64,000 bases of DNA from Squalus acanthias. Taxonomy: Eukaryota. The DNA is taken from NCBI GenBank assembly GCA_030390025.1, contig CM059430.1, positions 72,788,001-72,852,000 on the forward strand, written 5' to 3'. The translations under genes were made by a program, and so were the position numbers. Under the pieces are notes generated by a model, which was not told the DNA's origin, did no database searches, and saw nothing but the letters and a program-made list of their open reading frames with translations. Positions 1 to 64,000 of this stretch are shown piece by piece (position 1 is the stretch's first letter; every line of letters starts with the position of its first letter).

Positions 1-204
1 TAGGTGCCAGCTGTACTGGAACAGCTTGTCTCTTTGCAGGGCTAGTTCTAGAGCACTGTCTTCAGCTGCACAGAAGGGACATTTTTGTGACCAACAGATT
101 TAGCTGTGTCTAGTGCACTCAACTTTTCTTGATATTCTGTGAGGTGAATAGAATTGGCTTCAGACTGGCATCTCTGGTGGTTGGTAGCTGAGGAAGAAGC
201 CGAG

Positions 205-640
205 AATTACATTATAAATGGTAGGACACTTCGACGTGCAGAAGATCAGATGGGACCTTGGAGAGCATGTCCACAGATCCTTGACGGTAGCAGGACAGCT
301 AGATAAGGTGGTTAAGAATGCATACGGGATACTTGCCTTCATAACCCGAGGCATAGAATATAAGAGCAGGGAGGTTATGCTTGAACTGTATAAAACACTA
401 GTTAGGCCACAGCTAGAATACTAGGTGCAGTTCTGGTCACCGCTTTACAGGACTGATGTGATTATACTGGAGGGGGTTAAGAGGAGATTTACGAGGATGT
501 TGCCTGGGCTGGGGAATTTTATCTATGAGGAAAGATTGGATAGGCTGGGGTTGTTTTATTTGGAACAGAGGAGGCTGAGGGGGACCGAATTGAGGTTTAA
601 AAAGTTGTGAGGGGCCTAGATAGACTGCATAGGAAGGACC
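205..640 (+). mobile_element. CR1 LINE ORF2 C-terminal fragment (paralog ~34488-34920)
   Basis: LYKTLVRPQLEY*VQFWSP...RRFTRMLPGL...YEERLDRLGLF. Confidence 0.85.
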
Positions 641-1620
641 AATGATGTCAATGGTGGGCTACTCTACAGGCATGAGATTTTGCATTGTATCAGGACCACA
701 CCTGTGCTGCTTGTTGTGAGCCAGCTTCCCGTGGAAGAAGAGTGGAATTGGAGTAATATATATCCTGGGCAATGAGTTTCAACCCACACCGTGTATAACT
801 CAGCTTACCAATGTGTGAACGATGAAAGGAAGAATTAGATAATTAGGGCAAGAAAGAGAAGTGGCTGCGAGGGGCAGCAGCAGTTTTTGCGGGCGTGAGG
901 GTAAGCAAAATGGAGGTGCAGTAAGGACTTATGGGCAGCTATGGCAATTGGGGGTGAGATGGATTAAGAATACTGAGATGAAAGTAAACCCCTTCATGGT
1001 AGTGCAGAAAGTATGAGAGAAATGACGGCGAGCTTTACATTGGCACTTCTGATGAGATCATTAATGCCAGTAATTACCACGCCTGTTCGGCCGAATGTAT
1101 GCTGTAACTTCGGTGGAAAACTGAGGAAAGCCTGCGGAAATTCTAAAGCAAAGTGTCTTTCTGCACTGCAGCCTGGTCCGGGAGATAATGCTAATCACAT
1201 TAATGTATGATGCCTCTCTTGTCATGCCCATACCCCAGGCAGCTTTAGTGCAGGCTGTGGACCTTTGTAAGTGGACGTCTTTCGTATTGAGAATCTGTTC
1301 CACCAGCATTTACAGAGCTGTATGTGAACACCTCTGGACCTTGAATTGATTCTTCTTAGCATAAGACATCACCCTGAAGCGTCACCGCGTTGTTTCCATG
1401 TTTTGGTCAAAAGATGCACCTCCCCATTAAGCTGCTGCAGCACATAACAGCACTCAGCAGCACATGATTTCCCACTTTATAATCGGCGAATTGCCTACAG
1501 AAAGCGCGTGTCGTGCTGGCAGTTCAGCTCAACCTGCAAATGCGGGACAACAGAGAAGCTGGGAATGGTTTACCGGCTCCTCTTCTCGTTGGCTGTTGTC
1601 CTCACCCCGCTCACCTTCCC
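641..1620 (-). mobile_element. Decayed Harbinger Myb/SANT-gene remnant (paralog ~34920-35900)
   Basis: TKAAW...INVISIISRTRLQCRK resembles the W...VNA...RT..QCRKK Myb-like motif also seen at 26.8 kb and 53.8 kb. Confidence 0.5.
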
Positions 1621-2526
1621 GCCAATGCCTCGAAGTACAACTTGCAATTATACAGCGCCTTTAATGTACCAAAACTTCCCATTGCGCTTCACAGGAGCGT
1701 ACTCAGACAACGAAATTGACTAGGGAACCAAAGAAGGAAACGTTAGGAGAGGGGACTAAAACCTTGATCAAAGAGGTAGGTTTACGGAGCATTTTAAAGG
1801 ATGAGAGAGATGTAGAGAAGTGTCGGGAGTAAATTCCAGCGTTGTGGGATTATACATTTGAGGGCTCGGCACACCATGGTGGGGCGAAGGTAGTCGGGAA
1901 TCCGAAAGTGCCGGAATTGGAATAATGCAGGTTTCTGTGCTTATTAAAGGGCCGGAGAATGTTGAAGAGATTAGCAGGGGCGTGGTTATGGAGCGATTTG
2001 ATACAAAAACAAGATTTTAAATTGTCAAACGAGGAGAGTAAAACCGATCTCATTGTTTCACAGGAGACAACAATATTTGTACGGAAACCCCATAAGCATG
2101 AATGGGAATAACCCCCAAAAATACACCTCGACATCAACTTAAAAAAGCCATCGCATATTTAAAATTCATTAAAAGCCATTTCATTAAATATTTAAAGCAA
2201 AAACTTTTTTTTAGAAAAATACATTTAAAAGTTTTAAAACGGCTATAGTTTTTAAATGTATAAATTATTTATAAAAGTAGATTTTTCTGTTTTTTAAATC
2301 TCTTACGCTATTAAAAGCAGGTCTTGCGCCTACTTTTGCCAGGCGTAAGAATTTCACAGGCAGTCGCTGGGCAGAAGTTATGCAAATCACCGCCCATGTA
2401 TGCACTTTTCGCGGGGACGTGGAGGATCTTGACAGATCGCAAGTTGCGGGTTTCAGCGCATGCATAAACCCGGGAAGTTGTGCTGCCCCGACGGGTGCAT
2501 ACACACCCTTAGGGGCCGCAAATAAT

Positions 2527-3290
2527 GGCCCAGAAATTAGACTTCGATGTTTGCCGCAGGGGTAAGGATCGTGCGCGATCTTACCTACCGCGCCTGCCTT
2601 TATTGTTCGGGCCCACACGAACTTCTGGTCCTGGGGCTCTCCCTGGTGCCGGCGCTCAGTGTGTGCGTGTCCCAGAGGCGCAGTTAGTTCGATGCGACCT
2701 CTGGGATCACGTGGGACAGTTAGAGCCAATGGCAGCACACCATCTTTCATTCATATTTTTTGACAGGAGAACTGTCAAAACTATGAATACAACTTGCCCC
2801 CAAAAGAACAGCTAAACCTCAATTAAATTAAAAAAAAACCATCAGATTAATAAAATAACTATAGTTAAATAAATTAACCACTTTAAACAAAAAATTTAAA
2901 TTTTTGAAAAAATTTAAATTCTTTTTAAAAGTTATAAAAATAAACTTACCTTTCTTTAAAGTCTCTAATAAAGATAAACCTGTTGAAAAAAAATTAAAAT
3001 AATACTTAATTAACTACTTACCTTGCTAAAAGGGGGTCTTACGCCTCCTTTTTTCATGTGTAAAATCTTCCATTCTGTCCCTCGCGTTCAAAACTGAAAA
3101 AAAAACTAATTGTGCTGCGTGCGCACAGCCTGTCATGCGCACGCGGTTCACTTAGGAACCGCCCCCTTCGCAATATCGGAAGTGCCGGTTTCCCGCGCAT
3201 GCGCAGTGCATGCAGGAAACCGGCACTTCGGGACCGAATACGGGTGAGTGCACAATGCGTACTCTCCCGTATTCGCCGAATTTCTGGGCC
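2527..3290 (+). mobile_element. Harbinger-type MITE (~760 bp) between older MITE fragments (~2040-2520, ~3300-3826)
   Basis: Perfect TIR GGCCCAGAAATT/AATTTCTGGGCC, flanks aat/tat, GC-rich arms, AT-rich core. Confidence 0.9.
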
Positions 3291-3890
3291 TATATCACAT
3301 TATGCTTCTGGGGATTCGATTTACGTAGGGAATCCCCATAAGCACAATAGGAATCCCCTAAAAAACAGACTTTCACAACACTTTAAAAAAATCATCACAT
3401 GTTCAAAATTTATTATAATACAATTTAGTTAAACATTTAAAACAAATACTTAATATTTTTTAAATATATTTAAACATTTTTCAAGGGACCAAAAATAACC
3501 TAAACAACTTTTAAAGGTCATTATTTGTTTAAATCATTTAAAAAGATTTACTTTAATATTTGATAAATCCTTACGCTGGTAAAATAAGGCCTTATGCCTG
3601 CTTTGACATGGCCTAAGGTTTTCATGGCATTCGCTGGGCAGTAGTTGGGCAATTAGTGAATGTCCATTTTCTGCACATGCGGATGATCTGTCAAGCTGAA
3701 ACTTGACAGATCGCAAGTTCCGGGTTTTCACGCAGGCGTATCGCATGCAGAAACCTGGAACTTGCAGGGCACTTACGGCTGCGTACGCTGTACGTACCTG
3801 GTCATTGGCTCTGGAAAATCTGGGCCAATAGCGTCCTAAATTTAAAGAAAAAAGGAATACCAAATTAGTTCCCTCCAACATGTTCTATAG

Positions 3891-4036
3891 CTTTCCCAGC
3901 TCCGTTACGGATCATTTAGCTGAAGAGAACTCATCTGCTCTGACTCTACTCTGTAAAAGGACAGAGTTCTGCCCGGAGTCTCTCACCTTCACTTAGTATG
4001 AAGATCACACGAACAAAGTGACTGGGATCAACACAG
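3891..4036 (+). pseudogene. Truncated, frameshifted C1-set exon of a related receptor gene
   Basis: Acceptor tgttctatag|. Translates FPAPLRII then SSALTLLCKRTEFCPESLTFT*YEDHTNKVTGINT, aligning with VPPTPLRI..SASLILVCKTAEFYSNDINISWYKDGLKVETGIN of exon 3. Confidence 0.8.
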
Positions 4037-4269
4037 CTTCCTGGACGGGATTCTGTGTTGATCCCAGCTTCCTAGCTTCATTAGGACGGCCAAAATTAGG
4101 ACCACCAGAATCACTCCGCTCCAAACTTTATCCAGGGGATATGGGAGGTGAACAGCATTGGAGAAATGGCAGCAGCTGCCTGAACATCAACTCATCATTG
4201 CAATGCATATGGCATCAAGGAGTCTTCACAATCTGGCGGTCATTTGGGCCAAGTGGAACACCCTTCAGT

Positions 4270-5060
4270 TAGTGATCAATCATCACAGCCGTGCAGGAGT
4301 TCCTAACAGAAGTATCCTCAGCCTAACTATCTTCAGCTGCTCCATCAATGACTTTCACTGCACCATAAGTTCACGAGCGTGGCTGTTAACTGATAATTAT
4401 AGTGTTCAGTTCCAGTGGCAACTCCTTAGCTAATGAATCAGCCTGCAGCAGCAGTAACTTTCAAAAGGGAATTGGATATATACTTGAAAACTAAATACAT
4501 TGCGGAGCTCTGGGGAAAAACCAGGCGAGTGAAGCTATTTGGATAGCTCTTTCAAAGAGCCGACACTGGCACGAAGGGCCGAATGATCTCTCGCTGTGCT
4601 GTATGATTCTATCCTGATTCTATGATACAAGCCCACAACAGGACATTTACAACATTCAATGTGAGGTAACATTCGTGCCACATAAGTGCCAAGCAATGGC
4701 CAGCTCATTGACAAATGAAAAGCATCTCAATTTACACAATGCTTCAACACACCATCTATATCCTGGGCGTGAATCATTGCATAGCAACTTAACCGACACT
4801 GCCATATGAACATCCGTAACTACTGGAGCAGCGCAGAAGCTGAAAGCTTTGCAATGAACTGATTGCCTATCAACCTGTGAGCCTCTTTCTGACATCCACA
4901 AGGCTCAAGTCTAGAATTTGGAAACACAGGCACTATTCGCCCGGATGGGTGCTTCTGAACGCTCAAGTATCTCCGCACTATCCAGAACAACAACAGTTTG
5001 TTTGATTCGCACCCATTTCACAGGAATCCATGTTTGCAGTACGTACTATGTACATGATGC
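4270..5060 (+). mobile_element. Decayed L2 LINE RT fragment with a CR1 3' tail inserted at ~4455-4625
   Basis: VPNRSILSLTIFSCSIND (degenerate VPQGSVLGP.LF..YIND) and a decayed KAQV motif. Paralog ~37445-38210. Confidence 0.55.
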
Positions 5061-6242
5061 ATTGAAACAATCAATTCATCAAAAACTTACCCAGAGTTGA
5101 CAATGGAAAAAAAAAACAAATGTTGAAAGTTTTGACAAGCTTTGGTCCAAAGGAAACATGTTCCTCCCAAGCACGCTACACTTACCAGATGTCATGCTTA
5201 AATTAATCATATGCTGAACTTTTTGGATTAATCTATTTTAAGGTAAATGGGGGTTGATGCAATTCAGTGGTTACTTTTATAAAGCCAACAGATCACCTTG
5301 CCTTATCTCGTTCTTGTCTTGCCATTATTACCTGAGTAATATAGACTTTTGGTGTGGCTTTCAAAGGAAAGAATGCAGGACACGAGGGTGTCGCTATCAG
5401 AAAGTGTTGCCCACATTATTTGCTAACGATTTTTAACCGGCTTATTTATGCCTTATTCAAAATAGGGGCCAAAGGAATGTCATGCACCAGCAAAGTAATG
5501 CTAAGCCAAGTAAATTGTGCTAACTCAATGCCACACATTGTGAAGAGTGAAAAAATCTCAAGATTGACGCCAAAAAAACACTGAAGAGCCAGAATATCAT
5601 TTTAATGATTGGAGAATGCTGCTTTGTTAACCATTAAGCAATTGACTATACAAGAAATAAATTACATTCATCTTGATTTTTTCAAGAAATCAACTTTGTT
5701 CATGTTATGGCTGGATAACGATTTTTAAAATATGTCGTAGCAATTGGTGCATTTCTCTGTTGAAGTATGTTGCCCTGGAAAATCATGGCGGCAGAAGCAC
5801 AACAAAGATACATACAGGGGCAAGTGCCCACGCTTACGCGAGCATTCTGCACGACGACAGTGGTCTCTGCATAGGTGAAAAGATTATGTGATTTTTGTTC
5901 TGGTGTAGATGACCTCGGCTGTTACTCTTTGGGTTTTCAAATGTAACTGAGCATAATCTGAACTCTTGTCCAGAAGTTTAGGCTGTTCTGTTTTCCTGGA
6001 GGCAGCCAATTCCAGCGCAGCGTATGTCAGATTGCTTTCTGTTGTCGCTTGCATTGTCTATAAAGCGAGTGTTGGAGAATATCATTAGTACATGGCCAGT
6101 GCCAGTTTCTTCAGTAGTCAAAGGAGCCATTACATTTAAGAAAGTCAACAGGTAATGGGATTTAAATATAATGAGCAAACTAATTTATTTACTCCGCTAC
6201 CATGGGTGACCTGTGTTTATTTTTTTCTCTACCTACCTGGTC

Positions 6243-6338
6243 CTACAGAGTGCTCTCCTCTTGATACTTAGCGCTTGCAGTTTTCATTGACTTTATCAAA
6301 TCTAATGCAGTGTAAAGCTCCATCTCATTTTCTGATCC
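6243..6338 (-). CDS. Exon 6, cytoplasmic terminal exon with YTAL tyrosine motif (GSENEMELYTALDLIKSMKTASAKYQEESTL*)
   Basis: Acceptor tgatctatgcag|GGA, phase 0. YxxL motif. AATAAA signals at 6216-6221 and 6184-6189. Confidence 0.75.
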   Translation of the reverse strand, partial: GSENEMELYTALDLIKSMKTASAKYQEESTL

Positions 6339-9300
6339 CTGCATAGATCACAAAGTAATGTATATTATATTGTTTACTCATTATCTTAGTGACACTGCAG
6401 TGTATGGATTACTGTTTGAACCGAACGGTCTGTAATACTAAAACCAGAGTTGGAAAGTGAAGCTTTAAAATAAATCCACTTGGAGCTTATTTTATTTCTC
6501 AATAATTTGATAGTATATCATTAGGGTACAATATTATATTTTACTCTCTCAATGTGGACTATAGTCATGTTATAACTTATGGTTGTTACACAAGTTACGG
6601 CTTAGTACGCCCAATGTGTGATAGTACAAAGGCATAATGATACCAAAATATCTTGAGATGTTTTGCTCTTACATTTGCACGCGTGTTTGAAAATAACATT
6701 TTATGTTGTTGCTGATTACATTTGCATTATATATTTTGGAAACAATTTCAATTACATGTGAAAAAAACGCAGTTATTACCTTTAGGAGATAAATTGAATT
6801 TAGAATTGTCTCGCTGAAGTATGAAATAAATATTTACTCTACATTTTAAAGGGTTAATGCTTTCCCTTAAGCTGCAAACTGATGTATTTCAGGCCAGTGG
6901 ATTAATTGCATCTATTAAATTATTTCATGCTTAATCTCACAGCCAATTTCTATTTGCTTAACAAATGTATGAAAAGAACCTACCAGACCTTCTGGATGTG
7001 GTGGTTGTTCCATGGAATCCCCTGTTCCTGGTAATGAATGGACTTGAAAATTTGAACATGAATTATTTTCTAATATCGTTCTCCATGATTCCAAAACCAT
7101 TTAATGTAGGCTTAATACAAAGTCCAACTTTATGTTCAGTAACACATTATAGAACTTGTTGGATATCTCTATTTGTTCAAGCTTTACTTTCAAATTACCA
7201 TCTCCAGATTTTGTTAATTTATTGAGTCCTTCTCGAGCCAATTTCCACGGGGACAAGAGGCTTCCTCCTTTGAGCATGGCCCTGAAATTGCGGATTCTGT
7301 AACGGCATACTCTCAGAGTACATCATTGTATTCATTTTGAAATGCCCCGTAAGTTTAAATTTCCTCAAGTGCGTGCATATATCTGGAAATTGAGGCCTCT
7401 CAATGTACACGTTGACAGGCCATATGCGGGAAACTCGAAAAAGCAATCGCTGGCGCAGAGTTCAGCTGTTTACCCAGCGATTGGCCAGCAATTGCACACG
7501 TAGGTCCTACAGTTGATGAAAGCAGGCATGGGCCTGTTTGTATCAGCGTAAGGAGATATCTAAGGCTTAAATTAAACATTTTTAATATCCAAAAATTATG
7601 CACATATACTGTATTAAATGAGTTTATGCAAATATTAGACTGTATTACAGTTTTAAATACGTATGAAATTATCAAAAAATATTTTTTTACCGAGGTTGGT
7701 GTAATGAAGGTACTTTTGAATAAAATTCCAAATTTCAACATTGTATAATTATTAGATTTGGGAATTCCATTGCATATTATTAGGGGATTCCATTCGAAAA
7801 TGATTGGAGTGGTATTCTGTTTATGGATTGGAGGACTGGGCCCACGTGATGGCAGATACGCTTCCGATGCTCCTGCATCCTGGGATCTGTGGTTCATTAC
7901 ACTGCCTCCGCCTCGAGGCCTGAGACCACAACTTTTCGCAGTCAGGGCAACAGGAGATACTTTCGTAATTGTTTCATGGGTCGGAGGCATTATCCGGAAT
8001 TATGTTTCTGACGGCATTTTCTAGCCTGTTACTTGACGGGAAAGCGCACCGCATTAGACCCTGCTCTCAACTCACTTCCACAAAGGTAAGGCACCAGCAG
8101 AAAGAGGTCAGAGAACTTTAGATACAACACGAGAAACTTTCTCCTACCCACTCCAGAGATGTGAAAGGCAATACGGCCACTTTATTGCTGCGTGACAGAT
8201 TATTAAACTCAGTGCATGGGTTCTAGTACCCCATCTCCCTGGGTCCTATCATCAACAGCACAACATGTCATCCATTTGCAACAGAGAAGAAACAACTTCT
8301 CATTTATGTAGCGCGTTCTAGGACATTAAGACATCCCAATGCGCTTCTCTAACGAAACGTACTTTGGAAGTTTAATCAATGTTGTAACGGAAGGAAAAGC
8401 GGTGGCTAATTGATCACAGAAAGGTCGTGCATACAGTAATGCGATAAATAAGCAATTCAATTGTTTTACCGATGTACATTGCGGATACATGTTTTGCAGG
8501 ACACCGATAGATCTTCCAGTCCTCCTTAAATAGTCCCAAGAGATCTTTTACATCCACTTCAGCGGGCAGACGGAGACTGGTTTTCAGTTTTCATCCGAAA
8601 GCTCTCCCTCAGTACGGCACTGGGTTATAGGCCTAAATTATGTGCTTAACACTTCGACCTCTGATTATGAGGTGAGAATGCTACTACTGATCCAAGGCTG
8701 ACATTAACTTACTTCATCCCTACCCTCACATTATCAAGGAATACTAAAGGACACAATGAAACGGGAAAATTTCATACCTTTACATATTATTGACGGATAT
8801 CGCTTCCTCATGATTATCAGGAGCAACAGAATTAAGATTGCACCTCCTGCGGATCGATAGAGCTTTATGTACCATTTTGCGTTGTCAGCTCCTGTAAAAT
8901 AAATGTCAAAAATAAAGTTTGAAATTGAACATTTTGAGAAAGTTTTCTGCAGACCCACCTTTCAATGTCGCCAACCATTCTTTTGAGTATTTATTTCAAT
9001 TTTCGGGAGTCCCGCAGCATAAAGAGACCGTTAAACATTTCATTGATCTTCTTATTTTTCCTTTTCCATTACAAGTCGTTATGATTACTTTATATCTAAA
9101 GAGAATATTACTACTGCATTTATAAAATGGAGCACAATTAAACCACCAACCCTGAGTAATACTGAAGACGATTATCCTTGGACTTTAGTTTTTATACCAC
9201 ATGTTAACTAGGAATTAGATATGATATTTGATTCCTAGATTAGTCACCAGTGCTTGGTGAACAAGTTGTGCTGTTTCGAGAATTCAACAGCTTCAGTTTC

Positions 9301-12300
9301 ACTTTTACTGAAATCAGCAATTTATTTCCAGAATTGTTTAAACTGAAGTTAAATTCTCAAAATACCATGGCGTGATTATCAGTCCAGGCGTCTGGGTTAC
9401 TTTTTCCGTACAATAACAATTATATTACAATACCTCAGCTCTCTAATTAAAAAAGTTCAGTACAAAGACCTATTCGCCAACAGACCTGGAAAAATCTTCT
9501 TAAATCCATATTCTCAAACTACCATGGCGTGATTATTGGTCCAGGCGTCTGGATTACATAATAATTATACTACAATACTTCCGCTCTCTAATAAAAAAAA
9601 AGTTCAGTACAAAGACCCGTTAGCCAACAGAACTTAAAAAATCTGCTTAATCCATATTTTTTTTTCCTATAAAGAGTGATAACCCATCAATGCTCCTTTA
9701 AAGGATTGTTGTCAAAATTGCGCAAATGCCAAATACGGTCCATAATCTTTGGTATCCGTCTTGGGTCAGATGTTCCTTGCATATGTAATAATTAGATTTT
9801 TACCTCCAGTGCTGTTTGAAATGAATCGGAAGTCAGTTGCCGTTTGGACGGTGAGATGACTTGCCAGGCAGGTATAAATAGTCCCGCTCTTGACAGGCTG
9901 TGACTCTTCCAAAAAGCTGGAAACTTCATACAGACCTTTTTCATTTAGCTGTATTTCGGCGTTTATCCCGGTCTCAACTTTCAAACCATCCTTGTACCAA
10001 GAAATATTGATATCATTTGAGTAAAATTCAGCAGTTTTACACACAAGAATCAAAGAAGCAGATGCATTACGATCAGCCTCATTGCAGTCAATACGCAGTG
10101 GGGTTGGAGGAACTGTGGAACAAGATACAGAAGAGATTAGAACTGACTGAGCTCTTTCAGAATGTATGAAGTAATTCAATTTTTTACCACATCAAAGCCA
10201 ATATGACATTAATACTTTCCAAACATTAATTGGCATGTTTATTTATAGAAACGTTGCGTGGATTTTCAACTTGCTGTCTGGGCGGGAATCAGACGATGTT
10301 GAGCAGCAACTCGGCATCAAGTTGAAAATCTAGCCCATTAATTAAACGATTACAATTTCTATTGAGACATTGGTGAGCTAAACATGATACCGTCGAGATC
10401 AATGCTAGAAAGAATATAGATGGAAGATATAAAGGTTTGGAGGTTTTTGAGATTATTGCAACACATATATATCTCAATATAACTCATAATTAAGAGTAGG
10501 TAGAAGGGGATTCGATGTATAATATGGTTTACAACACATCGCATTTTACAGGGCTAAGCTTTTAATTGAAAAAAGAGACCATTTCACGATCAAATTGTTT
10601 TTATGTTGGTTATAAATTCACATTGAACACCATTCACCTTAACAGGAATATTTTAGAAAGTTGACAGACGGTTTAATAACTGTCGAGACAGTTTTACTGA
10701 GTTAGAGACTCTTTCGAAGTAATTATTGTGAAGAGTGTTGGAAAGGTTAATGTAAAATACAGATAACACGTAGTTTAAGAACGGCAGTAAGTGAAGAACC
10801 ATAGCTGGAGGAAACGCAAAGCAGAAGAAAATAGATCAACGGGAAAGTTACTGAGAACTCGCCGTATAGTGACCCGAAGTTTAAACCAGCATGCTTCAGA
10901 GAGAGATGTAACGGTCCGAAACCAACAATTAACTTGCCATCTAAGGGTAGAGCTTAATCGTCATATTCTCTTTCAAGCGGCAGATTTACCAATGAAAGTC
11001 AAACTTTCGTCCTCGCTAAAATAAACTATACTCAATTATAACCAGCAAATTATGTTACATTGTGATAGTGAATGATGTTCATTGTTTGTTGATTTAGCTT
11101 GTCTACGCTAAATATTAAGAATGCATTCGTAATGATATTAATGCATCTTCAATGTTGAATCTCTTGTTCACCACTAGCTGCAATTTAGTGGATGTAATTA
11201 AGTAAATTGATCAGTGGCAAACCACTTTCACGTTCAATTCTTGGTCGCGTTCTTAATCAATTTTTTAAATGTCTCTTTACCGAACACGTTCGTTCCCAAA
11301 CGTTAATTGAACCGAATTGTGTATAAATAAAGCAAGGTATTGAATACGAATTTCATTGTAAACTCCAAAAGGCTTAAAACAAACGCTTGGCGGCCCCAAA
11401 CATGAATGGCAACAAAAAGAATTCTTGCACCGTGTTTGTTTTGTTTGCTTTAAACATTTAGTGGAATAGTTTCAGGTACAAATTACCGTGGATGAGAAGC
11501 TTTGACCCAGTTCCATTTCCCATCCGACTACCCGGATGTTTCACTCCGCAGCAATAAACTCCGGAGTCCGCGGCGCTGACATTCAGGAGCTGAAGGGAGG
11601 CCTCTCCTTTCTTCAAAGGAAGAAATCGTTTTCTGCTGTCATTAACAGACTGTAGAAACTCATTTTCTCCCAGTTTCCACCAGTAAACAGTCACATCGGA
11701 ATTATCTTGTAAAAAAGGGAACGCGCAATAGAAAGTAATGTTTCCACCTGCGATCACGATGGCGTTTTCAGGGGCTTGGATCACACTTAACTGAACACCG
11801 GAAACAGCTGTGAGGAAATTAATGCCAATAATAATGAGATATATCGCAGACACACAGCTTGCTGACAATAATCATCGACTTCTGATAGTAACGTATATTT
11901 GCTGAGGATTAAATTAAATCTTTGTCAGCGATATCTGATGCTACAAGCGCTGTCTATAACGAATCATTTTAAACGATGAGATCTGTCGGCGCTGCTGTGT
12001 ATTTAATCTGCCTTGCTCCCACATTTCTCTTAAAACTAACCTGATGTGAAGCGCAGACAACACCAGTACATTTTGAATTGCACATGTCTTCACAAACAGA
12101 CAATGATCAGACAATGAAAACATCAACTGAGATATGGTTGATGCGACGCAGGGACTAAGATCTTGATATAACACATAACGAAAGGACTTCCACTAGACTG
12201 TGTTTCTTGTTTTATGTTCAATTGACGTATTAATACATTCTAACACCAGATTCAATTTGAAAATAGTCTCGTGGCACTAGCCATGGACCTTTCATCAACC

Positions 12301-13633
12301 ATGCAATAGAATCCGCATGTCTTTCTCTAGCTCAACATCCTTGAGCAAGGGCACCGGCATCATTCAATGATGCAGTCCAAGTCCCTGTCCAAGTGCAGTA
12401 CACTACAATCGTATATATTAAATTATATCTACCAGATTCGGTTAATTCCTCTATTTAATCCTGTTTTGTCTGCAATCTTATTTTATTTCATCCACGGTCT
12501 TTATATCCGCAGATATGTTCGTGCAATCTACGCACTTGCAAATAACATCCCCATGCCTTTACCCAAATAATTGATAAATAATGCAATGGTCCTAACGATT
12601 AATAACTATATTGTGTGTCCCTGATTAGAACAGGTTCCTTGTCCAACCCTAACCAAATGCTGCTTGCAAATACCACAATGATCAACCTATCTTAGTAGCC
12701 TTTTGTGCAGAACTCTACAAACCTCTGTTTTAGTAGTCTAGATATAAAATATCAATATGATTGCCTCAAATACCAACTTTGTAAATTATTGGGCACAAGT
12801 GCAACGTAGTTTGTGAGACACGACCTTCCATTTCATAAACCATGTCTGGATTCCCTATTAAACTCATCCATTAGAATTGATAGTACAGCGCATCTCTAAT
12901 AATTGTATAGTTCCGAGGTTCTCACTTAGACCATTTTTGAAATTTGGGAAGTCGTGGCCCCCTCACGGGTCCATGGGGAGAAACACAGGCATAATACAAC
13001 TACTAAATTTATAAACAACTGGCTGACATAGCACAGGCCACATTTACTGGAACACACTCGGGAGAATGTCTTCAAGGTCAGCACCCCGATCTATTTTACG
13101 AGCACTAACTGAAGCAAGGACTACATCCGTATCCAGTTCAACAGGTTTACTTTTACCATTAGCCTCATGTCGTCGTATTGGTAAACCAGCATCTTTGAAT
13201 GTAGTGAAGGCAGATGCGAAGTAAGCTTTTAAAACGTTTGACATATCCTGGGACTCCGCCTGAAGCTGCCCAGATGACCGTTCAGTGATCTAGTACTTTC
13301 CTTGGTGAGCCTGTAATGTTCAACATATTTGCAAATTACTAACTATTAATACGACCCCGATTCAATCTTCTCCATCCGTGTCTTTGTCTCTAATCATACA
13401 GATTCTTACATTTATTCTTGGGGCTTGTATAACATTGGACCTCTGAGCGAAAAAGTGACCAACTATAACCAGAAATAACTCCAACACATACCATATACAA
13501 CAGAGTTCAGATTTCCTGCGTCCTCCGTGTCTTGCTTTTGATATATTAAAACATGATATTAATAGAAAGGAAAACTCATGGATATACCTGTATAAGCAAT
13601 CGCGGAGGTCAATATCCAGGGAAACACAATCAT
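6243..13633 (-). CDS. Spliced IgSF receptor gene, copy 1: leader-VJ-C1-TM-cyt1-cyt2, 314 aa (exons 13588-13633, 11487-11807, 9804-10112, 8778-8891, 6984-7042, 6243-6338)
   Basis: All five introns are GT-AG with compatible phases (1,1,1,1,0). Exon lengths 46+321+309+114+59+96 = 945 nt give an open frame ending in TAG. All exons are recognisable in the paralogous copy. AATAAA at 6184-6189 (minus). Confidence 0.85.
6984..7042 (-). CDS. Exon 5, cytoplasmic (VHSLPGTGDSMEQPPHPEGL)
   Basis: Acceptor aaattttcaag|TC, donor CTG|gtaggt. 59 nt converts phase 1 to phase 0. Conserved at 40096-40154. Confidence 0.75.
7375..8027. mobile_element. Older Harbinger-type MITE in intron 4 (paralog ~40490-41147; relative at 20191-20910)
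   Basis: Termini ctggaaattg / cattttctagcc. Same internal layout as 20191-20910. Confidence 0.65.
8285..8703 (-). mobile_element. Decayed tRNA/Deu-domain SINE in intron 4
   Basis: Aligns with the younger copy at 52106-52568. Confidence 0.65.
8778..8891 (-). CDS. Exon 4, transmembrane (GADNAKWYIKLYRSAGGAILILLLLIIMRKRYPSIICK)
   Basis: Acceptor atttattttacag|GA, donor AAAG|gtatga. Hydrophobic run followed by an RKR stop-transfer. Conserved in copy 2. Confidence 0.88.
9353..9658 (+). repeat. Tandem duplication of a ~155-bp unit in intron 3
   Basis: ttctcaa..accatggcgtgattat..gtccaggcgtctgg..agttcagtacaaagacc..gccaacag..atccatatt occurs twice here and once in copy 2 (~42460-42620). Confidence 0.85.
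9804..10112 (-). CDS. Exon 3, C1-set Ig domain
   Basis: Acceptor tcttgttccacag|TT, donor GGAG|gtaaaa. Motifs LVCKTAEFY, ISWYKDG, GLYEVSSFL, YTCLASH. Confidence 0.95.
11487..11807 (-). CDS. Exon 2, V-set Ig domain with germline J-like G strand
   Basis: Acceptor aatttcctcacag|CT, donor CACG|gtaatt. Motifs TFYC, VYWW, ASLQLLNV, DSGVYCC, GNGTGSKLLI. Confidence 0.95.
12270..13450 (-). mobile_element. Old CR1 LINE RT fragment in intron 1 (paralog ~46000-47150)
   Basis: MSNVLKAYFASAFT...GADLEDILPSV matches CR1 MA..LN.YFASVFT...SPGPDGIHPRV. Confidence 0.65.
13588..13633 (-). CDS. Exon 1, signal peptide MIVFPWILTSAIAYT(A)
   Basis: ATG...ACAG|gtatat, 46 nt, phase 1. Hydrophobic; the paralog at 48075-48120 reads MIMFQWILIFANAYT. 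Completed by AVSG at the start of the V exon. Confidence 0.75.
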
Positions 13634-14320
13634 ATTTAGAAATGGAATTGACTGCAGTCTACAGGTAGGCGTCATCCTCTTCTGGTTTGCAAATACTGGC
13701 TTACTCCGAATATGATTCGAACTGAGAGATGATGACGCATGAGTTTAAAACTGCCGTCAGTAACGGAATTAATTTTAAGCGTTAAGATCTGTGCCCGCGG
13801 TTGTGCGTTCAGGATGGACTATAACTTGATCACACTATTTAATCTGAAAGGCTGTAGTAGCAGTAAATATATCTTTAAAGAATTAGATCAAACTTTTGGA
13901 GAAATTATTTAGCTCGACATCTACTGTTGTTGAGAAAGTTTATGAACTCCACAAAAGTCAACACGACTCGCCGATATCACACAGCGCCATGCGAACTTTA
14001 GTACATGCAATTAACTTTAAGCCAAAATGACAGCAAACCACCATCACTACAGCGGACGGCGGCGTCAGACTTGCACCTCCATTGCAATACGCATAAGAAG
14101 CGCAACTTATGCTGTCGGCTCTGCCTGGCATTGCGTACAATGAACGTAGACATTTGTGAGTTTGTGTTTGGCGTTTTCCATCTGCCTGTTTAATAGCTGA
14201 TGATATAATTTGAGCGTCATGTCTCACTCATTTAACAATAATTCAGAAATTATGCTTCATAAAACAGCCGTTGATCAAATTCAGCGTGTAGACAAGAACC
14301 ACCAATGTAAGAAAGATAAT

Positions 14321-15063
14321 GGCCCAGAAATTGATCTCGCTCTGTTCCCGCGGGGGTAAGGCTTCCCCGCGTTCTCTCAATCCGCGTGTGCTTTTTCAGA
14401 TCCAGCTTGCACGAACTTGATGTTCCAGACATCAGTTGGGCAGTGCTTGCGTATCCCACCGGCGTAGTGAATTCGTGCGAGCTGTGGGATCACGTGACTC
14501 AGTTAGAGCCAATGGCAGCACACCATCTTCCATTCATAAGATTCAAATACGTGCTGTGAAATCTATGAATCTTACACCCCCCCAAAATAACAGCTAAACC
14601 TCAATTAATTTTTTTAAAAAACCATCACATTAATAAAATAAGTATAGTTAAATAAATTAACCATTTTAAATAAAAAATTAAATTTTTGAAAAAATTTAAA
14701 ATCTTTTTAAAATTTATAAAAATAAACTTACCTGTCTTTAAAGTCTCTAAAAAAGATATACCTGTTAAAAAAAATTCAAAAAAATACTTAATTCACTACT
14801 TACCTTGTTAAAAGTGGGTCTTACTCCTCCTTTTTCCATTTCTAAAATCTTCAGTACTTACCTGCGCGTCCAAAGCATGAAGTGCACAGCGTGCGCGCAG
14901 CCTGTAGCGCGCACGCGATGCACCGAGGAACCGCCCCCTTTTCAAAAGAAAAAGTGCCGGTTTTCAGCGCATGCGCAGGGCATGCAGAAAACCGGCAATT
15001 GGAGAGAGAGTACGCGAGAGTACGCAGTGCGTACTCCCGCGTCGAGGTATGAATTTTTGGCCC
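14321..15063 (+). mobile_element. Harbinger MITE, subfamily X, ~690 bp upstream of the start codon
   Basis: TIR GGCCCAGAAATT / AATTTTTGGCCC, TSD AAT on both sides. Confidence 0.92.
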
Positions 15064-15379
15064 AATAATATGCAGAACGAGTTTGGATTATTCAGACATT
15101 TTATGAGAACGATCCAGTGCACACTGAAAGAATAACTGTGAAGGTGGGTAGAATTAATCTGCTGTTCAACTGAACCATCTGTCTGTTTTTACATATATAT
15201 TGAGGCATTCTTTGGAATAATTCCAGCTAATAACCATAAGTGTGTCTAGATATTATTATGTTGCAATCAAAAGGCGCATGTTTAGTGTTAGAGCGGCCTA
15301 CACTGAAATGTACTAATAAACCATTTCCGTTCTTTACCCCGAGACAGCAATCCGTTTATGATTTAGTCTATCAAATAGA

Positions 15380-15495
15380 GCAGAAACCGCATTTCAGGTG
15401 TGGCCAAAAATGTCATTTACTCTTTCATCAATGTATGAACGGCCAAAGTTTATTGGCATTTTAATAGGATACGTGCAAGTAGAAACCACAGTTTA
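15380..15495. promoter_or_regulatory. Candidate upstream enhancer: two RUNX sites and an E-box
   Basis: AACCGCA, CAGGTG and AACCACA ~1.8 kb 5' of the ATG, all retained in copy 2 (~49894-49999). Motif match only. Confidence 0.25.
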
Positions 15496-16054
15496 ACCTT
15501 GTGACTCTTGCTGATGTATTGTTTCACTATCTTAACCAGTTACCTTTTTGACCTACATCACGGATTGTAATATCGTGTTGCTAATGTTAACGTAGATCAA
15601 AGATCAGCAGAGGAACAACTACCATCTTTTCTTTGTATTGATCAACATAGTCTTACATTAAACAACCTGTACTTTATGCAACAACCTTCTTCATAAAGCA
15701 CGGGATCATCCCCACGAGGCAGCATGTTTGAGATACAAGAGTTCATTAACGGTCTCACAACATTTTAATTGATTAATCATTGAAATTATGATACTAATCT
15801 GTCCGGCTACAGATTTCTCCGTTTAAGATAAACTGTGTGATGATTCTATATCTACTTCGATGTTAGGTAGATCAAAATCATTTTCAAATGTCTATCATAA
15901 AAAAGTCATAATAATAATAGGTGAAAGTATTTTTAAATATCTGTCATGTCAGAAAGTTAATAATGTATTATGCATTGAAAAGGGTTTTGCATTTTTAGCA
16001 ACCTTGCATATTTAGTGATCATTTTCATCGATTTGAAATTAGCAGTTTGGATCA

Positions 16055-17990
16055 TAAGAACATAAGAACATAAGAAATAGGAGCAGGAGTCGGCCAATCG
16101 GCCCCTCGAGCCTGCTCCGCCATTCAATAAGATCATGGCTGATCTGATCCTAACCTGAAATATAAAGAACACAAGAAGTAGGAGCAGGACCCGGCCACTC
16201 AGCCCCTGGGCCCGCTCAGCCACCCACAGGGCCCTGACCGATCCGAACTCAGCCTCATGTCCAATTTCCTGCCCGCTCACCGTAACCCCTAATTCCCTTT
16301 ACCTCTAGGAAACTATCTATTTCTGTTTTAAATTTATTTAATGATGGAGCTTCCACAGCTTCCTGGGGCAGCAAATTCCACAGACCCACTAACCTCTGAG
16401 TGAAGAATTTTCTCCTCATCTGAGTTTTGAAAGAGCAGCCCCTTATTCTAAGATTATACCCCCCTAGTTCTAGTTTCACACATCCTTGGGAACATCCTTA
16501 CCGCATCCACCCGATCAAGCCCCTTCACAATCTTATATGTTTCAATAAGATCGCCTCTCATTCTTCTGAACTCCAGTGAGTAGAGTCCCAATCTACTCAA
16601 CCTCTCCTCATATGTTCACCCCTTCATCCCCGGGATTAACCGAGTGAACCTTCTTTGTACTGCCTCGAGAGCAAGTATGTCTTTTCAAGTATGGACACCA
16701 AAACTGTACGCAGTATTCCAGGTGCGGTCTCACCAATAACTTATATAACTGCAGCAATACATCCCTGTTTTTATAATCTATCCCCCTAGCAATAAAAGCC
16801 AACATTCCATTGGCCTTCTTGATCACCTGCTGCACCTGCATACTAACTTTTTGATTTTCTTGCACTAGGACCCCCAGATCCCTTTGTACTGCAGTACTTT
16901 CCAGTTTCTCGTCATTAAGATAACAACTTGCTCTCTGATTTTTCCTGCCAAAGTGCATAACCTCACATTTTCCAATATTGTATTGCATCTGCCAAATCTC
17001 CGCCCACTCACCCAGCCTGTCTATATCCCCTTGTCGGTTTTTTATGTCCTCCTCACTTTCTACTTTCCCTCCCATCTTTGTATCATCTGCAAACTTTGAT
17101 ATGTTACACTCGGTCCCCTCCTCCAAATCGTTAATATAGATTGTAAAGAGTGGGGGACCCAGCACCGACCCCTGCGGAACACCACTGGCTACTGGTTGCC
17201 AGTCCGAGAATGAACCATTTATCCCAACTCTCTGCTTCCTGATAGATAACAAATCCTCCACCCATGCCAGAATATTACCCCCAATCCAGTGATGTTTTTT
17301 ATCTTGAGCAATAATCTTTTATGTGGCACCTTGTCGAATGCCTTCTGGAAGACTTAATACACTACGTCCACTGGTTCCCCTTTATCCACCCTGTACATTG
17401 TGTCCTCAAAGAACACAAGCAAATTTGTCAGACATGACATCCCCTTCATAAAGCCATGCTGACTTTGTCCTATTAAATTATGTTTATGTAAATGTTCCAT
17501 TACTGTTTCCTTAATAATAGACTCCAAAATTTTACCCACCACAGATGTTAGGCTGACTGCTCTATAATTCCCAGTCTTCTGCCTACTACCCTTTTTAAAT
17601 AAGGGTGTTACATTAACAGTTTTCCAATCTGCTGGGACCTTTGCTGAGTCGAGGGAATTTTGGAAAATTATTACCAAAGCATCTACAATCCCTACTGCCA
17701 CTTTCCTCAAGACCCCAAGATGTAAGCCATCAGGTCCAGGGGATTTATCCGCCTTGAGTCCCATTATTTTACTGAGTACCAATTCCTTAGTGATTTTAAT
17801 CGTATTTAGCTCCTCCCCCCCTAGACCCCCCTGTTTGTCCAGTGTTGGGATATTCTTAGTCTCCTCTACCGTAAAGATTGAAACAAAATATTTGTTCAGC
17901 ATTTTTGCCATCTCCATGTTTCCCACCATTAATTTCCCAGTCTCATCCTCTGAGGGACCTACGTTTGCCTGAGCCACCCTTTTTCTTTTT
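16055..17990 (-). mobile_element. Young 5'-truncated CR1 LINE (RT domain plus 3' UTR), present only in copy 1
   Basis: KSPGPDG, GNYRAVSLTS, VPQGSVLGP, KFADDTK; (TTCTTATG)n tail; ATCA duplicated on both flanks; empty site at ~50557-50560. Confidence 0.95.
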
Positions 17991-20190
17991 ATCAAAACGT
18001 AGAACTTCAATAACAAACAATGGGCTTGAGCAGAAACAAGGCAGAAGCAGATTACAGTTTATAGGCTCAGTTTTGGAACATAGTAAAGAAAATGTTTCAA
18101 GACCAAAGTTGGAAATAGAATTTATAAAAATATAGATTCATAGAATCATACAGCATATATCCTATTCCCATTTGAAAGTAACTATTGGATATGCTTCCAT
18201 CACCATATCAGGTACTGCATTCCAGATCATACCAAACATAGCATTACATAGAATTACAGCACAGAAACAGGTCTTTCTGCCCAACCAACCCATGCAGAGA
18301 TTCATGTTGCCCTTGAGACTCCTTTCATCGTTCCACATCTAAATCTATCTGCATTATCCTCTATTCCCTTCTCCCTCATATGCTTATGCAGCTTTCCTTT
18401 AAATTCATCCTTATTATTCAACTCAACGACTACCTGTTGTACCGAGTTCCACATTCTCAGTATTCTCTGGGTAAAGAAATTTATTCTGAATTCCCTATTT
18501 GATTTCTTTCCGAAAGTTCGCTAGACCCTAACCTCTGGAATTCCCTGTCTAAACTGCTCTGCCTCTCTACCTCTCTTTCCTCCTTTAAGATGCTCCTTAA
18601 AACATACTTCTTTGACCAAGCTTTTGGTCATCTGCCCTATTTTCTCCTTATGTCACTTGGTGTCAATTTGTTTTGTCTTATAATACTCCTGCGAAGCACC
18701 TTGGGACGTTTTAATACGTAAAAGGCGCTATAAAATAAAAGTTGTTGTTGTTGTTGACTATCTTATATTGATGGCGTCTTGATTTGCTGTTCCCCACAAG
18801 ATTAACCACTCTGTGTTAACTCTATCAAAACCTTTGATAATTTTAAAGACTTCTATTAGGCCACCCCGCAGCCTTCTCTTTGCAAGAGAAAATATACCCA
18901 GCATGTTCATCGTTTCCTGATTGGTAAAACCTCGCAGTTTTGTTGTCATTCTTGTAAATCCTTTTTGCAAGCTCTCCATTGTCTCTACAGCCATTTTATA
19001 ATATGTCAATCAGAATGGTGCATAGTACTCCACGTGTGGTCTAACCAAGATTCAGTACAAGTTTAGCATAACTTTTCTACTTTTCAATTCTATCCCTCTA
19101 GAATTAAAACCACGTGTTTTTTTTCTTTTTTATAGCCTTATTAACTTGAGTCACTAATATTAGTGATTTGTGTAGTTGTATATCCAGATCCCTTTGCTGC
19201 TCTATCCCATTTAGATTAATATTTTCCAACTAACATGTGACCACCTTATTTTTCTTACCAAAATGCAATACCTCATGCTTATCTATATAAAAATTCAGTT
19301 GCCAATTGAATGCCCATTCTGCAAGTTTATTAATGTCTTCTTGTAATTTGTTGCAGTCCTCCTCAATATTGAGTATCCCCCGCCCAATTGAGTGTCGTCC
19401 ACAAATGTAAAAATTGTGTTTTGATTTAAAAGTCTAAATTGTTGATATAAATTGTGAACAACAGTGGTCCCAGCACAGATCATTGTGGGAACTCACTGCC
19501 CACCTTCTGCTAATCTGATTTACTACCCTTTACTCCTACTCTCTGCTTTCTGTCTAGCAACCAGCGAGCTAGCCATTCTTCTAATTCTTCCCTGAATCTG
19601 CATGATGCGACCTTATTGATTAGTCTATTATGTGGTACCTTATCTGAGTTCTTTTGGAAATCTAGATATATTACATCTACTACATTTCCCTTATCTACTC
19701 TCTCTGTTACCTCTTCAAAAATGTAATGAGGTTGGTTAGGCAAGACTTTCACTTTTGAAATCCATGCTAAATATTCGTTATTATATTTTTGGTTTCTAGA
19801 TGTTTTTCTATGTTTTCCTTTAGTAGGAATTCGATTACCATTCCTCACACCGATGTATAGCAGATGCATCTATAGTACACTAGACATTTTATATCACCCT
19901 TCTGAAATATACATATAACTTTAGCTATCTGCCAGTCCTCTGGCACTACAACTTTTTATGACGAATTAACAAATATGTGTATTAATGCCTCTGCTATCTC
20001 GTAACTTATATTCTTTAGAATTAGAGGATGTAATGCATCCCGACCAGAGGTTTTATCCTCTTTAATTTTGATAAATTTATTGAATATTTTTCCCTTTCTA
20101 TTTTAAATGTTGTTATAGCTTTTCTAATCTCATCCTCCGATGTCATTCCACCTAATCCGTCTTCCTGATAAATAGTGAAATAAAATAATA

Positions 20191-20910
20191 GCCGTGAAAT
20201 TGCGATCTCACTGACAGCGTACTCTCAGCGTATGTCGTCGTGATCCTTTTGAAAGCTCCCACAACTTCTGAGTTTCTGCAGGTGCTTGCACATATGCGAA
20301 AACCGGAACTTGCGATGTGTCAATGTAAGGCTTGACATGTCATTCGAACCGCATTGAAAATTAGTATTGCTGGGGTAGGGTTGGACAATTTGCCAAACGA
20401 CTACCCAGCTTTCATCAGTTTAACGATATACAAAAGTTTTAATTTAACATTTAGAACTCAAAAAAGATGCACATACACTTTAAATTCGTTTCTGCAAATA
20501 TTGGCCCGGATTTGGATGAATAAAATTATATATAGAAAAACATTTTTTTATTGAGGTTGGTGCAATGAAGGGACTTTTGAATAAAATTGAATTTCACTGC
20601 ATTTCTAATCATTAGCATTCTGTAAATTGTATAATTATTTGGGGATTCCATTTCGTATCATTAGGGGATTCCCTTCATAAATGATTGTAATGGAATCCTC
20701 CTTTGTGATTGGGGGACTGGGTCGATGTGATCCCAGTTAAGATTTTTAACTGCCTGCTTCCATGGGATCCGTGGGCCGTTCTGCTGCCGTACACCTGGAG
20801 TCACGGCCTCGAAACTCTAGGCAGCCTGGCCGCCTGGAGATAAGCTCGTAAAGGTATTCCAATTTGGAGGCATACTCCGGAGGTACACCTCCGACCGCAA
20901 TCTCTAGTCC
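20191..20910. mobile_element. Older Harbinger-type MITE nested in CR1
   Basis: Termini gccgtgaaattgcg / cgcaatctctagtcc. Homologous to 7375-8027. Confidence 0.65.
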
Positions 20911-21379
20911 ATCAATTTGTTTTCTGCTATTTTGCTATCGCTGCCTATGATGTTATCATTCCATCCATTAGAGGCCCTACTCCCACCCGACTTTCCTTTT
21001 TTTTATTTTAGTGCCTGTAACATATTTTGCTATTTTGTTTCATGTTCCATAATAATTTAATGTCATAGATCCTCCTTGCCTGCCTGATTGATTGTTTTGA
21101 CTTCTCTCCTAATCGCTTTGTATTGACCCTTATCATGCTTTTACCTGCTCCCTTTATCCTTAGTGTACGTTTAATACTTGGCCACAATTATTCTCTTGTG
21201 TCTTTATGAATCCATGGTGTTTCATAAGTATTTAGATTTTTCCTGTTTTTTTTTAGCGGAATGTATTTTTACTGGATTCTGGTGGACACCGTTTTAAATG
21301 TTTCACATTGCCGTTCGACATTGCTTGCTGATATTGCCGTCGATTTTATTTTCCCAAATGTTCGATTCTCCACGGCTCA

Positions 21380-22697
21380 AAATCAGCTTTTCTCCAATCT
21401 ATTACCTTGGTCTTTGTCATGCTTATCTCCGATTAGCCACCCTCGAGCTTGTTGTGGTTGCTGGAAGAGTGCTGGCACACTGGTCTGGCGCAGGATGAAG
21501 GCAATCGTGGTTGCTGCCTGGACAGTGGGCATTGGTATTAATAATTCACTGTAACTGGTCGCACACCAACTGCACATTAATTGGAAAGTAGCCTTTGCAT
21601 TTCGGGAAGATATCAGGATTGTTATGCGGTGCCCGCAAAGCCACATAGGTGCAGTCGATGGAGCCCTGCACCATGGGGAAGCCTGCCTTGCTGGCAAAGC
21701 CAAATGCACTTTTGTCCTGCTTCTTTCTGTGATTGGGAAGCCAACGTCGTTACTTCTCCTGCTGTGGAGAGCCTCAGTGACCTCCCGGATGCAGCGATGG
21801 GCGGCAAAATGTGAGATGTTAACTATGTATCCTGTTGCAGACTGGAAGGAACCACTGGCGAAGAAATTGGGGTCCAAAGTGACTTTGACTGCCATTGGCA
21901 GAGCCATGGTCGCCGTCATCTGAGGCTTAAGATCTGGTTGCAGGAGGCGGTAGAGTTCTGTGTCCACTTCCTTGGTGAAGCGAAGCTTTCCAGTACACTG
22001 CTCTTTGCTTATTTGCAGCTAGGAAAAGTGCTCTCGGAATACCCTTGGTGGGTAAGGGCTCCTGGTGAGAGCCCTGAAGGCCCTCCTCCTCCCTCTGTGC
22101 ACATGTTTCCTAATATTTCTCTTTGCCTATGCTCCCTCCACCATAGATCCTGGATAGTGAGGTGGCACGGCAGTTCAACCACATTAATGTTATCAGGTGT
22201 AGCACTTCGAATCATTGAAGAATAAATGTAGCTAATTTTAAGTTGCCAGACTACTCCTGATAAAAAAACGTTGAATTTACTGAATGAAACTGTTGCAGTG
22301 GGTGAAACTAACTAAAAACCCACTAAAACTACACTAACCTGACAGCTGCGAGTGATTACTGATGATCGCTTTAAATAAGGTCCCTGGAGCCGGCTTCCTG
22401 GTGCTCACGGCAGCTCTCCCTGTTGGTGTTTACTCCAGGCAATGAGGTAAGTGTTGATAATCAATTTTGCAAATTGGGCGGTCAGTGAACATCCCACACT
22501 CACTGACGCCACAATCTACCTGGCGTGGTCACTCTCGGCAATACCTCTTACCGGCGGTGCTTCATGGAGTGGGGGTTGGGGGCGGATTTGGCGTGCGGTG
22601 CTGGATATGCCTCGTCCCGGCGATACTGGTCTAGTGCCCCATTAGCGCCATCTACAGGCACTAACGGTAAGCGCTAAAGGGACGAATTCGCCCCCCC
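21380..22697 (-). mobile_element. Harbinger transposon fragment with decayed HARBI1-like DDE transposase
   Basis: VKVT...FFASGSFQ...NISHFAAHRCIREVTEAL and frameshifted FP.VQG.IDCT motifs. Confidence 0.85.
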
Positions 22698-24061
22698 TCT
22701 TTTAAAATAACGTTTACATTTCATATCTTTCCACACAGTGCACAGTATTTGTTTAGAAGTGGAATATTATGAGTATTGATTTGGAATCCCACAACAAAAG
22801 CTAAAGTTGTATGTATTTTAATGGTTGTAGTAATGAAGTAACGTAGTAATTTAAATAATTGAAAGGCAATCTGTTTTCTGATTGGAAGACCAGGCCCACG
22901 TGATCCCAGGTACGATACCGCAGAGGCAGCGTCCCTGAGATCCGTGGCCCTCGGATTCACAGCGTCAGACACGCAGAAGTGCTGCCATCAGTTCGGTGCA
23001 TACTGTTTTCGCTGGTCATGCAGCATACTCCGGAGGTTCGCTGCCAACAGCAATTTTTGGCCGATTGTGTGTACTGCTGTACGAGGACTTTTACCGATTT
23101 TTTTTAATAGCGGTTCTACTCAGTTTTATTTTAACCAACCTTTAATGCCCCTGTTCTATAACTCTAATTATTCCCTCGCTACTTACGTCTTCCTTTAGTT
23201 TAGTCTGCCATATGCTCTCCTATCCTGTTTCTTTTATATATAGGCTCGTTTCCTTTCTTATAGATACCTCCTTACAATCTTACTAGTTTAAAGTCTTTGC
23301 CACCTTCCTAGTGACCTTTTCCATTAGGACACTAGTCCCCATTCCGGTTCAGGGGGAGCCCGTCCTATCGGTGCTACTCCATCCTGCCCAAGCACTGTTA
23401 ACAGAGCCCTAAGAAATTGAACCCCTCAGTCCCACTCCTGCCTTTTAGCCACGTGAATATCTCTGTCTCCATGACAATTAACACGTGGTTTGGGCAATAG
23501 TACTGAGATTATGACTCTCTTATTCCTGCTATTTATTTTAGCTCCTTACTCCTGATACTCCCTCAGCAGGACTTCCTCCCTGTTACAATTATGTTGTTTG
23601 TTCCAACATGGACCAAGCAACTGGATTATCCCTTTCCAAATTCCTCTCCAGCCGCCTCAAGATATCCCTTACCCAGTAGGCAACATACCCTTCGGGACTC
23701 TCGTTCATGGCTGCAGAGGGCAATATCTAGCCCCATAATTAAAGAAGCCCCTGTCACTACCACATGTCTATTCTGCTCTTTGCCCCCACCACCCTCCCCA
23801 CCGCCCGCCACCCCACCTTGGTCAGCCTTCTGAGCCTCCGTGCCTTGGTCTGCTTTGTGGCTGTCATTCATAAAATTTTGTCTCCTTGTCCTCATAAGTA
23901 GCATACAAATCTCATCTCCCCTCTGGTTATGTTGCCAATTAATTTAAACTCCGTCCTCTGATTACCAACCATCCTGCCACTGGAAACAGTTTGTCATTTT
24001 GTCTGAAAACCCCTCACGAATGTTAACACCTCCATTGAATCTCCTCTAAACCGGCTCAGCA

Positions 24062-24930
24062 ATGTTTTTATTCATTCACGGGATGTGTGCGTCCCTGCAA
24101 GGCCGGCTTTATTGCCCATCCCTATTTTCACTTGAGATGGTGGTGAGCTGCTTTCTTGAACCACTGCAGTCCTTGTGGTGAACGTACTCGCGCAGTGCTG
24201 TTAGGCAGAGAGTTCCAGGATTTTATCCCTGCGATGATGAACGATGAGGGAACGGCGATATATTTCCAAGCCAGGATGGTGTGTAACTTGGAGGGGAAGT
24301 TGCAGGTTCCCATGCGTCTGCTGCCCTTGTCCTTCTAAGTGGTAGAGGTCGCGGGTTTGGGAGGTGCTGCCGAAGAAGCATTGGCGAGTTGCTGCAGTGC
24401 ATCTTGTAGATGGTACACACTGCAACCACAGTGCGCCGCTGGTGATGCTAGACTAGTCTGTGGGACAGCCTTCCCAATTATGGCATAATTCCCCAAATGT
24501 TAGTGAGGAGGACTTTGCAGGGTGGATTGGGCTGGGTATGTCATTGATCAGGTCGGAAGCCGGTGCCTAGGTTGATGCCGGGTGGTCCGCCCAGTTTCAT
24601 TCTTATTATTGTTTTTCGTAGCGGTTGTGTATAACTGAGAGACTTGTTAGGCCATTTTAGAGGGCAGTTAAGAGCTGTGGGTATCGAGTCACATATAGGC
24701 CAGACCAGGTAAGGCCGGCAGATTTCCTTTCCGTAAATGACATTAGGGAATCAGATGGGTTTTTACGACAATCGGATAGTTTCGTGATCACCATTACTGA
24801 TACTAGCTTTTTATTCCAGATTTATTTAATTCAATTTAAATTTCTCAGCTGCCATGGTTCGATTTGGAGTTACACTATCTTGATCATTAATCGAAGCCTC
24901 TGGATTCCAGTAACATAATCCACTATGCTA
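24062..24930 (-). mobile_element. L2 LINE 3' end and associated SINE-like sequence
   Basis: VAAVCTIYKMHCSNSP.LL.QHLPNP...SWNSLPNS...FKKAAHHHL; tail ending gaatgaataaaa. Confidence 0.7.
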
Positions 24931-27900
24931 CCTTGCCAGGCTCTAAGGAAAACAATCCAAGCTTATCTAGTCTCACCACATAACTGAATTCCCTCAGTCC
25001 TGGTATAATTCCGGTATTCTCTTCTGCACCCTCCAACGCCTCGACGTTCTTCAAAAAGTGTGATGCCCATAATTTGACACAACAGCTGAGGTCCAATCAG
25101 CGATTTATAAAGGTTTAGCATAACTTCAGAAACATGAGAAAATTAAAAGTTTTTACTAATAAAGGAACGAATAATTCCTGATAAAATATTAGAAATTGAA
25201 AGTTAGAATCGTGTAATCTAACAGATATGTATGCGTTTGGCTGGGAAAGAGCGAGATGATCGCTTCGCAGTAATTGCAAACCAGGAAAAATACCTTTCCG
25301 CAAATAGGAACTTAACAATAGTTGGGCAATAGAAAATGTTGCTGGGAAATTGTTATTGAGATAAAGTGAGGTAATTGACACTGACATCAAAATTGGAATA
25401 ATCCAGTTTGCATGAACAAGAAATGACGGAAAGATTTTTGCAAATGTGCTAACAATACGGATAGCAAAGCAACTGCCATGCTTTACCACAGGAAACGTTG
25501 TTATATTTGGGTGCCTCAGGGCTGATTTGATACTTCACCGTTGACTCGAAATTAGACAAAACGTAATGTTGGAGTCCTGCCAAAAAATTTCGGCTCAGCA
25601 TCGACATTAAAACTGCGATTTGGAAACTGGGGTTGAAGGCCCCAACTGGCTCCGACGACAAGCAGGGTGACTCTCTCGTTATCATCATCTATTATCAGGT
25701 TTGGGCCTGACTCCGTATTGTGGATGCATTTAATCTATTTGTCTGTTTCCCTGGGTATCCTGAGTCCCGGCAGCATAGCGAAGCACCCAGGTGGAAAACG
25801 GCAGCCAGATGCCCTCAGGATGTAAGAGACTCAGGCTTAACTATATTCGCTCACATACCCGACAAATTAAGTGGTTCGAGAGAAATGGCCCAGTTGCAGC
25901 TTCTTCGGGATATCCTTGTAACTGGGTGTCCATTTGACAAAACCACAACATCATGAGGTGAGGGAAGGTACAGCAACATCTACCACGTTAAAACCCTTCT
26001 ATTTCTGGTACAGATAATGCTTTCCACATTGTGTAAGTCCCAGAAATCGCAGACTCAATAGAGGAGGCAGTTCCATGGCTGTATGCATTTTTCGTGACTT
26101 TGTAATGGCTGGATAGACGTTCCCAGGTGCTGCCCGAGGAAAATCGGCGCAACACTAAATGTTCATCTCTGGTACGATCGTTGTGTCTTTGTTCTTGGGA
26201 TGCAGTTGATGTTTACAAGGTAAATGTTTATTTGTAATTATCCTGAAAATGTGTTTGTGGGCCTTACCTTCAAGTCCTTTCGCCCCAGTGGTCGACGTAG
26301 AAATTGGATATCGCCAAGAAATGGGCAATGTTAAGATTAAATGACGTTAAGCTGCCTGCCCCAACTGAAAATTGTTTATGCAGTACACAAGATCCGTGCT
26401 CACTATTCATTAACATGATTGTAGTCATGATTACAGCAATGATACAGATGCTCAGTGCTCACTGACTTTATACTCAACAGGTCGACCAATTTCGGGCCAG
26501 TCTAATTCAGATTCATGACTGCCACTGGCATTTTCCACGACGTAAAGGGGAGGTTCAATCATGCTAGCAGCACCTCATTGTCAGTGTGGTTGGGTGATCA
26601 GCTGTCACAACTGCAAAGTAAAGAAGCCTCACGACAAGAATTTCCAACTTACAAGTGGTCATGACAGAGACTTGGCAGGGGGAGAGAGCCCACAGGTTCT
26701 CTGATGAAGCTCTGCAGCCAATGGTAATTGCAGTGGGGAGGAGGCAAGCAGTTGTAGACTGGCATGAGGCCCTCAAAGGAAACATCCATGTTGCGTGAGT
26801 TGGCGTTCCACATCACAGTAAGCACTGCGGTCCCCAGGACTCAAACCCAGTAGAGGAAGAAGTTTAACGACCTCATACGGGTGGACAAGGTAGGTGAAGG
26901 CTTCACTAAACGCCATATGTCACCATCGGCACCACAAGCTACACACACTGCTCAATGCACCAAACCCCCAGCACTCACAAGCCAACCTCTACATATTAGC
27001 ACTCACACCCACATCTCACACTTTGCACTCAATGGCAGCTATACAAATATGGGAGACACATCTTTCAAACACATTGCACTAAATTCACTCACGCTCTTCT
27101 CTTTTTCTTGCAGACCAAAGTCGCACAAAATCGGAGGGAGAAGGAGCAACAGGCTGGGGCCAAGCGGTCCCCCTACAGCTCAGCCAGCTCGAGGAGTAAG
27201 TAATCAAAATCTTTCAGAGACACGAGGTAGAGGCCATGAACACCGCCGAGGTTGAACTCCTTGTGGACAACAACGGTATCTTCATTACTAATCCATCTTC
27301 TCAAATCCCACTTCACCTTCGGCCCACAATCTGTTCTCAATTTCAAACTGCTCATGCTGAATGCATGCATGTCTTGCTTCACACCCTCCTTCCTCACCAT
27401 AACCCGACACTTGTGCCTATCTGCTTTCAGATAATCACCAAGCACTTGAGCTGTTGTCCCCGAGGGCACCGCTGAGAGTGAGGGGAGAGTACAATGGAGA
27501 ATTAAGACATCGCATCACTCACTCGCAGACACCAGCTCAGAAACTGGCATTGCGCGTACTTTAGAGGCTGGTGTACAAGTAGGATCGGCACAGGGTGATA
27601 TGCCGAGTACGAGAGGGCTGCAGCAAGGCCAGGGGGAAAGGATAGCTTGGGGGCAAGCTCCCCGCAGGGCGAGTTCATGCACGAATTCTGCTCCACAGTA
27701 GTTAGTTGAGGACATCGATGGGGAGACCTTCAGAAAAAGGGCGATGGGCATGCATACAGAAATCATGGGTAAAATGGCAAGGCTGCAAGAGATTTCTCGG
27801 CAATGTGAAGGAACGTGTCGGGGGCCTGCCTCCAACATTGTATGGGGCTCTGCAGAAATAATGCAGCCGATGATACAAGCTTGGAAATTATTTTACACTC

Positions 27901-29012
27901 CCAGGGAGACCGTGGCAACCCAGATGTGATGGCGCACATGATGGGGAATGTCACAGTTTCAATTGAGGAACAGCCGGAAGCGACCTAATGTCGAAGTGCT
28001 GCAGTGGAAGCACAGATTGCTCTCATGCAGTCTTTGTTTGGTGCCATCCAAGCTCAGACAGCTCTCATGCAATCTCAGCTTGAAGCCAACCAAGCTCTGA
28101 CTGCTGACATCGTGGCTGGGCTTACCACCGTCGACCGGAGCATGCAATGTGTCACAGCATTCCAGCAATCTGTGCTCCAACTCATTGCTTGGAAAGCTGA
28201 GGGGGCGCCCCGGGGGAGTGACAGTGGGTCAGTGGAACAGAGCCCTGCTGTCTTCTCTCATGATGACAGCATTCCTCTTCCTAGCACTGCCATTCCGTCA
28301 TTGCTAATGCCGCTGCCTGTTAGCCAGCCAGCCCTGACTTGTGCTCGACATGTCGAGGTGGTGCCGTCTACAGCCGGACCTTTTTGGCCCAGAACTGCTC
28401 GAGGACGTCCTGCAAGGCCATCTGAATTCTCCTAGGAGCTTCGTAGGTGCACTAGTTCAGGAAAACACACACGAAGGACAGACACTAAGGGATTGCAGAA
28501 GGGTGATTAATTGATAATATTATTGTAAACATGTGTAAAGTGAATATTGATAAATTTATTATTTTTGTTTGGAATCTTTTGTGGTGTCTCCCCTTTCAGC
28601 GTTTTGCCCTAGAGAAGCATTATATATTTTGTGAGACAGGGGTGGTATGATGCGGATGTGGTGAGACACGGGCCCTGGGTTTCAATTATTCGAATCAGAG
28701 TATGACGAGCCGCTCACGGATAGCCCGTCCGGATGGACGATTGGGTGCCTGCCTCTTTCCCTCCCACCTCTTCCACTTTTCCCCTTTCTCTTCTTCTTCC
28801 TCCTCGTCCTACTCCTCGTCCTCCTCTCCCTGGTCCTCCTCAAGAGTTCGAGAATGAGGAACTTAAATTATTAAAAAAGTAGTACTGGAGAAATTAATGG
28901 GGCTGAAAGTCAATTAATCCCCTACAACTGATTACCTGCCTCCTAGTGTTTTGAAAGACTTGGCTATAGAGATAGTGGATGCACGGCTTGTCATTTTCCA
29001 AACTTCCACATT

Positions 29013-29775
29013 GGGCCAGAAATCCGGCTCTTGTCGTGTGAGTACGTGCTGTGTACTCACCGGTAAGGCCACCTGAAGTGCGGGTTTCACCCTTGCACTG
29101 CGCATGCGTCGGGAACCGGATCTTCCGTTCCCCTGAAGGAAGGGGTTCAGAAGTCGAACGCGTGCACCAGAGAGGCAGCGCGCACGCAGCAAACTTAGGT
29201 TTTTTTCCAGGTTTCTCCGTGAGGGTAAGGATGGAGAAGCTGCACATTTAAAAAGGGGGCGCAACACCTGTTTTCAACAAGGTAAGTGATTAATTAATTA
29301 CAATTTATACATTTTTTCAACGGGTTTATCTTTTTTACATACTTTAAAGAAAGATAAGTTTATTTTTAGCACGGCTAAAAAGTTTAATTAATTTTTAAAA
29401 ATATTTAAATTTTTGTTTAAATGAGTTAATTTATGTAATTTATAGTTATTTAAAAATGTGATGGTTTGTTTTTAAATTTATTTCAAGTTTTATTGTGGTT
29501 TTGGGGCCGATCTCTATTCATAGATTTGACAGGTCTTCCTGTCAAATCTATGAATGAAAATTCCCTGCCAAGATTGGCTCTCCATTGCCCATGTGATCCC
29601 AGGGTCGCTTCGAACTAACTGCGCCCATAGGATATGCAAGTACTGCGCGCCGCCAGCTGCAGGAGGCCCAGGACCCGAATTCCTCATGGGCCCGAAGCAC
29701 AACGGCAGGCACGGTGGGTAAGTATGCGCACGATGCTTGCACTCACAGGAAGCCGGTAAACCGAATTTCTGGCCC
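29013..29775 (-). mobile_element. Harbinger MITE
   Basis: TIR GGGCCAGAAAT / ATTTCTGGCCC, flanks att/act. Confidence 0.9.
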
Positions 29776-29778
29776 ACT

Positions 29779-30530
29779 TGCCCAAGAAATCGGTCCCCAC
29801 GGCTGAGTGCGCGCTGTGTACTCACACGTAGGGCCACGGGAAGTGCCGGTTTCTCGAATGCACTGCATATGCACGGGAAAACGGAACTTCCGGCCTCGTG
29901 AAGGAAGGGGTTCGCGGGTCAACAGCGTGCGCGGGACAGGCAGCACGCACGCAGCAAACTTAAGCTTTTTTTATAGGTTTCTCCATGCGGGTAAGTCCCT
30001 AGCAGCTGCGCGGGGAAAAGGCAGGCGCACGGCCTGCTTTTAACAAGGTAAGTGGAGAATTAAGTAAAATTAAAACATTTTTTCCACAGGTTTATTATTT
30101 TTAAACAATTTAAAGAAAGGTAAGTTTATTTTTAGCCCCGTTAAAAATTGTAATTAATTTTTGGAAAAATTTAAATTATTGTTTTCTGTAATTTATAGTT
30201 TTTTTTAAAAGGTGATGTTGTTTTTTTAAATTTAACTGAAGTTTTAGTTAGGTTTTGGGGCCAATTTCTATTCATAGATTTCACAGGTCTTCCTGTCAAA
30301 TCCATGAATGGAGATTCCCTGCTCCGATTGGCTCCCCATGCCCCACGTGATCCCAGGGGATGCTTCGAACTAACTGCGCCGCTGGGATCCGCGAGCACTG
30401 CACACCGGCAGCTGGGGGTGGCCCAGGATCTGAATTCCACGGGGGCCCACAGCACAATGGCAGACGCGCTAGGTAAGTGCACGTCGTGGGCTTGCACCCG
30501 CGGGAAGCCTCCGACCCGAATTTCTAGCCC
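29779..30530 (-). mobile_element. Harbinger MITE directly abutting the previous one
   Basis: Termini TGCCCAAGAAATCGG / CCGAATTTCTAGCCC, flanks act/aat. Confidence 0.88.
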
Positions 30531-33099
30531 AATGATGAGAATTATGATATCTAGCCGCTGCTTAAACAGGAGCCAATGTAATTCAGCGAGCACAGGGGTT
30601 ATGGGGGTAATATAATGGCATGGATTGGGGATTGGCTAACGGAGAGAAAACAGAAAGTAGGAATAAACGTTTCATGTTAGCAGGCTGTAACTAGTTGGGT
30701 ACCGCAAGGATCCGTACTTGGGCATCAGCTATTCACAATCTACATCAATGATTTGGTTTAGGGTACCAAATGTAAAGTATCCAAGTTTGCTGATGATACA
30801 AAGCTAAGTGGGAATGTAATTTGTGAGGAGGATGCAAGGAGGCTTCAAGGGGATATAGATATGTTAAGTAAGTGGGCAAGAACATGACAAATAGAATATA
30901 ATGTGGACAAATGTGAAGTTATCCACTTTGGTCGGAAAAATAGACAAGCAGAGTATTTTTTAAATGGTGAGAGATTGGGAAGCGTTGGTGTTCAGAGGGA
31001 CCTGCTTGTCCTTGTACACGAATCGTTGAAAGTTAACATGCTGGTACAGCAAGTAATTAGGAAAGCAAATCGTATGTTGGCCTTTATTACAAGATGATTT
31101 CCGTATAAGATTAAAGACGCCTCACTGCAATTATATAGCAGCCTGGTGAGACCACACCTGCAGTATTGTGTACAGTTTGGTCTCCATACCTAAGGAAGGA
31201 TATACTTGCCATAGAGGGATGGCAACAAAGGTTCCTGGGATGGGGGATTGTCCTAAGAGGGGAATTTGAGTAGAAGAGGCCTATATTCTCTGGGGCATAA
31301 ATGAATGAGAAGTGATCTCATTGAAACATACATAATCCTTACAGGGCTTCACAGGGTAGATGCAGGGACGATGTTTTCCCTGGCTGGGGAGTCTCGAACT
31401 AGAGGTCACAGACTCAGAATATGGTGTCCGCCATTTAGGACTGAGATGAGGAGATATTTCTTCACTCAGAGGGTGGTGAATCTTTGGAATTCTCTACGCT
31501 AGATGGCTGTGCATGCTCTGCCATTCAGTACATTCAAGACAGAGATCTATACGTTTTTGAATATTAAGGGAATCAAGGGATATGGGTACAGTTCAGGAAA
31601 GTGGAATTGAGGTAGAAGATCAGCCATGATCTTAATGAATGGCGGGGCAGGCAAAAGGGCCAAATGGTCTACTCCTGGTCCTATTTCTTATGTTCTTATG
31701 TTCTTATGGAGTCCCTGCTGCCAAGAGCTGCGCCATCATGATCGCCAAGTTGTGAAGCATGCAGCAGGTTCCCATGAGTTAGGACAGTCGCTCAGCTGAG
31801 TACTGGAGTGCTCCTTCCGAGCGGTCATGGCAGCGGAACCATTGCTCTGAACCCTAATGGTCTGCTCGATAATGTTCCTGGTGGATACGTGGCTTTCATT
31901 ATATGAGTGTTGGGGAAGTGTGTTGGAGTTGCGGAGAAGATTCATGATCCAGGTGGAGAGCGGATAGCCCCTGTCACCGAGCAGCCAGCCGCGAGCGTGT
32001 TGTGGTGGCTGGAAGATTGCTTGCAGACCAGACTGGCGAAGGATGAAGGCATTGTAGCTGCTGCCAAGATTGCGGGCATTGACATTGAGAATTCACTGCA
32101 CGTGGTCGCACATCAGCAACACATTTAGTGAGTGGTAGCCTTTGCGGTTATGGAAGCTCTCAGGTTTGTTATACAGTGCCCACAAAGCCACGTGAGTGCA
32201 GTCGACGTTGCCGTGCACCACGGGGAAGACCGCTGAACTGGCAAAGCCACATGCACACTTATCCCGCTTCTCGCTGTTGAGAGAGAGGCCAACGTATTCC
32301 CTTCTCCTGGTGTAGATAGTCTCAGCGATCTCCCGGATGCAGCGATGCATGGTGAACTGTGAGATGTTAACTATGTGTCCTCCTGCAGAGAGGAGGGATC
32401 CACTGGCGAATAAATTGAGGGCCACGGTGACATTGACTGCTACTGAGAGAGCCGTGTTCGCTCTGCTCTCAGGCTGAAGGTCTGGCTGCAGTAGTTGACA
32501 GAGTTCTATGATCACTTCGTTGGTGAAGCATACCCTCCTAAGAAACTGCTCCTCGCTTACGTGGAGGTAGGAACAGTGCTGACGGACGACCCTAGGTGGG
32601 TAACGCCTCCCGTTGACAGCCCTCGTCGTCCTCCCTCATCACGCATTTTCTTGTCTTCATCGCTGCCTCCGCTCTCTTTGCTATAGATCCTGGAGGGTGA
32701 GGTCGACTGCCAGTACAGTTGCGTGACTGTGAGCAAGTGTTGTGAGCAGAAGCCTTTGCCAAATAATGAGGGAGTTCTTCACTTGAAACATAACTCCCTA
32801 TTACAAAATAACCTGGGAATAAGTGAAGAAAGCTTTTGGAATTGCAGGAAGCAGAACACAGCCACTGAAACTGCGAAAACCTGTCAGTTGCAGCTGATTG
32901 CTGATGATCATTTTAAATATCATTGCCAGAGATTCCTTCCTGCGCTCCCTATCATTTAGAAATTCCGGTAATTTCAATGGCGAGAACGAGTACTGTAGAT
33001 CGGCCATTAGCTGGCAGAAGAGTGGACGCAGCCACTTTTTCTACATTTCGCCAAGTTAACAGGTGGCGCAAACTACCCGAATTTCTAGGCCGATGCTCC

Positions 33100-34480
33100 C
33101 ACGATCATGTTAGTTAGGTAATTGCATATTTTGGGTTTTGTGATGTTTAGGGTGGTGGATTGGCTGCCGATAAAGAGGACCGGTTTGTCCTTGACACTAT
33201 CGAGTCTCTTTATCGTTGGTGCAGCTGTCCAGGCAATTGGAGAGCATGCGCAAACTCTTCTGCCTTACGCTTTGTAGGTGGAGGAAAGGCTATGGGGAGT
33301 CAGCAGTTGAGCTCCTCGTCACAGAATAGCCAACATCTGACCTGTTCTGTTAGCCACGGCATTTATGTGGGTTGTCCATTTGAGCTTCTGGTTATTGGTA
33401 ACCCCTAGTATATTGATGGTGGGGGCTTTGGTGTTGGTAAGGGCTTAGAATGTCAAGCGAGGATGGTTATACCATCTCTTGTTGCAGATCGTCGTTGCTA
33501 GGCACTTGAGTGGCGCGAATATAACGTGCGACTTATCAGCCCCAGTCTGGTTGTTTTCCATGTCTTTCTGCATGTGGGCATGGACTGCTTCGTTATCTGA
33601 GGGATTGTTTCCCTTCTGTTCCTCTTCTCTTTCTCTTCTGACCAAAGTTCCTTCGTTCAGCACTTGAAAATTGTTGTCCCTAGGGGACACGGCCCTGTGG
33701 CACTGATAAGAACATAAAAACATAAGAAATAAGAGCAGGACTAGGCCATACGGCCCCTCGAGCCTGCTCCGCCATTCAATAAGATCATGGCTGATCTTCC
33801 ACCTCAAGTCCACTTTCCCGCTTGATCTTCCCCTAGATTCCAAAATCTATCTGTCTCAGCCTCCTGCAGCGACAGGCTGCGCCTCAGATAATTGGCGTCC
33901 AGCAACCAATATCATCTTTGTGCTAGTTAGTTAATCAGCCATTGGAGTGTTTTTCCCCTGACCGCCATTTTCTTTAGTTGGTGTCACACTGGTTCGAATG
34001 CAGGCTTGATGTCCAGGGCAGTCACTCTCAGCTGATTTTTGGAATTCAGCTCTTTTGTCCATGATTCATCTCAGGCTGTGATGAGGTCAGAGCTGACTGT
34101 TGCTGACGAAACATGAACTAAACAATGGTGAGCAGGTTATTGATGAGTACGTGGCGTTTGATAGCACTATTTCCGAGTCCTTCAGTAATTTTGCGGATGA
34201 TTGAGAACAGGCTCATATTATAGCAATTTTCCAGTTGCATTTGTCTTGCTTTTTGTGAACACAAAATAATTGGGAAGGTTCCAGTGTTGCAGCTGTACTG
34301 GAACAGCTTGTCTAGTTGCAGTGCTGGTTCTGGAGCACCGTCTTCAGCTGCACAGAAGGGACATATTTGTGAACCACAGATTTAGCTGTGTCTAATGCAC
34401 TCAACGTTTCTTGATATTCTGTGACGTGAATAGAATTGGCTTCAGACAGGCATCTGTGATGTTTGGTAGCTGAGGAGGAA
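33100..34480 (-). mobile_element. Decayed L2-like LINE with a CR1 3' tail (33706-33860)
   Basis: Degenerate LINE ORF2-like sequence continuous with the start of the duplicated unit; CR1 tail ataagaacataa..gagcctgctccgccattcaataagatcatggctgatc. Confidence 0.5.
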
Positions 34481-35947
34481 GCCGAGAAATACAGTATAAT
34501 TGGTAGGACACTTCGAAGTTCAGAAGACCACAGGGACCTGGAAGGCATGTCCACAGAGCCTTGAAGGTAGCAGGACAGGTAGATAAGGTGGCTAAGAAGG
34601 CATACGGGATACTTGCCTTTATTACACGAGGCATAGAATTTAAGAGCAGGGAGGTTATGCTTGAACTGTATAAAGCACTAGTTAGGCCACATCTAGAATA
34701 CTAGGTGCAGTTCTTGTCTAAGCATTACAGGAAGGATGTGATTACACTAGATGGGGTGCAGAGGAGATTTACGAGGATGTTGCCTGGGCTGGGGAATTTT
34801 ATATATGAGGAAAGATTGGATAGGCTGGGGTTGTTTTCTTTGGATCAGAGAAGGCTGAGGGGGGACCTAATTGAGGTTTATAATGTTATGAGTGCCTAGA
34901 TAGAATGCATAGGAAGCACTGATGATGTCAATGGTGGGCTATTCTACAGGGATGAGATTTTGCATTGTATCAGGACCACGCCAGTGCTGCTTGTTGTGAG
35001 CCAGGTTCCCCTGGAAGAAGATTGGAATTGGAGTAATATATATCCTGGGCACTGAGTTTCAACCCAAACCGTGTATTCATCAGCTTACCAATGTATGCAA
35101 GATGACAGGAAGAATTAGATAATTAGGTCAAGAAAGAGAAGTGCCTGCGAAAACTGCAGCAGCTTTTGCGGGCGTGAGTGTAAGCAAAAGGGAGGTGCAG
35201 TAAGGACTTGTGGGCAGCTAGGGCAATTGGAAGTGAGATGGATTGAGAATGCTGAGATGAAAGTAAACCCCTTCATGGCAGTGCAGAAAGTATGAGAGAA
35301 ATGATGGCGAGCTTTACATTGGCACTTCTGATGAGATCATTAATGCTAGTAATTACCACGGCTGTTCGGCTGAATGTATGCTGTAACTTCGGTGAAAAAC
35401 TGAGGAAACCCATGGAAATTCTAAACGAAAGTGTCTTTCTGCACTGCAACCTGGTCCGGGAGATAATGCTGATCACATTAACGTATGATGCCATCTCTTG
35501 TCATGCCCGTATCCCAGGCAGCTTTAGTGCAGGCAGTGGACTTTGGAAGTGGACGTCCTTCGTATTGAGCATTTGTTCCACCAGCATTTACAGAGCTGTA
35601 TGTGAACGCCTCTGGACCTTGAGTTGATTTTTCTTAGCTTCAGACATCACCCTGAAGCGTCAAAGCGTTGTTTCCCTGTTTTGGTAAAAAAAAAGATGCA
35701 CCTCCCCATTAAGGTGCTGCAGCACTTAACAGCACTCAGCAGCACATGATTTCCCACTTTCTAATCAGCGAATTGCCTGCAGAAAGCGCGCTTCGTGCTG
35801 GCAGACCAGCTCAACCTGCAAATGCGGGACAACAGAGAAGCTAGGAATGGTTTACCGGCTCCTCTTCTCGCTGGCTGTTGCTTTCACCCCGCTCTCCTTC
35901 CCGCCATTGCCTCGAAGTACAACTTGCAATTATACAGCGCCTTTAAT

Positions 35948-36609
35948 AGGCCAGAAATTCGGTTCTCCGGCTTCCCGCGATAGCAAGAATCGCACGCACT
36001 TACATAGCGCACCTGCAGTTGTACTTCGGGCCCGCGTGAAATTCCGATGCTGAGCCTCCTGCAGCTGCCCACGTGCAGTGCTTGCATATCCCAGGGGAGT
36101 GGTTAGTTCGAAGCATCCCCTGGGATCAGGTTGGCCATGGAGAGCCAAACGGAGCAGGGAATCTCCATTCATAGTTTTGACAGGAAGACCTGTCAAATCT
36201 ATAAAGAGAGATCGGCACCAAAACCTCACTAAAAAATCAAATAAAATAAAAAAAGTCAACTTTTTAAAATAACAATAAATTACATAAATTAACTACATTA
36301 AACAAAAATTTTTATTTTTGAAAAAATTAATTACACTTTTTAATGGTGTTAACAATAAACTTACCTTTCATTAAAGTATGTAAAAATGATAAAAATGTTG
36401 AAAGAATGTTTAATTGTGCTTAATTCACGATTTACCTTGTTAAAAGCAGGGCATGCTTCTCCTTTTTTACTGCGCAGCTTCTCCGTACTTACCCTCAGAG
36501 AGAAACCTGAAAAGGTCTGTGCGGTGCCTCTCCAGCACATGTGTTTGACCTCTGAACCCCTGCCTTCAGGTAAACGGAAGTTCCGGTTTCCAGCGCACGC
36601 GCAGTGCAA
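35948..36609 (+). mobile_element. Right-truncated Harbinger MITE at a ~1.8-kb deletion in copy 2
   Basis: Left TIR AGGCCAGAAATTCGG after gcctttaat. Sequence rejoins copy-1 homology at ~3436. Confidence 0.8.
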
Positions 36610-37062
36610 TTAAAACAAATATTTAATTTTTGAAAAATAAATTTAAACATTTTCAAGTCCCAAAAAGAACCTAAACAATTTTTAAAGATATTAATTTGTT
36701 TAAATCATTAAAAAGATTTATTTTAATATTTATTTAAACCCTTCCACTGATAAAATAAGTCCTTATGCCTGCTTTTAACTGGCATTAGTGTTTCATGCGC
36801 ATTTGCTGGGCAGTAGTTGGGCAATTAGTGAATGTCCATTTTCTGCACATGCGAATGATCTGTCAAGCTGAATATTGACAGATCACAAGTTCTGCGTTTT
36901 CACGCAGGCGTATCGCATGAAGAAAACTGGAACATGCAGGGCTCTTATGGCTCTGTACACAGTAGGAACCTGATCAAAGGCACTGGATAATTTGGGCCAA
37001 TAGCGTCATAAATTTAAAGCAAAAACGAATACCAAATTAGTTTCCTCTTACATGTTCTATAG

Positions 37063-37209
37063 ATTCCCCAGCTCCGTTACGGATTATTTCGCTGAAGAGA
37101 GCTCATCTGCTCTGACTCCAATCTGTAAAACGACAGAGTTCTGCCCGGAGTCTCTGACCTTCACTTGGTATGAAGATCACACGAGCATTGTGACTGGGAT
37201 CAACACAGC
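37063..37209 (+). pseudogene. Paralogous truncated C1-set exon
   Basis: Inside ORF 37052-37270: SSALTPICKTTEFCPESLTFTWYEDHTSIVTGINT. Same acceptor and same truncation point as 3891-4036. Confidence 0.8.
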
Positions 37210-40200
37210 TTCCTGGACGGGATGCTGTGTTCATCCCAGCTTCCTAGCTTCATTAGGACGGCCAAAATGAGGACCTAGAATCACTCAGCTCCAACCCTTA
37301 TTCAGGGAATATGGGAGCTGAACAGCATTGGGAGAATTAGCAGCAGCTGCCTGAACATCAACTCATTATTGCAATGCGTGTGGCATCAAGGAGCCTTCAC
37401 AATCTGGAGGTCATTTGGGACAAGTGGAACACCCTTCAGTTGGTGATCAATCATCGCAGATGAGCAGGAGTTCCTTACAGAAGTATCCTTAGCCTAAGTA
37501 TCTTCAACTGCTCCATCAATGACCTCCATTCCACAGTACGTTCACGAGCGTGGCTGTTAACTAATAATTATAGTATTCAGCTCCAGTGGCACGTCCTCAG
37601 GTAAAGAATATGCCTACAGCAGCAGTAACTTTAAAAAGGGAATTGGAACTATACTTAAAAACGAAATACATTGCGGGACAATGGCGAAAAACCAGGAGTG
37701 TGAAACTACTTGGCTAGCTCTTACAAAGAGCCGACACTGGCACGATGGGCTAAATGACTTCTTGCTGTGCTTGTATGACACTATTCGGAGTCTATAATTC
37801 CAGCCCACGACAGGACATATACAACATTCAATGTGAGTTTACAATCTTGCCAAGCAATGGCCAGCTCATTGATCAAGGAAAAGCACGTCAATTTCCCTAA
37901 TGCTTCAACACATTAACTATATCCTGGGCGTTAATCTTTCGTTAGCAACTTAACCGACCCTGCCATATGAACAACCGTAACTACTGGAGCAGCGCAGAAG
38001 CTGAAAGTTTTGCAATGAATATAATCTATCAACCTGTGAGCCTCTTTCTGAGATCCACAAGGCTCAAGTCTGGAATTTGGAAACATAGGCACTATTCGCC
38101 CGGATGGTTGCTTCTGAACGCTCAAGTATCTCTGCGCTATCCAGAACACCAACAGTTGTTTGATTCGCACCCATTTCACAGGAATCCATGGGTGCAGTAC
38201 GTACTATGTACATGATCTATTGAAACAATCAATTAATCAACAACATACCAGAGTTGACAATGGAAAAAAAATAAAGTGGAAAGCTTTGACAAGCATTGGT
38301 CCAAAGTAAACTTGTTCCTCCCAAGAATGCTACACTTACCAGATGCCATCTCTTAAATTACTCATATGCTGAAGTTTTTGGATTAATCTATTTTAAGGTA
38401 GATGGGGGTTGATGCAACTTAGTGGTTACATTTATAAAGCCAACAGGCCACCTTGCCTTATCTCGTTCTTGTCTTACCATTATTATCTGAGTAATATAGA
38501 CTTTTGGTGTGGCTTTTGTAGGAAAGAACGCAGCACACAAGGGTGTCGCTATCAGAAAGGGTTGCCCACATTATTTTGCTAACGTTTTTGAAACGGCTTA
38601 TAAATGCCTGTTTAAAAATAAAGGTCAAAGCGATGTCATACAACAGCAAGGCAATGCTAAGCCCAAGTAAATTGTGCTAAGACAATGCCACAAATTGTGA
38701 AGAGTGCAAAAAACTCAAGATTGAAGACAAAAAACACTGAAGAGCCAGAATATCATTTTAATGATTGGACAATGCTGCGTTGTTAACCATTAAGCAATTG
38801 ACTATACAAGAAGTAAATAACATTCATCTTAATTTTTTCATGAAATCAACTTTGTTAATGTTATGGCTGGATAACGATTTATAAAATAAGTCGTAGCAAT
38901 CGGTGCATATTTCTGTTGAAGTATGTTGCCCTGGAAAATAATGGCGGCAGAAGCAGAACAAAGTTACATACAGGGGCAAGTGTCCAGGCTGACGCGAGCA
39001 TTCTGCATGACGACAGTGGTATCTGCGTAGGTGAAAACATTAGGTGATTTTTGGTCCGGTGTAGATGACCTCGGCTGTTACTCTTTGGGTTTTCAAGTGT
39101 AACCGGACATAATCTGAACTCTTGTCCTGAAGTTTAGGCTGTTCTGTTTTCCTGGAGCCAGCCAATTCCAGCGCAGCGTATGTCAGATTGCTATCTGTTG
39201 TCGCTTGCTTTGTCTGTAAAGCGAGTGTTGGAGAATATCATTAATATATGGCCGGTGCCAGTTTGTTCAGTAGTCAAAGGAGCCATTACATTTAAGAAAG
39301 TCAACAGGTAATGCGATTTAAATAAGATGAGCAAACTAATTTATTTACTCCGCTATCATGGGTGACCTGTGTTTATTTTATTCTCAACCTACCTGTGCCT
39401 ACAGAGTGCTCTCCTCTTGATACTTAGCACTTGCAGTTTTCATTGGCTTTATCAAACCTAATGCAGTGAAAGCTCCATCTCATTTTCTGATCCCTGCATA
39501 GATCACAAAATAATGCATGTTATATTGTTTACTCATTATCTTAGTGACACTGCAGTGTATGGATTACACGTTGAACCGAACGGTCTGTAATATTAAAAAC
39601 AGAGTTGGAAAGTGAAGCTTTAAAATAAATCCACTTCGAGCTTTTTTTAGCTCTCAATAATTTTAGACTATATCATTAGGCCACTATATTATATTTTACT
39701 CTCTCAATGTGGACTATAGTCATGTTCTAACTTATGCTTGTTACACAAGTTACTATTTTGTGTGATAGCACAAAGGCCTAATGATACCTAAATTACTTGA
39801 GGTGTTTTGCTCTGACATGTGCATGCGTGTTTGAAAATAACATTTTATGTGGTTGCTGATTACATTAGCATTATATATTTTGAACAATTTCAATTACATG
39901 TGAGCAAAAACGCAGAATTGTCTCGCTGAAATATTAAATAAATATTTACTCTAAATTTTAAAGGGTTAATGCTTTCCCTTAAGCAACGAAATGATGTATT
40001 TCAGCTAAGTGGATTAATTGCATCTATGAAAGTATTTCATGCTTAATCACACAGACAGTTTCTATTTGCTTAACAAATGTATGAAAAGAACCTACCAGAC
40101 CTTCTGGATGTGTTGGTTGTTCCATGGATGCCCCTGTTCCTGGTAATGAATGAACTTGAAAATTTGAACATAAATTACTTATTGATATCGTTCTCCATGA

Positions 40201-43200
40201 TTCCAAAAAAATTTCATGTAGGCTTAATACAGTCCAACTTATTGTTCAGTAACACATTCTAGAACTTGTTGGATATCTCTATTTTTTCAAGCTTTACTGT
40301 CAAATTCCCATCTCCAGATTTTGTTAAAATTATTGAGTCCTACTCTCGTCAATTTCCACGGGGTCAAGAGGCTTCCTACCTTGAGCATGGCCCTGAAATT
40401 GCGGATTCTGTGACGGCATAATCTCAGAGTACATCATTGTATTGCTTTTGAAATGCCCCGTAAGTTCCGGATTTCCTCAAGTGCTTGCATATATCTGGAA
40501 ATTGAGGCCTGTCAATGTACACGTTGACAGGACATATGCGTGAAACCCGAAAAAGCAATCGCTGGTGCAGAGTTGAGCTATTTCCCCAGCGATTGACCAG
40601 CAACTGCCCACGCATGTCTTACAGTTGATGAAAGCAGGCATGGGCCTTTTTGTATCAGCGTAAGGAGATATCTAAGGCTTAAATTAAACATTTTTACTAT
40701 CCAAAATTATGCACATACACCGTATTAAACGAGGTTATGCAAATATTAGACTGTATTACAGTTTTAAATACGTATGAAATTATCAAAAAATATTTTTTTA
40801 CCGAGGTTGGTGCAACGAAGGTACTTTTGAAGAAAATTCCAAATTTGAACATTATATAATTCTTAGATTTGGGAATTTCATTGCATATCATTGGGGGATT
40901 CCCTTCGTAAATGATTGGAATGTTATTATGTTTATGGATTGGAAGACTGGGCCCAAATGATCGCAGATACGCTTCCGATGCGCAGGCATCCTGGGATCTG
41001 TGGATCTGTGGATCATTACGCTGCCCTCCGCCTCGAGGCCTGAGACTACAACTTTTCGCAGTCAGGGCACCAGGAGATACTTTCCTAATTGTTTCATGGG
41101 TCGGAGGCATACTCCGGAATTATGCTTCTGACGGCATTTTCTAGCCTGTTACTTGACGGGAAAGCGCACCGCATTAGATCCTGCCCTCATCTCACTTCCA
41201 CCAGCTGATAGAGGTCAGAGAATTTTAGATACAACACGAGAAACTTTTTCCTACCCACTCCAGAGCGCTGAAAGTAAATACGGCCACTTTATTGCTCCGT
41301 GACAGATTATTAAACTCAGTGCATTGGTTCTAGTGCTACATCTACCTGGGTCCTATCATCAAAAGCACAACATGTCATCCATTTGCAAGAGAGAAGAAAT
41401 AACTTCTCATTTATGTAGCGCTTTCTAGGACGTTAAGGCATCCCAATGCGCTTCTCTAACGAAACGTACTTTGGAAGTTTAATCAATGTTGTAATGTAAG
41501 GAAAAGCGGCGGCGAATTGATCATAGATAGGTCGTGCATAGAGTCATGCGATAAATAAGCAATTCAATTGTTTTCCGATACACATTGGGGATACATGTTT
41601 TGCAGGACACCGATAGATCTTCCAGTCCTGCTTAAATATTCCCAAGAGATCTTTTACATCCACTTCAGCGGGCAGACGGAGACTGGTTTTCAGTTTTCAT
41701 CCGAAAGCTCTCCCTCAGTACGGCACTGGTTTGTCGTTCTAAATGATGTGCTTAACTCTCCGACCTCTGATTATCAGGTGAAAATGCTTCTACTGATCCA
41801 AGGCTGACATTAACTTACTTCATCCCTAACCTCACATTATCAAGGAAATACTAAAGGACACAATGAAACGGGAAAATTTCATACCTTTACATATTATTAA
41901 TGGATATCGCTTCCTCATGATTATCAGGAGCAACAGCATTAAGATTGCACCTCCTGCGGATCGATAGACCTGCAAGTAGCATTGCGCGTTCCCATCTCCT
42001 GTAAAATAAATGTCAAAACTAAAATTTGAAATTGAACATTTTGAGAAAGTTTTCTGCAGATCCACCTTTCAATGTCGCCTACTATTCTTTTGAACATTTA
42101 TTTCAATTTTCGGGAGTCCCGCAGCATAAAGAGACGGTTAAACATTTTATTGATCTTCTTATTTTTCCTTTTCCATTTCAAGTCGTTATGATTACTTTAA
42201 ATCTAAAGAAAATTTTACTACTGCATTTATAAAATGGAGCACGATTAAACCTCCACCCCTGAGTAATACTGAAGACGATTATATTGGGACTTTAGTTTTT
42301 AGACACATGTTAACTAGCAATTAGATATGATAGTTGATTCCTAGATTAGTCACCAGTGTGTGGTAAACAAGATGTGCTGTTTCGAGATTTCAACAGCTTC
42401 AGTTTTAATTTTTACTGAAACCAGCATTTTATTCCCAGAATAGTTTAAACTGAAGTTAAATTATCAAACTACCATGGCGTAATGATCGGTCCAGGCGTCT
42501 GGGTTACTATTTCCGTACAATAACAATTATATTACAATACCTCAGCTCTCTAATAGAAAACGATCAGAACAAAGACCTGTTCGCCAACAGATCTGGAATA
42601 ATCTACTTAAATCTATATTATTGTTCCTATGAAGAGTGAAAACCCATCAATGCTCTTTTAAAGGATTGTGGACAAAATTGTGCAAATGCCAAATACGGTC
42701 CATAATCTTTGGTACCCGTCTTGGGTCAGATGTTCCTTGCATTTGTTATAATTAGATTTTTTACCTCCAGTACTTTTTGAAATGAATCGGAAGTCAGTTG
42801 CCGTTTGGACGGTGAGATGAAATGCCTGGCAGGTATAAATAGTCCCGCTCTTGACAGGCTGTGACTCTTCCAAAAAGCTGGAAACTTCATACAGACCTTT
42901 TTCATTTATCTGTATAACGGCGTTTATCCCGGTCTCAACTTTCAAACCATCCTTGTACCAAGTAATAATATCATTTCGGTAAAATTCAGCAGTTTTACAC
43001 ACAAGAATCAAAGAAGCAGATGCATTACGATCAGCCTCATTGCAGTCAATACGCAGAGGGCTTGGGGGAACTGTGGAACAAGATACAGAAGAGATTAGAA
43101 CTGACTGAGCTCTTTCAGAATGTATGAAGTAATTCTATTTTCTACCAGATTAATTCAACGTGACATTAATACTTTCGAAACATTAAATGGCATGTTCATT

Positions 43201-44714
43201 TATAGAAACGTTGGGTGGATTTTCAACTTGCTGTCTGGGCGGGAAACAGACGATGTTGATCGGCAACTCGGCATCACGTTGAAAATCTATCCCATTAATT
43301 AAAGGATTACAATTTCTACTGAGACGTTGGTGAGTTAAACATGATACCGTCAAGATCAATGCTAGAAAGAATATAGATGGAAGATATAACGGTTTGGAGG
43401 GTTTTGAGATTATTGCAAATCATATATATCTCAATATAAATAATAATTAAGAGCAGGTAGAAAGGGATTCGATGGATAATATGTTTACAACACTTCGCAT
43501 TTTACAGGGCTAAGCTTTTAAATCAAAAAAATATCCTTTCACGATCAAATTGTTTTAATGTTGTTTATAAAAGCATATTGAACACCATTCACCTTAACTG
43601 GAATATTTTAGAAAATTACCAGACGGTTTAGTAACTGTCGAGACAGTTTTACTGGGTTAGAGACTCTTTTGAAGTAATTATTGTGAAGAGTGTTGGAAAG
43701 ATTAATTTAAAATATAGATAATACGTAGTTAAAGAATGGCAATTAGTGAAGTAACATAGCTGGAGGAAACGCAAAGCAGAAGAAACTAGATCAATGGGAA
43801 AGTTAGTGAGAACTTGCCGTAGAGGGACCTGATGTTTAAGCCAGAGTGCTGCAGAGAGAGATGTAACGGTTCGAAAGCAACAATTAACTTGCCATCTAAG
43901 AGAAGAGCTTATTCATCATATTCTCATTCAAGCGGCAGACTTACCAATGAAAGTGAAGCAGTCGTCCTTGCTAAAATAAACTGTACTCAATTATAAACCA
44001 GCAAATTATGTTACATCGTGATAGGGAATGGTGTTTATTGCGCTCTGTATGTTGATTTTGCTTAGCTACGCTAATTATTAATAATGCATTCGTAATGATA
44101 TTAATGCATCATCAATGTTGAACCTCAAGTTCACCACTAGCTGTAATTAGTGGATGGAATTAAGTAAATTAATCAGTGGCAAACCTCTTTCACGTTCAAT
44201 TCTTGTTCGCGTTCTTAATCAAGTGTTTAAATGTCTCTTTACCGTACGTTGTGTTACATTCGTGTTCGTTCCCAAACATTATTTGAACGAATTGTGTATA
44301 AATAAAGCAAGGTATTGAATAAGAATTTAATTGTAAATTCCAAAAGGCTTAAAACAAACGCGTGGATGCCCGAAACATGAATGACGATAAACAAAATTAT
44401 TGCACCGTGTATGTTTTAATTGTATTAAACATTTAGTGGAATAGTTTCAGGTACAAATTAACGTAGATGAGAAGCTTTGACCCAGTTCCATTTCCCATCC
44501 GAGTACCCGGATGTTTCACTCCACAGCAATAAACTCCAGAGTCCGCGGCGCTGATATTCAGGAGGCGAAGAGAGGCCTTTCCTTTCTTCAAAGGAGGAAA
44601 TCGTTTTCTGCTGTCATTACCTGACTGTAGAAACTCATTTTCTTCCAGTTTCCACCAGTGAACAGTCACATCGGAATTATGTTGTAAAAAAGGGAATGCG
44701 CAATAGAAAGTAAT

Positions 44715-45469
44715 GGCCTAGAAATTCGGGTGGCCGGCTTGCCGCGGGAGTTAGGATCGCGCGCGCTCTTACCTACCGCGCCTGCCGTTGTGTTTCGGGC
44801 CCACAGGAACTTCGGGTACTGGGCCTCTCCTTAGTGCTGGCGCGCAGTGCTTGCGTGTCCCAGGGGCGCAGTTAGTGCGATGCGACCTCTGGGATCACGT
44901 GTGCCATGGAGAGCCAATGGCAGGAGACATTCTTTCATTCATAGATTTGACAGGCGACCTATCAAATCTGTGAATTGAAATCGGCCCCAAAAGAACAGCT
45001 AAACCTCTAATAAATTTTTGAAAAAAATCACATTAATAACATAACTATAGTTAAATAAATTAACCACTTTAAACAAAAATTTAAATTTTTGAAATAAATT
45101 ATATTCTTTTTAAAAGATATAAAAATAAACTTACCTTTCTTTAAAGTCGCTAAAAAAGATAAACCTGTTGAAAAAAATTTAAATTTTTACTTAATTAACT
45201 AATTACTCTGTTCAAAAGGGGTCTCCTTTTTACTTGTGTAGAATCTTCCAAACTTACCCTCCCGTTGAAACTTGAAAAAAAACCTAAGTGTGCTGCGTGC
45301 GCGCAGCCTCCATTGCGTACGCCGTTCACCTACGAACCGCCCCCTTCGCCATACCGGAAGTGCCGATTTCCCGCGCATGCGCAGTGCATCCAGGAAACCG
45401 GCACTTCGGGAACGAATACGGGTGAGTACGCAGCGGGTACTCTCCCGTATTCGGCCGAATTTTTGGGAC
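44715..45469 (+). mobile_element. Harbinger MITE, subfamily Y, inserted in the V exon of copy 2
   Basis: TIR GGCCTAGAAATTCGG / CCGAATTTTTGGGAC, TSD aat/att. Empty site agtaatgtttcc in copy 1 (~11734-11745). Confidence 0.95.
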
Positions 45470-47293
45470 ATTGTTTCCACCTGCGATCACGTTTTCAGGG
45501 GCTTGGATCACACTTAACTGAACACCGGAAACAGCTGTTAGGAAATAAATGCAAACAGTAATGAGATATACCGCACAAACACAGCTTGCTGACAATAATC
45601 ATCGACTTCTGATAGTAGGTTATATTTGCTGAGGATTAAATTCAATCCTTGTCAACGATATCTGATCCTACAAGCGCTGTCTCTAACGAGTTCATTTTAA
45701 ACGATGTAATCTGTCGGCGCTGCTGTTTATTTAATGTGCCTAGCTAGCACATTTCTATTCTTAAAACTAACCTGATGTGAAGCGCAGACCACACAAGTAC
45801 ATTTTGAATTGCACATGTCTTCAGGAACAGACAATGATCAGACAATGAACACATCAACTGAGATATGGTTAATGCGAAGCAAGGACTATGATCTTGACAT
45901 AACTCAGGACGAAAGGACTTTCACTGGACTTTGTTTCTTGTTTTATGTTCAATTGACGTGGTAATACATCCTAACACCAGATTCACTTCGACAATTGTCT
46001 CGTTGCACTGACCATGGATCTTTCATCAAACATGAAATGTAATCCTCCTGTCTTTCTCCAGCTCAACATCCTTGAAGCAAAGGACCCGGCCTCATTCAAA
46101 GATGCAGTTGCCCCTATCCAAGTGCAGCACACTACATTCGTCTAGATTAAATTATATCTACCAGATTCGGTTAATTCCTCTATTTAATCTAGTTTTGTCT
46201 GCAAACATATTTTATTTTATCCACGGTCTTTATATCCACAGATATGTTCGTGCAATCTACGCACTTGCAGATAACATCCCATGCCTTTACCCAAATAATT
46301 GATAAATAATGCAATGGTCCTAACGATTAATAACTATATTCTGTGTCCCTGAAAAAAGCAGGTTCCTTGTCCATCCCAAACCAAAACCTGCATACAAATG
46401 CCACAATACTCAGCCTACCTTATTAGCCCTTTGTGCCGGACTGTATTGACCTCTTTTTTAAAAGTCTAGATATGCAATATCAATATGACTGTCTCATCTA
46501 CCAACTTTGTAAATTCTTGGGAAAAGTGCAACGAAGTTGGTGAGACACGACCTTCTATTTCATAAACCATGTCTGGATTCCGTAATAATCTCATCATTTC
46601 GAATTGATAGTACAGCGCATCTCTAATAATTGTATAATTTGGAGTTTCTCACTCAGACAATTTTTGAAATGTTGGGAAGACGAGGCCCCCTCACGGGTCC
46701 ATGGACAGCATCACAGATAATTTTACAATATAACTACTAAATTTATACACAATTGGCTGGCATAGCACAGGCCACATTCATTGGAACACACTCGGTAGAA
46801 TGTCTTCAAGGTCAGCACCCCGACTTATTTTCCGAGCAGTAACTGCAGCAAGGACTGCATCCGTATCCAGTTCAACAGATTTACTTTTAATATCAGCCTC
46901 ATGTCGTCGTATTGGTAACACAACATCTTTGAACGTAGTAAAGGCAGGTGTAAAGTAAGCTTTTAAATTTTTTCTCATATCCTGGTACTCCCCCTGAACC
47001 TGCCCAGAGGATCGCTCAATGGTCAAGTACTTTCCTTGGTGAGCCTGTGATGTTTCAACAAAGTTAAAATTACCTTACTATTAATACGACCCCGATACAA
47101 GCTTCTCCATCCGTGTCTTTATCTCTAATCATACAAATTCTTACATTTATCCTAATGCCTGAACCTTGGTGATTAAATAACATTGGAACTCTGAGCGAAA
47201 ATGTGACCAACTATAACCATAAATAATACCAACGCATACCATATAAAAGGAGTTCAGATTTCCAGCGTCCGCCGTATCTTGCTTTTGATATAT

Positions 47294-48031
47294 GGCCCAG
47301 AAATTGATCTCGCTCTGTTCCCGCGGGGGTAAGGAGCAGGCGCGATCTCTCACTCCGCGTTGGCTTTTTCAGATCCAGCTCGCACGAACTTGATGTTCCA
47401 GACATCAGCTGGGCAGTGCTTGCGTATCCCACCGGCGTAGTGAATTCGTGCGAGCTGTGGGATCACGTGACTCAGTTCGAGCCAATGGCAGCACACCATC
47501 TTCCATTCATAAGTTTCACATACGTGCTGTGAAAGCTATGAATCTTACACACCCCCAAAATAACAGCTAAACCTGAATTAAATTAAAAAAAAACCATCAC
47601 ATTAATAAAATAAGTTTAGTTAAATAAATTAACCATTTTAAATAAAAAATTAAATTTAAAAAAAAATTTAAAATCTTTTAAAAAGTTATAAAAATAAACT
47701 TACCTGTCTTTAAAGTCTCTAAAAAAGATATACCTGTTAAAAAAAATTCAAAATAATACTTAATTCACTACTTACCTTGTTAAAAGTGGGTCTTACTCCT
47801 TTTTTCATTTCTAAAATCCACCGTCCTTACCTGCGCGTCCAAAGCACGAAGTGCACAGCGTGCGTGCAGCCTGTAGCGCGCACGCGGTGCACCGAGGAAC
47901 CGCCCCTTTTCCAAAAACCAAGTGCCGGTTTTCAGCGCATGCGCAGGGCATGCAGAAAACCGGCAATTGGAGAGAGAATACGCGAGAGTACACAGTGCCT
48001 GCTCTCGCGTAGCGGCATCAATTTTTGGCCC
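47294..48031 (+). mobile_element. Harbinger MITE, subfamily X, in intron 1 of copy 2
   Basis: Closely similar to 14321-15063. Empty site ttttgatatattaaaac at ~13536-13552. Confidence 0.92.
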
Positions 48032-48806
48032 ATTAAAACAGGATATTAATAGAAAAGAAAACTCATGGATATACCTGTATATGCATTCGCGAAGATCAAT
48101 ATCCATTGAAACATAATCATATTTAGAAATTGAATTGACTGCAGGCTACAGGTAGGCGCCATCCTCTGATGGTTTGGAAATACTGACTTACTCCGAACAT
48201 GATTCGAACTGAGAGATGATGACGCATGAGTCTAAAACTGCCCTCAGTAACATAATTTATTTTAAGCGTTAAGAGCTGTGCCCGCGGTTGTGCGTTCATG
48301 ATGGACTATAACTTGATCACACTATTTAATCTGAAAAGCTGTAGTAGCAGTAAATATATCTTTAAAGAATTAGATAAAACTTTTGGAGAAATTATTTAGC
48401 TCGACATTTGAAGTTGTTGCTAAAGTTTATGGACTCAAATAAAGTCAACACGACTGGCCGATTTCACACAGCGCCATACGCACTCTTGTACATGCAACTA
48501 AATTTAAGCCAAAATGATAGCTAACCACCATCACTACAGCAGACTGCGGCCTCAGGCTTGCACCTCCATTGCAATACACATAAGAAGTGCAACTGATACT
48601 GCGGGCTCTGCCTGGAATTGCGTACAATGAACGTAGACATTTGTGAGTTTGTGTTTGGCGTTTTCCATCTGCCTGTTTAACAGCTGAAGATTTCATTTGA
48701 GCGTTATGTCTTACTGATGTAACAGTAGTTCATACAATATACTTCATAAAACAGCCGTTGATCAAATTCAGCGAGCAGACCAGAAACACCAATGTAGAAA
48801 GATAAT

Positions 48807-49571
48807 GACCCAAAATTTAAGCCGTTCTCGGGTGAGTACTCAGTCCGTACTCACCCGTATTCATTCCCGAAGTACCGGTTTCCTGCACGCACTGCGCATG
48901 CGCGGGGAACCGGCACTTCCGGTATGGTGAAGGGGGCGGTTCCGAGGTGACCCGCGTGCGCGCTACAGGCTGCGCGCACGCAGCACACTGAGATAATTTT
49001 TCAGGTTTCAACCCGAGGATAAGTATTGAAGATTCTACGCTAATAAAAAGGAGGCGTAAGACCCCTTTTGAACAAGGTAAGTAGTTAATTAAGTATAATT
49101 TTAATTTTTTTTCAACAGGTTTATCTTTTTTAGAGACTTTAAAGAAAGGTAAGTTTATTTTTATAACTTTTAAAAAGTATTTTAATTTCTTCAAAAATTT
49201 AAATTTTTGTTTAAAGTGGTTAATTTATTTAACTGTAGTTATTTTATTAATGTGATGGTTTGTTTTTTTAATTTATTTGAGGTGTAGCTGTTCTATTGGG
49301 GCCGATTTCAATTCACAGATTTGACAGGTCTCCTCTCAAATCTATGAATGAAAGATGGTCTGCTGCCATTGGCTCTCCATGGCCTACGTGATCCCAGGGT
49401 TCGCATCCCACTAACTGCGCCCCTGGAACAGGCAAGCACTGCGCGCCGGCTCTTGGGAGAGGCCCGGGACCCGAAGTTCCTGTGGGCCCAAAACACAACG
49501 GCAGGCACGGTGGGTAAGAGCGCGCGCGATCCTTACCCCCGCGGCCAGCCGGCCACCCGAATTTCTATGTC
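48807..49571 (-). mobile_element. Harbinger MITE, subfamily Y, upstream of copy 2
   Basis: Reverse-complement relative of 44715-45469; flanks aat/tat. Confidence 0.9.
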
Positions 49572-51312
49572 TATAATATACAGAACGAGTTTGGACTATT
49601 CAGACTTTTTGCGAGAACGATCCAGTGCACACGGAAGTAATATTTATGAAGGTGGGTAGAATTAATCTGCTGTTCAACTGAAACCATCTATCTGTTTTTG
49701 CATATATATTGACCCATTCTTTAGAATAATTCCAGCTAATAACCATAAGTGTGTTTAGATATTATTACGTTGCAATCAATAGGTGCATGTTTAGTGTTAG
49801 AACTGCCTACACGGAAATGTACTAATAAACCAATACCGTTCTTTACCCAGAGACAGCAATCCGTTTATGATTTAGTCTATCAAATAGAGCAAAAACCGCA
49901 TTTCAGGTGAGGCCAAAAATGTCATCTGCTCTTTGATCAATGTATGAACGGTTAGAGTTTACGTGCATTTTAATAGGATACGTGCGAGTAGAAACCACAG
50001 TTTAACCTTGTGACTCTTGCTGATGTTTTCTTTCACTATCATAACCAGTTACCTTTTTGACTTACATCACGGATTGAAATATCGTGTTGCTAATGGTAAA
50101 GTAGATCAAAGATCAGCAGAGGAACAAACACCATCTTTTCTTTGTATTGATCAACATAGTCTTACATTAAACAATCTCTACTTTATGCAACAACCTTCTT
50201 CATAAAGCGCGGGGTCATCCCCACGAGGCAGCATGTTTGTGATACAACATTTCATTAATGGTCTCACAACATTAAAATTGATTAATCATTGAAATTAAAA
50301 TATTAATTTGTCCGGCTACGGATTTCTCTTTTTAAGACAAACTATGTGATTATTCTATATCTACTTCGATTCTAGATAGATCAAAATCCTTTTAAAATGT
50401 CTATCATAGAAAAGTCATAATAATAGGTGAAAGTAATTTTAAACATCTGTCATGCCAGAAAGATAATAATGTATTATGCATTGAAAGGGGTTTTGCATAT
50501 TTAGCAACCTTGCATATTTAGTGATCATTTTCATCGATTTGAAATTAGCTGTTTGGTTCAAAACGTAGAACTTCAATAACAAACGATGGGCGTTGAGCAG
50601 AAACAAAGCAGAAGAAGATTGCAGCTTATAGGCTCAGTTTTGGAAAATGGTGAAGGTAATGTTTAGAGACCAAAGTTGGAAATTGCATTTATAGAAATAT
50701 AGATTCATAGAAGCATAGACCATTTATCCAATTCCCATTTGAAAGCAACGATTGGATCTGCTTCCATCAACCTACCAGGTACTGAATTCCAGATCATACC
50801 AAATCATAGAATGATATAGAATTACAGCACAGAAACAGGTCTTTCGGCCCAACCAGTCCATGCTGGCATTTATGACGCCCTTGAGACTCCTCTCATCGTT
50901 CCTCATCTAAATCTATCCGCATAATCCTCCATTCCATTCTCCCTCATATGCTTATATAGCTTTCCTTTAAATTCATCCTTATTATTCGCCTCAACGACTA
51001 CCTGTTGGACCGAGTTCCACATTCTCAGTATTCTCTGGGTAAAGAAGCATTTAGAGTGCATGTACGTAAATGCACAGAGCATGACAAATGAGGTTGGAGA
51101 GCTGCAGGCACAAGTTGCTGAATGGGGTTATAATATAGTGGCATTAATGGAGACCTGCCTGAAATAAAATCAGAAATTTTAACTTACCATTCCTGGCTAC
51201 AATATATTCAGGAAGGACAGGGAACAAAAAAGAAAGGAGGGCTCGCACTATTGACCAAATACCCTGTTACAGCCCTAGAAATGGATGATGTGCTCAAGGT
51301 TTGAAAGAGAGA

Positions 51313-54309
51313 GGTCTAGATATTCGGGTTTTTAGCACTGGCTGTTAAGGCCAATTTTGAAGAAAAAATGGCAGCCGCCTCGCATCCGCCCGCTTCCAGT
51401 GGGTTCCGTGGTGGCCGCCATTTTGGGCTGTTCGAAAGTGATACGTTTGCCTGTGCTTGCTGCATAAATGCAAATGAGGCAAATCGTGACGTCAATGAGT
51501 GGCAACGCTCACTTGACGCCCGATCTGCCATTTGCCTGTCACCGCGCAACTTTCCGCCCCCTCCTTATCACGGCCAGCTGACCAGCGTTCAAGAGGAGGA
51601 AGCGATATTTAAAGGGATCATCAGCAACAAACCTTGTCCAATCCCTTATTAAGTGTCGTTCGTGTGCTTTTCCTACTCTTGTGCTCCTACTCAGTGCTCC
51701 CCCAGTGACTGCAGCATGGCTGGTGGAAGGCTGCTGACTTTCAGTGGGGCAGAGTAGAGATGGCCTTGCAGGACGACCTCGACCAGCTGTGGGCCCAGAA
51801 GGCACTGCTGTAGACTGCACTACCTCGGAATGGACGGCAGCAATCCGTGCTGACTGGCTGATAGGCAGTGGCAAAGGCAATGGCTGAGTGGCAGTGCTGG
51901 CAGTAGGAAGGCTGTCATTCTGAGAGAAGACAGCAGATTCTTGCTCGGCAGACACTTCCACTCCCCCTGGACGGTGTCTCTGCATTCCTAGCCATCTGTT
52001 TGAGGCTAAATTGCGGGACAGTGGCGACACCCGTCAAAACCCTTTTTTTCACTCGTAAACCAGCGACGATGGCAGCAGTCTGAGCTTACGTGGCAGCAAA
52101 AAGAAAGGAAGACTTGCATTTATTTAGCGCCTTTCACGACCACCGGACGTCTCAAAGCGCTTTACAGCCAATGAAGTACTTTTGGAATGTAGTCATTGTA
52201 GTAATGTGGGAAACGCAGCAGCCAATTTGCGCACAGCAAGCTCCCACAAACAGCAATGTGATAATGACCAGATAATCTGTTTTTGTTATGTTTGTTGAGG
52301 GATAAATATTGGCCAGGACACCGGGGATAACTCCACTGCTCTTCTTAGAAATAGCGCATGGGATCTTTTCCGTCCACCTGAGAGAGCAGACGGGGGCTCA
52401 GTTTAACTTCTCATCCGAAAGACGCCACCACCGACAGTGCAGCACTCCCTCAGCACTGCACTGGTGTGTCAGCCTAGCTTTACGTGCTCAAGTCCCTGGA
52501 CTGGGACTATGAGCCCGCAATTTTCTGACTCAGAGGCGAGTGCGCCACCAATAAGCCACAGCTGAGACGGCATGAGAGCTGTTTGAGCTTGCGTGGCAGC
52601 AAGCTGAGCATTCAGGAGAGCTGTTTATTCTTGCACTGCAGCACTGAGACGTTGGCTCAATTCTGCCGGTGCTGCAATTGAAGCTGCGACATTGCCCATC
52701 ACATGCAGCATCATGTCTGGGTCCACAAAGTCTCTCATGGAGTTGTCCATCATTTCCATCCTGCAAATAATGGGCTCCAAGCTCTGTGCAAAGCCCTGTC
52801 CAATATTACAGGCGGACTCCTCCATGCTCCTTGACATTGACAAGCGTCCCTCTGACAGGATTGCCATTGCAGTAGCATTTCCGTGTCCATGCCCATTTCC
52901 CTTCTTCTGAAAGCCGCCTCATCGAGGTCATCATTTGAGTCCTGTGCAGAATAACTCGTGCACAAACTCGCCCTCCGGGGAGCTGGCCCCTGAGCTATCC
53001 TTTCCCCTGGCCTTGCTGCAGCCGACTCATGCCCGGTGCCTTACTATGTTCAGATCCCGCCTCTATACTACGCTCTATATACTGTACAGTGCCGTTGTCT
53101 GCGAGTGTCAGATCCAGAGACTGTCTGTCTTCTTTTCCTTCACTCTGCTCCTACATTATTTCGGAGACAGACTGGGCTAGTGGGACTTCTTGGGTATCTG
53201 AAAGGAAAAAGGCACAAGGGTCGGGTTGTGGAGGGGGGAAGCAAGATATCCATGCATACACCATCACCAGATGTAAATGAGAAGAGATTGTGGGATCAGG
53301 GTGAAGTGGGATGCGGGAGGAAGGATTAGGAACTACCACACCGTCATTATTAGCAACGGCTTGAACTTCTCCCGTTGCCACGGCTTCGGTCACTGCCCCT
53401 TCAATAATGCCAAACATGGATTCCTCCAGTTCTCTGGGGTTCTTTATAACAGCTTGACGCCTCCCGTCTGCCGCTGTTCAATACTGTACTGTGCCATCTT
53501 TGCTGTAAGCAAAGTGTGTCGGTGAGTATGGTGCAATGTGTTTGGGTAATGTGCCTTCCATATTTGAATAGCTGTCATTGTGTGCAAGGTGTGAAATGTG
53601 GATGTGAGTGTTGCAGTGGTGGTAAGGTTGTGAAGGTGATGTGAAGGCATGATTTTAAGGTATGAGTGTTGATAGCTGGAGATTGCAGGTAGCTGAGTGA
53701 TAGGATATGGTTCATTGAGCACTGTGTGAGGCTTGTGGTGCAGATGGTGGGCTATGGCATTTGCTGAAGCCTTCACTCACTTTGACCTGCTGTGTGTGGT
53801 AATTAAACTTTTTTCGGCACTGGATCCACATCCTTGGAATCACACTGTTTGCGGTGACAGAGTTAGTTATCTCCTCCAAGAGCCTTCTGCAAGTAGCCTT
53901 GGATGGCTTCCTGCCAGCATCCAGAAGACCACACGCCCTCTTTTAAAGGCCACGTCCAAGGTCTACAGAGCAGCATCCGCGAAACTTTGTGCTCGCTCCC
54001 TAGTTTGCTGAGCCAGTTCTTCAGCCTGACTGACAAAGAGATGCTGCTGCAACAAAGCACCTCCTCTTTAAGTAGTGCAGAGAGTCAAGCCCAATCATTT
54101 CTGGCAATTAGACTGCGCCCGATATAAGCCCACCTGTTCATCGCTAAGCCAATCAGCAACGCGTTTTAGCTGAGATTCAGAGCTCCAATCATGATAAAGG
54201 GCAGGCAGCACAAATTTTGCTTGCTGCGTGCACCACCTTCAAGGAGCACAGGCAAATAGCCCTGGCCCTTGGCACCGCCAATTTTCGGGCCTAATTCAAT
54301 GTCTAGGCC
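51313..54309 (-). mobile_element. Non-autonomous Harbinger (Myb-like gene only) inserted in the CR1 endonuclease region
   Basis: TIR GGTCTAGATATT / AATGTCTAGGCC, exact TSD AGA, CR1 frame rejoins across it. WIQCRKKFN motif at ~53800-53830. Confidence 0.85.
52106..52568 (-). mobile_element. tRNA-head, Deu-domain SINE with L2-type tail, nested in the Harbinger
   Basis: A/B-box-like head (tggcttattgg..gggctcatagtccc), central aaaagatcccatg..ggtgtcctggccaatatt, tail aaggcgctaaataaatgcaagtctt. Confidence 0.8.
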
Positions 54310-57300
54310 AGAATATATTTGCTTAAAGCTAAGGAGCAGTAGAAAAACTGTTACTCTGCTGGGTGTATATAAAGACCAACAAAAATTAGTAAGAATATAG
54401 AGGAGAAAGTCTGCAAGTAAATTTCAGAAATATGTAAATATGATAGGCTACTGATAATCGGGGACTTTACTTATCCTAATATGGACTGGGGAAACATTGT
54501 GAAGTGCAAAGATGGGGAGGAAAACCTAAAATGTATACAGGAGTCCTTTACTGATCAGGAAGATTCTTGGCAAACGAGGAAGGAAGCAGTGTTGGCTCTA
54601 GTTCTAGGGAATGAACTGGGGCAAATGGAGCATGTTTCAGTGGCAGAGTATCTGCGAAACAGTGATCGGAATGTCATTATGTTTATAGTAGTAATGGAAA
54701 GGAAAAAGGAACAATCAAACGTGAAGATTCCAAGCTGGAAAAGGGTAATTTCAGTGAGCTGAATATGGACCTGAGCCAGGTCGACTGGAAACAAAGACTA
54801 GCAGACAAAACCGTAAATGATCAATGGGAGGCCATCGAAGAACAGATGTGCGGGTAAAGACTAAAGACATTCCTAGGAGGGGGACTGGAGGTTCATCCAA
54901 AGATAGAGTTCCCTGGATAACTAAAGAACTTGAGATTAAAATGAAGCAGAAAAAAGGAGTTGTATAACAATAGGTTCATAATACAGTAGAGCATCAAGCA
55001 GAATACAGAAAGTGCAGAGGAACACTTAGAAAGTGAAATACGAGGAGCAATGAGAATAAATGAGAAAGGAATAGCGGGTAAGATAAAAGAGAACACAAAC
55101 GTCTTTTATGAACATATAAAGATTAAAAGGATAGTCAAAGCAGTTGTGGGGCCGATTAGGGACCAAAAAGGAAATCTTCTCTTGAAGGCAGAGAGCAAGG
55201 CTAATGTACTAAATGAGTAGGATGCTATTATTACAGTAAAGGAGGAGGGATTAAAAATGGGTTAAAATGGATAAAATAGATAAATAGGAGGTAATTGAAA
55301 GGTAGCTTATGCTTAAAGTAGAATGGGATACATCCTAAGGTTGCTGAGGGAAGTAAGGGTGGAAATAGCGGAGGCTCTGGCCGCAATCTTTCAATCCTCC
55401 TTGTGGTTGGTGGTTGTGCCAGATAACTGCAGCGTTGTAAATGTTCACCACTGTTCAAAAAATGGAAATGGATAAACCCAGTATCATTCAGGCCACAGCC
55501 TATTGTCGGTGGTGCAGATTTTTTAATATATCATAATCAGCAACAAACTTTTTTTCACTTGGAAAAATATACGTTCATTAATGACAGTAAGTATGGATTT
55601 TTTTTAAAGGCAAGTTATGTCTGACAAATCTGATTGAGTTCTTCGCGATGAAATAACAGAGGTTTGCTGAAGGTAATGCAGTTGATGCTGTGTACATAGC
55701 CTTGCAAAAGGCATTTGATGAAGTGTCACACTATACACTTGCTATAAAAATTGGAGCCCGTAGGATTAGAGCGGGATTGAGAACATTGATACGAAATTGC
55801 CTAAGAGACAGAAAGCAGAGTTTCGTGTTAAACTGTTGTTCTTCATACTGAATGGAATTTAATAGTGGTGTTCCCCAGTGATTTGTATTAGGATCACTGC
55901 TCTTTCTGATATATATTAATGATCTGGACTTGGTAATATGTGGCACAATTTTTAAATTTGCAGATACCTCAATAGCTTAAAATGTAGAAAGCAGTGGGGA
56001 TGATAGTAGCAGACTTCAGGAGTCAGACACTGACTGGTGAAATGGGCAGACACATGGTCGATCACATAGAATGCAGAGAAGTGTGAAGTGATGCATTTTT
56101 TGCAAGAATGCGGAGAGGGATTATAAAATAAATGATACAATGTTAAAGTGGAAGCTGGAACAGACAGATCTGTAGGTTAACATACACACATCTTTGCATG
56201 TGGCACGATTAGTTGATCAGATTGCAAAAAAAAATGAGATCCTTGGCTTTATGAATAAAGACATATAGTACAAAAGCAAGGAAGTTATGCTGAAACTTTA
56301 TAGATCGCTGGTTCGTCCTCAGCTGGAGTATTGTGTCCAACTGTGAGCACCGCACTTTAGGAAGGATGTCCAGGCATTACAGAGAGTGCACAGGAAACTT
56401 ATAATTATGATAACAGGGATGAAGGATTTTAGTTATGTGGAGAGACTGGAGAAATTGGGATTTTTCTCCTTAAAGCAGAGAACGTTACAGGCTATTTTAT
56501 TAGAGGTGGTAAAGATTTTGAGATGCTTTTGTAAAATGAATAATTGGAAACTGTTTCCACTGGCAGGAGGGGAGGCAACCAGAGGACACTGATAAAAGGT
56601 AATTTGCAAAACTGCAGGGGGAAAATTCGGAGATTTTATAGCGCAATGAGCTGCTATGATCCGGAAAGCACTGCCTGAAAGGGTGAAGAAAAATATTCAA
56701 TAATGACTTTCAGAAGGAATTGGTTATAAGCTTGAAAATGAAATATGTGCAGGGCTTCTGTGAAAGGCCGGGCTAGTGGGGCTATTTGGATAGCTGTTTC
56801 AAAGTGCCGGCACAGGAACGATGGGTCGAATGGCCTCCTTCTGCGCTGTAAGTTTCTACGAGTCTAGGTCGCGTCATTACGGTTTCACGGCAGCTGAGGA
56901 TGTGTAATCAATGCAACCTGTGAGAACTTCGCAAATTCGGATCAAAAGTTTATAAATGGATTAAAGTACAATGTATTTACTGAGATATAACGACTGAAGC
57001 AAAATTACCCATACTTTAAAAAAGTATGAAAGTAATTATGTGTCGAATGTAGTCACTGTAAAGAATAGAAATCCTATGCAACATGAATGAGTACCTCGGC
57101 TAAAATAGGATTAAAAAGTCAAATAATACATGCCAAGGATAAACTAGGAATGATTTTGGACTGATATAGAAATGTACTGCAACATATTAGAATGTACTGG
57201 AGATTAAAACGGCGCCGGAGAGATGAATATAATTGAATATTCAGAACACCAAAAAAACCTTCTGATGTCATAAAATGTTAGGTGCCTTTTTAGAGGCAAA

Positions 57301-58974
57301 AACTGTTGGGATGTTAATTATACATTTAAACACCGCACTCGGACAGTTAGGACACTAAACGGTGTGCTTCTTTGGACCTCCCCTCGTCCTTGAGTGTCTT
57401 TAATTTGTGATTTGAAGCAGGGCTGTATTTGGGGAAATTAAATTCAGTTTGGCTTTAATTTATTTTCCAAACCTTATTTCCTTGTTTGATCTGATTGTTG
57501 TACTGTGAACGCTTAAATCGGCATTTAGCAGTTTGTGGTCAGTCCAATAAAGAGTTTTACTTTCATTTACATGTCGCGTTGTTACATTTCAAACTTTCAG
57601 AGGCTTCACACAGTTAATTATTTTTACACCGCGGTGACTATCGATTAGACAAGAGCCAGAATCAATCCACAAACAGCACTACCGATAATATCCAGCTAAT
57701 CTGCTTCTTAAGTGGTAATATAGATAGTGCAATGATGACCAGGGCCAACAAAAGTGCTGTGGAATCTGTACCGAAGTGTGAACAGACAGAAGGCTTCGCC
57801 TTAACATTTCATCTGAAGGACTCCGCCTCGTACGTCCTGAATACCGCAGCGGAACATGCGCTCAAATCAAGTTCGAACCAACATCCTCACAACCGGAGAC
57901 GTGCGTAATATCAATACTGATGTTGCAATAGACCAGGTTCAATTTGTCGCACTAACCGCTGCATATATCTACCCAGGATAATAGTGTTCAAATATTCTTG
58001 ACAATTATATTTCGTCTTGTCCAGTCGATCATCCCGGTGATTAACAGCTCCTGATCCTTACGGAACGGGATTAACTGCGCACTTCCAGTTCTTTATATTC
58101 TGGACGTTTCGGTCATATAGTGTAGGTTCCATCATTCAAAGATGAATTGGGAGCATGAAGCGGACATGTAGACCGGAGAACACTACAATTCTGCTGCAAG
58201 ACTGAAGGGATCAAAAGCGAATGAACTTGCATTTTCATCTAAATTTTAACAACAGCCTCTCCTAATTTTCACCCCCAATAAGAAGCGTTTCTTCTTTACA
58301 ACAATTGACACTTTAATAGAAAGCACCCACATTTCTCGCGATGAAGCTATGGAGAAATGAAGGATGTCTCGTTCTAAAGCTAAACCTGTATTGGTTTATC
58401 TTGCTATGTTTTGCAAATTGGTAACCGCATGGTGTGCAGTTCTCTCGGGTGAAGTGTAAAAAGGTACTGCCAAGAGCAGTAAGAATACAGATAATCGCCA
58501 TCCCCTTTAAAATATTTACAATTATGAAATAATTCAATCTAAATGCTTCACTTTAACTACCTTTTCGGAATTTTACACAGTTGTGTAGAATACAACTGGG
58601 CAATCCACATAACAATGTCTATTTTATTCAAGGTGAAATCCTGTAACAATTACTCCGATTGTGATATATTGTATTAGTGAACAAAATAAGTTCAAGAGGA
58701 GCCCTGTTACCTTGGAAAAAATAATTTCAGTTAACTGGTTCACAATAAGTAGCTTAATGGCTCCATAAAACAGCAAACACAGGAGGCGATCATAAAGGGA
58801 TGAAAACTAGAACGATGATCTCCTGTGGTACGTCAACAATTTTGAGCATTAACAAAAATAGTGCGGGGGATTTGAAGAAAGGTGGAAGCAAAATAGTTCG
58901 GGACTGAAACAAGTGCACATCGCGTAATTTACTGGCGGTGGTTCAAAACAATGCAATGAATAGACATAGAAGCA

Positions 58975-60372
58975 ATATTAAAGCTCAGGGGGCATTGATT
59001 TAAATTCATTTGTAGAAGGATTAGAGGGGAGTTGAGGAGAACCTTTTTCAGCCAGAGGGTGCTTGGGATCTGGAATTCACTGCCTGAAAGGGTGGTAGAG
59101 GTAGAGATCCTCATCACATTTAAAATGTTCGTGGATATGAACTTGAAGTGCCATAACCTACAATGCTAAGGACTAACGGCTGGAAAGTGGGATTAGGCTG
59201 AATGTCTATTTTTCGGCCGTCACACACACGGTATACCGAATGGCCTACTTTTGTGCCGTAAATTTCTATGATTATAGGATTAATCGGATGGTGGCAGCGT
59301 GGGTACAGAACAGAAAGTGAAGAATAGTGGTGAACGGTTGTTTTTAAGACTGGAGGTAATTATGCAATGATGTTCCCCAGGGATCGGTAATAGGACCATT
59401 GCTATTTTTGATATATATTAATGACCTAACTTGGCAGGGCATAATTTCAAAGTTTGCAGATGACATGAAACTCTGAGATCTAGTAAACAATGAGCGGCAT
59501 AGTAGCAAACAAACTTCAGGAGGACATAGACGGACGTGAAATGGGCAAACTCATGGCAGATGACATTTAACGCGGAGAAGTGTGAAGTGATACATTTTGG
59601 TAGGAAGAATGAGGAGAGACAATATGAACTAAATGGTGAAATTTTAAAGATGGTGCAGAAACAGAGAGACCTGGAGGAATGTGTACACAAATCTTTGAAG
59701 GTGGCAGGATAAGTGAGAAGGCCATAAAAAAGCCGAGGGATTCTTGACTTTATTAATAGAGGCATCGAGTAGACAAGTAAGGAAGTTATGCTAAATCTTT
59801 ATAACGCTCTGGTTAGGCGTCAGCTGGAATAATGTGCACAATTCTGGGCAGCCCACTTTGGGAAGGATGTCAAGGCCTTCGAGTCAGTGCAGAACAGATT
59901 TACTAGAATGGTACGAGGGATGAGGGACTTCAGTTATGTGCAGCGATTGGAGAACCTGGCTTGTTCTCTATTGGCGTTGAACCGAGAGGGTTAATAGGAA
60001 ATTTGATAGGGGTGATTAAGATCATGAAGTGTTTTGATAAAGTAATAAGTCGATATTGTTTCCAGTCGCAGAAGGCTCGGTAACCCAAGGACACAGATTT
60101 AAAGTGATAGGGAAAAGAACTAGAGGCGACATGAGGACCTTTTTTACACAACATGTTGTTGTAATCTGGAAAGCATTGCCTGAAAGGTTTGAAGTAAATT
60201 TAATAGTACCTTTCAAACGGAAATTAGATTGGATAAATACTTTGAAGGGGAAAACCTACAGTTCTATGGGGGACAGAGACAGTGAGTGGGACTAACTGGT
60301 TAGCTCTTTCCAACAGCCGGCACAGACGCGATGTGGGCCGAATGCGTTCCTTCTGAGTTGTATAATTCTATG
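58975..60372 (+). mobile_element. Two CR1 3' fragments in tandem (58975-59275, 59290-60372)
   Basis: [36 protein letters not shown]1-type 3' UTRs. Confidence 0.8.
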
Positions 60373-60529
60373 ATTATATGAACAGTAAGGCCTCAATTGT
60401 ACCTTGGGCCCCCATCTATAGGTATTAATATCATCAAAGATTCCCCTTCCTGTTGGTATCCAGTTTCTCCCTCTAGAATATGCTGGTATGGACGGGGTTT
60501 GTTCAATTTCTGGTGCGAACAAGGTGCAA

Positions 60530-60960
60530 TAAGAAGAAACGCTTTATATTTATATAGCGCCTTTCACACATTCAAGCCTCCCAAAACACGTCATAACCAA
60601 TTAATTACTTTTGGAAGTTTTCTCACTTGTTGTATAGGAAAATATGGCAGTCAAATAGCGCAACGAAAGTGGCCACATACTACAATTAGAATAGTCTTCT
60701 GTGAACTGTATTGGTGGCGTTCTGAGTGTAATAAACATAGGCTGCTCGAATACTGCTATGGGATCTTTTACATTATGAACAAGCTGATAGGGTTTCCATT
60801 TAATGTTTCTTCCGAATAGTAATGCTTCTAACAAATAGTACGGTAGACAATGCATCATACCTTCCGAACAGCGCTGAAATGTTAGCCGAGGTTATGCGTT
60901 CAAGGCCTGGCGAAGGGATTTAAACACATACCCGTCTTACTCAGACAAGAGTACAACCAC
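60530..60960 (-). mobile_element. Decayed tRNA/Deu SINE
   Basis: atttatatagcgcctttcac...atgggatcttttac matches 52106-52568. Confidence 0.6.
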
Positions 60961-60998
60961 ACAAAGATCGTTACTCTAACGCTGTGTACGGACCCACT

Positions 60999-61743
60999 GG
61001 GCCAGAAATTGGGGTCTCCAGGGGTGAGTAGGCGCTGTGTACTCACCCGTAGGCCCAACGAAAGTGCCGGTTTCGCGCATGCACTGCGCATGCGCTGGAA
61101 ACTGGAACCTCCGTTCCCTTGAAGGAAGGGGTTCGGAGGTCAAACGCGTGCTCCGGAGAGGCAGCGCGCACGCATCGGACTTCCGTTTATTTTTCAGGTT
61201 TTTGTGTGAGAGTAAGTCCCCAGCAACTGCGCGGATAAAAGCAGGCGCAAGGCCTGCTTTTAAGATAAGTGGTGAATTAACTAAAATTAAAACATTTTTT
61301 CCACAGGTTTATTATTTTTAAATACTTTAAAGAAAGGTAAGTTTATTTTTAGCCCCGTTAAAAATTGTAATTATTTTTTTCAAAAATTTAAATGATTGTT
61401 TAAAATAGTTAATTTGTGTAATTTAAAGTTATTTTAAATATGTGATTTTATAAAAAATGTATTCAAGTTTTAGTGAGGTTTTGGGGCCGATCTCTATTCA
61501 CAGATTTGACAGATCTATGAATGGAGATACCCTGCTCCGATTGGCTCTCCATGGCCCATGTGTTCCAAGGGGTTGCTTCGAATTAACTGCGCCCCTGGGA
61601 TACGGAAGCACTGCACACCGGCAGCTGCAGGAGGCCCAGGATCGGAATCGCACGCGAGCCCAGAGCACAACCGCAGGCGCACTAGTTAAGTGCAGGTTGG
61701 GGTCTTGCCCACGCGGGAAGCCTACGACCCGAATTTCTGGCCC
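60999..61743 (-). mobile_element. Harbinger MITE
   Basis: Perfect TIR GGGCCAGAAATT / AATTTCTGGCCC. Confidence 0.9.
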
Positions 61744-62370
61744 CTTGTCTATGTGTGATCAGAATGCAATCTTAAAATTGGGGCAGTGTAGAAAGTCTTT
61801 CTGGTTTCTTGGAGCTAAAATCGGCCGGGTTCTGTTAAAGGTGGGCGATGCGTTCCATCAATTTACCTGCCCTTGGCGGTGAAGGTGAAAATGACCCCCA
61901 GATTGTGGTGACTGAATATTACCCCTTGTGCGTGTACGGATCCTGAATAGAGTTTTGATAAATATGCCTGGGAATGCAACATATTTCAAAGCTCGAGAGA
62001 AGGGCCCACATAACGACAGCCCGGCGAAAAAGTAACCAAATCTCTTGGTCCACTACAACCAGTGGATCGATGTTCAACTTGCGGCCCTGTACTTATGTTG
62101 GTTTTGCCAATCGTACAGCTGTTAATGATACAGGCAATTGATTCCAATGAAATATGTTCTTACATTCTTCTGTTCTTCTGAAATATAAATCGGGCGATTT
62201 GTATAACGGGCTGTCAATCCGGAACAGCCGTTGAAAATCTACCCCGTTGGGAATTATTTCAACTTAACCCCGGTGTGGGGATCTGATGCGATTAGATGTC
62301 CAGTTTTGTATTCAACGGAAAGTGAAGCTCGGTGTGTTTGCAGATCTGAGCCAGTGAATTTATAATTATT

Positions 62371-62514
62371 GGGGTGAAATTCGTCTTCATCGGCAACGGA
62401 AAATGGATGATAAGGAAGGGGCAGTTCACTTCACTTCCGCCAGATATTCGTTTCCGTGGAAAACAAAATTGTGCCGGGTGAAAAACGGCCTACCGATGAA
62501 GATCAATTACATCC
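62371..62514. mobile_element. Mini-MITE (~145 bp)
   Basis: GGGGTGAAATTCGTCTTCATCGG / CCGATGAAGATCAATTACATCC imperfect TIRs, TSD ATT. Confidence 0.7.
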
Positions 62515-62543
62515 ATTGGCTGAGTGAAATATAAAGAGACATA

Positions 62544-63217
62544 GGCCCGTATTTTCCGATCGGAGGCTCCCTGGCTGTGGAGGCCTCCGATCTGGAAAAC
62601 ATCTACGAACTTACCTGAGGAATCTGAGGTGGTTATACTTCCGCTACTGGGCCTCTCCAAACTCGAAATGCGCAGGGCCCAGGTATCCCAGAGGCGCATG
62701 CATTTCGCAAGCATTCCTGGGATGACGTGGGCCATGGGGAGGCAATAGGAGAAGGGAATCTCCCTTCATACACTTGACAGATAGACCTGTCAAATACACG
62801 AATGGAGATAACCCCAAAAGCAATGTAAAACATTAATTAATTCTTTTAAAAAATCAGATTTTTAAAATGAGTTGAAATTACAATAAATTAAATATTTTAA
62901 ACAAAACTGTAATTTTTTGAAAAAAAATAATTGAAGTTTTTTACGGGGCTAAAAATAAACTTACCTTTTTAAAAGTATTTTTAAATGATAAATGTATGAA
63001 AAAATATAATTTTACTTTTTTCAACTCTTATGCTGGTAAAAGCAGGCCTTACGCCTGCTTTTACCAGGCGTAAGATGTCGAAGGGTTTTCTGCGCGTGGA
63101 GGTTCTCCAGAAAGCGGAACTATCCGCCCGCAGAGGCCCTTTTGTAGGGCAGGCATCCAATGACCCTACGGGTGTGTATGCAGCTCATACACACCCGTAG
63201 GCATCGGAATATATGGC
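62544..63217 (+). mobile_element. Divergent Harbinger-type MITE
   Basis: Termini ggcccgtattttccgat / atcggaatatatggc. Shares the ttgacag..ctgtcaa hairpin and aaacttacct motif. Confidence 0.7.
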
Positions 63218-64000
63218 AATAATTTAGATAACTCTGGATGAGGGTTTAACGCAAAATAACTCTTGGAATTTGTTAATGCAGCCTGAGTTGCTAATTATTC
63301 AAGATCACTGTAGTCATATCCCAGTTATAATATTGTTATTGTTTTAATATCAAATGCTGAATACTAACATTTGGGGTAGCAATACATAGATTTTATTGTT
63401 CACTAGACATTCAACTAGGTTTATATATCTGGCTGAATAACTACTGAAAAGACAAACAAAATAAAAATGAACAAATAACAAAAGCCACTGAGGTAAGCTT
63501 TGGATAACAGCAACATAACCACTATGAAAAAGCATTAGGGTACATATTAATATAACTCTAGATTACAATCTGACAAAAATCAACAAGCTAGCAAAATTGT
63601 TTTCACCCTGCGGGGCAAGATGAATTGTACCCCGTGTCGTCTTTATATAATAAGTCATTAGTTGAGATTCCAAATAGACTACAAATATATTGATCAATTG
63701 TTGATATGCATGCTTAATTAATCGTTCAGCAATATAAAGTTGGCTTTTAGCACAACGTCTTTCACGCAACTGTTATAAATTCGACCTATTAAGTATATTT
63801 CCTTACAATTCATTGGCTAATTTCTAAGGCTGTCCTGAAGACCGCAGGTTAAATTTCCATTTTCTTTTGAACGTCAGGGCGGTGTACTACCATGCAAAGG
63901 GAAACCAGATTTTGAAGATTAAGAAAACTATCATTGACGGCCTTATGCTGCAATTCTTTCCTTGTAATAATTGACAGCAATAGTTCGACGATTGTAACTT

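What the first reader, a model, noticed from the sequence alone, without database searches (positions are those of the whole stretch)
6190..6338. Stop codon sits where an ITSM tyrosine would be: possible inhibitory-to-activating conversion
Seen: the tail ends EESTL-TAG, and the frame continues DQVGREKNKHRSPMVAE-TAA (copy 2: TL-TAG-AQV). One base change (TAG to TAY) restores TLYDQV/TLYAQV, a TxYxxV ITSM, 23 residues after YTAL. Both paralogs share the TAG, so it predates the duplication. Inference: the ancestor had a tandem ITIM-like/ITSM tail and lost the distal motif, as happens in paired-receptor families.
Basis: partly seen in the sequence, partly recalled or inferred. Interest (0 to 1): 0.7.

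Follow-up and report, generated by a model that had tools for sequence, protein, structure and literature searches.

The report
Shark immune receptor lost inhibitory tail
A stop codon that replaced an old tyrosine cuts the inhibitory signalling tail off a shark-like fish's immune receptor that also has an activating-type charge in its membrane segment, a switch well known from mammalian killer-cell receptors.

Summary
The stop is real and replaces an ancestral Tyr, but the lost motif is not an ITSM. The gene is a minus-strand, seven-exon V-C1-TM receptor of a chondrichthyan family labelled 'SIRP-like'. The closest named relative (Heptranchias, 72% in V and C1) reads TVYAQT at the TAG. That exon is still open and holds two ITIM-consensus motifs, so the stop removes the whole inhibitory exon. 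Both copies carry a transmembrane Arg (relative: Gly). Among relatives, 16 of 17 Arg proteins versus 27 of 57 others have at most one Yxx[LVI] motif, and the link holds in phylogenetically independent pairs. Copy 1 looks intact and constrained; copy 2 is a pseudogene that frameshifts before the TAG. Best reading (0.55): a 314-aa activating-type member of a paired-receptor family, formed as short-tailed KIRs were. The order of Arg gain and tail loss is unknown. Exon 6 can be skipped in frame, which would restore the ITIMs. Expression and adaptor binding are untested.

The parts
13588..13633 (-). Copy 1 exon 1, leader (ATG at 13633)
   Evidence: matches P0001 1-26
11487..11807 (-). Copy 1 exon 2, Ig V domain with joined J-like GxG strand
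   Evidence: Pfam V-set E 3.1e-9; 76 of 106 residues identical to P0001
9804..10112 (-). Copy 1 exon 3, Ig C1 domain
   Evidence: Pfam C1-set E 1.8e-10; 73 of 102 identical to P0001
8778..8891 (-). Copy 1 exon 4, transmembrane exon; Arg238 codon CGA at 8856-8854 near the outer end of the helix (Gly in P0001)
   Evidence: best 19-residue hydropathy window is residues 234-252, mean 1.98
6984..7042 (-). Copy 1 exon 5, first cytoplasmic exon, ends in phase 0
6237..6338 (-). Copy 1 exon 6, 102 nt, phase 0-0; holds ELYTAL (6320-6303) and the TAG
6243..6245 (-). TAG at the ancestral Tyr codon, 6 nt before the last exon junction
6058..6236 (-).
   Evidence: donor CAG|GTAGGT, acceptor ...tttatag|ACA; gap in the match to P0001
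5884..6057 (-). Copy 1 exon 7, open frame behind the stop: LTYAAL (6030-6013) and SDYAQL (5961-5944), both ITIM consensus, plus VIYTRT (5913-5896)
39040..48120 (-). Copy 2, pseudogene (upper limit approximate): about 760-nt element in the V exon (about 44715-45470), V donor GT to TT, 1-nt deletion in exon 6, TAG 39401-39399, Arg codon 41963-41961, open exon 7 39213-39040

Best explanation
Copy 1 encodes a 314-aa type I receptor (leader, V, C1, TM, about 60-aa tail) of a clustered chondrichthyan paired-receptor family. Shown from sequence: a TAY-to-TAG change in the penultimate exon, shared with paralogues, puts the ITIM exon behind the stop; the TM has an Arg near its outer end. Inferred: the stop is 6 nt from the last junction, so the mRNA should escape nonsense-mediated decay (50-nt rule, recalled). 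The short protein would then signal through an FcR-gamma/CD3-zeta-type adaptor via the Arg, without SHP-recruiting ITIMs: an activating-type receptor made from an ITIM-bearing ancestor, as in short-tailed KIR. The ancestor may already have been dual (Arg plus ITIMs). Copy 2 later decayed.
For: Tyr at the stop column in the closest relative and in 19 of 30 aligned tails. Exon 7 has two ITIM-consensus motifs, and the truncated tail has none. Arg at the same TM column goes with at most one Yxx[LVI] in 16 of 17 relatives versus 27 of 57 without Arg (Fisher p 5e-4). Arg changes state 12 times on the ectodomain tree; in 12 independent pairs the tail goes the same way in 7.2 and the other way in 0.0 on average (median p 0.016). 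The Arg-bearing Pristis relative in the same supported clade (7 rows, SH-aLRT 99) lost its ITIM exon another way: its model tail is an out-of-frame reading of that exon (23 of 33 positions compatible; 0 of 1,000 shuffles reach it). Copy 1 looks constrained: V+C1 differ from copy 2 at 30 of 621 sites versus 9.2% in introns (p 3e-5), and derived amino-acid changes are 9 versus 23 in copy 2 (p 0.02), 1 versus 8 in V. The TAG is in other assemblies: one X1 contig whose 7 differences equal the 7 of copy 2, loose ends of a third type in X1 and X5, and one organism-B contig at low depth. Precedent: PMC2213150 and PMC1440944 passages.
Against: No transcript or protein evidence was obtained. The TM limits are uncertain: Arg238 is 5th in the best hydropathy window and could lie at the membrane edge, and Lys235 sits beside it. 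27 of 57 non-Arg relatives also lack long tails, many probably truncated gene models, so the association rests on automatic annotation. By my own crude count the window protein keeps 2 Yxx[LVI] (YPSI next to the membrane, and YTAL), the cell where only 1 of 17 Arg relatives falls; it groups with them by tail length and by having no ITIM consensus. The sign test ranged up to p 0.06 over pairings, and the tree is the quick one. Mustelus P0036 keeps Arg with one ITIM-type motif, so Arg does not force tail loss. Exon 7 is still open in both copies.
Confidence: 0.55

Rival explanations
1. Exon 6 is a cassette. Skipping it gives a 340-aa Arg-plus-two-ITIM receptor, and inclusion gives the short form, so one gene yields both signalling types (or only the long one).
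For: Exon 6 is 102 nt, phase 0-0, and the skipped form is open to the normal stop. Exon 7 is open in both copies with its splice acceptor. Models of P0008, P0023, P0036 and P0019 lack an exon-6 equivalent. Against P0001, exon 7 has 1 derived change in copy 1 versus 4 in copy 2, 3 unresolved.
Against: Exon 6 has the strongest donor of the gene. An open exon 7 is expected by chance 30% of the time at this divergence. Its divergence, 11 of 174, is not below the intron rate (p 0.11). At 5972, 6002 and 6037 every listed contig carries the copy-2 letter, which puts these amino-acid changes on the copy-1 line; for 6037 this conflicts with the P0001 polarity.
Confidence: 0.17
2. Copy 1 is a non-signalling or dying gene: the TAG is one lesion of birth-and-death decay, and the product, if any, is a decoy.
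For: Copy 2 is dead, a third type has a further 1-nt deletion just before the TAG, and the copy-2 deletion is also seen in organism B. Overall pN 0.056 versus pS 0.071 between the copies. A broken C1 fragment lies beside each copy.
Against: Copy 1 has an open frame and GT-AG sites at all six introns. Its V and C1 exons are conserved and derived changes fall mostly on copy 2, although the TAG is older than the duplication.
Confidence: 0.22
3. One reading: only a distal ITSM (TxYxxV) was lost from an ITIM/ITSM tandem in the last exon.
For: The genomic frame does read TL-stop-DQV; 3 of 19 Tyr-bearing relatives fit TxYxx[VI] at this site.
Against: The V codon begins the intron, exon 7 follows, and the closest relatives read TVYAQT.
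Confidence: 0.02
4. The TAG is an assembly error, a rare allele, or is read through.
For: A sequence type with the ancestral EERTV residues exists in X1, X5 and X6, and its letter at the stop could not be read (51 rows not shown).
Against: The TAG is in both window copies and in contigs of three runs and two organism labels. The following bases are not a read-through context that I recognise (recalled, not tested).
Confidence: 0.04

Closest known systems
Short-tailed activating KIR (KIR2DS/3DS) and activating Ly49 (Abi-Rached and Parham 2005, PMC2213150; 12 passages seen)
   Same: A basic TM residue plus a stop codon that removes the ITIMs of an inhibitory homologue. For rat Ly49s3, and macaque KIR3DH derived from KIR2DL4, a dual charged-plus-ITIM state came first.
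   Different: Unrelated ectodomain (V-C1). Arg at the outer TM end rather than central Lys/DAP12. The stop hits a non-ITIM Tyr one exon upstream and leaves the ITIM exon intact behind it.
FcR-gamma-coupled receptors such as Fc-alpha-RI (Feng et al. 2006, PMC1440944; 12 passages seen)
   Same: Arg in the N-terminal TM segment (position 3 in Fc-alpha-RI; here 3 to 5, depending on where the helix starts).
   Different: No adaptor binding shown here; an extra Lys three residues before the Arg in copy 1.
Mammalian SIRP alpha/beta pair (architecture recalled)
   Same: V plus C1 ectodomain, Tyr-rich inhibitory tails beside short-tailed charged members; NCBI labels many relatives 'PTPNS1/SIRP-like'.
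   Different: One C1, not two; Arg, not Lys. P0001 matches SIRP-alpha (2wng, E 1.7e-12) no better than antibody chains. Other relatives are labelled B7H6-, tapasin- or light-chain-like, so the labels do not show orthology.
UrIg/UrIg2 non-rearranging VJ-C1 genes of elasmobranchs (PMC12227049 abstract and 2 passages; PMC10751288 8 passages)
   Same: Unsplit V with J-like strand followed by C1.
   Different: UrIg2 has nine C1 domains; the text has no occurrence of 'ITIM'; only a generic Ig match (9dmx, E 1e-12).

Membership tests
ITSM | TxYxxV/I in the spliced protein (consensus as in PMC11599192 passage) | tested here: not met
   Spliced +3 is Thr; no ITSM in either isoform; family +3 is T in 12, V/I in 4, other in 3 of 19
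ITIM-bearing inhibitory receptor (ancestral state) | [ILVS]xYxx[ILV] motifs in the tail (consensus recalled) | tested here: met
   LTYAAL and SDYAQL in exon 7; two in P0001. They lie behind the stop when exon 6 is included.
Activating paired receptor (adaptor-coupled) | Basic residue in the TM at an adaptor-binding position | tested here: inconclusive
   Arg238 is in the family's Arg column; helix limits known only from hydropathy
Activating paired receptor (adaptor-coupled) | No ITIM in the translated tail | tested here: met
   0 ITIM-consensus motifs in the exon-6-including product; not true of the skipped form
Activating paired receptor (adaptor-coupled) | An inhibitory counterpart with a similar ectodomain in the same genome | tested here: inconclusive
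   5 contigs of X1 cover 6241; an EERTV type exists but its Tyr/stop letter is hidden. No genome is held.
Activating paired receptor (adaptor-coupled) | Expression and assembly with an ITAM adaptor | not testable with these tools
   No expression or binding data obtained
SIRP family (canonical) | V-C1-C1 ectodomain (recalled) | tested here: not met
   One V and one C1 exon per copy; family-wide tblastn finds no second C1 between C1 and TM
SIRP family (canonical) | Orthology by synteny or tree; CD47 binding | not tested
   No flanking genes recognised in the window; no tetrapod SIRP was placed in the tree
Chondrichthyan V-C1 'PTPNS1-like' cluster | Ectodomain groups with named shark and ray members; same tail layout | tested here: met
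   Supported clade with P0001, P0010, P0019, P0020, P0102; matches to P0001 from leader to last exon

The most novel reading that the evidence does not exclude
The fixed stop makes exon 6 a splice switch: inclusion gives an Arg-only activating receptor, and skipping gives an Arg-plus-two-ITIM receptor. One gene would then supply both members of a receptor pair, in a shark and ray family that has flipped its signalling sign about a dozen times at one Gly/Arg position.
Probability: 0.15. Interest if true: 0.68.

Novelty: new member of a known kind. Interest (0 to 1): 0.42.

Why it matters
The mechanism is textbook for KIR and Ly49. What may be new is the setting: a clustered V-C1 receptor family of sharks, rays and chimaeras in which TM Arg and tail loss go together repeatedly, with this gene still carrying its ITIM exon intact behind a single stop. 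If confirmed, recurrent sign switching of paired receptors extends to the oldest jawed-vertebrate lineage, and this gene is a clean test case (one codon for the tail, one base for the Arg). I found no description of the family in 8 library searches (listings only). The library lacks most subscription immunology journals and no supplements were read, so it may be in print.

Tried and rejected
No whole genome is held for this window, so other paralogues could not be read directly. No RNA holder was listed among 10 runs; this says nothing about expression. Run X7 laid 0 contigs. The Tyr/stop state of the EERTV-type sequence could not be read because 51 difference rows were not shown, and I could not work out the rule by which rows were kept. 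A tail-only homologue search with P0001 225-377 returned only P0001, 1 of 212 candidates. The PDB search gave generic Ig matches. Earlier scan findings: nothing by place, sequence or words. Selection on exon 7 was tested and is inconclusive. The careful tree did not finish; the quick tree was used. An ITAM reading of YTAL...YQEE was rejected: the second Tyr lacks +3 L/I and the spacing is wrong (consensus recalled). A hemITAM-like reading of the acidic ENEMELYTAL was considered; it rests on memory only and was not tested. No structure or complex was predicted.

Full report
Observation. A self-comparison shows a tandem duplicate about 33 kb away, and the duplicate has the same TAG.

Gene. Copy 1 has a leader (13633-13588), a V exon (11807-11487; Pfam V-set), a C1 exon (10112-9804; Pfam C1-set), a TM exon (8891-8778) and three cytoplasmic exons. 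All six introns are GT-AG and the frame is open for 314 residues. The closest named protein is Heptranchias perlo XP_067853494.1 (P0001), 72% identical in V and in C1. It matches the window from leader to C-terminus. All hits that were named are sharks, rays or Callorhinchus.

What the stop replaces. P0001 reads KYQEERTVYAQTKQG..., so the TAG sits on a Tyr. I took the 172 stored proteins and kept those of at most 620 aa with a C1 hit, which gave 103 distinct tails. Of these, 61 were 60 aa or longer, 32 aligned over the stop column, and 30 scored 45 or more (dropped: one Tyr, one Asn). 19 of the 30 have Tyr. Some of the other 11 are misalignments, and near-duplicates are counted separately. Position +3 is Thr in 12 and Val or Ile in 4 of the 19, and 3 fit TxYxx[VI]. 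Exon 7 (6057-5884) starts with Thr, matches P0001 321-377 at 65%, and ends at the same KIT-stop. It carries LTYAAL and SDYAQL, both ITIM consensus (recalled pattern), and VIYTRT. So the stop removes no ITSM; it puts the whole ITIM exon behind the stop. The remaining ELYTAL is not ITIM consensus.

Copy 2. It has an insertion of about 760 nt in the V exon, a V donor changed to TT, and a 1-nt deletion in exon 6 that ends its frame before the TAG. It is a pseudogene. The shared TAG still dates the stop before the duplication, unless gene conversion spread it.

Other samples. No RNA holder was listed. Of 4 DNA runs laid, 3 gave contigs. Five X1 contigs cover 6241, so there are more sequence types than the window's two. 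The TAG can be inferred in one X1 contig whose 7 differences equal copy 2's 7, in loose ends of X1 and X5 that show a further 1-nt deletion next to it, and in one organism-B contig whose 3 differences are all listed (depth 2.6). A type with the ancestral EERTV residues is in all three runs. Its letter at the stop is not visible because 51 rows were cut, so an intact paralogue is neither shown nor excluded.

Transmembrane Arg. Both copies have CGA (Arg238) where P0001 has Gly. It is 5th in the best hydropathy window. PMC1440944 (12 passages) states that FcR-gamma-coupled receptors carry Arg in the N-terminal TM segment. Of the 103 tails, 77 had a detectable TM and 74 had a residue in this column. 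16 of 17 Arg proteins have at most one Yxx[LVI], versus 27 of 57 others (p 5e-4). On the quick ectodomain tree the Arg state changes 12 times. In 12 independent pairs the tail trait goes the same way 7.2 times and the other way 0.0 times on average (median p 0.016, range 0.004-0.06); with tail length under 65 aa the figures are 8.8 versus 0.2. Caveats: these are automatic gene models, many short tails may be truncations, and the crude motif count gives the window protein itself 2 (YPSI, YTAL). In the window's own clade (SH-aLRT 99), Heptranchias and Hemitrygon have Gly with full tails, Mobula has Arg with a 12-aa tail, and Pristis has Arg with a frameshifted ITIM exon. Mustelus P0036, nearby, has Arg with one ITIM-type motif. 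Whether Arg came before the stop cannot be read from an unrooted ectodomain tree; a dual ancestor fits well.

Is copy 1 alive, and is exon 7 used? V+C1 differ between the copies at 30 of 621 sites, versus 588 of 6,359 in introns (p 3e-5). Derived amino-acid changes against P0001 are 9 in copy 1 and 23 in copy 2 (p 0.02). This fits a constrained copy 1, but would not reveal a recent death. Exon 7 differs at 11 of 174 sites (p 0.11 against the intron rate) and would stay open 30% of the time under neutral change. Polarity by P0001 gives 1 versus 4, while the laid contigs put three amino-acid changes on copy 1's line. Exon 7 is therefore neither shown to be constrained nor shown to be free. Exon 6 is 102 nt in phase 0-0, and skipping it gives an open 340-aa product with both ITIMs; several relatives' models lack this exon.

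Mechanism. Most likely (0.55) the gene makes a short, Arg-bearing, ITIM-less receptor that escapes decay because the stop is 6 nt from the last junction (rule recalled) and signals through an ITAM adaptor. Expression, escape from decay and adaptor binding are all inferred. Rivals: decay or decoy 0.22, splice switch 0.17, error, rare allele or read-through 0.04, ITSM-only loss 0.02.

Comparison and novelty. PMC2213150 (12 passages) describes the same two changes, a charged TM residue and a stop removing ITIMs, for activating KIR, and a dual intermediate for rat Ly49s3. The process is thus known. The gene works like a SIRP-type paired receptor but fails the canonical V-C1-C1 test, and the database labels are inconsistent. 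PMC12227049 (abstract, 2 passages), PMC10751288 (8 passages) and PMC11599192 (12 passages) did not describe this family in what I saw. Eight searches listed no paper on it by title or abstract start; supplements were not read and subscription journals are mostly missing. Verdict: a new member of a known kind, interest 0.42.

Noticed in passing
window 8-18483 versus 34290-51053: A block of about 17-18 kb is tandemly duplicated at about 87-92% identity and holds the two gene copies.
   Followed up: partly
window 3895-4038 and 37004-37213, + strand: A broken C1-domain fragment of the same family lies on the opposite strand downstream of each copy; the first has an in-frame stop.
   Followed up: no
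window about 44715-45470 (and related copies near 2520-3290, 14440-15060, 29010-30530, 35950-36610, 47290-49570, 61000-61750): A family of about 750-nt elements. The one in copy 2's V exon has imperfect inverted ends and 3-nt flanks AAT/ATT, resembling a PIF/Harbinger MITE (recalled). Transposase-like frames lie at 21383-22018 and 32093-32635.
   Followed up: no
runs X1, X5, X6 laid on 5840-6420: A sequence type with 6248 G>C and 6252 G>C gives EERTV as in Heptranchias and may be an intact Tyr paralogue. An organism-B contig (depth 2.6) has copy 2's deletion but not its other substitutions, hinting at gene conversion.
   Followed up: partly
P0019 (Pristis pectinata model XP_051884715.1): The predicted tail is an out-of-frame reading of the ITIM exon: an independent ITIM loss in an Arg-bearing relative, or an assembly indel.
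   Followed up: yes
   Followed up: no
window 8865-8863 and 6338-6303: Copy 1 has Lys235 three residues before the Arg (Gln in copy 2 and P0001), and both copies have more acidic residues before the exon-6 Tyr than P0001.
   Followed up: no
window 16608-18058, 19510-19869: LINE-type reverse-transcriptase fragments by recalled motifs; the N-terminal part of model P0041 matches one of them, so that model includes repeat sequence.
   Followed up: no

Follow-up and report, generated by a model that had tools for sequence, protein, structure and literature searches.

On balance we favour the view that the gene at 6243..13633, on the minus strand of the window (the whole 64,000-nt stretch of shark DNA analysed here), is the activating counterpart of an inhibitory receptor encoded nearby and signals through an adaptor rather than through its own tail. 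Two features expected of an activating paired receptor were found: a near-identical binding domain in a clustered ITIM-bearing partner (L040), and a charged transmembrane residue without an ITIM (Arg238, with a TAG ahead of the ITIM exon).

Gene structure

Exons 1 to 4 have AG/GT borders. The leader exon (13588..13633, minus strand like all exons described here) comprises 46 nt with its ATG at 13633 and has the same length in the four modelled paralogs. Exon 2 (11487..11807) holds a V-set domain (Pfam E 3e-9) together with a J-like G strand in which an NGT sequon replaces Phe/Trp, and exon 3 (9804..10112) a C1-set domain (E 2e-10); both matches exceed the curated cut-off. The predicted structure of the V domain (pLDDT 83) matches V-set folds. 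An extra Cys adjoins the second canonical Cys of the V domain, and the C1 domain has one extra Cys close to its start. Exon 4 (8778..8891) encodes the transmembrane segment. No RSS-like sites were found at V/J or between V and C1 in the gene, a scan giving just three weak matches, in intron 5 and exon 6. The split 46-nt leader, the single exon combining V with a J-like strand, the C1-set and transmembrane exons, and the non-rearranging state without RSSs at the borders of the VJ exon were all as an earlier note, made from this DNA's sequence, had described them. No Rfam matches were obtained within the window.

The cytoplasmic part required revision. The 314-aa reading frame of the earlier note depends on a 59-nt exon 5 (7042-6984) with an AAG acceptor. 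A 44-nt version with a CAG acceptor (6984..7027) is kept in 5/5 copies examined and agrees with the Heptranchias homolog P0003; judging by these comparisons, exon 5 is probably 44 nt long and the product 309 aa rather than 314. Exon 6 (6237..6338; 102 nt, cytoplasmic) carries an in-frame TAG (codon 310) at 6245-6243 and continues 6 nt beyond it up to a GT donor (6237). It is followed by exon 7 (5884..6057), which has good splice sites and an open frame with two ITIM-consensus motifs, LTYAAL and SDYAQL, and which would be untranslated unless exon 6 is skipped. The proposed six-exon plan with two cytoplasmic exons thus held for exons 1 to 4 and failed in its count, since there are seven exons and the ITIM exon had been overlooked.

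Tail truncation and membrane arginine

The codon at the site of the TAG is TAC in two paralogs, and the P0003 residue there is Tyr, indicating a Tyr-to-TAG change; and exon 7 is 65% identical to the P0003 tail. We conclude that the tail is a truncated inhibitory tail and not the dedicated signalling tail suggested previously. AATAAA hexamers in intron 6 were considered as a sign that exon 6 is terminal, but the inhibitory gene L039 has them too, so exon 6 is not marked as terminal in this way.

In the transmembrane exon, CGA at 8854..8856 (minus strand) encodes Arg238 at the outer end of the helix, where the two ITIM-bearing paralogs have GGA (Gly). Fifteen uncharged residues come after Arg238, whose position agrees with that in FcR-gamma-coupled receptors. 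The genome contains two PF11628 exons with a transmembrane Asp, resembling FcR-gamma and CD3-zeta adaptor exons. Complex prediction with the transmembrane exon and two FcR-gamma-like transmembrane exons scored 0.02. In the activating-partner reading, Arg238 would pair with the transmembrane Asp of an FcR-gamma/CD3-zeta-type adaptor, the receptor would be expressed on leukocytes, and its ligand would be shared with L040 through the near-identical V domain. The transcript may escape nonsense-mediated decay, the stop lying 6 nt before the last junction. A pathogen or an MHC-like ligand may have driven the pair.

Local copies and recombinant origin

Seven V-C1 copies lie at 72.76-72.97 Mb of contig C6, and both the transmembrane exon and exon 6 were located in six of them. 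Both Gly copies (L039 and L040) have TAC, an intact 369-aa frame and an ITIM tail. All four Arg copies have TAG; the stop is therefore not a base-call error. The gene at 6243..13633 is the only intact Arg copy, the other three being pseudogenes, and it may be decaying too. Among the broken copies, tandem copy 2 (39040..48120, minus strand) has a 1-nt deletion in exon 6 and a V exon split, after approximately residue 22, by a repeat of ~760 bp (44715..45472), which is not at the V/J border and whose ends are not like an RSS heptamer.

The V exon of the 6243..13633 gene is 98.1% identical to that of L040, which lies 166 kb away, and the transmembrane exon 86.8%. Quartet-site counts pair the 5′ half with L040 by 60:12 and the 3′ half with L041 by 6:95 (Fisher p 4e-27), and substituting two other third taxa gave the same split. 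The gene is a recombinant: its leader/V half groups with L040 and its transmembrane/tail half with the Arg-plus-stop lineage, with exchange possible in either direction. An activating partner would accordingly have arisen in two steps (Gly-to-Arg and Tyr-to-stop) plus recombination. CEACAMs offer a described case of paired receptors exchanging V exons (PMC5112662). Positive selection on V was not detected among the copies compared (pooled pN/pS 0.54 over 11 pairs; L039 vs L040 ~2, p 0.19).

That the gene is a signalling-dead decoy or an incipient pseudogene, which may bind ligand and recruits nothing, is a realistic although rather unlikely alternative. The breakage of three of the four Arg-plus-stop copies and the abundance of segmental duplication in the cluster would fit it. 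However, the six coding exons and their splice sites are all intact, and C1 dN/dS, calculated from few changes, is ~0.5-0.6 in comparison with each inhibitory paralog. Moreover, the Arg occurs together with the stop, and the V half is the part that this gene has in common with an intact inhibitory gene.

It is quite improbable that the gene, by skipping exon 6, still makes mainly an inhibitory or dual product. Joining exon 5 to exon 7 preserves the frame and leaves a single terminal stop, giving 335 aa with both ITIMs and the Arg, and copy 2, like this gene, has an open exon 7. On the other hand, exon 6 retains canonical splice sites, and exon 7 is damaged in L041 (11-nt deletion) and L043 (lost acceptor). 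Comparison with L039 gives a dN/dS near 1 for exon 7, which is of little information as the two intact paralogs likewise give a value near 1.

The wider family

The expanded shark VJ-C1 family proposed in the earlier note was borne out: at least 120 V exons lie on one chromosome, and members were found in sharks, rays and chimaera. Both Gly of the GxG strand are kept in 61 of 62 members. The preceding residue is never Phe or Trp (0/62); it is Asn in 53, and 46 have a glycosylation sequon, which speaks against V-V pairing of the Ig/TCR type. An ITIM/ITSM-type motif follows the transmembrane segment in 31 of 71 homologs, and a short tail lies behind a P/H-R-F/L transmembrane start in eight. Gly and Arg alternate at the same transmembrane position elsewhere in the family (L051/L052 vs L055, P0020 vs P0021). 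The homolog P0025 has the Arg plus a long tail with LAYASL, so the Arg is not always coupled to tail loss.

We regard as very improbable an antigen-receptor-like chain that forms Ig/TCR-style dimers and signals through its own short tail (ELYTAL, C-terminal ESTL, the latter resembling a PDZ-binding end): the V(J)-C1-TM exon plan, the unpaired Cys in V and C1 that could join chains, and the best structural matches (antibody light chains, vNAR, NKp30 and TCR V domains) speak for it, but Phe/Trp before GxG is absent from all 62 members, the tail is a cut-down ITIM tail, and the structural matches reach 19-26% identity and mainly mirror PDB content.

Automatic annotation names members SIRP-, light-chain-, tapasin-, B7H6- or CD276-like, SIRP being commonest; the earlier note had raised the first two as possibilities. 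A protein atlas comparison returned generic V-C1 clusters only. Our literature search found no description of the shark V(J)-C1 family, although a prior description is quite possible. One supplement file of PMC3964593, which may not be its immunity note, contains no match for SIRP, NKp30, B7H6 or NCR3.

Relationship to known receptors

In the C1 tree, taken without TCR domains, the family formed its own clade (100/99) outside the Ig/UrIg clade (95/91). It stood apart from SIRP in both free trees (V and C1); tapasin was in neither. AU tests did not choose among SIRP, Ig/UrIg, B7H6 and a second VJ-C1 family as C1 sister; sisterhood to SIRP (p-AU 0.45) and to Ig/UrIg were not rejected. Together with mapping, the trees agree with the expectation that the gene is no plain ortholog of SIRP, B7H6, NKp30 or UrIg. 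The antigen-receptor likeness claimed for it holds for the exon plan and is unsupported beyond it: Ig and TCR loci have RSS-flanked split V and J and a Phe/Trp-Gly-x-Gly J motif, whereas we found a single VJ exon, no Phe/Trp at that site and a C1 domain that fell outside the Ig/UrIg clade in the free tree.

SIRPs share a germline VJ and C1-set ectodomain, ITIM tails and paired forms with the family, and human SIRP-alpha ranked fourth in a PDB profile search, in which UrIg2 ranked seventh. However, SIRPs have the plan V-C1-C1, whereas genes in the window have one V and one C1 exon each, and SIRPs carry a central transmembrane Lys for DAP12, in contrast to the Arg near the outer end in the shark gene. 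The family V profile gave 22-31 bits for SIRP-like V domains and 80-125 for the full-length V domains of members, and NSFL1C-type exons lie on C11 while the cluster lies on C6.

PRARP/VJC1 genes, which Fu in 2019 and Ohta in 2019 are said to have described at low copy, are likewise non-rearranging VJ-C1-TM genes with tyrosine motifs. A separate conserved VJ-C1 family on C5, 2 Mb from a CD3-zeta-like exon and a distinct clade in both trees, is a candidate for their counterpart, and the likelier one. Both papers are cited in PMC10751288. NKp30 (NCR3) and shark NCR3 have a single-exon VJ, and NKp30 ranks seventh by fold. NKp30 couples through a transmembrane Arg to FcR-gamma/CD3-zeta and has no C1 domain, whereas the shark family has one and is neither V-only nor, judged by class I exons, MHC-linked. 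An NKp30-like V, labelled by sequence reading, shares contig C26 with MHC class I exons and groups apart from the family. B7H6 (NCR3LG1) and tapasin-related protein, both frequent automatic names, share the V-C1 ectodomain, but B7H6-like V domains are without the GxG strand.

UrIg and UrIg2 of elasmobranchs also have a non-rearranging VJ followed by C1, and UrIg is characterized (PMC12227049) by at least three C1 domains, Fc-like dimers, liver expression and MHC or AgRC linkage. The shark family differs in its one C1, its tyrosine-motif tails and its position outside the Ig/UrIg clade. NITRs of ray-finned fish, proposed as NK receptors (bioRxiv 2021.06.11.448072), resemble it as germline VJ receptors that occur in clusters, some forms carrying an ITIM, some a charged TM and others being ambiguous.

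Genomic position

The cluster surrounds a y+LAT2 (SLC7A6-like) gene in the counterpart of human 16q, a region with paralogs at 14q11 and 20q, and is separate from the MHC class I, B7H6 and NSFL1C loci. MHC linkage was rejected, as none of 50 MHC class I matches lay on C6 (class I exons only). The cluster was also rejected as the B7H6 locus, as B7H6-like exons sit on C10 beside KCNJ11 and MYOD1. Searching C11 with a coelacanth SIRP-like query produced no match among the 122 candidates scored out of 835, and a splice-pattern screen of 50 kb sampled near NSFL1C showed nothing Ig-like by eye. No Ig exons were found in most of C410 (y+LAT1-like) or in 100 of 161 kb of C3778 (LAT2-like by sequence reading); SLC7A7-TCR linkage is therefore not demonstrated in this genome.

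A broader reading, which we think unlikely, sees in the cluster the large NK/myeloid paired-receptor complex that has been missing from cartilaginous fish, and also a sister of antigen receptors and SIRPs that survives in unrearranged form, one pre-duplication VJ-C1 gene having given rise to TCR/Ig, SIRP and this family. The human-16q linkage group would then be the whole-genome-duplication counterpart of 14q11 (SLC7A7 and TCR alpha/delta; the shark IgH/UrIg2 complex) and of chromosome 20 (SIRP). A possible ancestral link to antigen receptors finds its best support in position, not in architecture. If true, this one-gene route of origin would depart from the published proto-MHC model, and the position on a chromosome paralogous to those of TCR alpha/delta and SIRP offers a testable alternative site for a pre-RAG VJ-C1 gene.

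Implications

One paper notes a lack of evidence that cartilaginous fish have NITRs. The family of over 100 VJ-C1 genes, which databases scatter over five misleading names, is a concrete candidate for the germline receptors of NK-type and myeloid recognition in sharks. As an activating receptor, the 6243..13633 gene would document the birth of such a partner by two steps plus recombination, and its matched inhibitory twin L040 makes tests of ligand and signalling simple.

Gene model of the receptor

The receptor gene is on the minus strand. In our re-examination its exons 1 to 4 agreed with their placement in an earlier note, and Pfam identified exon 2 as V-set and exon 3 as C1-set. The closest named homolog is P0003 of Heptranchias perlo, with 72% V identity and a tail of 115 residues. 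We located the 3′ exons by searching P0003 against the window. The search gave an exon 5 of 44 nt, recovered exon 6 and revealed a seventh exon at 6057-5884, overlooked in the six-exon plan of the earlier note, with an open frame encoding LTYAAL and SDYAQL. TAG at 6245-6243 occupies the position of a Tyr in P0003, and a normal donor lies 6 nt beyond it; with the 44-nt exon 5, the product is probably 309 aa and not the 314 aa first proposed. The absence of RSS at V and J held: in a scan of 5501-14500 three weak matches turned up, all of them elsewhere.

Putative inhibitory and activating copies

Among 71 family homologs, an ITIM/ITSM-type motif follows the TM in 31, and in eight the TM starts with an Arg and the tail is short. 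Seven close copies, the window gene among them, lie on contig C6 at 72.76-72.97 Mb. Two of them, L039 and L040, are intact: each encodes 369 aa with matching exon lengths, and has Gly in the TM and TAC in exon 6. In a comparison of these close copies that leaves out L042 (whose matching 3′ exons lie outside the stretch examined), CGA in the TM and TAG in exon 6 are common to the window gene, the tandem copy 2 (39040-48120), L041 and L043; the latter three are all broken by insertions, frameshifts or stops. In the pseudogenes L043 and copy 2 the V exon has an insertion at the identical point; the insertion is thus older than their duplication.

Judged by its sequence, the window gene is a mosaic. 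Its V exon is 98.1% identical to that of L040, the TM exon only 86.8%, and informative sites side with L040 in the 5′ half (60:12) but with L041 in the 3′ half (95:6), a contrast between the halves with p 4e-27. Exchange of the ligand-binding exon is known between paired CEACAMs (PMC5112662, in excerpt).

V-C1 exons of several subfamilies (L044, L045, L046, L050, L076, L120, L123, L125) are followed by a TM exon of an older type that has a short tail, begins with Arg and ends in Asp-His/Tyr. One exon of this type lies ~8 kb behind the C1 exon of L042, which suggests further exon shuffling.

Window segments 8-18500 and 34290-51050 form a tandem segmental duplication (period ~34 kb, ~90% identity), each unit with one degenerate partial C1 exon of the family (3889-4041 and 37100-37213) on the plus strand, opposite to the gene. 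Frames resembling LINE reverse transcriptase and remnants of Harbinger-like transposases (16608-18058, 21383-22018, 32093-32635) were recognized by eye in the ORF list, and a 700-bp repeat is present many times over.

Proposed activating mechanism

The anatomy and history of the gene are observed; from them we infer how it may act. With its stop only 6 nt away from the final junction, the transcript would escape decay; Arg238 would pair with an adaptor Asp, and the receptor would activate on the same ligand that inhibits through L040. TM exons with Asp are present in the same genome, PF11628 matches that we interpret as FcR-gamma-like and CD3-zeta-like. Expression on leukocytes is likewise predicted. 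Against this mechanism count the dead copies, which make up three of the four Arg+stop genes, the homolog P0025, in which Arg occurs together with a long tail, and exon 6 itself, the skipping of which would bring back both ITIMs in frame. A further point against it comes from the V exons: across 11 disjoint pairs from 23 sequences, pooled pN/pS was 0.54, and positive selection did not reach significance.

Comparison with antigen receptors

Alignment of 62 members shows the GxG of the J-like strand conserved in 61. The preceding residue is Phe/Trp in none of the 62 and Asn in 53, forming a sequon in 46; a glycan at this position would be expected to hinder Ig-type V-V pairing. Structural matches to the V model of the window gene (pLDDT 83) are vNAR, NKp30 and V domains of TCR, 19-26% identical to it; those to a two-domain P0003 model are light chains. 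Neither comparison discriminates.

The V and C1 trees were built without TCR, tapasin or CD8 domains, and the labels of their own-genome rows are our interpretation. In the C1 tree (51 rows, with 16 of 27 family rows used) the family is a single clade (100/99) outside Ig/UrIg (95/91). In the V tree a weakly supported branch (76/71) sets it apart, with the turtle proteins described below and a second VJ-C1 family nearby. When four candidate sister groups were compared by AU tests on 38 rows, all four stayed acceptable (p 0.23-0.61).

This second V(J)-C1-TM family (C5, 145.19-145.38 Mb; L068, L069) forms its own clade in both trees. It evolves slowly (C1 65-88% identical across sharks and rays), has one tail tyrosine and lies ~2 Mb from a CD3-zeta-like exon; it is a possible PRARP/VJC1 counterpart.

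Chromosomal position

On C6, a FOXL1/FOXC2/FOXF1-type trio lies at 11 Mb and six classical cadherin tails are spread over 0.5-31 Mb; WDR59 and a y+L transporter (best match y+LAT2, 226 vs 215 bits) are flanked by family members located at 57.5 and 61.2 Mb. These markers map to human 16q. TCR alpha/delta adjoins SLC7A7 at 14q11, and SIRP is on human chromosome 20. In the portions of PMC1867822 and PMC2211742 considered here, MMP14/15/16/24 at 14q11, 16q, 8q21 and 20q11 are tabulated as paralogous, as are ZFHX2/3/4 at 14q11, 16q22 and 8q21. Excerpts of PMC12227049 and PMC10751288 give a different account, in which the antigen-receptor complex arose from the MHC paralogon. In this genome, 50 matches to MHC class I were mapped, and C6 had none of them. 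NSFL1C-type exons sit on C11, and MYOD1, KCNJ11 and B7H6-like exons on C10. In this assembly SLC7A7 could not be located next to TCR. Since V-C1 genes here are spread over C5, C10, C13, C26 and C29, the coincidence of the family with a TCR/SIRP-paralogous region may be chance. The B7H6-like locus (C10 45.59-45.67 Mb and C1615) comprises many tandem, near-identical C1-type exon pairs.

Family size and distribution

With 150 of 205 candidates scored, the V exon has at least 127 matches in its own genome, of which at least 122 fall on C6 (57.5-76.9 Mb); for the C1 exon, with 150 of 425 scored, there are at least 143 matches, at least 131 of them on C6. These are minimum figures, with broken copies counted in. 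Of the 71 proteins that a profile search returned, all but one come from sharks, rays and Callorhinchus, each species having them on one chromosome-scale record; their automatic names liken them to SIRP, light chains, tapasin, B7H6 or CD276.

An exhaustive search over 1.84 billion representatives, followed by per-domain rescoring against the family V profile, separated full-length member V domains (80-125 bits) from the best outsiders (50-54 bits) among the best 150 hits; as the comparison covers these hits only, weaker single-domain relatives may exist in bony vertebrates. Among ten proteins checked for their species, the four divergent members came from chondrichthyans and three of the best outsiders from turtles. 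These turtle proteins, P0124, P0103 and P0154, are the best outside matches to the family V profile; they are multi-V, with 3-5 tandem VJ-type domains, and go under pIgR-, FcRL5- or titin-like names.

In the papers they covered, our literature searches found no description of this family; an earlier mention is possible. Non-rearranging VJ-C1 receptors with paired signalling forms are already known in SIRP, NITR and PRARP. Apparently undescribed so far are this particular family, how large it is, and the probable switch to an activating form caught in the window gene.
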